Positions 1-46,304 of a DNA stretch of 46,304 bases are shown here, piece after piece (position 1 is the first letter of the stretch; every line of letters starts with the position of its first letter). Under the pieces are notes generated by a model. The model searched no databases and was not told where the DNA came from. It saw nothing but the letters and a program-made list of their open reading frames with translations. The stretch is from an uncultured Dehalococcoidales bacterium (lineage in GTDB: Bacteria; Chloroflexota; Dehalococcoidia; GIF9; UBA5629). Where the stretch lies: the NCBI GenBank assembly GCA_964616785.1, contig CAZTRR010000003.1, positions 1-46,304 of the forward strand. Direction: 5' to 3'. The position numbers and the translations under genes were made by a program.

Positions 1-17
1 CGCCGGCATCCGGGCTA

Positions 18-413
18 GTGTTAGACCCCTTTGAGGTTGCCTCTATACCCGGCCCGGACGTAGCTATGGCAGCCCCGGACCAGGCACCTCCACCAGGCGA
101 CGATGTGGCACCCATATCCGTATCCATGGCCGAGAAGGCTACCCCAGCAGACAAGGTCCCAATCGTTGTGCCGATCGACGGCGCGATAACTAGTACCGGG
201 ATGGCACCAGAACAAGCTGAAGATGATGAAGAGTCCCAGCCGAGTCAAGAGTCTGAAAACACTGACATCTTTGACCTATTCGAGGGTGTGGACGAGGAAG
301 ATACAGATCTGGCTGCGTTCGCCAAAGAGCTTGATGATGTTGCCCTTTCTGGCTTACTCACCGAGACTGAAGGCTTGACTCGAGAACTGAAGGAGCTTTT
401 CACAAGACACTGA
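18..413 (+). CDS. Acidic low-complexity hypothetical protein; the frame is open to the left window edge, so the true 5' end may lie upstream
   Basis: 131-aa ORF rich in D/E/P/A. There is no in-frame stop between nt 3 and the GTG at 18. It ends at TGA 411-413. No family motif recognised. Confidence 0.35.
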   Translation: MLDPFEVASIPGPDVAMAAPDQAPPPGDDVAPISVSMAEKATPADKVPIVVPIDGAITSTGMAPEQAEDDEESQPSQESENTDIFDLFEGVDEEDTDLAAFAKELDDVALSGLLTETEGLTRELKELFTRH

Positions 414-430
414 AAGAGCTTTTCACATAA
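387..430 (+). repeat. Two direct copies of a 21-nt unit (period 23 nt) spanning the stop codon of the first ORF
   Basis: CTGAAGGAGCTTTTCACAAGA (387-407) versus CTGAAAGAGCTTTTCACATAA (410-430), 18/21 identical. Confidence 0.8.
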
Positions 431-450
431 CAAGGAAGGAGGGACTAGTC

Positions 451-1986
451 ATGGCAAAGGCGAAATACATCAGGTTTCTTCAGACTATGGGCCTGGCCGC
501 GATTGTGCTCTTGCTGGCTGCCACAGCGGCTGCACCAGCGCTAGCGGAGGACGAAACGCGACCAACCATAATGCTGAACCCGCGCGAGGGGCCGGTAGGA
601 ACGAAGCTATACGTTACCCTGGCTGACTTCACGCCAGGAACAATCGACATCTCTTTCGATGCTGAGTCGAACGTAGTAGAAACGGACTCCAGCGACGACA
701 ATGGCGATTTGTACACCTATCTCATCATCGAGGAGTATCCGGCAGGGAAGTACAAGGTATGGGCTACTGACAACGATGACAACCAGGAAATCTCGTATTT
801 CGATGTAGTCCCGGAGATCGAGCTGGACAATTCCTCTGGCTATGTTGGGGACGACATAATCGTCGACGGCACAGGTTTCGCTGCCAATAGTGAGGTGAGC
901 ATCTGTTTCGACGGTGACGAGGTTGCCATCGATAGGACCAACGAGGATGGCAGCTTCAGTGGTGCCACCTTCCAGGCTCCCGAAAGCTATAACGGCAGCC
1001 ACACCGTGAAGGCCGTAGACGACAGCGAGGACGATAACTACACCACTACCAGCTTCCTAACACACCAGTCAATGGCCATCTCCGCCCAGTCAGGGGCCGT
1101 TGGCACCGGCGTAACCGTGAGCGGTACAGGTTTCGCCGCCGACAGCGATATAGCCGTTCGCTTTGCCGATAAGGAGGTCACCTCCAGCAAGTCCGATGAA
1201 AACGGCACTTTCAGCGATACATTCGTTGTGCCAGCCATGGTGAAAGGCACATATAGAATAAAAGTCACCGATGGCAGCAACAGCGAATTTGCCGACTTCA
1301 CTACTCTGTCTGCCACCACACTTAGCCCAACCACAGGCCATGTGGGGACAGAGGTGACTGTCAGCGGTGCCGGCTTCACACCCAATGCAACGATAGTCGT
1401 CAAGTACGACGGCACCCAGGTGGTCAAGACCAATACCGATGAAAACGGCACTTTTGAGACGAGCTTCAATGTACCGGTAAGTGAACACGGTGAACATACG
1501 GTGATTGCGACTGATGCTGCCAACGTGGGAGAGATGGCCTTTACCATGGAGGCAGACCCACCGCCAGCACCGCAACTGCTGCTTCCGGCTAATGCCACCA
1601 GAGTGTCGCAAACGCCGCAGTTCTCCTGGGATGCTGTTACCGACCCCAGCGGCGTCACCTACAGCTTCCAAGTTGCCTCAGATGCGAATTTCTCCGAGGT
1701 AGTGCTGAACAAGAGCGGTTTGAGCGATACGGAGTATCTTGTTACCGAGGGAGAAAGGCTAGCGCCGGCCAAGAAGGAAGCCCCTTATCACTGGAGGGTC
1801 AGAGCCATCGATCGTGCTTCCAACCCAGGTAAGTGGTCAGGCACAGGGACATTCTACATGGGCATAACCCTGGCCGCGCCCCCTGGCTGGATCCAGTGGG
1901 GTCTGACAGGACTTGGAATAACGCTGTTTGGTTTCCTGTTCGCCACTTTCCTGAACCGGCTGAGACGGCTAGCCATAGGCGACTGA
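451..1986 (+). CDS. Secreted, C-terminally anchored cell-surface protein with four tandem Ig-like (IPT/TIG-type) repeats and an FN3-like module
   Basis: SD AAGGAAGGAGGG (432-443) lies 7 nt before the ATG. N-terminal signal/TM segment (LAAIVLLLAATAAAPALA). Four repeats of about 85 aa share G(T/A)GF..(N/D)(S/A)...V.(F/Y)....V...T(D/N)E(D/N)G(S/T)F. The C-terminal part has an FN3-like PQFSWDAVTDPSGVTYSFQV, then a hydrophobic anchor and a basic tail. Confidence 0.75.
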   Translation: MAKAKYIRFLQTMGLAAIVLLLAATAAAPALAEDETRPTIMLNPREGPVGTKLYVTLADFTPGTIDISFDAESNVVETDSSDDNGDLYTYLIIEEYPAGKYKVWATDNDDNQEISYFDVVPEIELDNSSGYVGDDIIVDGTGFAANSEVSICFDGDEVAIDRTNEDGSFSGATFQAPESYNGSHTVKAVDDSEDDNYTTTSFLTHQSMAISAQSGAVGTGVTVSGTGFAADSDIAVRFADKEVTSSKSDENGTFSDTFVVPAMVKGTYRIKVTDGSNSEFADFTTLSATTLSPTTGHVGTEVTVSGAGFTPNATIVVKYDGTQVVKTNTDENGTFETSFNVPVSEHGEHTVIATDAANVGEMAFTMEADPPPAPQLLLPANATRVSQTPQFSWDAVTDPSGVTYSFQVASDANFSEVVLNKSGLSDTEYLVTEGERLAPAKKEAPYHWRVRAIDRASNPGKWSGTGTFYMGITLAAPPGWIQWGLTGLGITLFGFLFATFLNRLRRLAIGD

Positions 1987-2044
1987 GGAATCTGCTGGCA
2001 TACGCAAAGGGATGGAGGAAGCTGAAGGTTAAAGATTGAAGATT

Positions 2045-2135
2045 ACGTGCCAGTCACCCGCCTACGGGTGATGGCCAACCCGATGAATGCACCCCACGGG
2101 GCACCTGTGGGCAGGTGACTCCCACAAATCCCAGT
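2045..2135. repeat. REP-like hairpin elements downstream of the surface-protein gene
   Basis: TCACCCG-CCTA-CGGGTGA hairpin (2054-2071) and CACCTG-TGGG-CAGGTG hairpin (2103-2118). The 22-mer CTGTGGGCAGGTGACTCCCACA (2105-2126) is the reverse complement, 20/22, of 7569-7590. GCCAGTCACCCG (2049-2060) recurs at 7651-7662. Confidence 0.7.
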
Positions 2136-2553
2136 CAACATCCAAATCCAGGTGACCAGGTTCTCTGTCGTTGGGACTAAAGTCATAGGGAAAACATGAC
2201 TGATAGGTGATTCACAATGGCTGGCTCATCGTATATCCTGTCATCAGTCAGGTTCAACTCTGATAAGGTGTTGTTACGTGATTGGACGGGACGAAATGAG
2301 TTTTGTCCTTCCAGGTTGTTACGAGCTAGCAACGTCGAAAGCACTTGTGAGAAACGAACGAGGGTTAGGACATTTGGCCTTCACATTCAGCAAACACGGA
2401 AATCGTAGTGGCACAGGTATGAGAATAAACGTGATGACTCGGTGGACAAACTCCAGAAGCCGGGCGCCTGACAAGTAATGGAATCAGTAAAGCAGCATGG
2501 TCAAACGGAGACAGGGGACACAGTTCCGAGGGCAAAACGGTGAGGTAACTGTA

Positions 2554-3636
2554 ATGAGAAGAATAGCAGTTAAATATGCCAAGCCGGGGATGCTACTCGG
2601 AGCACCTGTTTACGACAACTATGGCACTATGCTATTGGACGCGGATATTAGGTTAGATGAACAATGCATAGGAGTCCTGCGCAACAACTCCGTTGTTGAG
2701 CTCTTGCTAGATGACTGGCGTGTCACCGACGTACCTGTAGAGCCCCTCGTTTCACCGGAACTGGAGGGAAAGGCAGCGCATGCACTGCGCCGGCTAATTA
2801 TTGAGAACCAGGGACAGTCCCGTGTTGCAGCCAAGAACATCAACGACGTGGTGAGGACGGTGAATGCTCTGGCGCGCAAAATGGAACTCGAAAGCACCGG
2901 TGAAGCCGCCACAGCAGGGATTAACGCGGAGCAGGACTACATGTACCTACAGTCAGTGAAGACGGCTGTGCTGTCTGTGCTATTGGGTAAAAGTGCCGGC
3001 CTTGACAAGTCCGACCTCGGCCCTCTGGGAGTAGCTGCCACACTGAAGGACGTGGGCTATATCTCAGTACCTCAGGAGATTCTGCAAAGGCCAGACTTGC
3101 TGACCGAAAAGGAGCTTCTGAAGATACGGCAACATCCCATGTTCGGCTATGAGCTCCTGAGTCAACACCGTTCCACGAGCGGTGCAATAGCCAACGCAGT
3201 CCTTCAACACCACGAACGGTGGAACGGGACCGGATACCCGTATGGGTTAAAACAGACGGACATAAACCGTTTCGCCCAGGTCATAGCCGTATGTGACACC
3301 TACACCGCCCTGTTGTCAAAAAGGCCGGGCAGAAAAATATTCATGCCTCACGAGGCGACCGAGTATATTATGGCCTACGCTGGGGAGCAGTTCAATCCAG
3401 AGCTGGTAGAGTTGTTTGTAAGGCAGGTTCCGTGCTACTCCACCGGGTTGACCGTCAGGCTTAACACCAAAGAGATTGGCATCATATCAGATACTAACCT
3501 TGGTGCCATCAGCAGACCGGTAGTACGTGTCATCTACGATGAAGACTCCGGGAAAGTGAGTAAACCATACGATATAGACCTGTCAGAGGTCGACTACCAG
3601 CACAAGCTGATTACAGAGGTTATAGATTACTACTGA
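2554..3636 (+). CDS. HD-GYP domain protein (c-di-GMP phosphodiesterase family) with a degenerate HD dyad
   Basis: Carries HHERWNGTGYPYGL and the downstream VCDTYTALLSKRPGR. I moved the start to ATG 2554 (MRRIAVKYAKPGMLLG...) because SD GGTGAGG (2539-2545) lies 8 nt upstream. The ORF-track start at 2497 has no SD. The canonical LHDIGK reads LKDVGY. Confidence 0.85.
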   Translation: MRRIAVKYAKPGMLLGAPVYDNYGTMLLDADIRLDEQCIGVLRNNSVVELLLDDWRVTDVPVEPLVSPELEGKAAHALRRLIIENQGQSRVAAKNINDVVRTVNALARKMELESTGEAATAGINAEQDYMYLQSVKTAVLSVLLGKSAGLDKSDLGPLGVAATLKDVGYISVPQEILQRPDLLTEKELLKIRQHPMFGYELLSQHRSTSGAIANAVLQHHERWNGTGYPYGLKQTDINRFAQVIAVCDTYTALLSKRPGRKIFMPHEATEYIMAYAGEQFNPELVELFVRQVPCYSTGLTVRLNTKEIGIISDTNLGAISRPVVRVIYDEDSGKVSKPYDIDLSEVDYQHKLITEVIDYY

Positions 3637-4253
3637 TGGCAGACAAAAAGACAATGTCACAAGCTGAGATAGATGCTTTGCTGACGGCATCTGGCCAAGC
3701 AGCAGGTACAGCGGCAAGACCAACGCCGGCAGAGACAGCGGAGGCAGATCCACATGCAGAAGCCCGGCCAGTAGCAGCAGCGAATGCCAAAGCGCAAACA
3801 GCTGCTGTGGCAGAAGCCGAACCAGCAGCGGCCGCGAAGGCAGCTCCACCGCCTTCCACGCCACCTGAGGCACCGCAGGCCCCACAGGCCCCACAGGCCC
3901 CACGGGCCTCAGTTGCGCTTGAGGCTGTGCAGTCCACCGTGGCCGACCTGGCGGAGCGCCTTGCCAAGATCGAAGCAGCCATGGGCGCCCTTGACCAGCT
4001 GCAGAAGACGGTGACAGAGGCCAACGCTATCATTCGCAAAAAACCGCAGGACCTCCAATCCGTGGCGAATCGCCTGCAGGATGTCACTGAGCAGGTAGAA
4101 GAAACGGCGAGAAAACTCCGGAGCACTCCAACCTATAACATCGGTGAAATCTTCCAGTGCAATTCCTGCGATTCCGAAGGCCTCGTCGCCATACAGGTCA
4201 AGTGCACAGAGTGCGGACGGGAGAAGTGGTGGGGCTGGTGGCCAAAGGAGTGA
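3636..4253 (+). CDS. Hypothetical protein: N-terminal FliM-like SQAEIDALL motif, Ala/Pro-rich linker, coiled coil, C-terminal CxxC-x11-CxxC zinc ribbon
   Basis: The ATG overlaps the HD-GYP stop (TGATG, 3634-3638). N-terminus is MADKKTMSQAEIDALLTASG. The C-terminus is QCNSCDSEGLVAIQVKCTECGREKWWGWWPKE. The antisense 168-aa ORF is a compositional shadow. Confidence 0.7.
   Translation: MADKKTMSQAEIDALLTASGQAAGTAARPTPAETAEADPHAEARPVAAANAKAQTAAVAEAEPAAAAKAAPPPSTPPEAPQAPQAPQAPRASVALEAVQSTVADLAERLAKIEAAMGALDQLQKTVTEANAIIRKKPQDLQSVANRLQDVTEQVEETARKLRSTPTYNIGEIFQCNSCDSEGLVAIQVKCTECGREKWWGWWPKE
3870..3905 (+). repeat. Four tandem 9-nt units encoding (A)PQ repeats
   Basis: GCACCGCAG GCCCCACAG GCCCCACAG GCCCCACGG, encoding APQAPQAPQAPR. 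Confidence 0.85.
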
Positions 4254-4269
4254 CGTACCCCCTCTGCAT

Positions 4270-4405
4270 TATAGTGCAACTTCAGCAGTGACACCACTTA
4301 GGCTGAAGTGACCGCAGACCCCTGTTGTGGACAGGCTGAAGCGTCACCCTACATGTTCTATCCTTACCGACAAATGTAGGGACAGACCTCCAGAGGCTGT
4401 CCTCT
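4270..4405. repeat. Cluster of REP-like hairpin repeats upstream of uvrA
   Basis: GGCTGAAG occurs twice (4301-4308, 4334-4341). GCGTCACCCTACA ends at 4353. The inverted pair CCTACAT (4348-4354) / ATGTAGG (4374-4380) joins two opposed units. TGTAGG-GACAG..CTGTCC hairpin unit at 4375-4402. Confidence 0.65.
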
Positions 4406-4564
4406 GAGTTTGACCCAGGCAATCCTGCGAGGTATCAAGACCAATTCGCTTTCTGCACCTTGAAAGAAAAACATGCGTTTGTGAGACGCTGTGCTCTGTT
4501 GTGTGCCTTCGCCCTGGCCTCATGCTACAATAGATAAGCGGGAACATTCGGCACAGAGAGGCAT

Positions 4565-7426
4565 ATGTCGTCAGATAGCATAATCGTAAGGGGAGCCCGA
4601 GAGCACAACCTCAAGAACATAGACGTAGCTATCCCCCGAGACAAGCTCGTGGTTATCACCGGCGTCTCGGGCTCGGGCAAGAGCTCCCTGGCCTTCGATA
4701 CCATATACGCGGAAGGGCAACGCCGCTACGTCGAGTCGCTGTCTGCCTACGCTCGCCAGTTCCTGGGACGTATGGAGAAGCCCGACGTCGATTACGTAGA
4801 AGGGCTGAGTCCCGCTATCTCGATTGACCAGAAAGGGCCGTCTCATAATCCGCGCTCCACCGTGGGCACCGTAACCGAGATATACGACTACTTGCGCCTT
4901 CTTTTTGCCCGTGTTGGTCATCCTCATTGTCCCAAGTGTGGGCGCGAAATCTCCCGGCAGACAGTACAGCAAATCGTGGATGCCGTGCAAGAAATACCCA
5001 CGGCCAGCCGAGTCATGATACTGGCACCGCTAATCAGGGACCGGAAAGGTGAACACCAGGCGATATTTGATGACCTGCGGAAAGCGGGATTCGTCCGCGT
5101 TCGAGTTGATGGCTATATTCACGACTTGTCTGAAGAGTTCGAGCTGGACAAGAACAAGAAACACACCATCGAAGTAGTGGTTGACCGGCTCAGGATAGGA
5201 GAAGCCGAAAACAGCCGTATTGCCGACTCTGTGGAGACCGCACTGAAGCTTGGAGCCGGAGTTGTCCTTGTCTCCATCAACGACAGAGAAGAGCTGCTGT
5301 TCTCTGAGCATTTCGCCTGCGTTCACTGCGGCATAAGCCTTGGTGAAATTGCACCGCGGACTTTCAGCTTCAACAGTCCCCACGGGGCTTGCCCAGAGTG
5401 CAGCGGGCTGGGCGTCAAACTGGAGGTGGACCCCGACCTGGTGATACCGAACAGGAAGCTGAGCGTGTCTGAGGGTGCCATCCACCCGTGGGTCTGGGCT
5501 TCATGGCGCACCAGCCAACTCGAAGATATGGCTCGACGCCACGGTTTCTCCCTTCGTACGCCAATTGACCAACTCAGCCAGGAGCATCTGAACCTTATCC
5601 TCCACGGTGAGAATGCAGAGGTGGCAAGATACCGCAATCGTTATGGACGAGTCAGAGAGTACTCCAGCGGCTATGAAGGGGTAGCCACCTCTCTGGAGCG
5701 CCTCTATCGAGAAACCGAGTCCAACAACAGTCGTGCTTTCATTGAAAGATATATGGTCTCCCACCCCTGCCCAGTTTGCCGCGGAAAGCGGCTCAAACCT
5801 GAATCTCTGGCTGTTACCATCGCCGGCAAGAACATAACCGAGGTGACCGTGCTATGCGCTTTGGAAGCGTTGCGATGGATCCGGTTCCTAAGCGATCAAC
5901 AGAACCACAAACCCCTCTTAACATCTAACGAACTGAGGATAGCCGACCAGATTCTGAAGGAGATAGACACCCGTCTGGGCTTTCTCAGAGACATTGGACT
6001 GGGCTATCTCACCCTGGAACGCCCCTCCGCAACCTTGAGCGGTGGAGAAGCGCAGAGAATCCGGCTGGCTACTCAAATAGGGAGCGGCCTGATGGGAGTG
6101 CTTTATGTGTGCGACGAGCCTACGATTGGCTTGCACCCCGCCGACATCTTCCGTCTCATCGGAACGATGAAGAGGTTGCGCGACCTGGGTAATACCATTC
6201 TCATCGTAGAGCATGATGAGGTCATGATGCGGGCTGCCGATTACATTATCGATATGGGGCCCGGGGCCGGTGAACATGGTGGCCAGATTGTGACCACAGG
6301 ACCATTGGAAAGCATCATAAACTGCCCCGAGTCAATAACCGGACAATACCTCAGCAGAAGCAAGCGAATTCCCTTACCAACAGGTCGGCGCTCTGGTTCG
6401 GGCAGAGAGCTGGTAATCATGGGCGCCCGCGAAAACAACCTGAAGAACATTGATGTGACCGTGCCGCTGGGTAGGTTCGTCTGTATAAGCGGTGTATCAG
6501 GCAGCGGCAAGAGCACGCTTATCAACGAGGTGCTGTACAAGAAACTAGCTCAGACATTCTACCGGGCAAAAGATAGACCCGGAGAATGCGACGGCATCAT
6601 TGGCGTCGAGCATATTGACAAGGTCGTCAATATCGACCAATCGCCCATCGGCCGTACTCCGCGCAGCAACCCGGCTACGTACACTGGAACTTTCACCCCC
6701 ATACGCGAACTCTTTGCCACCGTGCCCGAAGCTCGCATGCGCGGGTACCGCCAGGGCCGGTTTTCTTTCAATGTCCGTGGGGGACGGTGTGAGGCCTGCC
6801 AGGGCGAGGGCTATATCCAGATAGAGATGCACTTCCTGCCCGACGTTACCGTGCCGTGTGAAGTGTGTAAGGGGAAGCGTTACAACCGCGAGGCCCTCGA
6901 CATACTCTTCAAGGGCAAGAACGTCGCCGATATTCTGGATATGACCGTGGATGAAGCCCTACCCTTCTTTGAGCACTTCCCCAAGGTCAAGAACAAGTTG
7001 CAGACACTCCGAGATGTTGGCCTGGGCTACATACGGCTGGGACAGCCAGCACCAACACTTTCTGGGGGCGAAGCCCAGCGGGTCAAACTTGCCACTGAAC
7101 TATCTCGGCGCTCCACTGGCAAGACGCTCTACATCCTCGATGAGCCTACGACCGGTCTCGCCTTTGCCGACATAGCGTATCTACTACAGGTACTGCACCG
7201 CCTGGTAGACGCCGGAAATACCGTGGTCATTATCGAGCACCACCTGGACGTAGTCAAGAACGCTGACCATATAATCGACCTTGGCCCCGGTGCCGGCGAT
7301 GAAGGAGGCTACGTTATGGCCACCGGCACACCCGAGGAAATAGCCCGGGTAGATGCCTCGCTCACTGGCCAATACCTCCAGAATGTGCTCCAGACGCAAC
7401 AAAGACAGTATTCTTTGGCCACCTAG
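4565..7426 (+). CDS. uvrA: Excinuclease ABC subunit A (UvrA)
   Basis: 953 aa. N-terminus is [63 protein letters not shown]. Second Walker A is [10 protein letters not shown]. There are two LSGGEAQR signatures and CxxC zinc modules. Confidence 0.97.
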
Positions 7427-7499
7427 TGGCGATTCCTCTCCGTTTGCCCTGTGCGGGATTATCCAGTAAGCTTGTCCTGGGCATGAGATTCGGCGCGCA

Positions 7500-7740
7500 G
7501 TCTATCCTGAGTGCGAGATTCTTCGCTTCGCTCAGACTGACAGGTGGCGAAGGGGTCAGTGAGTGTTGTGTGGGAGTCACCCGCCCAGAGGCCACCTATG
7601 ACCCACGTGGACATCATCTTGTGGGTGTCAGGTCACCAGACCTGACCCTACTCTGTAAAGCCAGTCACCCGTTGGCGAATGAATATCCCCAGGAAAAACA
7701 GGCGGACAGACCTGAAGGTCTGTCCCTACTACAACTGTCC
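7500..7740. repeat. Dense cluster of REP-like hairpin repeats in the convergent uvrA / GGDEF intergenic region
   Basis: CCTGAGTGCGAGATTCTTCGCTTCGCTCAGACTGACAGGTGG (7506-7547). TGTGGGAGTCACCCGCCCAGAG (7569-7590). GTCAGGTC-ACCA-GACCTGAC+CCTACTCTG (7627-7655). GGACAGACC-TGAA-GGTCTGTCC+CTACTACA (7704-7733). Confidence 0.8.
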
Positions 7741-7782
7741 GAGACCGCACCGCTCTGAATTGCCCCTATTCTACTTCAGGTT

Positions 7783-8724
7783 CTAGGCTGACGTCTCCAC
7801 ACGGTTCCGGCCGTTTTCCTTAGCTCTGTAGAGAGCTTCGTCAGCACGAGAAATGAGGGAGTCTTTGTCGTCACCCACTCTGTAGCCGGATAGCCCCTGG
7901 CTCACAGTTACCCTGAACACCTTCCCCTCAGAGGCTGTCATCTCGGTAGCCTCAATGATCTCCCGAATTCGCTCAGCCAGAATCACGGCCGAAGGCAAGT
8001 CGGTCTTGGGCAAAACAACGATGAATTCCTCCCCTCCATACCGTCCTACGCTGTCTGCGATTCGAACGTCCTCACGCACGAGCTTTGCAACCTTCTCCAG
8101 CACCTCGTCTCCAATCAGATGTCCGTACTGATCATTCACCTTCTTGAAATAGTCAATATCCATGAGACTGAGGCTGAATTCTTCCTTGTAGCGCCTGGCA
8201 TGGTTAATCTGCTCCTCCAACTTACGCACAATTGCTCCCCTGTTATACACTCCCGTCAGAGAATCATAATTAGCTAGCCTTTCCAGTTCTTCCAGGTTGG
8301 CCTTGGACTGCTGCCTCCGCCTCCACCTCTCCAGTGCACCATCGATTGTCTCCACTACCTTGTCTTCGGGGTCTTTCCATAGCCTCGCCTTCGGTAGGTA
8401 GCCAGCCGCCCCTCCTTGAAGCGCCTCCACAGCCACCTCTTCACTCCCGGACCCCGTCATAATGACCACGGGAGCTAGTTCCTTTTCCACGATTTCTTCC
8501 AGCCACTCCATACCCGACTTCTCCGGCATTTGAACATCCATCAACACCAGGTCAATTCTCCCCCTCCCCAGAGCCTCTCGGATTTCCTCTCTCTCCCCCG
8601 CCTCCAACAACACGACTTCCCTATCAGTTATCCGGCGCAGATAGGTTCGCACCAGCTTGCGGTCTGCCGGGTCATCGTCGCAGACAAGGATTTTGAGCAG
8701 CGCTTGCTCAGGTTTCAATGCCAT
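7783..8724 (-). CDS. Response regulator with receiver and GGDEF (diguanylate cyclase) domains
   Basis: REC motifs (KILVCDDDPAD, DLVLMDVQMP). The GGDEF domain has an intact GGEEF and an RIAD I-site five residues upstream. I set the start at ATG 8722-8724, which overlaps the TGA of the upstream gene (TGATG) and follows SD AAGGAGAG. The ORF-track start at 8751 is less likely. Confidence 0.9.
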   Translation of the reverse strand: MALKPEQALLKILVCDDDPADRKLVRTYLRRITDREVVLLEAGEREEIREALGRGRIDLVLMDVQMPEKSGMEWLEEIVEKELAPVVIMTGSGSEEVAVEALQGGAAGYLPKARLWKDPEDKVVETIDGALERWRRRQQSKANLEELERLANYDSLTGVYNRGAIVRKLEEQINHARRYKEEFSLSLMDIDYFKKVNDQYGHLIGDEVLEKVAKLVREDVRIADSVGRYGGEEFIVVLPKTDLPSAVILAERIREIIEATEMTASEGKVFRVTVSQGLSGYRVGDDKDSLISRADEALYRAKENGRNRVETSA

Positions 8725-9170
8725 CAGCTCTCCTTGGGTGGTCGCTTGCACAACACAAACCAGTATTCGCCGATCTTTGCCATGACATCTCTGAACTCAA
8801 CCAGAGTTACCGGTTTGCGCACATACCCGCTAGCCTGTAGCTTGTAGCTATCTATGATGTCCCTCTCCGAATCCGAAGTCGTCAGGATAACCACGGGGAT
8901 TTCCTTCAGCTGTTCATCAGCCTTGACGCGTCTCAGGAATTCCTTCCCTCCCATCCCCGGCATGTTCAAGTCCAGCAAGATCAGGTCGGGGCGAGGGGTT
9001 CCACCGCTATAACTCCCACGACGGTGCAAGAAATCCATCCCTTCCTCGCCATCATTCACAATGCTGAGATCGTTGGCAACCTTCTGATTCCTCAGCGAGG
9101 TCCTGATCAGTTTTTGGTCTGCCGGGTCATCTTCCACCAGCAATATGACAAGCGGCTGTAGGTTAATCAT
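8724..9170 (-). CDS. Stand-alone CheY-like receiver-domain response regulator
   Basis: 148 aa with ILLVEDDPADQKL, DLILLDLNMPGMGG, ILTTSD and YVRKP. Confidence 0.9.
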   Translation of the reverse strand: MINLQPLVILLVEDDPADQKLIRTSLRNQKVANDLSIVNDGEEGMDFLHRRGSYSGGTPRPDLILLDLNMPGMGGKEFLRRVKADEQLKEIPVVILTTSDSERDIIDSYKLQASGYVRKPVTLVEFRDVMAKIGEYWFVLCKRPPKES

Positions 9171-9190
9171 GGCTCACCTCACTCCTTTCA

Positions 9191-12160
9191 TTAGTTGTCT
9201 CCTGAGTAGCTTCCTCTCGGGACCGTAAACCAGAATGTCGACCCTTCGCCGGGAGCCGATTCGACACCAATCTCACCCCCGTGACGGTCAACGACTTTCT
9301 GGCACACCGCCAGGCCAATTCCAGTCCCTTCGTAGCGCTGTCGGGAATGAAGACGCTTGAACATGGCAAAAACCTGATCACGGTACTCTTCATCGATCCC
9401 TATTCCATTGTCCTGTACCTCCACCCGAACCATATCGCCATCCATCTGGTGCGCCCGAATAGTAATCTCCGGGGGGATTGCCTCTCTCCGGTATTTCAGC
9501 CCGTTACCGGTCAGGTTCTGTAGCAGCTGATGCATCTGGGATGGGTCGCCTCTCACAGGCGGCAGTAGTTCTGGGACGTGGATGGTCCCGTTGGTCTCAT
9601 CAAGTAGGGCCGCCAGTTCCACCTTCTTCAGGTCCTCTATTACCTTATTCAAATCCACTTGTTCGAACGGTTTGGCCTGGGTAGTAACCCGAGAATAGGT
9701 GAGCAGGGCATCAATCATCGCCTGCATTCGGTCGGCGCCGTCTACCATGAACTCAAAGTTCTCCTCCTGGTCCTCATCCAGCTTCCCTCCCAGTGACTCC
9801 TGTAGAAGTGTGCCGAAGGAGGTTATCTTTCGCAGCGGTTCCCTGAGATCATGCGAGGCGACATATACGAAATCCTGCAGTTCCCTGTTGGACTGCTCCA
9901 GCCTACGATTGACTTTCTTTAGGTCTTTGAGCAGGGCTTCTCGCTCCGCCTCCGCCTGCTTGCGTTCTGTAATATCACGATGGATTCCCCGAAACCCAGT
10001 GATGTTTCCCGCCGGGTCTCGCAGAGGCGAAACCGAGACCTCACCGAACCTTCTGCTTCCATCCTTTCGCAGCACTTCCCACGAGAAACCTTCAATCGGT
10101 TTGCCTGTCCGGTACACTCCATTGAAGGCCTTAAACACCGCCTGAGCGCCCTTCTTAGGTGTGTACGTACCATAGTTCATGCCCATCATTTCATCCCTGG
10201 AATATCCCAACATACGACAGAGGGAGTCATTGAAGAACGTGTAGTTACCGCGAAGGTCTACCTCAAAGTAGCCATCTTCGATGTTCTCCAGGATGGTGCG
10301 GTACCTCTCCTCCGACTGCCTCAAAGCATCCTCTGTCTGCTCGCGCTCGGTGACATCGCGGCCAACACACCGAAATCCCACCACCTGTCCTTCATCGTTT
10401 CTCAGAGGAGAAACCGAGGCCTCGGCAAACCCCCTGGTCCCATCCTTTCGTGTAGCTCTCCAAGAAAACCCTTCGACTGGGTCGCTTGTCCGGTACACCT
10501 GATTGAACACCTTAAACACAGACTCAACATCCTCTTTGACCGTATAAACACGATAGTTCATCCCCATCATTTCATCTCTCGAATATCCCAAGTAGCGGCA
10601 CGCTGAATCATTAACGAAGGTGAAATTGCCGGCAAGGTCTACTTCATAGTAGCCATCTCGCATCTCCTTCAGGATGGTCCGGTACCTCTCCTCCGACTGC
10701 CTTAGAGCCTCCTCGGCGTGCTTGCGCTCGGTTATATCACGCATGACTCCCCGGAACCCGACAGTCTCTCCTTCCCCACTTCTCAAAGGAGAAACCGAAA
10801 CCTCGATAAATCGTGCGCTTCCATCCTTTCGAATAATTTGGTAGGAAAAGCCTTTGTTTGGCTCCCCTGTGCGGTACACCTTGTTGAATGACCTGTATAC
10901 CGATTTCGCATTCTCTTCATCCATATAGGCGCGGTTGTTCACCCCTATCAGGTCTTCCTTGCAATATCCCAGGATACGGGCCAACGAATCATTTGCGAAG
11001 GTGAAATTCCCCCCAATGTCCGTCTCAAAATACCCGTCTTGGATCTCCGTCAGGATGGTCCGGTACCTCTCCTCCGACTGCCTCAAAGCCTCCTCCGCCT
11101 CCTTACGCTCGCTTATGTCACGCGCGTTGCCCAGCACCAGGGCTTGCCCATCTATCACCACCGGGAATGTCCTTATTTCCACGGCCACCTGACCGCCCCC
11201 TCTCCGGTTCAGAATAAGCTCACTCGCCCCCGTGGCCTTACCCCCGGCGTTCCTTGCAAAAAGCTCTGCTGCCTTCTCAATCTGGTCCTGTGATAGCAGG
11301 TTCCCTTCGATGAAGTTCTTCCCGATCAATTCTTCCTTCTTATAACCAATCATTTCTTCAGCGGCCCTATTCCCGTCGACGAAATTGCCTTCCATATCAG
11401 TCAGAAAACAGGCGTCGGGGGAAGATTCAAATAGTATCCTCAGTCGTTCCTCCGACCGCCTCAAAGCTTCCTCCATCTCCTTGCGCTTGGCAATGTCCAT
11501 AACACTGCCTACCGTGGCCCGCTTTCCTCCATAGTCGATAGAGGTAACTCTTTCCAAAACCCAAACTACGTCACCATTCTTCTTTATGACCCTGTACTCG
11601 TAGGGAAGAGGACCCTGCTGCCCCTTTAGGCTGTCTACTGCCTTCTGCCTGACTATTCCTGCGTCCTCAGGGTGGACAAAATCAAGGCAGTACCTTCCCA
11701 TCAATTCTTCCTCAGTATAACCTGTCAGGTACTGAAACAGGCGGTTGGCATATTGAAACCTCCCACCCTGGACGATGTATATGCCTGACCCTGCATCGGC
11801 CATCAGGGCTTGAGCCAGTTCCGTTGACTCGCGTAGTGCTTCGCTAGTCCGCTTGTGCTCCATGATAATCGACCGCGCATAGACACCAAATATAATGAGA
11901 GTGCAGATGACCAGTGTGCGCATCCAGACAGCCTGTAGCCCTGGTGTCAGCAGTTGCTCGACAAGACTCCCCTCGTGGAATAAGACCACATCCACGATGG
12001 ATTGAAAGACCCAGAAGACTGCCGCAAACCCCAGCCCGACGAGTGCAACTCTCTCGGCCGTTCTTGTATTGCTCGCGCGCTTACCCCTTCCCTGCAGTGC
12101 TTCCAGCTTAGCTTGACTTCGCCGGCGCGACTTGTTCATTGAAGCTGATTTCGTCACCAT
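9191..12160 (-). CDS. Membrane-bound multi-PAS sensor histidine kinase
   Basis: 989 aa. Two N-terminal TM helices and five PAS/PAC modules. HisKA H-box VASHDLREPL. HATPase_c boxes (GNGLKY, DNGIGI, GTGIGLAVC). Confidence 0.9.
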   Translation of the reverse strand: MVTKSASMNKSRRRSQAKLEALQGRGKRASNTRTAERVALVGLGFAAVFWVFQSIVDVVLFHEGSLVEQLLTPGLQAVWMRTLVICTLIIFGVYARSIIMEHKRTSEALRESTELAQALMADAGSGIYIVQGGRFQYANRLFQYLTGYTEEELMGRYCLDFVHPEDAGIVRQKAVDSLKGQQGPLPYEYRVIKKNGDVVWVLERVTSIDYGGKRATVGSVMDIAKRKEMEEALRRSEERLRILFESSPDACFLTDMEGNFVDGNRAAEEMIGYKKEELIGKNFIEGNLLSQDQIEKAAELFARNAGGKATGASELILNRRGGGQVAVEIRTFPVVIDGQALVLGNARDISERKEAEEALRQSEERYRTILTEIQDGYFETDIGGNFTFANDSLARILGYCKEDLIGVNNRAYMDEENAKSVYRSFNKVYRTGEPNKGFSYQIIRKDGSARFIEVSVSPLRSGEGETVGFRGVMRDITERKHAEEALRQSEERYRTILKEMRDGYYEVDLAGNFTFVNDSACRYLGYSRDEMMGMNYRVYTVKEDVESVFKVFNQVYRTSDPVEGFSWRATRKDGTRGFAEASVSPLRNDEGQVVGFRCVGRDVTEREQTEDALRQSEERYRTILENIEDGYFEVDLRGNYTFFNDSLCRMLGYSRDEMMGMNYGTYTPKKGAQAVFKAFNGVYRTGKPIEGFSWEVLRKDGSRRFGEVSVSPLRDPAGNITGFRGIHRDITERKQAEAEREALLKDLKKVNRRLEQSNRELQDFVYVASHDLREPLRKITSFGTLLQESLGGKLDEDQEENFEFMVDGADRMQAMIDALLTYSRVTTQAKPFEQVDLNKVIEDLKKVELAALLDETNGTIHVPELLPPVRGDPSQMHQLLQNLTGNGLKYRREAIPPEITIRAHQMDGDMVRVEVQDNGIGIDEEYRDQVFAMFKRLHSRQRYEGTGIGLAVCQKVVDRHGGEIGVESAPGEGSTFWFTVPRGSYSGDN
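9953..11095 (-). repeat. Three tandem 381-nt (127-codon) PAS-PAC modules inside the kinase gene
   Basis: The anchor GATGGT(C/G)CGGTACCTCTCCTCCGACTGCCT recurs at 10292, 10673 and 11054, exactly 381 nt apart. Each unit starts E(E/D)ALRQSEERYRTIL. Confidence 0.85.
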
Positions 12161-12376
12161 AGCTGTTCCTCAACCACCCGTTCAGTTTGCTTTTACAACC
12201 CTCTGATTCAGGCAAGCTCTAGTATCCTATGTTTCATAGCTATAGTAAATGCCCCATTGGTAACTTTATGCATAGCCAAAAAGTACTACTCCATAATATG
12301 ACTAAGTTGTTGTGGTCAGAATCAGTTAGTGCAGGAGCCTAGATGGAGTCCTGGAGGCCAAAGAGGAGGGTACAAT

Positions 12377-13483
12377 TCACGGCTGGGCGGGTTGCTGAGA
12401 TTCCTCCGCTTGCATATTCCCGCGCACGTACCTGTAAATCCCCACCACGGTCGCGGCCAGGGGCACAGACAGTATCAAACCCCAGACCCCGGCAATATAA
12501 GTTCCGAGACCAAGCAGGACCAGTACCATGGCCGGATGTATGCGCATGTAGGACGCCTGAATCCTGGGACGAAGAAGAAGGTTTTCCAGCGCTTGAGCGA
12601 CTAAATAGACAAGTGCCACCCAGATAACCTTGTCCGGCGCTACTGCCAGGGCGACTATCACAGCCGCGGCACCCCCAATCCAGGGGCCTACCACCGGAAT
12701 GATATCAGCTATTGCAGCGAAGACAGCTAACCCCAACGCCACACCGAAGTCTATCCCCAAGATGAGTAATCCGGCGAAACAGAGGCAGCCCACGACAAGA
12801 CTCAGCACCAGCTGGGCCCGGACGAACCGTCCAAGAACATCTGCGATGATCGAGATGATACTCCTGGCATGTCCAGCTACCCGCGGCGGCAGGCCTGAAT
12901 AGAACCCGGTGCTCAGCTTCTCCCAGTCCTTCAGCAGGTAGAAGAGAAATAAGGGTAAGCAGGCAAAACCGAATATCAAGGCACCACTGGCTGGTGTAAA
13001 GGCAACGCCTCTTACCAAGGCATCTCGCATGAGTTTGCTTAGCGCTCCCCCTACATCCTGAAGAAGACTATCCACTTGCTCCTTCAATTGCAGAGGCAGC
13101 CATTGTCGGAGACCTTCGCCCCACTGCTCCAACGTAGTTAGAGCACTGGAGATGTACTCCGGGGCATTCTTGACAAGAGTTGAAACAGAATCCGCAACCG
13201 CCGCGATGGCGTAGAAGGACACTACGAAAACCAGTCCCACGATGATTATGGCGGCAACTACAATTAAGGAAACCCGTTTGCCTTCCGCCCACCTACCCCG
13301 AGCAGGCAGTTTTCTCTCAATCCAAGAAATAACCGGCAGGAAGAGATAGGCAAGCACTAGACCGCAAATAAAAGGAAACACAGCGCTTCTCAAGGCATAG
13401 AGAAGCCCAAATACCACGACTAAGCCAATTAAGAAGAATATTAGAGTCCTGTTCCTTTTGAATACATTCCCTTCTGCGGTCAA
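12377..13483 (-). CDS. AI-2E family transporter (PerM/UPF0118-type permease)
   Basis: 368 aa with about 8 TM segments. The layout and C-terminal ...IPVVGPWIGGAAAVIVAL... segment are typical of this family. Confidence 0.8.
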   Translation of the reverse strand: MTAEGNVFKRNRTLIFFLIGLVVVFGLLYALRSAVFPFICGLVLAYLFLPVISWIERKLPARGRWAEGKRVSLIVVAAIIIVGLVFVVSFYAIAAVADSVSTLVKNAPEYISSALTTLEQWGEGLRQWLPLQLKEQVDSLLQDVGGALSKLMRDALVRGVAFTPASGALIFGFACLPLFLFYLLKDWEKLSTGFYSGLPPRVAGHARSIISIIADVLGRFVRAQLVLSLVVGCLCFAGLLILGIDFGVALGLAVFAAIADIIPVVGPWIGGAAAVIVALAVAPDKVIWVALVYLVAQALENLLLRPRIQASYMRIHPAMVLVLLGLGTYIAGVWGLILSVPLAATVVGIYRYVRGNMQAEESQQPAQP

Positions 13484-13731
13484 AGGTGCTCTCCTTTGCC
13501 CTTAACGGTTCGTGGGGAACAGTAACTGTGCCCTGCGGAGACTGCAAATCGCCATGGCCTGCCCGTTCACTGTCCGGTCAACAGGAAACACCAGCATAAA
13601 CCCTCCCGAGCCAAACCCTGCTACGTGACCAGCCTTTCCATCTCGACACTACCAACTCAAGCCATATAAGCAGCCGTCTTGCAGCTACTCAGGTGAGTCG
13701 AGTCGCCGGGCTCGCTACCTGCCGCCAAGGG

Positions 13732-13977
13732 CTATTTCGTTTGCTCTGTTGCTTCTTCCAGTTTCGTTTGCGCCTTCTTCACTGCCTCGGCGGCGGTTGC
13801 CCGCACCGTTCCAGCCACCTCGGTTGCCTTTTCCCTCGCTCTGTCTACCTTCTCCTTCAGCAGTTCCCTTGTTTCTTCACCCGGACGCGGTGCGTAGAGA
13901 AATCCGATAGCCAGACCGATAACTGCACCCACAACAAGTCCGATAGCAAACCCAGTCCCTCCATCTCTATCAGCCAT
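13732..13977 (-). CDS. YtxH-like membrane-associated protein
   Basis: I set the start at ATG 13975-13977, preceded by GGAGG. Sequence is MADRDGGTGFAIGLVVGAVIGLAIGFLYAPRPGEETRELLKEKV..., followed by an Ala/Lys/Glu helix. The longer ORF-track N-terminus overlaps the upstream gene. Confidence 0.75.
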   Translation of the reverse strand: MADRDGGTGFAIGLVVGAVIGLAIGFLYAPRPGEETRELLKEKVDRAREKATEVAGTVRATAAEAVKKAQTKLEEATEQTK

Positions 13978-14299
13978 CTGTGCCTCCTTCCTGTTTCTTG
14001 AAGAATTTGCTGACCATATCAACCCCCTGGCGTATGCCTTGAACCAGAGACACCACTTGAACCACAGGCTTGACCACCTCCTCTGCCACATATGAGGACA
14101 TCTCCCTTATCGTGGCTGTAGTACGTTCTATGGAGTCCAGTATGGACCCTGCCTTGTCCGAGGCGGCTTCTATTGAATCCAGTACAGGCCTTAGCCTGCG
14201 ATACAACAAGCATAATAGCACAGCGACACATATCACCACCCCCGTTGCCACCAACCCCCAAATACAGATAACCAGATCCCGTAACCATGCGATGTCCAT
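13970..14299 (-). CDS. DUF948-like single-TM protein (a common partner of YtxH)
   Basis: I set the start at ATG 14297-14299, with GGAGG 8 nt upstream. It has an N-terminal TM helix and then a helical region. It overlaps the YtxH start by 8 nt. Confidence 0.6.
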   Translation of the reverse strand: MDIAWLRDLVICIWGLVATGVVICVAVLLCLLYRRLRPVLDSIEAASDKAGSILDSIERTTATIREMSSYVAEEVVKPVVQVVSLVQGIRQGVDMVSKFFKKQEGGTDG

Positions 14300-14579
14300 C
14301 GGCAACACCTCCATCTTAATATACTCTACCCTATTGTATCACCTATCACTACCGTGTAAACAGTACTCCACGTCGAACGATAAGCCAGTTCTTCACCAAA
14401 ATACTGTTCAACTACGTACTAACAGCGGCCCCTCCCCGTCTGACCGTCGCCGGGAGTGTGACCTCTTCGTCTTGTAGCAAGGCGAGAGCCACACAAGACC
14501 GCACGCTTCACATAGAACGCAACGGCAGCCTGTGCTACAATGGGCAACAGAGGAGACGCACAGTCTGGAGGTGCATATT

Positions 14580-14882
14580 ATGTCAAGCACGATGTCTGAA
14601 GAGGAACTGTATCGCCTGGCAAGGAAGAGAGTCGAGGAAAAGAAAGGCTTCTATATCCATTTCGCTGTCTACTGCGCAGTGAACGCACTATTGGTGCTAA
14701 TATGGTGGTTCACAGGAAGTCCAGGCAATAGGTTCCCATGGTTCGTCTTCCCCCTGGGCGGCTGGGGAATTGGCGTCTTGTTTCACTTTCTGGGAGTCTT
14801 CGTTTTCTCGCGCGGAACGGGTACCTGGGAGAGAAAAGCGATAGAAAAGGAAGTACAGAGACTGAAAAGAGACAGGGGCTGA
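14580..14882 (+). CDS. 2TM-domain membrane protein
   Basis: SD GGAGG lies 8 nt before ATG 14580. Sequence is EEELYRLARKRVEEKKGFYIHFAVYCAVNALLVLIWW....WFVFPLGGWGIGVLFHF. Confidence 0.7.
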   Translation: MSSTMSEEELYRLARKRVEEKKGFYIHFAVYCAVNALLVLIWWFTGSPGNRFPWFVFPLGGWGIGVLFHFLGVFVFSRGTGTWERKAIEKEVQRLKRDRG

Positions 14883-15195
14883 TAGGTCCTCTTGCCACCG
14901 GGGCAGCAGCACCCCCAAAGCTGCAGTTAATGCACGGGGCAGCTATTCCATCTCGTATAGAGCTCACCCCAACAGATGTTTGTTTCATCGAGAGGGTCTT
15001 GCTCCAGCCAGCAGCCACCACTTTGCTCAGGATATTACTGGCGTCGGGGAGGGGCCACCAATCCTACCACGAACCACCACACACCGTATCCTCTCACGAT
15101 TCTCGGTTGCGCCAGCAGCCAAGTATAGCACTTCCCAAGCCCATGTGGTGTAACCGTGGCTGCACGCAGACTACACGAATGAGCTGCCACCCGAC

Positions 15196-15969
15196 CTATG
15201 TCCCAGCCACAGATGCCGGCTTCCGTTCGCGAAGCCACAGAGTCATCCCCATTAGCAGGAATGCCCACGCACCAACCATCATCCACGCCTGGAAGTCCGA
15301 AACAAAGTTCCAGTACTGCAGAAGATAGATGTAGTTCAGTACGGCATGCGCAAAAGAGGCCAGGAGGTAGCACTGCCATCCCCAACCTCGGGCCAGGCCA
15401 TATCCGGCCAGGGCACAAGAAGCAGTATGAAAGGCTACGACAAAGAACCCTTCCGAGATTGGAGCCAGCATCATGAGTCCACCCGTTTGTACAGATTCCC
15501 ACGTCCAGCCCGAAGCGAGGATTGAGTTATTCAGCCACTGCGCCCAAAGAACACCAAAGGCCACCCCAGCTACCGCACCGATAGCCAACCCAAACTCCGG
15601 AGTTATTCTCCTGCCCCCACGCCACCAGTAGACAGCCACCGGCACAAGCTTCGCCCCCTCCTTAACCAGACCATTCACGAGCAAGGTGGGCACAGTGATA
15701 AGCAGGTACCAGTATGAGAGAACCTCCTGGCTCCAGAAGTGAGTGTACGCTTGCCAGAACCAGATCTTGAGTGGAAATTCGGCAAAGGCCACAGCAATTG
15801 GCATAAGTACAGCGCTGCCAGCAAGAACAGCCCAGAGCCAAGGTGTCCTGAACATCGGTGCCCTGTACAAAGCGAGACAAATTGCGCCAGAGATCACTGC
15901 CAGGCTGATGCCCACGATACTGGGATTGGCAAAAACAGAACCAATGAAATCAATCATCTGCTGTATCAT
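15196..15969 (-). CDS. Polytopic membrane protein, possibly a divergent YhfC/PrsW-type intramembrane protease
   Basis: 257 aa with about 7 TM segments. VKEGAKL and ISEGFFVVAFHTASCAL resemble the EExxR/K and ER....H motifs but have Gly in place of the second residue. Confidence refers to it being a coding gene; the family call is about 0.3. Confidence 0.7.
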   Translation of the reverse strand: MIQQMIDFIGSVFANPSIVGISLAVISGAICLALYRAPMFRTPWLWAVLAGSAVLMPIAVAFAEFPLKIWFWQAYTHFWSQEVLSYWYLLITVPTLLVNGLVKEGAKLVPVAVYWWRGGRRITPEFGLAIGAVAGVAFGVLWAQWLNNSILASGWTWESVQTGGLMMLAPISEGFFVVAFHTASCALAGYGLARGWGWQCYLLASFAHAVLNYIYLLQYWNFVSDFQAWMMVGAWAFLLMGMTLWLRERKPASVAGT

Positions 15970-16145
15970 AGGATTCTCCTATAGATGCCCGAGATATTAA
16001 TAGGGCAAGATTATAATCGCCCGGCTTGCAGTGTTTCATCGCCACAGTCAAAAGGCGACCCACATGTATGCACATTATCCAAAACCTCCGCCAAGTCTCT
16101 CGCGGCACGATATGACAAGAAACAGGTGAATGGCAAACCCACCGT

Positions 16146-16637
16146 CTATAGCTCTGCTATCTCAACGTGCATTTCCTCTAGATCAATCAGCGCGACTGTT
16201 CGGTGCCCGCTGAGGTAACCGCAGACCTCGCCTGGATTCACCAGAAGCGTTCTTCCTTCCACAACCTCAGCCTCATGCGTATGTCCCCGGACAACTACAT
16301 CGTAGAGCCCAGACCGAACAACCGCGTCAACGATTTGCCCCTGCGTGCCATGAAGCAAGGCTATCTTCTTCCCACCGAGTTCCAGCGCGGCAAAATCCCC
16401 GAGAGGCACAACTCCAATTTCCCCGAATTTCGCCCTGGCAAACTCCCGGTCGCCTTCGTTGTTTCCCCAAACATAGTGAAGTTTCGCTTTCAGTCTGGAG
16501 AACTTCGGCACCACAAACGGTGAAACCAAGTCACCAGCATGCAAGACATCGGTAACACCGTGTTGATTGAAGAAGTCGATAGCTGTGTCAACTGCATCAA
16601 GTCTATCGTGCGTATCCGACATTGCCCCGATTCTCAT
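16146..16637 (-). CDS. YfcE/MJ0936-family metallophosphoesterase
   Basis: Motifs MSDTHD, HAGDL, GNNEGD, LLHGT and RGHTHE. Confidence 0.85.
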   Translation of the reverse strand: MRIGAMSDTHDRLDAVDTAIDFFNQHGVTDVLHAGDLVSPFVVPKFSRLKAKLHYVWGNNEGDREFARAKFGEIGVVPLGDFAALELGGKKIALLHGTQGQIVDAVVRSGLYDVVVRGHTHEAEVVEGRTLLVNPGEVCGYLSGHRTVALIDLEEMHVEIAEL

Positions 16638-16785
16638 CAGCTACCGTCACTTCTTGCAGCCTCACCTGGCTTTGATAGCCCAAGACAAAAGGGCCCGTTC
16701 CCCCTTAGTGATTGCTCAACGTAGCGCAAGTGTCTGGGCTATTGTGCCTGATACATCATGGTGATGGCTGTTTGGGAATTCCTTA

Positions 16786-17319
16786 TCATCGCACGAGGGC
16801 GACCAGTGTCCCGGCCCGAATGAGTGCTCCCACCCCCGGAACCACGGTGCCACCTGCAACTCGAAAAGATTCGAATCCCGGGGGCTGCATCGGCTCAAGT
16901 CTCGTCGTGTTATCTGTAACAGGCGGTGGTGGAAGAGCAGGAGGTGTTGCCTGAAAAAACGTATCATAAAGGAAGTATCCCCCCAGCACGACAAACGCAA
17001 TAATGACCAAGCCAAGGCAACCCGTAAGCCATGGGTCTGACTTCTTCTTTGGTTTTGCCCCCCCTTCTTCTTCAGCCTCCTCCTGTTCTTGATATCTTCC
17101 CATCTCCCTGGGGAAAGCCTTCACCTTCCGGGGTGTTGGCCAATTGAGCGCTCCACGGCAGTTCGGGCAGTTTATCAGTGTTGGGTCGACAATGAAACCA
17201 CAGTAAGGACAATTATATTGGAACTTCTGACCGCAAGTCTGGCAGGCCTGCTGACCTACGACATTCTGCGCGCCGCAGTTGGGGCAGAGGAAAACTTGTT
17301 GCGTATCGTCGCTAGCCAT
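16786..17319 (-). CDS. Zinc-ribbon membrane protein
   Basis: Four CxxC pairs at the N-terminus (CPNCG, CQTCG, CPYCG, CPNCR), an acidic/basic linker, one TM helix and a Pro-rich C-terminus. Confidence 0.7.
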   Translation of the reverse strand: MASDDTQQVFLCPNCGAQNVVGQQACQTCGQKFQYNCPYCGFIVDPTLINCPNCRGALNWPTPRKVKAFPREMGRYQEQEEAEEEGGAKPKKKSDPWLTGCLGLVIIAFVVLGGYFLYDTFFQATPPALPPPPVTDNTTRLEPMQPPGFESFRVAGGTVVPGVGALIRAGTLVALVR

Positions 17320-17472
17320 TCGCTATACCAGGCAGCTACCAAGTGAAGCTCTGCATGTCTTCGAGCCTCTACTGAAAAGGCCGCTCCATTTTAACCCGCC
17401 CGACGCTATAGTTCAAGCAATACTCAATACCGTTGACGCCCATGATCTGGTTCGGTTGGGCCAGCCTACTGC

Positions 17473-17501
17473 TTTACACAACCTAAGTCATGCAGTATAC
17501 T
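17473..17501 (+). promoter_or_regulatory. Candidate sigma70-type promoter for the DegV gene
   Basis: TTTACA (17473-17478), 17-nt spacer, TATACT (17496-17501), about 48 nt before ATG 17550. Confidence 0.4.
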
Positions 17502-17549
17502 CTAGGCCCATAGCGCATACCAGACTGAACTGCCAAATCAGGTTACTTC

Positions 17550-18392
17550 ATGACAATCAAAGTTGTTACCGACAGTTGTTCGGACATTACACAGCAGGAA
17601 GCCAGGCGGTTGGGCATCATCGTGGTACCGGCGTATGTTCATTTCGGTGAAGAGGTCTATCGCGATGGAGTCGACATAGATAGCGACGAGTTCTATCATA
17701 AGATGGTGACCAGCCCGGTTCACCCTTCCACGGCAGCACCATCACCAGGAGATTTCACCAAGGCCTATCAACAGGCAGCTCAGGAAGCCAACGAGATTGT
17801 CTCTATTCATGTCACGAAGAAGCATAGCGCTGTCTACGACGCAGCACTCGTCGCCAAGGAGCTCGCACAAAACGAAGGATGTCGAATCGCAGTCATCGAT
17901 TCCCGAGGTGTGACGATGTGGCAAGGTCTCGTTGCTATAGCGGCAGCCAAAGCCGCCGAAGCTGGATGCAGCCTACAGCAGGTGGTAACCGAAGTCCATG
18001 AGACTATTGGGCAACTGCGTGCTCTGGCACTTCTGGACACTCTGAAGTACGCGGTCAAGGGCGGGCGTCTCAGCAGCACTCTTCTTTCAATAGAATCGCG
18101 CGTCAACGTGAAGCCGCTAATTCATTTGCGCAATGGCGAGGTCCGCCCCGCCGGGCTGGCACGTACCCGGAGTAAAGGAATAGGCCGACTCCGCCAATTC
18201 GCCAGGTCAGCAGTCGACATCAAAGACCTGGCTATAGCCCACAGCACCACCCCCCACGATGCTCAGGCACTGGCTGACTACGTGAGTTCGCTTTTTCCCA
18301 ATATGGCACCGCGGATAGCAAGGTTGGGCCCAGCGCTGGGTGTCCACGCCGGTCCGGGGGCTCTAGTGATAGTCTTCAGGGAAGGGAGATAG
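17550..18392 (+). CDS. DegV-family fatty-acid-binding protein
   Basis: 280 aa with MTIKVVTDSCSD at the N-terminus and the DegV-typical layout (...STAAPSPGDF..., ...HSTTP...). Confidence 0.9.
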   Translation: MTIKVVTDSCSDITQQEARRLGIIVVPAYVHFGEEVYRDGVDIDSDEFYHKMVTSPVHPSTAAPSPGDFTKAYQQAAQEANEIVSIHVTKKHSAVYDAALVAKELAQNEGCRIAVIDSRGVTMWQGLVAIAAAKAAEAGCSLQQVVTEVHETIGQLRALALLDTLKYAVKGGRLSSTLLSIESRVNVKPLIHLRNGEVRPAGLARTRSKGIGRLRQFARSAVDIKDLAIAHSTTPHDAQALADYVSSLFPNMAPRIARLGPALGVHAGPGALVIVFREGR

Positions 18393-18435
18393 ACCCCACT
18401 CGGCGGTTGCAGCAGGTCTGATAAGGCGGTCAACT

Positions 18436-19269
18436 TCAGTGCCTTTTTCTCAGTAGCTCTTCTATCCCTTGAAGCAGCTTCTCGCTTTCATCGGCGCTAA
18501 GGCTGAGATTGCTTTCGAGCCTGTTCATATAGCTATCGATCTCCGGGAACCGCCCTCTATACTCGGCTATCTCTCGATTCTGTTCTGCCACCTCCTTATC
18601 GAGGTCTTGGAAATCGATGCCCAAGCGAAGATGCGCGTCAAGGAACCCTGCGGCTTTCCTCCAGGCTAAAGGATCGTTACCACCCGCCAGATAAAAAGGT
18701 ACCGGCACCCACAGGTTTGCCCCGGGGATATTCCTCCTCTTGGCGACCCACAGGAGAAAAGAACTCAGGGTTGGTCTTTGACCCGGCGGGGTCTCAAAAT
18801 CCCAGTCGGTGGTAACGCCATACTGCCTCAGTACCTCTTTCAATTCTGGCGAACTGGCTACAGCCAGTAACAGCCGTGGTGTAGTATGCGCGCTCAGAGA
18901 GACCATGCCGCCGATTGTGTATAGCACTTGCACCCTGCAAAAACGTTCAGCCACGTCTATGACCGAGTTGAGGAACTGGTACCACTCGGATCTCGGGGGG
19001 TTGCTTCTAAGAACCATCAGATTTCTCTCCCGTGACCAATAGAACTTGCTCTCTGGAAACTGCGCTACGTCCGCTTCTACGGAGACTCCATCCAGTGGAA
19101 AGAAGCCTACAGGGTCAATTTCAGCCATCTCCTGGCTTCCCAGTTTCCTGTTTAGATAGGCGACGACCTTCGGTCCGAGCTTGCCGGCATCTTCACTCCA
19201 AGCCACCACCAGAGATGAGCTGCGCAGCTCCCCTCTTGCCGGTGTTTTGATAAGCTCTGCTTCACTCAA
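18436..19269 (-). CDS. PAC2-family (proteasome assembly chaperone-like) protein, divergent paralogue B
   Basis: TTG start, with GGTGGAGAG SD, 2 nt after the stop of paralogue A. It aligns by eye with paralogue A (FP.SKFY..., ...Y(T)(S/I)GG..., helical C-terminus), but the PGIGNVG motif reads SEDAGKLG. Confidence 0.7.
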   Translation of the reverse strand: MSEAELIKTPARGELRSSSLVVAWSEDAGKLGPKVVAYLNRKLGSQEMAEIDPVGFFPLDGVSVEADVAQFPESKFYWSRERNLMVLRSNPPRSEWYQFLNSVIDVAERFCRVQVLYTIGGMVSLSAHTTPRLLLAVASSPELKEVLRQYGVTTDWDFETPPGQRPTLSSFLLWVAKRRNIPGANLWVPVPFYLAGGNDPLAWRKAAGFLDAHLRLGIDFQDLDKEVAEQNREIAEYRGRFPEIDSYMNRLESNLSLSADESEKLLQGIEELLRKRH

Positions 19270-19271
19270 TT

Positions 19272-20183
19272 CTACTCTCCACCTGGTTCTTTCTTAAAAA
19301 GCTTATCAATGTCCTGCACGATCCTCCTCTTGTCCTCCTCAGTTATAGGCTCTTGCCCGACAGGTTCAGCACCGGCCACACGTTTCAACCTATCGAGCTG
19401 TTCCCGTATCTCCGAAGGCAGCTTCTCATACAGGCCCTCAAGCTCTCTCTCGCTGCGTTCAACGAGTTCGCTGATTTCTTCCATCTTGACTTCAATCCCC
19501 AAAGCAGTACCCAACACCTCCAGAACCGACCTTGACCCCTTTGGGTAGGGAAGGGGGAAACCCTGAAGATAAATCGGTATCTCACCCATTACACAGATAG
19601 CCTCCAGACCTCTCTTCCTGGCAACTCCCAGCAAGAGCCCGTTCAAACCAGTGATATTGCCTTGTCCACCCAAGCCCTCGATGTCTGACATCAGCACTGT
19701 ATTCTCATAGCTTCTCACTTCATCGATTAAGTCCTCGCTATTAGGTGCCACCCAGACTCTCGACCTCGCCGTATGATGGATAGGAGCGACGGCTGCTCCC
19801 GATGTGTAGGCTCTCCGACATCCAAACTTCACTGCCACATCTAGCACAAGATTTGCCATTCGGTAGGCCTTTGTACCTTCGGCGTAGGCCGTCCCTCCCG
19901 CAGTTGGCTGTTCCTGGGCGACAAACAACATCAAGTCCCTTTTTTCAGTTCTGCTGAAATAGAACTTATTACTGGGGAACTCCAGACCTTCCAACTCCCC
20001 GTTTCTGATGACAACCTTCCTGGGATAGAAGAAGTCCCATGGCTCAATTTCGCCGAACTCCTCTGCATCCAACATTCGCCTGAGAGCGTCGACCGCCATT
20101 ATTCCGACGTTACCGATTCCCGGCCAGCAGGCTATCAAGACCGGATCATTGAGCTCGGGTTCCTTCCAGAGTCTAATTCCCAT
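19272..20183 (-). CDS. PAC2-family (PbaA/PbaB-like) protein, paralogue A
   Basis: I set the start at ATG 20181-20183, overlapping the sixA stop (TAATG). The PVLIACWPGIGNVGIMAVDAL motif is typical of archaeal and bacterial PAC2 proteins. It has a coiled-coil C-terminus. Confidence 0.8.
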   Translation of the reverse strand: MGIRLWKEPELNDPVLIACWPGIGNVGIMAVDALRRMLDAEEFGEIEPWDFFYPRKVVIRNGELEGLEFPSNKFYFSRTEKRDLMLFVAQEQPTAGGTAYAEGTKAYRMANLVLDVAVKFGCRRAYTSGAAVAPIHHTARSRVWVAPNSEDLIDEVRSYENTVLMSDIEGLGGQGNITGLNGLLLGVARKRGLEAICVMGEIPIYLQGFPLPYPKGSRSVLEVLGTALGIEVKMEEISELVERSERELEGLYEKLPSEIREQLDRLKRVAGAEPVGQEPITEEDKRRIVQDIDKLFKKEPGGE

Positions 20184-20680
20184 TAGTCTCTCTTTCTTCC
20201 GGCTCTGGCCTGACCCGCCTGCCGAGCAAGAAAAGGAGCAAGGGCCCAGTCTACTGCCCAACTCTCACCGCTCTTGGCAAGGCAGACCACACCTCCCATC
20301 CTGAAGTTCACGATCTCTTTCTCCGGCTCGCCCAGGATAAGCAGAGACGCCAACCTCTTCAAATGTGGCAGGTGGCCTACAATCATGAGTGATTCTTCAG
20401 CTTGCAAGATCAACTCCTTCACCCTGTGGAGGTCATCCAAAGGTCCAAGACCGTCCTGTTCAGCAATACCCTGAAACGGCGTAAGTTGTTGAGCAAAGAG
20501 CTCCGCTGTCTGCTTCGCCCTCAGCTTACCGGAGTGAAGAATCCGAACAACCTCTATTCCCAGCTCGGCCACACAACAAGCCACTGTCTCGACTTCCTCT
20601 TTGGCCCTATCAGTCAAAGGCCGCGACGGGTCTTCCATCTCGGATTTGGATTCACCGTGCTGCACCAAATACAGTTCCAT
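20183..20680 (-). CDS. sixA: SixA-like histidine phosphatase-superfamily protein
   Basis: MELYLVQHGESKSE...RPLTDRAKEE...ILHSGKLRAKQTAE. It has about the length of SixA (165 aa). SD GGGAGGGG lies upstream. The RHG motif reads QHG. Confidence 0.75.
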   Translation of the reverse strand: MELYLVQHGESKSEMEDPSRPLTDRAKEEVETVACCVAELGIEVVRILHSGKLRAKQTAELFAQQLTPFQGIAEQDGLGPLDDLHRVKELILQAEESLMIVGHLPHLKRLASLLILGEPEKEIVNFRMGGVVCLAKSGESWAVDWALAPFLARQAGQARAGRKRD

Positions 20681-20917
20681 CTACTGCCCCTCCCGAGTCC
20701 AGCTCCGCACTCGCGATAAGTATAGCACACGGCTGTAACTACTTTAAGTCAGCCGCCAAGAACACCGAGTCCCACACCCATCGTTGCGCCCCACACAGGT
20801 AATCATGCCAAACCCCTGGAAATGCCAGACACTGTAACATTTTGGAATGAGCAGCTGATGAAGGGCAAACTGCACAGCGTGGCTAAGCTTACCGCCCCGC
20901 ATATTAGATTCGCAGCC

Positions 20918-20946
20918 TTTACAATCTGCCTGCTGCGGGCTATAAT
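20918..20946 (+). promoter_or_regulatory. Near-consensus sigma70 promoter positioned for a leaderless cca transcript
   Basis: TTTACA (20918-20923), 17-nt spacer, TATAAT (20941-20946). The ATG at 20955 is only 8 nt past the -10 element, with no SD. Confidence 0.55.
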
Positions 20947-20954
20947 CTGGGGCA

Positions 20955-22439
20955 ATGCCTGCTATCAAGCCAGAGCTACTTGCTCTCCTGTCCAGGGTGT
21001 CCGCTATATTGACCCAGCACAATTGCCAGGCTTATGTAGTTGGTGGGTTTGTCCGTGACTGGCTGCTGGGCAAAGAGACGGCCGACATCGACCTTGCAGT
21101 CAGCGTAGATGCCCCGAGGATAGCTCGGGAAGTGGCTGAAGCCTTTGACGCCAAGTACCTGTTGCTGGATGAAGACAACAGGGTGGCCAGGGTGGTGGTG
21201 ACCGAAGGGGAGCAGTCGCGGCATCTGGACTTTGCCTCTTTCTTGAGCAATATCGAAAATGACCTGGCGCGGCGAGACCTGACCATAGACGCTATGGCAG
21301 TGGAGCTTCGAGGCTTGGCCTCTGGTGTGCCCCAGGTTATTGACCCGTTCTGTGGAGAAAGAGATTTGGAGATGGGAGTGGTGCGGGCGGTAAGCCAGCG
21401 GATTTTTGAGGAGGATGCGGCCAGGTTGCTCCGGGCAGTAAGGTTATCTGCAGAGCTAGGTTTTGAAATCGAAACGACGACCGAAAGCCTGATTCGGCAG
21501 AACTGCCGCTTGGCCAAGTTGGTGCCTGGTGAGAGATTGCGAGAGGACTTGCTTAGGCTGCTGGCTTTGCCCGGTTCCGCTGATTCGGTGCGCTATTTGG
21601 ACGAGTTGGGGCTACTGACCGAGGTGATTCCTGAGATGGAGGAATTGAAAGGGGTGAAACAACCGAAAGAGCACTACTGGGACGTCTTCAACCACTCTGT
21701 GGAGACGATGGCCAGCGTTGAGTTTGTGCTGAGGGAAGCCCAATGGAAATATGGCAAAAGCGACCTGTTAGCGGTGAGTCCCTGGTCGGAGGAGATGTAT
21801 CAGCATTTCCAAGAGGAAGTCTCCAGCGGCAGTACTCGGAAGTCGTTGCTTAAGCTCGGTGGATTGCTGCATGACATCGCCAAGCCAGCAGCCAAGACAA
21901 TTGATGAAACAGGCAAAATGCGTTTTCTGGGGCATGCCAAACAAGGGGTGCCTATCGCGACAGCCATCCTGGGAAGACTACGGTTCAGCAGCCGGGAGAT
22001 AAGACTGGTGGAAAAACTGGTCTACCACCACCTTCGTCCAGCCCAGATGGCGAATGACGGTTTGCCTACCAGCCGGGCTATCTATCGCTACTTTCGCGAT
22101 ACTGAGGACGCTGGCATCGATATCCTGTTCCTGGCCCTGGCTGATTACTTGGCTACTCATGGTCCCCGACTCGATATCGAGGAATGGCAGCAGCACAATC
22201 ATTTGATAAGCTATATTCTGGCTGAGCATTTCAACCAGCAGGCTGAAATCCTGCCGGTCAAACTGATTGATGGAAACGACCTGATGGATGCTTTCGGTTT
22301 GAGCCCAGGCCCCCTGATTGGCGAACTCCTGACCGAGGTACGTGAGGCTCAGGCCGCCGACGAACTGAGCACGAGGGAAGAGGCACTAGGTTTCGTGCGC
22401 AAGAAACTGGAGAGGCGATGCTGTGGTGTGGGTTCTTAG
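20955..22439 (+). CDS. cca: tRNA nucleotidyltransferase (CCA-adding enzyme family) with C-terminal HD domain
   Basis: YVVGGFVRDWLLGKETADIDLAV head domain, RRDLTIDAM, and the HD region LGGLLHDIAKP. Confidence 0.85.
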   Translation: MPAIKPELLALLSRVSAILTQHNCQAYVVGGFVRDWLLGKETADIDLAVSVDAPRIAREVAEAFDAKYLLLDEDNRVARVVVTEGEQSRHLDFASFLSNIENDLARRDLTIDAMAVELRGLASGVPQVIDPFCGERDLEMGVVRAVSQRIFEEDAARLLRAVRLSAELGFEIETTTESLIRQNCRLAKLVPGERLREDLLRLLALPGSADSVRYLDELGLLTEVIPEMEELKGVKQPKEHYWDVFNHSVETMASVEFVLREAQWKYGKSDLLAVSPWSEEMYQHFQEEVSSGSTRKSLLKLGGLLHDIAKPAAKTIDETGKMRFLGHAKQGVPIATAILGRLRFSSREIRLVEKLVYHHLRPAQMANDGLPTSRAIYRYFRDTEDAGIDILFLALADYLATHGPRLDIEEWQQHNHLISYILAEHFNQQAEILPVKLIDGNDLMDAFGLSPGPLIGELLTEVREAQAADELSTREEALGFVRKKLERRCCGVGS

Positions 22440-22489
22440 GGAGAGGAGGCGAAGCTAAAGCACAGCGCTACATATTTGTTATGTGTCGA

Positions 22490-22555
22490 AATGTAGTGCA
22501 CCCTTCTAAGGTCGCCTGGTACAGTTCAGCGAGGCTGAAGCCTCGTACTACAGTG
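22490..22555. repeat. Two opposed REP-like hairpin units between cca and secD
   Basis: TGTAGTGCACCCTTCTAAGGTCGCC (22492-22516), an imperfect stem. GCGAGGC-TGAA-GCCTCGT+ACTACA (22529-22552). Confidence 0.7.
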
Positions 22556-22583
22556 ATGAATATTGTGTGGGATGGCTAGTTAA

Positions 22584-23903
22584 TTGGCAAGAGGAAACAC
22601 CTGGCTGCTCATTCTTATAGTGCTTCTTTTCGGCACGGCCCTATGGGCGGTAGTGCCATTGGATAGCGAAAGACTGGGCAGGCAAGGGCTGACACTTGGA
22701 CTTGATCTGAAGGGTGGCAGCCACTTGGTTTATGAGGCTGACCTGTCGCAAAAGGACCCGTCACAAAGCGATAATGACGCCATGCGAGGCGTGCTGGACA
22801 AGATCGAGCGGCGTGTCAATGCTTATGGTGTCACCGAACCGATAATCCAGCGCCAGGGCCATGACCGAATCCTGGTCCAGCTCCCCGGAGTGAGGGATGT
22901 CGATGAGGCTGTCAGGCTTATCGGGCAGACGGCTGAGCTTGATTTTAGAGAGGTGGAGCTTGATGAGACGGGTCAAGCGGTGCTTGATGAGGAAGGTAGA
23001 CAGCAGTGGGCGAAGGCTACGGCTACCGGCAGCGATGGACAGGAAAAGCACCTTACCGGTAAATACCTCAAGCCTAATGCCAGCGTGGTTCTGGCCCCGC
23101 AGACCAATGAACCTGAAGTAGCTTTTGAGTGGAATGGGGAAGGGGCGGTCCTTTTTGAGCAGATCACTGAGCGCAACCTGCAGAAACCTCTGGGTATATT
23201 CCTGGATGAGCAGCTCATCTCGGCCCCTACGGTCCAGGCAGTCATCAAGGAGAAGGGGGTCATCACTGGCCTGGATTTGGAGGAGGCGAGGCTGCTAGCC
23301 ATACAGCTTAATTCCGGCTCGCTGGATGTGCCGCTGAAGGTCATTCAAGAGCAGGACGTGGATGCCACTCTGGGGGCAGACTCTATTGAAAAGAGCCTCG
23401 TCGCTGGAGCAATTGGCCTGGCATTAATAGTGTTGTTCATGCTTCTTTATTATCGCGTGTCTGGCTTGGTGGCTACTTGCGCCCTAGTCGTTTACGGTGT
23501 TCTGTTGGCAGCGATTTTCAAAATGATCCCGATAACTCTGACGTTGCCTGGCATAGCGGCTTTGATTCTGTCTATAGGTATGGCGGTGGACGCGAACGTG
23601 CTTATCTTTGAGCGGATGAAGGAAGAACTCCGGTCAGGGCGTACTCTGGGTGCTGCGGTTGAAGTCGGCTTCAACCGCGCTTGGCCAGCTATCCGCGATA
23701 GCAATATCACTACCTTCATCGCCTGTATTGTTCTTTATTGGTTTGGCGGGACTCTGGGGGCGTTTATGGTCAGGGGTTTTGCCCTGACCCTGTTTATCGG
23801 TGTAGCGTTGAGTATGTTTTCAGCAATCATAGTCACGCGGACGTTCCTGCGCATTGTAATTCGTGCGGTGACTAGCCGGCCAGCCTACGGAGTTCAGAAA
23901 TGA
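22584..23903 (+). CDS. secD: Protein translocase subunit SecD
   Basis: TTG start immediately after an in-frame TAA. N-terminal TM helix, periplasmic domain (LGLDLKGG, ...GQTAELDFREV), and a C-terminal 5-TM bundle with SIGMAVDANVLIFERMKEE. Confidence 0.9.
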   Translation: MARGNTWLLILIVLLFGTALWAVVPLDSERLGRQGLTLGLDLKGGSHLVYEADLSQKDPSQSDNDAMRGVLDKIERRVNAYGVTEPIIQRQGHDRILVQLPGVRDVDEAVRLIGQTAELDFREVELDETGQAVLDEEGRQQWAKATATGSDGQEKHLTGKYLKPNASVVLAPQTNEPEVAFEWNGEGAVLFEQITERNLQKPLGIFLDEQLISAPTVQAVIKEKGVITGLDLEEARLLAIQLNSGSLDVPLKVIQEQDVDATLGADSIEKSLVAGAIGLALIVLFMLLYYRVSGLVATCALVVYGVLLAAIFKMIPITLTLPGIAALILSIGMAVDANVLIFERMKEELRSGRTLGAAVEVGFNRAWPAIRDSNITTFIACIVLYWFGGTLGAFMVRGFALTLFIGVALSMFSAIIVTRTFLRIVIRAVTSRPAYGVQK

Positions 23904-24820
23904 TGGATATTGTAGGCAAGAGATTCTGGTTCTTCCTCATATCGGCGGTGGTAATCATCCCCGGCATAGTCTCGTTGGCCATCTTTGGGCTTGAGCTGGG
24001 GGTTGACTTCAGCAGCGGTACCACGATGACGCTTCGGTTTGATGCTGAAGTTGAACAAGGCCAGTTGCGCCAGGTACTGGCTGATTCGGGTTATGACGAG
24101 GCGATGATTCAACGTACAGGTGAGGGAGATTTCCTTGTCCGTACTAGGCAGATATCCTCTGGTGAAAGGCAAGAACTGACCAGCGCTCTCGAAGCGGACC
24201 TCAATGTCGAAGTGACTGTGCGTGATTCTTATACTGTGTCTCCGATCATAGCCACTGAGACTGGGCGCAATGCAGCTATCGCTGTAGGGATTGCTGCCGT
24301 TTTCATGTTGCTCTATATTGCCTGGGCATTTCGCCGTATGCCTAGACCATTTCGCTGGGGGATCTGTGCCATTGTAGCACTGGCTCACGATATACTGGTG
24401 GTCATGGGCATTTTCTCCATTCTAGGTTGGGTGGCTGGAGTCCAGATTGACGCCTTGTTTATCACCGGCATGCTTACGGTTGTGGGCTATAGTGTCAATA
24501 ACACCGTCGTTGTCTTTGACCGGATTCGAGAGAATGTAAGCAAGGGCATAAGCAAAGACTTCGAAGTCACGGTGAACTCGAGTGTTCTGGAGACACTGGG
24601 GCGGTCTCTAAATACCAGCCTGACCACGCTCTTTGTTATTCTGGCCATCTTCCTTTTTGGTGGAGTCACCATCCACTATTTTGTTCTGGTGTTACTTATC
24701 GGTGTGGTCGCTGGCACCTACAGTTCTATGTGCATTGCTGGTCCACTGTTGGTGATTTGGGATAAGCGTGAGTGGGGTAGATTCTTTTCCTGGTTGCGGC
24801 CTGCCAAGAAGCCTGCCTAG
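23900..24820 (+). CDS. secF: Protein translocase subunit SecF
   Basis: ATGA overlap with secD. Motifs GVDFSSGT and GYSVNNTVVVFDRIREN. Confidence 0.9.
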   Translation: MMDIVGKRFWFFLISAVVIIPGIVSLAIFGLELGVDFSSGTTMTLRFDAEVEQGQLRQVLADSGYDEAMIQRTGEGDFLVRTRQISSGERQELTSALEADLNVEVTVRDSYTVSPIIATETGRNAAIAVGIAAVFMLLYIAWAFRRMPRPFRWGICAIVALAHDILVVMGIFSILGWVAGVQIDALFITGMLTVVGYSVNNTVVVFDRIRENVSKGISKDFEVTVNSSVLETLGRSLNTSLTTLFVILAIFLFGGVTIHYFVLVLLIGVVAGTYSSMCIAGPLLVIWDKREWGRFFSWLRPAKKPA

Positions 24821-24862
24821 AGCAGTCGACCGCCTCGAATTGCGTTGGCCAGCGTCCTGAGC

Positions 24863-25894
24863 CTATATCTGGTGGATGTCCCTCACCATTCTTATGAAGT
24901 TGTCGATGTTGACCGGCTTCGACTTTGCCTCTCGTCTGCCTAAAGGGTCAGTAATCTCGCGGTTTCCCAGAAGAACGTCAAGCGTGGCGCTTATAGACAA
25001 GGGCAATGCCTCGGGATGGTAACCGCCCTCCAGAGTGAAGACCAGACGTCCTTCGCATAGCATATCGGTAAGAGTTTTTATGATTTCCACTAAGCGGGCG
25101 AAGCCAGAGACACTCACCTGCATCAGCGCGATGCTGTCAGCCCAGTGAGCATCATAGCCGGCGGAGACGAGAATAAGTTGCGGCTCGAAACGTCTGGCGA
25201 TTGGCGCCAGGACATCTTCGAAGACTGCTTGGTATTCCTCGTCGCCCCAGCCAGCAATGAGAGGTACGTTAACGGTGAAGCCCTCGCCATCCCGAGCTCC
25301 AGTCTCGTCAACACTTCCAGTCCCCGGGTAAAACGGGTACTCGTGGGTGGAGAAGTAGACGACATGCGGGTCGGCATAAAAGGTGTCTTGCGTGCCGTTC
25401 CCGTGGTGAACATCAAAATCGACAATCAGAACCCGCTCGATATCGAAGTTGGCTAGAGCATATTTGGCAGCTATGGCTATGTTATTGAATAGGCAAAAGC
25501 CCATCGCCTGCCAGCAGGTGGCGTGGTGTCCCGGAGGTCTAACCAAGGCGAAGGCACTATCGACCCTTTTGGCCATCACAGCTTCAACTGCAGTCAAAGC
25601 GCCACCGGCAGCGTGGATAGCTGCGTCGTAGGATCTCTGTGACATTACAGTATCACCGTCGAGCCAGCCACCGCCTCTTTCGGCCTGGGCTTGAATGCGG
25701 GAAATGTATTCCTGAGCATGTACCGCTGACAGCTCATCTACTGTAGCTGGACGCGGCGAGAGCAAAACAAGCTTGTCTTTGAGCTGATTTTCCTCGAGGA
25801 GGGACATTGTGGCCCCTAGCCTCTGGGCGTTCTCAACGTGTGTGCCGGTGTCATGCTCCAAATAGACTGGGTCGTAGACCAAACCGACTCTCAT
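24863..25894 (-). CDS. Histone deacetylase-family (AcuC/AphA-like) deacetylase
   Basis: Motifs RPPGHHA, DFDVHHGNGTQ and the GGY motif (EGGYH). Confidence 0.9.
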   Translation of the reverse strand: MRVGLVYDPVYLEHDTGTHVENAQRLGATMSLLEENQLKDKLVLLSPRPATVDELSAVHAQEYISRIQAQAERGGGWLDGDTVMSQRSYDAAIHAAGGALTAVEAVMAKRVDSAFALVRPPGHHATCWQAMGFCLFNNIAIAAKYALANFDIERVLIVDFDVHHGNGTQDTFYADPHVVYFSTHEYPFYPGTGSVDETGARDGEGFTVNVPLIAGWGDEEYQAVFEDVLAPIARRFEPQLILVSAGYDAHWADSIALMQVSVSGFARLVEIIKTLTDMLCEGRLVFTLEGGYHPEALPLSISATLDVLLGNREITDPLGRREAKSKPVNIDNFIRMVRDIHQI

Positions 25895-26054
25895 GGTAGC
25901 CTAGTGTTCTTCGGGAGTTCTCAGGTCTTGAGGTGCTTATACGGCCTTATGATAGCAGAACGGGATAGTGCGAGCAATTGCTGGAGTTAGTCGGGTCTGG
26001 TGATGATTGTTCGGGGTTAAGCCTCGTGATATACTGGGGAACCGGGGGATCGCG

Positions 26055-27257
26055 ATGTCGCTGGACTTGACTCAATTGGTTGCTCAGGTTGAGGATTTGG
26101 CAGCCAGTCTGAAAACACGGGAGGGAGAGAGGCGAGCTAGACTTGTTTTCGCCCTGGAGACTCTCCAGTCTCCGGCCGCTGAACTGAATCACCTGGCACG
26201 GAAGATTGAAACGAGCAAGGCTACCTGGCTGGTGGCGGGGTTAAGGGAAAGGATTGATCTCCGTGAGCGAGCATCACGCTGCCCCGAGAATTGTATTGTC
26301 CTTGCGAGTGATGGTTCTCATATTGATGTTGACCGCCACCACTCTGCTCGTTGCTTCTTGATTAATATCGGCATTGCTCAACTTCAGTATGGTCGAAGCC
26401 CTGACGCCTGTCTTTCCACTTTGCCTCTCCTTTACTTCCAGGACGGCGAGGTCGCCATTTCATCTCCAGATGGTCGAGAGGTTCCAATAGAGGGCCAGCT
26501 TCTGGGAATAAAGCGCAGCGTTGAAGAATGTCGCTTATTGACTGAGCGGGCCAGGGAGGTACAAGCAGCCCTGCCCATCGTGGGGTTGCTCGATGGCTCG
26601 CTTATTCTATGGGGGCTGGCTGGACAAACTTATCCTGATTTCGTCCTTCATGAACTTCTGACGGATGGCCTCTTGAAACACCTTGATGTGCTAACAGAGC
26701 TTCACCGAAATAGGCAACTGGCTGTGGCAAGCTACGTCAGTTTTCCTCGGAGCACTGACGTGGTCAATGCATTGCGTCTCGCCATTTGCCCTCACCAGCC
26801 TGTAGATTGTGACCATTGTTGCGACGGTAAATCTGAGGGTAAGGAATGTGATGCTGTTGGCGGTCTGCTTGATCGTGACCTCTTCGGTCAGCTGTTGTCT
26901 TCCGGGGAACGGTCAGCTATATTCAGCAGTCGCTCTTCAGTGGTAAAGAAGCATTATGGAATTCACGAGGTCAATTTCTTCTATGTCAAGCTTGACGAGG
27001 AGGTAGCGCGGGTGGAGATTCCTCTTTGGGTGGCTGAGGAGAAGGAGTTGGTTGGACTGGTCCATTCGGTGATTTTGGACCAATGTCAGCGGGGACTGGG
27101 TTATCCCGTTGCCCTGAGTGAGGCTCACGAGAAAGCGGTGGTGACTGGTGGTGACCGTGAGCAGTTCTGGGGACTGGTGGAGCAGACGCTGGCCGAAAGC
27201 GGAATGTGGCTGGAGAGCTCAGCTAAACAGCAAAGCAAGAGAACGAGATGGATTTAG
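26055..27257 (+). CDS. NurA-domain nuclease
   Basis: I set the start at ATG 26055, with GGGGGA SD 6 nt upstream and an extended -10-like TGATATACT at 26027-26035. Motifs are LASDGSHIDVD, GLLDGSLILWG and the C-terminal GYPVALSEAHEKAVV. Confidence 0.75.
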   Translation: MSLDLTQLVAQVEDLAASLKTREGERRARLVFALETLQSPAAELNHLARKIETSKATWLVAGLRERIDLRERASRCPENCIVLASDGSHIDVDRHHSARCFLINIGIAQLQYGRSPDACLSTLPLLYFQDGEVAISSPDGREVPIEGQLLGIKRSVEECRLLTERAREVQAALPIVGLLDGSLILWGLAGQTYPDFVLHELLTDGLLKHLDVLTELHRNRQLAVASYVSFPRSTDVVNALRLAICPHQPVDCDHCCDGKSEGKECDAVGGLLDRDLFGQLLSSGERSAIFSSRSSVVKKHYGIHEVNFFYVKLDEEVARVEIPLWVAEEKELVGLVHSVILDQCQRGLGYPVALSEAHEKAVVTGGDREQFWGLVEQTLAESGMWLESSAKQQSKRTRWI

Positions 27258-27838
27258 GGGCTAGAGTAGCTGAAGTTGTCGAAGCCAGTAGCGCTGAGTT
27301 TGTGGCTCAATGCTATAAGCTTAACCAAGCACCGCCATTGGGCAGTCTGGTGAAAACCAGGGATGAACTCTGGGAAATCTATGGCGTCGTCTGCAATATT
27401 GAAACGCATAGCCTTGACCCAGGGCGACGCGTAGTGGCCAGGGGCGAGGAGGTGGAGACGGAGGATCAGCTTTTTCGAGCTAATCCGCAGCTAACTAAAC
27501 TTCTAAGTACTGATTTTAAAGCTCTGGTGGTTGGCCATCGCCACGGTGATGACTTGCATCATTATCTACCACCCGGACCAGCACCCATTCACGGCTTCGT
27601 CTACACGTGCCAGCTCGAGGAGGTCACAGCGTTTACTCAGTCCCTGGATTTCCTTGGCTTGTTAGTTGATGCCCGGTTACCCTTCTCTGTAGACGAGGTT
27701 ATTGCCGCTTGCCTTCGCTCTGCCAGTAAGTCGTATCCCGATTCTAAGGCTTTTCTTGTCAAAGCTGGTAGGGAGCTGGCCGGGCTGTTGGGCGGCGATT
27801 CTCAAAGACTCAACTCGGTTCTCAAGAGGCTTAGATGA
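27248..27838 (+). CDS. Hypothetical protein; its N-terminus resembles a HerA HAS-barrel
   Basis: 196 aa. It overlaps the NurA gene by 10 nt and the HerA gene by ATGA. ARVAEVVEASSAEFVAQCYKLNQAPPLGSLVKTRDELWEIYGVVCNIETHSLDP parallels RLGSVASGSLTRGVDVKLDASVSVEDMAVGRYVAIEGEKRRFFGMITDVSLEAVDP of the next gene. Confidence 0.65.
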   Translation: MDLGARVAEVVEASSAEFVAQCYKLNQAPPLGSLVKTRDELWEIYGVVCNIETHSLDPGRRVVARGEEVETEDQLFRANPQLTKLLSTDFKALVVGHRHGDDLHHYLPPGPAPIHGFVYTCQLEEVTAFTQSLDFLGLLVDARLPFSVDEVIAACLRSASKSYPDSKAFLVKAGRELAGLLGGDSQRLNSVLKRLR

Positions 27839-29472
27839 TGGCTGAGCAGAATTCCGATGAACGAACCCGCTTGGGTTCAGTCGCTTCCGGCTCTCTGACC
27901 AGAGGCGTGGACGTGAAGCTCGATGCTTCGGTTTCGGTAGAGGATATGGCGGTGGGGCGCTACGTGGCTATTGAGGGAGAGAAACGCCGTTTCTTTGGGA
28001 TGATTACGGATGTTAGTCTGGAAGCTGTCGACCCCAGGGTCATAATAACGCCGCCTGATATCTCCGACCCTTTCATTGCCCAGGTGGTTGCTGGTACGAC
28101 TACCTATGGAAAACTTCGTGTTCTACCGATGTTGACCATAGGGGGCGATGCGGTAAGCATACTTGAAGGGCCTCAGCCAGTGAAGACAGTGCCCACGCAT
28201 TTCTCTGAAGTAACACTGGCTTCCCAACAGGATGTGGAGTTGGTTTTCGGTGCTGAGGATGACAGGCGGTTCTATGTCGGCACGCCTCTGGATATGGAGA
28301 CCAAGGTGTGCCTCAATGTGTCCGAGTTTGTCAAGCGGTCCAATGGGGTTTTTGGAAAGAGTGGCACAGGGAAGACCTTTCTGACTCGCTTGCTCCTCGT
28401 TGGTATGCTGCAAAAGCAGGCGGCGGTGAGCCTGGTTTTTGACATGCATAGTGAATACGGTTGGGAGGGGAGGAGTGAGAAAGGCTACAAGGTAAAGGGA
28501 TTAAAGCAGCTTTTCCCGTCCAAAGTGGCGGTTTTCGCCTTGGATGAGGAAAGCTCGCGCTGGAGGAAAGTGAGCACTGATTTCGTAGTCAAGATAGGCT
28601 ACGATGAGATTGAGCCCGAGGATATCGAGTTGCTCCGGCAGACACTGAACTTGACTGAAGCTTCTACTCAGGCAGTCTATCAACTAGCACGGGAGTTCGG
28701 CGACAGGAAATGGCTGGAGACTATACTCAATTTGGACGATGACGACAGCAAGCTGCTGATTGCCAGGCTCAATATTCACGACAGCACCTACCATAATCTA
28801 CGCCGTGGACTGGATAACTTGCGGAGGTTTCCCTTCTTAGTATCTCATGCTCCTGATAACTCGGTGCGCCGTATTCTGGAGTATTTGGAGCGGGGAATAA
28901 ACGTTGTTCTCGAGTTCGGCAGATTCGACGATTTCGTAGCCTATATGCTGGTGGCTAACCTGCTTAGCCGCCGGATTTACGCTCAATATCGGGAAAAAGC
29001 GGAGAAGGCGATGGGCGGCGACGTGGCACCATCTCGGCCCCTGGTTGTCACCATTGAAGAGGCCCATCGCTTTCTTAATCCCGAGTTGTCGGGCCGAACA
29101 ATCTTCGGTAGGATCGCTCGGGAGATGAGGAAATACGATGTTACTTTGCTGGTGATTGACCAACGTCCCAGTGGTATCGACGACGAGGTCATGTCGCAAC
29201 TAGGAACCAAGGTTACGTGCCTTCTTGACGATGAGCGTGATATCGATAGTGTGCTTACCGGTGTAGCGGGCAAGAGCGAGTTGAAGTCGGTGCTGTCAAA
29301 GCTCGAAACGAAGCAGCAGGCGCTTATCTTCGGTCATGCCGTACCGATGCCAGTGGTGATCAAGACTCGGGAATACGGCTCGGCTGAATCATATAAGGAA
29401 CTTGGTTTTCTCGAGGCTGCCGAGTTCAAAAGGAAGACGGAGAAAGAAATAGAGGGTCTGTGGGCACCGTAA
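27835..29472 (+). CDS. HerA/FtsK-type (DUF87) hexameric ATPase
   Basis: HAS-barrel-like N-terminus. Walker A is VFGKSGTGKTF. Walker B-like segment is LVVTIEEAHRFL. TLLVIDQRPSGIDDEVMSQLGTKV is typical of HerA. Confidence 0.8.
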   Translation: MMAEQNSDERTRLGSVASGSLTRGVDVKLDASVSVEDMAVGRYVAIEGEKRRFFGMITDVSLEAVDPRVIITPPDISDPFIAQVVAGTTTYGKLRVLPMLTIGGDAVSILEGPQPVKTVPTHFSEVTLASQQDVELVFGAEDDRRFYVGTPLDMETKVCLNVSEFVKRSNGVFGKSGTGKTFLTRLLLVGMLQKQAAVSLVFDMHSEYGWEGRSEKGYKVKGLKQLFPSKVAVFALDEESSRWRKVSTDFVVKIGYDEIEPEDIELLRQTLNLTEASTQAVYQLAREFGDRKWLETILNLDDDDSKLLIARLNIHDSTYHNLRRGLDNLRRFPFLVSHAPDNSVRRILEYLERGINVVLEFGRFDDFVAYMLVANLLSRRIYAQYREKAEKAMGGDVAPSRPLVVTIEEAHRFLNPELSGRTIFGRIAREMRKYDVTLLVIDQRPSGIDDEVMSQLGTKVTCLLDDERDIDSVLTGVAGKSELKSVLSKLETKQQALIFGHAVPMPVVIKTREYGSAESYKELGFLEAAEFKRKTEKEIEGLWAP

Positions 29473-29525
29473 GGCCACCTACTGATGCATAAAGCTTCTG
29501 TGCAATTCTCCCCCGTTTTTCAGAA

Positions 29526-29566
29526 CTCAGAGTGACAGCGGCGGAGGGTTCTCTAAGAATGACAGG
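29526..29566. repeat. REP-like element in the convergent HerA / binding-protein intergenic region
   Basis: CTCAGAGTGACAGCGGCGGAGGGTTCTCTAAGAATGACAGG. Its reverse complement begins CCTGTCATTCTTAGAGAA, compared with CCTGTCAGTCTGAGCGAA for the reverse complement of 7506-7547. Confidence 0.5.
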
Positions 29567-29583
29567 AGGCAAAGGCTTCAGAG

Positions 29584-31176
29584 TCAGGGTGATGAGTAGA
29601 CCTCCTCCTCTATATAGACTTCACTCAGTGTTGGGATACCCTGGGCATCGAGCTTGTAATTCCTGACGTAAGGCCGGATCAAAACATAGCTGGTGCCAAA
29701 CCACAATGGCAAACAGGCAGCTTCATCTATCATGCTCTGTTCGACTTGTTGGTACAGCGCCAATCTGGTGGCATCGTCTGGTTCCACGGCCGCCTGGTCA
29801 AGCAGAGCGTCCAAGTCTGGATTGCTATAGCTGCCGCTGTTATACTCAGCCCCGGTATGAAACAGGATATCCAGGAAATCCTGCGGGTCGGGATAGTCAG
29901 CAATCCAGCCGGCCATAAACATCTCATCGGCTTCTTCTTTCAGGTAATAGGAGAATACCTCGGGCTCCAGTTGCCTGACAGTTACCTCTACACCGAGGTT
30001 GTACTGCCAGTCTTGGATAATGGCTCCGAGATATTCTGGTATGTTGCCTCCCCGGCCAGAGGTAGTCAGTGTGATCGGAGGCAGATTGGCAACGCCACCA
30101 TACTTCGAACTGGCGATGAGGCTTTTCGCCTTGGCTACGTCGAAGTCCAGTCCGTTTAGGCTTTCATTATAGCCAGGCATGTTTGGAGGCAGAATGCCAT
30201 CGGCCTCGCTCACCATTCCTTTCAGGATTATTCTGATAATTCGCTCCTTGTTCACTGCATGGCAGAAAGCCTGGCGGATGTTCACATCGTCAAAAGGTGC
30301 CTTTTGAGTGTTGAAGCCTATGTAGAAGAGGCTCGACTCAGGAAATATGGCCAGCTCTGCATGGAAAGGACCTTTCTCATCTCTCACCCGGTCAACGTGG
30401 TATTCGTAGACTGGAGCCACGTCGATTTCGTCCATTTCATACATGGCCAAAGGCATACCAGCCAGAAGATGAAAGACCACGCGATTAACATTAGGTGGCT
30501 CCCGGTAGTAGGTCTCGTTTGCCTCCAGAACCAGGGATTGGCCTTCTTTCCATTCTTCTAGCTTAAACGGGCCAGTTCCGTTTGGTCTGTGCCACCATTC
30601 CCTGCCTGATTCCACGTCGGCTCTATCAACAACAAAGGCAGTAGGATAAGTGAGCTTGGCCAGGAAATAAGCCTTAGGAGCGTCAATGGTGACCTTCAGG
30701 GTATAATCATCGATAACCTCAACGCCGCTGATTTCTGTCGTCTTCCCTTCGAGCACGTCATCTACGCCAACAATATCGCCCAAATACGTGACCGCTGTTT
30801 GCGAACCGGTTTCAGGGTTGCAAGCTCTTTCCCATGAGTATTTGAAATCCTGAGCAGTGACCTCCTTGCCATCGTGAAATCTTACCCCTTTCCGCAAATG
30901 GAAAGTATAGGTCTTGCCATCATTGCTTCTTTGCCAGCTTTCAGCGATATCAGGTGCTGGCTTGGATTCTTCGTCAAGACGGACGAGGCCGCTAAAGACC
31001 TGCATAATATAGGTGTGGGAGGTCATCTCACCGGAGATCGCCGGGTCAAGGGTTATTGGACCAGTGTCCCACAGGTTGAGCACGTCCTGTTCCACCTGGC
31101 AGCCGCTGGCCACAGGCAGTATCCCCAGAGTGCAAAGCAAAATGCCCAGCAATGCTACTTTGCGAACCTTTTTCAT
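29584..31176 (-). CDS. ABC transporter substrate-binding lipoprotein, peptide/nickel (family 5) type
   Basis: 530 aa. Lipobox LPVASGC. The overall layout is family-5 SBP (...YTFHLRKGVRFHDG...). No permease or ATPase genes are adjacent. Confidence 0.88.
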   Translation of the reverse strand: MKKVRKVALLGILLCTLGILPVASGCQVEQDVLNLWDTGPITLDPAISGEMTSHTYIMQVFSGLVRLDEESKPAPDIAESWQRSNDGKTYTFHLRKGVRFHDGKEVTAQDFKYSWERACNPETGSQTAVTYLGDIVGVDDVLEGKTTEISGVEVIDDYTLKVTIDAPKAYFLAKLTYPTAFVVDRADVESGREWWHRPNGTGPFKLEEWKEGQSLVLEANETYYREPPNVNRVVFHLLAGMPLAMYEMDEIDVAPVYEYHVDRVRDEKGPFHAELAIFPESSLFYIGFNTQKAPFDDVNIRQAFCHAVNKERIIRIILKGMVSEADGILPPNMPGYNESLNGLDFDVAKAKSLIASSKYGGVANLPPITLTTSGRGGNIPEYLGAIIQDWQYNLGVEVTVRQLEPEVFSYYLKEEADEMFMAGWIADYPDPQDFLDILFHTGAEYNSGSYSNPDLDALLDQAAVEPDDATRLALYQQVEQSMIDEAACLPLWFGTSYVLIRPYVRNYKLDAQGIPTLSEVYIEEEVYSSP

Positions 31177-31607
31177 CTTATTACCTTCCCTGCCAGTGCG
31201 CTGGCATGGTACTCCCCTTTTTCAAGTGTGACTTCGCCATTGACGAGGACATAGTGGATTCCCTCAGAGAACTGGAAAGGGGTATTGAAAGACGCACCGT
31301 TGTTGACGGTCTTTAGGTCAAATATGGTGATGTCAGCAAAGGCGCCTTTTCTCACAATGCTCCGGTCTTTAAGGCACATCTGTTTCTCGTACTGCAAGCC
31401 GTCCGCATCAATCACTGTTGACGCTTGGGCATTCGGAAAGAGTCCCACATCTTCAATGCGTTCACCTCGGACCATCACATCTCCCCTAAAAGCGGGCTTT
31501 CCTGTGCCACCCATGATCATGCCGTTTCTTATCAACACGTCAGTGCTCACCCTGGCAACTCCTGCAAGAAATGATCTGGTCAAAGCTCGCCTCGAGCGGG
31601 ACCCCAC
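31173..31607 (-). CDS. D-aminoacylase/amidohydrolase-like remnant: N- and C-terminal beta-sandwich segments fused, catalytic barrel missing
   Basis: DVLIRNGMIMGGTGKPAFRGDVMVRGERIEDVG...VIDADGL joins directly to ...LKDRSIVRKGAFADITIFD...GIHYVLVNGEV. The likely start is GTG 31550 (GCAGGAG SD 8 nt upstream). ATGA overlap with the binding-protein gene. Confidence 0.6.
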   Translation of the reverse strand: MGSRSRRALTRSFLAGVARVSTDVLIRNGMIMGGTGKPAFRGDVMVRGERIEDVGLFPNAQASTVIDADGLQYEKQMCLKDRSIVRKGAFADITIFDLKTVNNGASFNTPFQFSEGIHYVLVNGEVTLEKGEYHASALAGKVIR

Positions 31608-31780
31608 AGCTATGGTTCAACGCCGCGTCTTCTATTCCTTTCCCTATCAGGACCTTTCGAATACTTTCTTGATGCTTATTGGGGCTCCGTTCGCCCTCAA
31701 CCTGGCGATGAAGGACAGCTCGATTTCCGGCCCTAATCTGCCTGGCAGATTGCCAGGCCTCTGTCATTGGTCTCTGAGCT

Positions 31781-32470
31781 TCAGAATAGGTTCTTGGCTT
31801 TCATACTTAAATAGTCTTTATCGCAGACAATAATATGGTCGAGGACTTCGATGCCCATGATTTCACCAACTTCGACAAGTCGCTTGGTTATTCTGATGTC
31901 ATCTTCGGAAGGTGCAGGGTCACCAGAAGGGTGATTGTGCGCGAGGATAACTGAAGCGGCACTGGAGGAGATAGCTTCCTTGAATACCTCCCGTGGATGG
32001 ACGATGCTGGTATCGAGACTGCCGACGGAGATTGGGTGAGTCTCTATCAGGTGACCTCGGGTGTCGAGGGAAAGTACCAGGAAATGCTCCTTCTTCTTGC
32101 CCTTTAGCTGGCTCTTGACTGACCTGATGGCATCCTCTGGAGACCTGACCGTAGGTTTCTGTTCCTCGTCACAGGAATTCTCTAGCCGTTTGCCCAGCTC
32201 AAAGGCAGCCTTAATCTGGGCCGCTTTGGCCGGGCCCACGCCTTTTATTTCGGTTAGCTCTTGCATGGAGGCAGCGGCAATGTTCTTGAGATTGCCGAAC
32301 GTGCTTAACAGCGCGTGAGCGATGGCCATTACTGACTCGTCCTTGCTTCCTCGCCCCAGGATTACGGCCAGGATTTCTGGAACAGAGAGGGCTTCAACCC
32401 CAAGCTTTGCAAGTCTCTCCCGAGGCCGTTCTGAAAGAGGTAGGTCGTGAATGGTAAAAGACCTCTTCAA
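31781..32470 (-). CDS. radC: RadC-family JAB-domain protein
   Basis: N-terminus is IHDLPLSERPRERLAKLG. The JAMM region is ILAHNHPSGDPAPSEDD. TTG start overlaps the upstream stop (TTGA). Confidence 0.9.
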   Translation of the reverse strand: MKRSFTIHDLPLSERPRERLAKLGVEALSVPEILAVILGRGSKDESVMAIAHALLSTFGNLKNIAAASMQELTEIKGVGPAKAAQIKAAFELGKRLENSCDEEQKPTVRSPEDAIRSVKSQLKGKKKEHFLVLSLDTRGHLIETHPISVGSLDTSIVHPREVFKEAISSSAASVILAHNHPSGDPAPSEDDIRITKRLVEVGEIMGIEVLDHIIVCDKDYLSMKAKNLF

Positions 32471-33684
32471 CTGATGGCCCCCACGAGTACGATTGATGCT
32501 TTCGAGGTTAGCGCCTTACGCAGCAGTTCATCCCAAAAAGTCTCCCTCTGTCCAATTCTCCATGGAGGTACACGGCCAAGCTTAGATTCGGACTGTGCTC
32601 GGCTGGTTACGTATTCTCGCCATAGCTCGTCGAGCCCATCCTGGTCGAAACCGTAGATCTCAGTCAAGGCGTCATCGCAGCTACTACCGTCTCGCAGCAA
32701 GGTTAGCAGACGGAGCATCTTGTCTCCGCCATACTCTCGCAGGAGGAATGCAACCAGGCTCTGGCTTTCAGCGTAGGACAGATATGCCTCCTCAGCTTTG
32801 GCTGAAAACGGGCTGGACAAACTGCGTACTGAAATGAGCCTCTGCTTAGAGATCGCCCCTTCGAGCCATGATTCAAGGTAGGGATCGAGTTCACCCTCGG
32901 CGTGCATGGCTAATCCTTCATCTAGCCAGGTGGGCAGGATAGCTCCATAGGGGCTGAAAGTCATCTGGTGGGTTACACAATGGCCCAGTTCATGAGCCAA
33001 GGCTCTTTTGCCCCAGTCTAGCTGTTTCTCTGAAACACCAATGGCGATAATGCCGTATTCAGTGAAAGCAACGCCACCGGTCCATTCTCGTGGGAAAATC
33101 ATGGCGCCTCGCAGGTCTTTACTGTCTGCGTAAATATAAATGTCGATCGGCTTTTCAGGATAGACACCGGTATCCTCAGCTAGCCTCTCCAGCGCTTCTT
33201 GAGCAGCGGCCATCAGCTCCTCTGCAAAAGAGCGACTCCCTTCATACCAGAAGAGGTTCAGTTGCCCTTCAGCCAGAGTCTGCCATGAGTACCTAAGGTC
33301 CTCAAAGCGAACCACATCTACAGGCGTTATCAGCTTGTTCCCAGCCTTGTCTTCGATTGTCCACCAGTATTGGACTGTTGCTCCAGATGGTAGACTGGCT
33401 CTTCTCATATCCCACGTCCATTGTGCCTCCACTTTGGGTGCCGGAGTGAAATCAGGCCAAGCTTCGCTAATAACTCGGGCGTAGTTCATCCTATCAACTT
33501 GGTAGTGAAGGCGAATCCTGGTAATATCGCTCGGGCTCTGAGCTTCGATCTTGAAGATTAGGGCAGAAGGAAAGAACACCCCAGCAGTGCTGTCAAGTAC
33601 TGAAATCTCCTGTTGCCCGTAGGCGGCGGTTGGAGTAACAAGCAGAACGGCAATCAGGACTATGAGAAGAAACCGCTTAATCAT
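32467..33684 (-). CDS. Secreted zinc metallopeptidase (HExxH, peptidase MA-like)
   Basis: Signal peptide MIKRFLLIVLIAVLLVTPTAAYG. Active-site motif HELGHCVTH. ATGA overlap with the prfB stop. Confidence 0.8.
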   Translation of the reverse strand: MIKRFLLIVLIAVLLVTPTAAYGQQEISVLDSTAGVFFPSALIFKIEAQSPSDITRIRLHYQVDRMNYARVISEAWPDFTPAPKVEAQWTWDMRRASLPSGATVQYWWTIEDKAGNKLITPVDVVRFEDLRYSWQTLAEGQLNLFWYEGSRSFAEELMAAAQEALERLAEDTGVYPEKPIDIYIYADSKDLRGAMIFPREWTGGVAFTEYGIIAIGVSEKQLDWGKRALAHELGHCVTHQMTFSPYGAILPTWLDEGLAMHAEGELDPYLESWLEGAISKQRLISVRSLSSPFSAKAEEAYLSYAESQSLVAFLLREYGGDKMLRLLTLLRDGSSCDDALTEIYGFDQDGLDELWREYVTSRAQSESKLGRVPPWRIGQRETFWDELLRKALTSKASIVLVGAIS

Positions 33685-34785
33685 TCTTCTTCTCCCACTT
33701 TCGACCGCAGGTAGGCGGTGATGAACTCATCAAGCTCTCCATTTAGGACAGCAGCAACATTGCCGGTTTCATGGTTGGTACGGTGGTCCTTTACCATTTT
33801 GTAGGGATGGAGGACGTAGCTTCGGATTTGGTTGCCCCAGCCAGCTTCAATTCGTTTTCCCTTGAGCTTGGCTTTTTCAGCCTGTCTTCTGTTGCGCTCC
33901 AGCTGAAGAAGACGAGCATAAAGGACTTTCATAGCGCTTTCCTTGTTCTGAAACTGTGAGCGCTGGCTTTGACAGGCGACCACCAGGCCGGTGGGAATAT
34001 GGGTTATTCTAACTGCACTGCTGCTTTTCTGCATATGCTGTCCACCAGGGCCGCTTGACCTGAAAGTGTCAATTCGCAACTCGTCAGGACTCATTTCTAT
34101 GTCTGTCTCCTCTTGGGCTTCAGGTAGAACTTCAACCAGAACAAAGGAGGTATGCCGCGCATGGTCGGAGTCGAACGGTGACAAACGAACCAGACGGTGA
34201 ACCCCGTGCTCAGATTTGAGATATCCGTACGCACAGTTCCCTTTGACTTCCACGGTGGCACTCTTAATTCCGGCTTCTTCAGCGGGCGAGGTGTCCAGTA
34301 TTTCGGCTTGATACCCGTGCTGCTCTGCCCATCGTAGGTACATCCTCAGGAGCATTTCTGCCCAATCTTGAGACTCGGTACCACCCGCGCCCGCGTGCAA
34401 GGCCAAAATGGCGTCTCTGGAATCGTATTCATCGCTCAGGGTCAGGCGGACTTCCAACTCGTCCAATTTGGAGGCTATCTTGTCTGTCTCGCCTTGCAGC
34501 TCTTCTTGAAGCGACTGATCATCTTCTTCAATTGCCAAGGTTGCCATATCATGAAGTTCAGAAACCTCGTTCTCTAACTGACGCCAGGTCTGGACCACGT
34601 TTTCAGCGGCTCTTAAGTTACGCATGGTAGATTGCGCTTTGGCCGGGTCAAGCCAGAAGTCGGGATGGGTGGTCTCGGCTTCTAATCTGGCGATTTCCTT
34701 TTCCTTGCCAGCTATGTCAAAGATGCACCATTACGTCTGTGATTCGGCGGTGCAAACCTTCCAATTTGTCTTTCTGCTCTTGCAT
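33681..34785 (-). CDS. prfB: Peptide chain release factor 2, requiring a programmed +1 frameshift
   Basis: Frame 0 runs from ATG 34785 for 22 codons (MQEQKDKLEGLHRRITDVMVHL) to CTT TGA C. After skipping T34719 the reading continues DIAGKEKEIARLE... into the 314-aa ORF. Total length is 367 aa. SPF (RLSPFD) and GGQ (GPGGQH) motifs are present. Confidence 0.92.
34716..34729 (-). promoter_or_regulatory. prfB +1 frameshift site with upstream SD-like element
   Basis: The minus strand reads GGTG CAT CTT TGA C: an SD-like GGTG, a 3-nt spacer, then CUU UGA C, the same architecture as the E. coli prfB site. Confidence 0.85.
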
Positions 34786-34819
34786 GTCAACTCCTGTTTC
34801 TCACAGCCTGGGCTGGATG

Positions 34820-35524
34820 CTAAATGAGCAATCTCTGCTGGGCGGTGTCATGCGTGGTCGTCAGTTTACCGCCGGCAGCGAGATGAGCCAATCGGGACGG
34901 CTCAGGAAGCCGATAACCTCGGCAACATTGCATCGTCCAGCCTATGGCTGTAGGCAGATCAATTCTATGACCGATGGAGACATAAATAGGACTCACCTGA
35001 ATCTTGGTTCTCAGAGCGACCCCAATAACCTCGCCATTGTGGGTAAGCTTAGCATAAGCCCCAGCTTCAATGTCTGGCGATTCGTGTCTGCCGCACAGGC
35101 GGGACTTGGCACAGCCTATAGTAGGTGTATCAAGAAGAAGGCCCAGATGTGAGGCGAGCCCGAAGCGCCTAGGGTGCGCAATTCCTTGGCCATCTACAAG
35201 AACAAGGTTGGGATTCGTGGACAGTTTCTGGCAAGCAGCTATCACTAATGGGGCTTCCCTGAAGGACAGCAGCCCAGGTATATAAGGAAAGCCGAGTTTG
35301 TCTTCAGCTATCGCGACTTCGACAATTTCGAGCCCGGGGTAACTAAGGACAACTGCTGCTGCACGGGCCATCCCTGTGGAATCTGGTGCTGATATGTCGA
35401 CACCGGCAATAAGATGCGGGATAGCGACTTCGTTTTTCCGGGATACCTGGCTTGCCAGCCTCCGTTGGATGTCTTGAGCTTGGGCGACGCTTATTTGCCA
35501 ACTGTGTAATTGTCGCACTTCCAT
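34820..35524 (-). CDS. nfi: Endonuclease V
   Basis: Motifs IAGVDIS, YIPGLLSFREAP and VDGQGIAHPRRFGLASHLGLLLDTPTIGCAKS. I set the start at ATG 35522-35524 (MEVRQLHSW...) because a promoter sits immediately upstream. The ORF-track start at 35563 lies inside that promoter. Confidence 0.88.
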   Translation of the reverse strand: MEVRQLHSWQISVAQAQDIQRRLASQVSRKNEVAIPHLIAGVDISAPDSTGMARAAAVVLSYPGLEIVEVAIAEDKLGFPYIPGLLSFREAPLVIAACQKLSTNPNLVLVDGQGIAHPRRFGLASHLGLLLDTPTIGCAKSRLCGRHESPDIEAGAYAKLTHNGEVIGVALRTKIQVSPIYVSIGHRIDLPTAIGWTMQCCRGYRLPEPSRLAHLAAGGKLTTTHDTAQQRLLI

Positions 35525-35531
35525 ATCTCTG

Positions 35532-35560
35532 ATTATAATTGGTATGGTCCCTGGTGGCAA
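35532..35560 (-). promoter_or_regulatory. Near-consensus promoter positioned for a leaderless nfi transcript
   Basis: On the minus strand: TTGCCA (35560-35555), 17-nt spacer, TATAAT (35537-35532), then 7 nt to ATG 35524. Confidence 0.5.
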
Positions 35561-35681
35561 CATTCATGGCTTTTCCGAGTAGTGTCAAACGCTATGCCTT
35601 TCTCGTCGGCCTTTCGATATATTCAACATACCCGTGGTTCAGAAACCGTATAGTATGTCCTGGACACCGCACACTTCGCTA

Positions 35682-35710
35682 TTGACAGGTACGGTTACTT
35701 GGTGCATAAT
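35682..35710 (+). promoter_or_regulatory. sigma70-type promoter for rpsP
   Basis: TTGACA (35682-35687), 17-nt spacer ending in TG, CATAAT (35705-35710), about 45 nt before ATG 35755. Confidence 0.55.
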
Positions 35711-35754
35711 AGCCACCAAGAACTTTGAAAGGGGCTTAACCTAAGCGGGGAATC

Positions 35755-36087
35755 ATGGTAAAGATAAGACTGAGACGGGTAGGTGCCAAGAACAGGCCGA
35801 TGTATCGAGTGGTGGTAGCTGATTCTCGGTCACCGCGTGACGGCGCTTTTATCGAGATTATCGGGCACTACAATCCGCTAACTGACCCGGAGGCCTTTGC
35901 GATAGATGAGGAGAAAGCGCTGGGATGGCTGAAGCGTGGGGCTCAGCCGACAGATACTGTAGCGAGGTTGCTATCTAAAGCAGGTATCACGGAGAAGCTT
36001 ACACCAAAGTCTGCAAAAAGGTCAAAGCCAGCAACACGGAAGACCACAGTGAAAACCAAATCAACTACTGAGGAGACTCCACAATGA
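35755..36087 (+). CDS. rpsP: 30S ribosomal protein S16 with a basic C-terminal extension
   Basis: [41 protein letters not shown]. Confidence 0.95.
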
Positions 36088-36311
36088 AAGACTTGATAGA
36101 ATATATTGCCAAAGCCATCGTGAGGGCACCGGACGAGGTAAAGGTTACTGAAGAGGCTGATGATGACCAGGTCGTAGTGAAACTGGAAGTTGCGGAAGAT
36201 GATAAGGGGAGAGTTATCGGTAGACAGGGCCGTGTTGCTGAGGCAATGCGGACCTTACTTCGCGTGACAGCTACTAAAGAAGGCGTTCGGGTTAGACTCG
36301 AAATAGTGTAA
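36084..36311 (+). CDS. KH-domain RNA-binding protein (YlqC/UPF0109)
   Basis: 75 aa. ATGA overlap with rpsP. Contains [19 protein letters not shown]. Confidence 0.9.
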
Positions 36312-36328
36312 GTGGGCTGGTAGGTAGC

Positions 36329-36362
36329 AAGAGGCCTGCAGCGTGATTGCTGCAGGCCTCTT
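36329..36362. terminator. Bidirectional hairpin between the convergent KH gene and atpC
   Basis: AAGAGGCCTGCAGC-GTGATT-GCTGCAGGCCTCTT, a perfect 14-bp stem. It is flanked by an outer imperfect pair, GGTAGGTAGC (36318-36327) and GCTACCTAGC (36381-36390). There is no clear U-tract. Confidence 0.6.
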
Positions 36363-36404
36363 CACTTTAGACAAAAGGCTGCTACCTAGCAAGTTAGGTC
36401 GTAG

Positions 36405-39096
<2,692 letters not shown>

Positions 39097-39106
39097 TAAA
39101 TGTTCC

Positions 39107-40627
39107 TCAGTAGGCTACGCTTTGCTTGAACTCCGTGATGGCTTTCTGCAAATCGGCTTCGGTCTCCGGCTTAATCGTTTCGTCGGCAGTGATGCTTTTT
39201 GCTATCTCGGGATGGTTAGTTTCCATAAAACGGTGGAAGTTCTGCTCAAAGTCAGCGACACTTGCTACCGGCACATCGTCCAAGAAGCCGTTGGTTACGG
39301 CATAGAGTATCATAATCTCCTTATCCAGTGGCATCGGCGCATGTTGGGGTTGTTTCAGTACCTCGGTGACACGCCGGCCAAGTTCCAGCTGAGCCCGAGT
39401 AGCTTTGTCTAAGTCGGAAGTGCCGAATTGGGCAAAGGTAGCCAGTTCACGGTATTGAGCCATGGTCAGCCTCAACTTGCCAGCCACTTGCCTCATTGCT
39501 CTGGTCTGGGCGTTGCCGCCAACGCGGGATACTGATAAGCCAGCATTGAGTGCTGGACGAACACCACTGTTAAACAGGTCTGTTTCGAGATAGATTTGCC
39601 CGTCAGTGATGGAGATAACATTCGTGGGAATGTAGGCGGCCAAATCACCGGCTTGCACTTCAATAATCGGCAGGGCGGTAAGAGAGCCACCGCCTTTTTC
39701 ATCCGACAACTTGGCAGCACGTTCCAGTAGGCGGCTGTGAAGGTAGAAGACATCACCCGGGTAGGCTTCTCGGCCTGGGGGACGTCGGAGTATCAAGGAT
39801 ATCTGCCGGTACGCCCAGGCATGCTTGGTCAAGTCATCATAGACAACTAGGGCATCCTGCCCCTGTTCCATGAATTCTTCGCCAACAGCACAACCGGAGT
39901 AAGGAGCCAGATATTGCAGTGGCGCCGGGTCTGAAGCATTGGCAACGACGACTACCGTGTGTTCCATAGCTCCATACTTCTTGAAGGTATCAATCACTTG
40001 CGCTACCTTTGACGTTTTCTGTCCAATTGCAACATATATGCAGATGAGGTCACCGCCCTTCTGACTGATGATGGTATCTATGGCGATAGCCGATTTGCCA
40101 ATAGACCGGTCACCAATTATCAATTCCCGCTGTCCACGGCCTATCGGAATAAGGCTGTCCACCGTTTTTATTCCAGTATGTACCGGAGTCTTGACAGGTT
40201 GCCTGTCCACAACGTTTGGTGCAACACGCTCAACAGGTCTGGTTCTTGTCGTTTTAATCGGCCCGAGACCGTCCAGCGGTTCGCCGATAGGACTGATCAC
40301 ACGTCCTATGAGCTCTGCGCCGACGGGTACTTCAACCACGCGGCCTGTACAATGAACTTCGTCTCCTTCTCTTATGTGACTGTAGTCGCCAAGGACAACT
40401 GCCGCAACATTGTCTTCTTCTAAATTCAGGGCCAGTCCCATAATGCCGTTGGGGAACGCAAGCAATTCACTATACTTGGCGCCTCGTAGTCCGTGAATTC
40501 GGGCGACGCCGTCTCCCACCTCGACCACTGTTCCTATGTCTACCATGGTCACGGTAGTGCCGAAGTGCTCAATTTGTTCCTTAATTACTGAGACTATATC
40601 TCGTCTCCCGGTTGTCATATCACTCAC
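39107..40627 (-). CDS. atpA: F1 ATP synthase alpha subunit
   Basis: [16 protein letters not shown], Walker [10 protein letters not shown], and [16 protein letters not shown]. Confidence 0.97.
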
Positions 40628-41181
40628 CCCCTTGCAGGACCTGATGTTTTGGTTTCAACTAGGCTTCTCTTCAGCGCACCCAATTTGCTGCGCACGCTGC
40701 CGTCAATAAGTTTCCCGTCGATCCTTACAACCATACCACCCAGGATCGTGGGGTCAACGTGAAGGTTAACGACTACTTTCTTTCCCACCATGGCTTGAAG
40801 CCTACCTTCAAGCTTTCCCTTATCACCAGCTTCAGTAGGTATGGCTGTGGTAACATCCGCGTGTTTGATACCGCGGGAATCATCTAGCAAGCGATCGTAT
40901 TCATCAGCGATCTGCTCCGCGCTTCTAAACCTGCCCTTGGCGATCAGCAGGTAACAGAAGTTCAGGGCGAGCTGATTCATTCTACCCAGTTTTTCTTTAG
41001 CAAGCTTAGCTTTCAGGTCAAATGATAGTCTCGGGTTTTCCAACAAGTCGGTAACCTCCGGGTCTTTCATCAACTCGGCAACCCTTCTAGTATCAGACCT
41101 CCACTCGTCTAACCTGTTTTTCTCACGAGCAATTTCAAATGCGGCCTGAGCATAACGTTTTGCAGAAGTTGAAGTCGTCAT
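40624..41181 (-). CDS. atpH: F1 ATP synthase delta (OSCP) subunit
   Basis: [12 protein letters not shown] at the N-terminus and [20 protein letters not shown] at the C-terminus. Confidence 0.9.
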
Positions 41182-41195
41182 GTTAGATTAGCCTT

Positions 41196-41696
41196 CTAAT
41201 TTCGCTTGAACGTTGTACTTTCGTCTAGCACTTCATCAATGAGTTTGCGGTGTTTCTTACTGTCCAGGCTTTCTTTTATGACCTTTTCCGCGGCAAGTAC
41301 GGCTATATCTGCGAAATCCGCACGCAGGTCATCAATAGCCTTGTCCCGTTCCAGTTCTATTTCAGTTCGAGCTTTGCCAATCAAGGCCTCGGCTTCTTTA
41401 CGTGCCGTTTCCGCGGCCTCTTCTCTGAGCTTCTCCCCTATTTGTGCTGCCTGGGCTACTATCGTCTGGCCCTCTTTGCGGGCAGTCTCCAAGGCGGCTT
41501 GTATTTGCTCTTCACTGCGTGCCGCCTGCTCCTTGATCTGTTCAGCTTGTTCCATGCTTTCTTTTATCCTGGCTTGCCGCTCATCAAGCATCTTAAGCAC
41601 GGGTTTGTACAAGACTACGCTCAGCAGTGCAAAGAGAATTATGAAGTTAATGACGAATGTCACTAACAGCGGTAGATTAATTCCAAGACCTTCCAT
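41196..41696 (-). CDS. atpF: Fo ATP synthase b subunit
   Basis: N-terminal TM helix, then LYKPVLKMLDERQARI and a long Ala/Glu/Lys helix. Confidence 0.9.
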   Translation of the reverse strand: MEGLGINLPLLVTFVINFIILFALLSVVLYKPVLKMLDERQARIKESMEQAEQIKEQAARSEEQIQAALETARKEGQTIVAQAAQIGEKLREEAAETARKEAEALIGKARTEIELERDKAIDDLRADFADIAVLAAEKVIKESLDSKKHRKLIDEVLDESTTFKRN

Positions 41697-41751
41697 GCTA
41701 CTCCATTAGTGTCGTTGTATTTGACTTTCAGCCTATCGCTGGCAGCACAAG

Positions 41752-41859
41752 TCAACCAGCAATGAACGCAGTGACGAAAAGCCCGGCGAATACAAATAAG
41801 CCAATTATCACTACCTCACCACTAATGCCGAATGAAACTGGCAAATCACCATCGTTCAT
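41752..41859 (-). CDS. Candidate 35-aa single-TM micro-protein between atpE and atpF (below the ORF-track size cut-off)
   Basis: GGGAGGAAT SD, with GGAGG 8 nt before ATG 41857-41859. It translates as MNDGDLPVSFGISGEVVIIGLFVFAGLFVTAFIAG, ending at TGA 41752-41754. It sits within an otherwise unexplained 189-nt gap in a tightly packed operon. Confidence 0.35.
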   Translation of the reverse strand: MNDGDLPVSFGISGEVVIIGLFVFAGLFVTAFIAG

Positions 41860-41885
41860 AGGTCATTCCTCCCTTGCGGTGGAAT

Positions 41886-42116
41886 CTATACTACTATGGC
41901 TAGAATTATTGCCGTTATCAGCGCGTAGATTCCGATAGCTTCGGCTAGAGCACCGATCAGGATCATGTTGGTCAAGATTGGCCCCCTGGCTTCAGGGTTA
42001 CGCCCCAAGGCTTGCATAGCACCGTAGCCAATTAAGCCTAAGGCTAGTCCTGGCCCGAGGAATCCCAACCCTGCAGTGAGTCCCACTGCCAGCATCTTCA
42101 TTGCTTCTACTTCCAT
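41886..42116 (-). CDS. atpE: Fo ATP synthase c subunit
   Basis: AAGGAGGAG SD. GRNPEA loop and ion-binding Glu in GALAEAIGIYAL. Confidence 0.93.
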   Translation of the reverse strand: MEVEAMKMLAVGLTAGLGFLGPGLALGLIGYGAMQALGRNPEARGPILTNMILIGALAEAIGIYALITAIILAIVV

Positions 42117-42133
42117 TTGCCATTCTCCTCCTT

Positions 42134-43096
42134 TCAGTTATGTTCCTCCTCAGCGTGGGGAGTTAACGCGACAATGCCGAATACCAAGGTCAGCCCAGCA
42201 AAGATGAGGGCCTGGATAAACCCGATAAGCAGTTCCAAGCCGTAGAACGGGATGGTGGCTATGAAGGGGACCAAAAAACAGACAACCAGCAGCAGTATCT
42301 CACCAGCTGTCATGTTGCCAAAGAGACGAAAGGTGAAGCTAATGATTCGTATGAAATGGCTGAATATTTCCAAGACACCTACAAATAGATTGATGAAGCC
42401 AAACATGATTCCCATGACGGCAGGTCGAATCTTCCCCTTGAACAAACTCGCGACACCATCACGTAGTTGGCCAACATTGAAAAAGGTGTTTAGATAGCGC
42501 CGAAAGCCTACTGAGCGTAGCCCCCAATATTCAACGGAGACAAATGACATTACGGCGATAGACAGAGGTACGTTGACATCAGTACCCGCCGCCCTAAGTA
42601 GGGGCACAAAGGTACCGCCATTTTCGGTGACACCTATGGTGCCATAGACAGGCAAAAGAGCCAGATATGCATTGGCCAAAACATAGAGAAAGATAGTGGC
42701 GACCATCGGGAAAAGAATGCGAGCGTGTTCTCTTCCCGCTGCACCTTCAATGAAATTGAGCAGCGTCTCTACGACCATTTCGGCCAGGCTCTGGAGCCTG
42801 CCTGGAATGAATTTCATTCTACGGGTGCAGGCAAAAAAGAGGCCAACTAATACGACCATGGTAAGCCAGGAAGCAATGAGAGTATTGGTGATGGCAAAGC
42901 CACTAACGTGGAGTACCCCTTCCGAGGGAAGCTTGACATGCGGTTTGGTGACGTTGAGAATGCTGGGGGTTTCAATACCTAGTATGCTGGAGCCCAATGG
43001 ACCCACCATTATCCCAGTGAGGAAGAGAGCTAGAAGGACAATACCTACCCAGACCATCAGACTAGTGGAGCAGCCACAGCCCATCTTGTTAGGCAT
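42134..43096 (-). CDS. atpB: Fo ATP synthase a subunit (with N-terminal extension)
   Basis: ISFTFRLFGNMTAGEILL contains the essential Arg. Polytopic protein of 320 aa. Confidence 0.93.
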   Translation of the reverse strand: MPNKMGCGCSTSLMVWVGIVLLALFLTGIMVGPLGSSILGIETPSILNVTKPHVKLPSEGVLHVSGFAITNTLIASWLTMVVLVGLFFACTRRMKFIPGRLQSLAEMVVETLLNFIEGAAGREHARILFPMVATIFLYVLANAYLALLPVYGTIGVTENGGTFVPLLRAAGTDVNVPLSIAVMSFVSVEYWGLRSVGFRRYLNTFFNVGQLRDGVASLFKGKIRPAVMGIMFGFINLFVGVLEIFSHFIRIISFTFRLFGNMTAGEILLLVVCFLVPFIATIPFYGLELLIGFIQALIFAGLTLVFGIVALTPHAEEEHN

Positions 43097-43398
43097 TACT
43101 CCGGTTCCGTGTCCTTCATTTGCCCTTTTTGCTCAGAGTAGAACTGGCGTAGCATACGGTAAAGACCGTAAAAGGCAGCTACTGTTCCCAAACCGAATCC
43201 AACGAGGGTCAGCAACGGATGGCTGTCGAACTGTTCCGGGCGATCAAGCCAAAAACCAATCACGGTCGGTATGATAAGGCTCAAAGCTACGTACCAGCCG
43301 ACTGTAAGAAGAAACCAGAGGGGCCGCATCCATTGCCTGGATGTTGGTTTGTTGGGTTTAACCGGTTGCACTATACCGTGCGTTTCCTTTTGAACCAA
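43096..43398 (-). CDS. AtpZ/AtpI-like small membrane protein preceding atpB
   Basis: Two TM helices (LLTVGWYVALSLIIPTVIGFWLD ... LLTLVGFGLGTVAAFYGLYRML). TAATG overlap with atpB. The start is uncertain: TTG 43398 or ATG 43329. Confidence 0.6.
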   Translation of the reverse strand: MVQKETHGIVQPVKPNKPTSRQWMRPLWFLLTVGWYVALSLIIPTVIGFWLDRPEQFDSHPLLTLVGFGLGTVAAFYGLYRMLRQFYSEQKGQMKDTEPE

Positions 43399-43503
43399 GA
43401 TGACGTGCTAGCCCGATTAACCTTCTTCTCCGAGAAACGAATCCCCAAACGACGGTATTCTTAAGCTAGCTGCTCATACACAGAAATCCTGTGTCTCGCC
43501 ATC

Positions 43504-43830
43504 TCACTTCTGGCTGAAGAGCGTAGCGAAATCTCCGTCAAAATCCCGGAGGAAGCTGTGTAAATCTAGGATGTCGTCGCCGCTGATTGCACTGGTTTTG
43601 GCAGAGTCAGTTACCTCCGTTTCGGTAAGGTCAGTGATAGCCTTCAAGGATTTGCCTTCCTTGATAGTAGCAGCAACCAAAGCCCGACTCTGGCAAGCCG
43701 AGCAGGCCACATTTAGAAACCATACGTCGTCTCGGTACCCCAAGACTTTGATGTTGGTCGCCTCGTAGCGCTCTCCACAAACACCGCACTTGATCGTGGA
43801 CATCAACTTCCTGATAAACCGTTCATTCAT
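43504..43830 (-). CDS. Hypothetical zinc-ribbon protein
   Basis: 108 aa with CGVCGERY...CSACQ (CxxC-x27-CxxC) and an acidic C-terminus. Confidence 0.6.
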   Translation of the reverse strand: MNERFIRKLMSTIKCGVCGERYEATNIKVLGYRDDVWFLNVACSACQSRALVAATIKEGKSLKAITDLTETEVTDSAKTSAISGDDILDLHSFLRDFDGDFATLFSQK

Positions 43831-43854
43831 CGTTCACAATTCTCGTGTGCTTGG

Positions 43855-44400
43855 TCAGGACTTGTGCTTGCCGAGATCGTCCAAGTCAAGGGTGTTAATG
43901 AAGTCATAGAAAGCCGAGAGCTTCTTCAATTCCTGCTCATCAACTTTGCCTTTTGGCGATGTAGTATCCGTGTCTGCAGGGATAGGTTTCCCCGTTTCTC
44001 GGTCGAGTATGATGCCAGCCTTATCCAAGACCGATTCCTCAACATAGATAGGCGCTGTTACTCTTACTGCCAAGGCAATCGCGTCGCTGGGACGGGAGTC
44101 GATTTCCAGTTGCTTGCCATTGGTGCTGAGGACTATCTTGGCATAGAAGGTATCGTTGTGGAGATCATTGACCACGATAAGGTTGACCGCAGCTCCCAGG
44201 GTGTCAATTACAGAGTTCAACAAGTCATGAGTCAAGGGGCGAGCCATGTCCATATTCTGCAATTTCACTGAGATGGCGTCCGCCTCTGCCGGGCCAATCC
44301 ATATAGGTAGATAGCGGTCTGATTCCTTCTCTTTCAGAATCACCACATGCTGATAATTGACCATGCTCACGCGAATGCTATCAATCGTCATCTCTATCAT
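43855..44400 (-). CDS. Bifunctional nuclease family (BFN/DUF151) protein
   Basis: YQHVVILKEKESDRYLPIWIGPAEADAISVKL....RPLTHDLL....DTFYAKIVL...IDSRPSDAIALAVR. Confidence 0.85.
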   Translation of the reverse strand: MIEMTIDSIRVSMVNYQHVVILKEKESDRYLPIWIGPAEADAISVKLQNMDMARPLTHDLLNSVIDTLGAAVNLIVVNDLHNDTFYAKIVLSTNGKQLEIDSRPSDAIALAVRVTAPIYVEESVLDKAGIILDRETGKPIPADTDTTSPKGKVDEQELKKLSAFYDFINTLDLDDLGKHKS

Positions 44401-44707
44401 GACTGTCCCTCCATACTCGTCACCGCGAAAGTCATTCTACCCTATCAACCTTTGACTGTCAATTCGCTCTTGGGATGCACGCCGCAATCAGGTCCGTCAT
44501 GGTTCTTGCAGTCTTCTCCGCTTCTGTTGGGTTGATTGCCGTATTGCCATATTATTGTCAACTTGACTTGGACTAGCATGTATGTTTCGTATTGGCACAG
44601 GCGCTTAATCACCGGCGAATGCTCATGCCTGGCCACGAGGGCCACGGCTGCGACGGCCAACGCACCCACTAGATATGGCACGCTCGCGCTGGCAAGAAGT
44701 CTGAACG

Positions 44708-44716
44708 TGCTATAAT
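44708..44716 (+). promoter_or_regulatory. Extended -10 element (TGcTATAAT), a candidate dtd promoter giving a leader of about 100 nt
   Basis: TG at 44708-44709 and TATAAT at 44711-44716. The -35 is weak (CTGGCA/GCTGGC). Confidence 0.4.
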
Positions 44717-44822
44717 GATCGATAGGGAAGGGATGCAATTTGAGCAGCCTCAGGCTTTCGGTCAACGATGACATTGAGATGGAGCAGGATGGCGCTCATC
44801 ATATTATGGAGACGCAGGTATT

Positions 44823-45284
44823 GTGAAAGCCTTACTGCAGCGAGTCACCCGAGCATCGGTAAGTGTAGGTGGCGAAGTGGTAGGCAAAATCGGTCGAGGT
44901 TTGGTTGTCTTGATTGGTGTGGCTCAGGGAGATACGGAGAGAGACGCTGACTACCTGGCCGACAAAATAGTCAATCTTCGTATCTTCTCTGACGAAGCCA
45001 GCAAATTCAATCTCTCGGCGCTGGAAACCAAAGGCGAGCTCTTAATCATTAGCCAGTTTACTCTTCTGGCTGATGCGCGAAAGGGGCGGCGCCCCAGCTT
45101 TGCAGGTGCGGCACCCCCAGAGCAGGCCGAGGTTTTGTTTAATCTCTTTGCCGGCCGAGTGCGTGACAGCGGGCTTAATGTGGAGACAGGCCGTTTCCAA
45201 CAACACATGTTGGTCGAAATCCACAACGACGGGCCGGTTACCATTGCGCTGGATAGCAAGGACAAAGCTGAGAAACTCAACTAG
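44823..45284 (+). CDS. dtd: D-aminoacyl-tRNA deacylase
   Basis: GTG start. MKALLQRVTRASVSV at the N-terminus, plus SQFTLLAD and NDGPVTI motifs. Confidence 0.92.
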   Translation: MKALLQRVTRASVSVGGEVVGKIGRGLVVLIGVAQGDTERDADYLADKIVNLRIFSDEASKFNLSALETKGELLIISQFTLLADARKGRRPSFAGAAPPEQAEVLFNLFAGRVRDSGLNVETGRFQQHMLVEIHNDGPVTIALDSKDKAEKLN

Positions 45285-45311
45285 TTGCATTCGCAACCAG
45301 TTGCAATTGCA
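45278..45311. promoter_or_regulatory. Pair of palindromic operator-like sites overlapping the Fur-family gene promoter
   Basis: CAACTAGTTGCA (45278-45289), CAACCAGTTGCA (45294-45305) and TGCAATTGCA (45302-45311). The second site overlaps a candidate -35, TTGCAA (45301-45306). Confidence 0.5.
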
Positions 45312-45329
45312 CCTGGGTTGTGTTATCCT
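45301..45329 (+). promoter_or_regulatory. Candidate promoter for the Fur-family gene (near-leaderless)
   Basis: TTGCAA, 17-nt spacer, TATCCT (45324-45329), then 9 nt to ATG 45339. Confidence 0.4.
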
Positions 45330-45338
45330 CTATTCAGG

Positions 45339-45749
45339 ATGAGCTGCACTGAGGCGCTTCGAGAAGAGGGCTATCGGTTAACGCCACAGAGAATGATGGT
45401 CATTGAGGCTCTTCACAGTGGTGACGAGCATATCAGTGCTGAGGAGATCTATGTCCAGGTTTGCGCCAAGTATCGCTATGCCAATATTTCCACGGTTTAC
45501 CGGACGCTGGAGTTGCTGAAGGAACTTGGCCTGGTTACTGAAATCGCCTTGGGTGACGGACGTGTCCGATATCACCCTGCCGAAAAGGGACATCATCATC
45601 ACCTTGTGTGCCACAAATGCGGCAGGATAATCGATTTGCCTGAGTCTGCACTAGCTCCATTGGAAGATAGCATACTTCGTGATTACCAATTTAAGGCCGA
45701 CTTGAAACATCTGGCTGTTTTCGGCCTTTGTGCTCCTTGCCAGAAATAA
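45339..45749 (+). CDS. Fur-family metalloregulator (Fur/Zur/PerR class not resolved)
   Basis: YRLTPQRMMVIEAL, STVYRTLELL, HHHHLVCHKCG and a C-terminal CAPC. I set the start at ATG 45339. The ORF-track TTG at 45285 directly abuts the dtd stop. Confidence 0.85.
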   Translation: MSCTEALREEGYRLTPQRMMVIEALHSGDEHISAEEIYVQVCAKYRYANISTVYRTLELLKELGLVTEIALGDGRVRYHPAEKGHHHHLVCHKCGRIIDLPESALAPLEDSILRDYQFKADLKHLAVFGLCAPCQK

Positions 45750-45822
45750 CTTGCAGGAGGTGTAATGGACTGATGTATGTGTAGGTAGGTGACCGTGGTG
45801 GCTTTTTATTTTTGCCTTGTAC

Positions 45823-45849
45823 TGCAACTAGTTGCAGGTGCAACGAGTT
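45823..45849. promoter_or_regulatory. Perfect 14-bp palindrome plus an adjacent partial repeat upstream of the lipoprotein gene
   Basis: TGCAACTAGTTGCA (45823-45836), followed by TGCAACGAGTT (45839-45849). The 12-mer CAACTAGTTGCA is identical to 45278-45289. Confidence 0.55.
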
Positions 45850-45915
45850 CCGACCAACTGGGAGAAGAGTGGATTTGATGAGAGGAAACTCAAGACTTTT
45901 TGTGGGAGGATTTCA

Positions 45916-46304
45916 ATGAGAAAACCAATGCTTGTTCTAGCCATGACTGGATTGTTCGCTGCCGGTATCATGCTCGTGGGTTGTGCTGGGGGCAAGGGAG
46001 CGACGGGAACGCTTCAGTTTTACGCCAACGGTGAGGATTTCGTCCGTGAGGGCTTTGTTTCCAAGGACGGCTGGAGCATCAACTTTGACCACGTGTACAT
46101 TAGTCTGGCTGATGTCACTGCCTATCAGACTGATCCGCCGTATGACCCCCACTCGGGTGCTGACGTTAAAGGTAAGGTCAAAGTCAGTCTTCCCAAAACT
46201 TATACCGTAGACCTGGCGAAGGGTGGCGAAAACGCTCCACCTATCCTCTTGGATGAAGTGAAAAACGCTGCCGCGGGCCACTATAATGCCATCTCCTGGA
46301 AAAT
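45916..46304 (+). CDS. Lipoprotein of unknown function (3' end outside the window)
   Basis: It is not in the ORF track because it runs off the window. GGGAGGA SD (45904-45910) precedes the ATG at 45916. Sequence is MRKPMLVLAMTGLFAAGIMLVGCAGG (lipobox), and the frame stays open to nt 46304. Confidence 0.7.
   Translation, partial: MRKPMLVLAMTGLFAAGIMLVGCAGGKGATGTLQFYANGEDFVREGFVSKDGWSINFDHVYISLADVTAYQTDPPYDPHSGADVKGKVKVSLPKTYTVDLAKGGENAPPILLDEVKNAAAGHYNAISWK

Follow-up and report, generated by a model that had tools for sequence, protein, structure and literature searches.

The closest described relatives of the locus analysed here are the bacterial NurA-HerA systems of Deinococcus radiodurans (PDB 7WRW, 7WRX and 7F6D; PMC9960219) and the nurA-hepA pair of Thermus (PMC5448004), which served as the two-gene reference set. 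In both, the gene for a HerA-type ATPase with an N-terminal HAS-barrel is preceded by the nuclease gene, which shows translational coupling towards it. In Thermus, the nurA stop codon and the hepA start codon overlap (PMC5448004), in keeping with the statement of a first-pass annotation of the present DNA that the described bacterial loci comprise two genes. These genes lie on the chromosome, as a rule with no Mre11-Rad50 genes beside them. The HAS-barrel of HerA is the surface on which NurA docks in the characterised systems (PMC9960219). The archaeal HerA-NurA systems, for which Sulfolobus solfataricus (4D2I) and T. kodakarensis (9X1L and 9X1M) were used as references, consist of the same two enzymatic families, but their operon has the order herA-mre11-rad50-nurA. 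In the anti-phage systems SIR2-HerA (Nezha) and DUF4297-HerA, a HerA-family ATPase is found next to an effector enzyme, and the ring of HAS-barrels is the docking platform.

The stretch of DNA under study (the window) is 46,304 nucleotides long and comes from an uncultured Dehalococcoidales bacterium. It carries, at 26055-29472, three genes (Table 1) that resemble the Deinococcus and Thermus loci in gene polarity, coupling and chromosomal setting, but differ from them in having a gene for a HAS-barrel-only protein, named Mid here, between nurA and herA. The archaeal operon likewise lacks an extra stand-alone HAS-barrel subunit. The reading of the locus as a plus-strand unit of three coupled genes enclosed by minus-strand neighbours is borne out by the sequence. 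The open reading frames lie in this arrangement, nurA and mid overlap by 10 nt (27248-27257), and mid and herA share an ATGA (27835-27838).

Table 1. Positions of the three genes, the upstream block and the flanking genes in the window
Feature	Position	Strand	Length	Description
Hist_deacetyl	24863-25894	-		Deacetylase, flanks the nurA side; family match E 3e-97
Conserved upstream block	26003-26040	+	~40 nt	Putative operon promoter
nurA	26055 (ATG)-27257	+	400 aa	NurA-family nuclease
mid	27248-27838	+	196 aa	Middle protein, "Mid"
herA	27835-29472	+	545 aa	HerA/FtsK-superfamily ATPase of hexameric type
SBP_bac_5	29584-31176	-		Solute-binding protein, flanks the herA side; family match E 8e-87

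The unit had also been credited with an extended -10-like element of its own. The string TGATATACT is indeed present at 26027-26035 as a TG-extended -10 element and falls inside the conserved upstream block, in which a -35-like TTGTTC (26007-26012) is separated by a 17-nt spacer from the TG-extended -10 TATACT. A generic sigma-70 promoter scan of the region, however, did not call it. The block is kept in five of six relatives whose Mid proteins are 73-81% identical to that of the window, whereas the intergenic DNA around it has diverged. Judged by this conservation, the block is probably the promoter of the operon.

The product of the first gene matches the NurA family PF09376 with 93.4 bits (cut-off 21) over residues 82-363, covering positions 3-254 of the 254 in the model. 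The hallmarks ASDGSHIDVD, LLDGSL and GYPVALSEAHEKA, on which the original assignment was based, are all found in the translation. Across 64 homologues, the aspartates of ASDGS and LLDGS and the E-x-H-E of SEAHEK reach a conservation of at least 95%; if published NurA structures are a guide, these acidic and histidine residues would be catalytic. The protein has a helical extension at its N-terminus and a conserved cluster of four cysteines (C245, C252, C256 and C265), and at 400 residues it is longer than the Thermus NurA of 293. Its dN/dS is 0.10-0.12. A search of PDB sequences returned no NurA match at E <= 0.01, and the single-sequence AF2 model (pLDDT 35) is unusable.

The third gene product had been described as a HerA/FtsK-type ATPase with an N-terminal HAS-barrel, and both parts of this description hold. 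The central domain PF01935 is matched with 105 bits (cut-off 23.2) and the HAS-barrel PF09378 with 25.2 bits, exactly the cut-off, in a partial match over residues 29-62. The motifs GKSGTGKT, VVTIEEAH and IDQRPSG are present, and the first two, Walker A and Walker B, are nearly invariant in 72 HerA homologues. About 146 residues precede Walker A, a stretch that we take to be similar in S. solfataricus HerA. The dN/dS is about 0.05. Sequence matches in the PDB include the SIR2-associated HerA and the HerA proteins of S. solfataricus and T. kodakarensis, the two archaeal proteins being among the best solved-structure matches; a phmmer comparison with D. radiodurans HerA gave no match at E <= 1e-3. 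Against the NCBIfam equivalogs of archaeal-repair and anti-phage HerA the protein scores 81, 79 and 72 bits, compared to cut-offs of 800, 800 and 970 bits. The archaeal model (81 versus 800) and an anti-phage model (79 versus 800) are matched about equally, so that repair and defence cannot be told apart on this measure. On this scale the window HerA is a distinct subfamily, equivalent to neither group.

Mid had been left without assignment. It can now be assigned as a HAS-barrel protein from Pfam family matches, its AF2 fold and Foldseek, although the original statement stands in so far as no description of a three-gene NurA-Mid-HerA form was found in the searchable literature. The AF2 model (pLDDT 88.3, pTM 0.83) consists of a β-barrel, formed by residues ~6-120 and bearing a conserved PGRRxxARG loop, followed by a helical bundle of about 75 residues (123-195). 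Foldseek found 60 matches in the PDB at E <= 0.001, and the best 50 of the 60 are all HerA or HerA-like chains (E from 3e-7, probability 1.00, 128-163 aligned columns). Among the matches listed, the neighbours are the N-terminal parts of HerA from HerA-NurA, SIR2-HerA and DUF4297-HerA complexes, those of archaeal HerA being the best. The helical bundle lies outside these alignments (TMq ~0.45) and matches no Pfam family.

The window Mid itself scores 21.6 bits (E 2e-4) against PF09378, under the 25.2-bit cut-off, but 21 of 46 diverse members of its family match the HAS-barrel at E <= 0.01, the best at 7.7e-8, and many database homologues carry a precomputed match. The NCBI label of some family members is 'HAS-barrel domain-containing protein'. 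When the profiles of Mid and of the HerA N-terminus are compared, they align collinearly but fall short of significance (E 0.098), so the case for paralogy rests on the fold and the Pfam matches. By its predicted structure, Mid is a HAS-barrel that stands alone and reproduces the N-terminal domain of HerA without the motor. Its first 120 residues share the fold of PF09378 as known from HerA and from F1/V1-ATPase subunits; unlike in those proteins, the barrel is not joined to a P-loop ATPase domain and is continued by the helical bundle.

A partial tandem duplication would produce just such a resemblance to the HerA N-terminus. Furthermore, HerA retains its own HAS-barrel, and two proteins suffice in the characterised bacterial systems (PMC9960219, PMC5448004). 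Mid might then be a dispensable passenger in an ordinary two-component NurA-HerA locus, either a decayed duplicate of the 5' part of herA or a lineage-specific small ORF. This is highly improbable in view of the strong purifying selection on Mid (dN/dS 0.10-0.14, similar to NurA), of residues that are invariant across members only ~35% identical, and of a length that stays near 200 residues throughout ~990 cluster representatives at 50% identity. The homologue search returned 313 Mid proteins. The position of the gene is also constant across phyla, and it stays beside nurA where herA has moved away. The middle ORF is thus neither poorly conserved nor missing at orthologous loci, the outcome that would have reduced the locus to a common pair. 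Its numerous homologues, the selection acting on it and its stable linkage agree with the earlier impression of an obligate third component. As far as sequence can tell, Mid is a real component maintained by selection, and it is no orphan or spurious ORF.

Nearly all relatives have a third gene between nurA and herA. Of 88 loci, 76 have mid within 60 nt ahead of herA, with a median overlap of 7 nt (-7). Of 80 genome loci, 64 encode NurA upstream and on the same strand; 15 of the 16 others offer less than 2.7 kb of upstream sequence. The order NurA-Mid-HerA occurs in the Dehalococcoidia and Anaerolineae of the Chloroflexota and also on contigs of Gemmatimonadota/Latescibacterota type. In Chloroflexus and Oscillochloridaceae, Mid adjoins NurA and HerA is encoded elsewhere. 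Since Mid is found beside HerA in most loci and beside NurA in these, it is tied to both partners. Of 75 loci, 30 have unrelated genes that come between nurA and mid, and strict co-translation of all three genes is therefore not required. The divergence of the three proteins is correlated (r 0.86-0.92), which shows co-inheritance only, because any genes sharing genomes would correlate.

The trio is set in a housekeeping, core-genome context and not in a defence island. The 46-kb window encodes UvrA, CCA-adding enzyme, SecDF, RadC, a release factor, EndoV and ATP synthase. One relative, whose Mid is 70% identical, keeps the order of the flanking genes, with SecDF and the deacetylase upstream and the solute-binding protein, RadC, a peptidase and the release factor downstream; three extra genes are inserted there between the deacetylase and nurA.

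The locus had been presented as a module without Mre11-Rad50. This is correct for the window, where tblastn found no Mre11 or Rad50 homologue, but not for the family, because two separate Chloroflexota MAGs (L095 and L097) contain same-strand NurA-Mid-HerA-SbcD-SbcC clusters, SbcD and SbcC being homologous to Mre11 and Rad50. These clusters mirror the archaeal operon and place SbcD-SbcC 3' of herA, as sbcDC follows hepA in Oceanithermus (PMC5448004). The linkage is seen in 2 of ~98 loci, with one loose opposite-strand case in addition (L032). SbcD-SbcC are the only recurrent DNA-metabolism neighbours of the trio.

Whether the trio serves repair or defence had been left open, and the question is now less so. 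SIR2 and DUF4297 effectors are driven by HerA ATPases, and the window HerA matches the corresponding PADLOC and NCBIfam models. The trio could accordingly be an anti-phage or anti-plasmid system with NurA as the nuclease effector and Mid as a sensor or regulatory subunit. In L086/L087 the trio precedes genes for an N6/N4 methyltransferase together with a BglII-type endonuclease, and in L086, a locus outside the Chloroflexota, also a DDE transposase; moreover, a distribution scattered over three phyla is compatible with a degree of horizontal transfer. Nevertheless, a defence function has only a slight chance of being correct. The proposed PADLOC check gave the generic HerA, mad8 and DndH models on the third gene only and nothing for NurA or Mid, and the HerA score is far under the anti-phage equivalog cut-off. 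No homologue of Mid was found on 72,556 plasmids, 50,697 phages or IMG/VR contigs, and no PHROG is matched. The defence-island setting of SIR2-HerA and DUF4297-HerA differs from the housekeeping neighbourhood of the trio in the window and its close relatives. The trio occurs in every major class of the Chloroflexota and also in a MAG of Dehalococcoides mccartyi (the L032 mentioned above), and its linkage to SbcD-SbcC in two lineages also argues against defence.

On balance, the trio is likely to be a chromosomal housekeeping machine of the NurA-HerA type, made of three proteins, for end resection at double-strand breaks and recombinational repair. A different DNA transaction with Mid as a specificity factor, be it DNA export or uptake or the processing of stalled forks and replication intermediates, is unlikely, although DNA transfer is known for HerA/FtsK-family motors such as Thermus TdtA and HepA and the archaeal Ced system, and a role in transjugation has been proposed for the Thermus HepA and NurA-like proteins (PMC5448004). 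The phenotypes of bacterial nurA and herA mutants are mild or atypical for pure double-strand-break repair; the D. radiodurans mutants cited there are defective in proliferation and reduced in recombination but keep their radio-resistance (PMC5448004). Against such a function, the trio has no linked genes for conjugation, competence or membrane proteins in any of the ~98 loci inspected, where SbcD-SbcC recur as the sole neighbours from DNA metabolism.

In the end-resection machine that we favour, HerA would most likely be a hexameric translocase on double-stranded DNA, and NurA the nuclease that digests the strands fed to it, which is how the complexes of archaea and Deinococcus work. Mid may oligomerise via its barrel and sit at the interface between the HerA HAS-barrel and NurA. 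From there it probably serves as an adaptor, coupling nuclease and motor, or as a gate that licenses them. The flexible, conserved Arg-rich PGRRxxARG loop could touch DNA or an acidic surface of a partner. The analysis shows which families the genes belong to, the fold of Mid, its conservation, and the linkage of its gene to those of both partners and now and then to SbcD-SbcC; the formation of this complex, its stoichiometry, the adaptor or gate role and the repair phenotype we infer. The need for a second HAS-barrel beside that of HerA itself is not obvious. A more far-reaching reading, which we hold with more doubt than conviction, is that Mid forms a ring of HAS-barrels of its own, which either stacks with the HerA hexamer on one side and the NurA dimer on the other or closes the pore of HerA until it meets a DNA end. 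The trio would then represent a separate class of bacterial end-resection machine with three subunits, in which the platform for docking the nuclease has become a protein apart from the motor, open to regulation. Resection in the Chloroflexota would depend mainly on this class, which would be present also in Gemmatimonadota and Latescibacterota.

The known part of this locus is the NurA-HerA repair machine, and the new part is a conserved, uncharacterised third gene, a modest variation and no system of a new kind. Among the end-resection systems of prokaryotes, NurA-HerA is the one least understood. A phylum-wide third subunit that copies the very domain of HerA on which NurA docks gives a concrete, testable handle on how nuclease and motor are coupled and restrained in bacteria. 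The phylum concerned has been little studied, although the Dehalococcoidia, which matter in the environment, belong to it. Proteins now listed as 'hypothetical' or 'HAS-barrel domain-containing', hundreds in number, could then be annotated as accessory subunits of NurA-HerA.

The open reading frames of nurA, mid and herA lie on the plus strand exactly where the first-pass annotation had placed them, and every sequence motif quoted there is found in the translations. Both overlaps are visible in the sequence: nurA and mid share 10 nt, and mid and herA overlap at ATGA. The first and third genes had been read as NurA and HerA, which the Pfam scores bear out, and both proteins are ordinary members of their families. 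The families of the flanking minus-strand genes, read earlier as encoding a deacetylase and a binding protein, also agree: one codes for a histone-deacetylase-family protein, the other for a family-5 solute-binding protein. Immediately next to the start of the solute-binding-protein gene is a 144-aa open reading frame that matches no Pfam family; it may be what is left of a gene, or a small protein that lacks annotation. The window has no match in Rfam or tRNA scans.

Features of the window, in order of position
Feature	Position	Strand	Remarks
UvrA	4565-7426	+	full-length, 953 aa; 19 kb upstream of the trio
PAC2-family genes, two in tandem	18436-20261	-	277 and 329 aa
Candidate promoter block	26003-26040		~40 nt
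TGATATACT element	26027-26035		extended -10-like, upstream of nurA
nurA	26055-27257	+	400 aa counted from ATG; Pfam NurA, 93.4 bits
NurA Cys cluster	26787-26849		residues 245-265
mid	27248-27838	+	196 aa; weak Pfam HAS-barrel
herA	27835-29472	+	545 aa; Pfam HerA central domain, 105 bits, plus HAS-barrel
Open reading frame	31173-31607	-	144 aa
RadC	31781-32470
Endonuclease V	34820-35563
Bifunctional-nuclease-domain protein	43855-44400

Sequence comparison indicates that mid is a genuine gene under conservation, and not the poorly conserved reading frame that it might have been. A search of 5.8 billion protein clusters returned 313 homologues of its product, Mid; the best 120 match it over the full length at 56-99% identity, and the named ones among these are from Dehalococcoidia. 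Among 1.84 billion cluster representatives (50% identity), a profile search gave 990 families with E <= 1e-3, 659 of them at E <= 1e-10, and members are mostly ~190-220 aa long among the 150 families listed. The dN/dS ratios against relatives, which are approximate because dS is near saturation, are 0.10-0.14 for Mid, 0.10-0.12 for NurA and ~0.05 for HerA. Residues such as E9, P29, G32, R60, G66, P80, G96, P108, H115 and G174 of Mid are near-invariant among members that are ~35-55% identical.

The first-pass annotation left Mid as an unknown that could not be assigned, a description that no longer holds. Pfam HAS-barrel matches, the AlphaFold model and a Foldseek list composed solely of HerA and HerA-like proteins together identify Mid as a stand-alone HAS-barrel protein, a predicted motor-less structural copy of the HerA N-terminal domain that carries an extra helical domain. 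The window sequence matches Pfam HAS-barrel weakly (E 2e-4, under the curated cut-off). The same family is matched by 21 of 46 diverse Mid members (best E 8e-8), and the 46 match nothing else in Pfam. The AlphaFold model, made with 49 homologues, is confident (pLDDT 88, pTM 0.83) and consists of a β-barrel (residues ~6-120) with a short helical insert, followed by a helical bundle (123-195); a conserved PGRRxxARG motif lies on a less confident loop, in which R60, R65 and G66 are the invariant residues. All 50 matches listed for this model in the PDB are HerA or HerA-like, among them HerA of T. kodakarensis, S. solfataricus, D. radiodurans and the DUF4297 and SIR2 systems. Sixty matches have E <= 0.001, with E values from 3e-7 and a TMq of ~0.45 over 128-163 aligned columns. 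The PDB matches explain the barrel half only, the helical bundle being without a structural match, and the search of viral structures gave zero matches at E <= 0.001. The Mid profile has a chance-level match only to PDB sequences (E 0.069). In hhalign comparisons the Mid family gave a collinear but non-significant N-terminal alignment (E 0.098) with the family of this operon's HerA and no match with the NurA family. A few Mid members already bear the NCBI label 'HAS-barrel domain-containing protein'. P0209, at first sight a fusion of NurA and Mid, looks to be a frameshift artefact and is left out of the fusions.

When one genome per GTDB species was scanned with an alignment of the closer Mid relatives, 176 genomes were found to encode such a protein; the best 80, among them a Dehalococcoides mccartyi MAG, all belong to the Chloroflexota and in most cases to the Dehalococcoidia. 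Linkage was counted over the loci of these 80 genomes and some additional loci. The herA gene follows directly, within 60 nt of mid, in 76 of 88 loci (median overlap 7 nt), and the few large gaps hold small unrelated genes, acetyltransferase- and methyltransferase-like by eye only. Of the 80 genome loci, 64 have NurA encoded upstream on the same strand, and of the other 16, 15 have less than 2.7 kb of upstream sequence to inspect. The nurA and mid genes are <=100 nt apart in 36 of 75 loci and >400 nt apart in 30 of them, and insertions seem to recur at their junction. The inserts (glutaminyl cyclase, M20 peptidase and IS200-like genes) were considered as possible extra subunits and rejected as unrelated passengers. 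The IS200/Y1-transposase-like genes, coding for ~180 aa, were seen in two Dehalococcoidia loci (L005:1576-2139 and L039:5471-6016).

Searches seeded with distant members found the Mid family also in Chloroflexus, Chloroflexaceae, Oscillochloridaceae, Anaerolineae, Gemmatimonadota and Latescibacterota. The gene order of the trio is retained in Anaerolineae and in the non-Chloroflexota contigs. In a Chloroflexus sp., an Oscillochloridaceae member and one metagenomic contig (L092:4786-6618, L098:5790-7600 and JGI 3300056388) NurA and Mid are adjacent and HerA is not. Luciferase-like and aminotransferase genes follow the pair in L092 and L098; on the JGI contig HerA lies ~6.5 kb downstream, past an ABC transporter. 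Because the NurA-Mid adjacency is kept where HerA is not adjacent, Mid is linked to NurA as well as to HerA, as would be expected of a third subunit. The three proteins also co-diverge (r 0.86-0.92), which shows co-inheritance only, since this is expected for any genes sharing genomes.

Trios outside the Chloroflexota have extra conserved genes directly upstream of nurA (L086:4453-5701, L088:4995-5744, L090:5131-5685), which may be lineage-specific regulators or additional components. One product, of ~190 aa, has a winged-helix-like region at its C-terminus and is 64% identical in L086 and L090; the other, of 212-249 aa, matches SH3 weakly and is 38% identical in L086 and L088. Ahead of both, L086 encodes a HATPase_c protein. 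A 'HAS barrel domain protein' and a 'NurA domain-containing protein' are both among the genes specific to the cyanobacterium UCYN-A1 (PMC12234771, Table 3), a hint that Cyanobacteria, too, may have a stand-alone HAS-barrel paired with NurA.

The conserved gene between nurA and herA sets the trio apart from the two-gene type described in bacteria, and the trio of the window falls outside the archaeal four-gene type because Mre11 and Rad50 are absent. The literature search, which did not take in the paper by Iyer et al. (2004) that reportedly defined the HAS-barrel, found no paper on a stand-alone HAS-barrel partner of NurA-HerA.

The absence of Mre11-Rad50 had been presented as a property of the module. 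It is true of this window, but in two distinct Chloroflexota MAGs NurA, Mid, HerA, SbcD and SbcC are encoded in this order on one strand (L095:4849-12406, L097:5816-13664), with a Mre11-like SbcD of 404-408 aa and a Rad50-like SbcC of 849-859 aa. This cluster corresponds, in bacteria, to the archaeal herA-mre11-rad50-nurA operon with a HAS-barrel gene added, and also mirrors the hepA-sbcDC arrangement of Oceanithermus (PMC5448004). In the Dehalococcoides MAG an SbcC homologue is found 1.1 kb downstream of the trio on the opposite strand. A role in repair, through end resection, is probable for the trio. The joining of SbcD-SbcC to it in the two MAGs speaks for repair, although such linkage is rare in the sampled loci, which leaves some room for defence. 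That the trio is a defence system is quite unlikely. Involvement in another DNA transaction is also improbable, if slightly less so.

The surroundings of the trio likewise speak for repair. The window is a housekeeping neighbourhood (UvrA, CCA-adding enzyme, SecDF, RadC, release factor, endonuclease V, ATP synthase), and the flanking order, with SecDF and the deacetylase upstream and the solute-binding protein, RadC, a peptidase and the release factor downstream, is kept in a relative with 70% Mid identity; in this relative three additional genes lie between the deacetylase and nurA. UvrA, endonuclease V, RadC and the bifunctional-nuclease-domain protein make the region rich in DNA-maintenance genes, none of which is a co-oriented or operon-adjacent neighbour of the trio. 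The tandem PAC2-family genes encode relatives of proteasome-assembly-chaperone-like proteins. PADLOC, suggested earlier as a check, speaks against defence: only generic HerA models match gene 3, and no model matches NurA or Mid. Mid homologues are absent from plasmids, phages and IMG/VR contigs, and neither Mid nor NurA has a match in PHROGs, which for Mid counts further against defence. On the other side, HerA scores about equally against the archaeal-repair and anti-phage equivalog models, far under every cut-off, and in one non-Chloroflexota locus a restriction-modification pair and a transposase come after the trio. The pair, an N6/N4 DNA methyltransferase and a BglII-type restriction endonuclease, directly follows herA in L086 and L087 (both 9354-10891), with a DDE transposase nearby in L086; this is the only defence-like neighbourhood among the loci inspected.

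The extended -10-like element proposed upstream of nurA is present at its position, but was not called by a generic promoter scan. It is contained in a block with a -35-like TTGTTC, a 17-nt spacer and a TG-extended TATACT, which is conserved in five of six relatives whereas the adjoining intergenic DNA is not. The block is a candidate operon promoter with reasonable comparative support.

NurA of this clade has a cysteine cluster, C245-x6-C252-x3-C256-x8-C265, of which all 64 aligned homologues have C245, C256 and C265, and 58 have C252. The cluster is probably a knuckle, set into the nuclease, that binds Zn or Fe-S. We know of no characterised NurA that carries one. The single-sequence AlphaFold model of NurA (pLDDT 35) was unusable.

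The HerA hexamer of characterised systems is a dsDNA translocase, and the NurA dimer docks on its ring of HAS-barrels (PMC9960219). The trio encodes an additional, motor-less HAS-barrel translationally coupled to HerA. In the simplest model, Mid would oligomerise via its barrel and sit at the HerA/NurA interface, either as an adaptor or as a gate that keeps a dangerous nuclease-translocase in check until it has engaged a DNA end. Its conserved, flexible Arg-rich loop could line a pore or contact a partner through an acidic surface of the latter; the HAS region of HerA here is acidic (pI 4.6). The trio is of moderate interest to researchers on DNA repair and ring ATPases, and the assignment of Mid is useful for annotating a large family of 'hypothetical proteins'.
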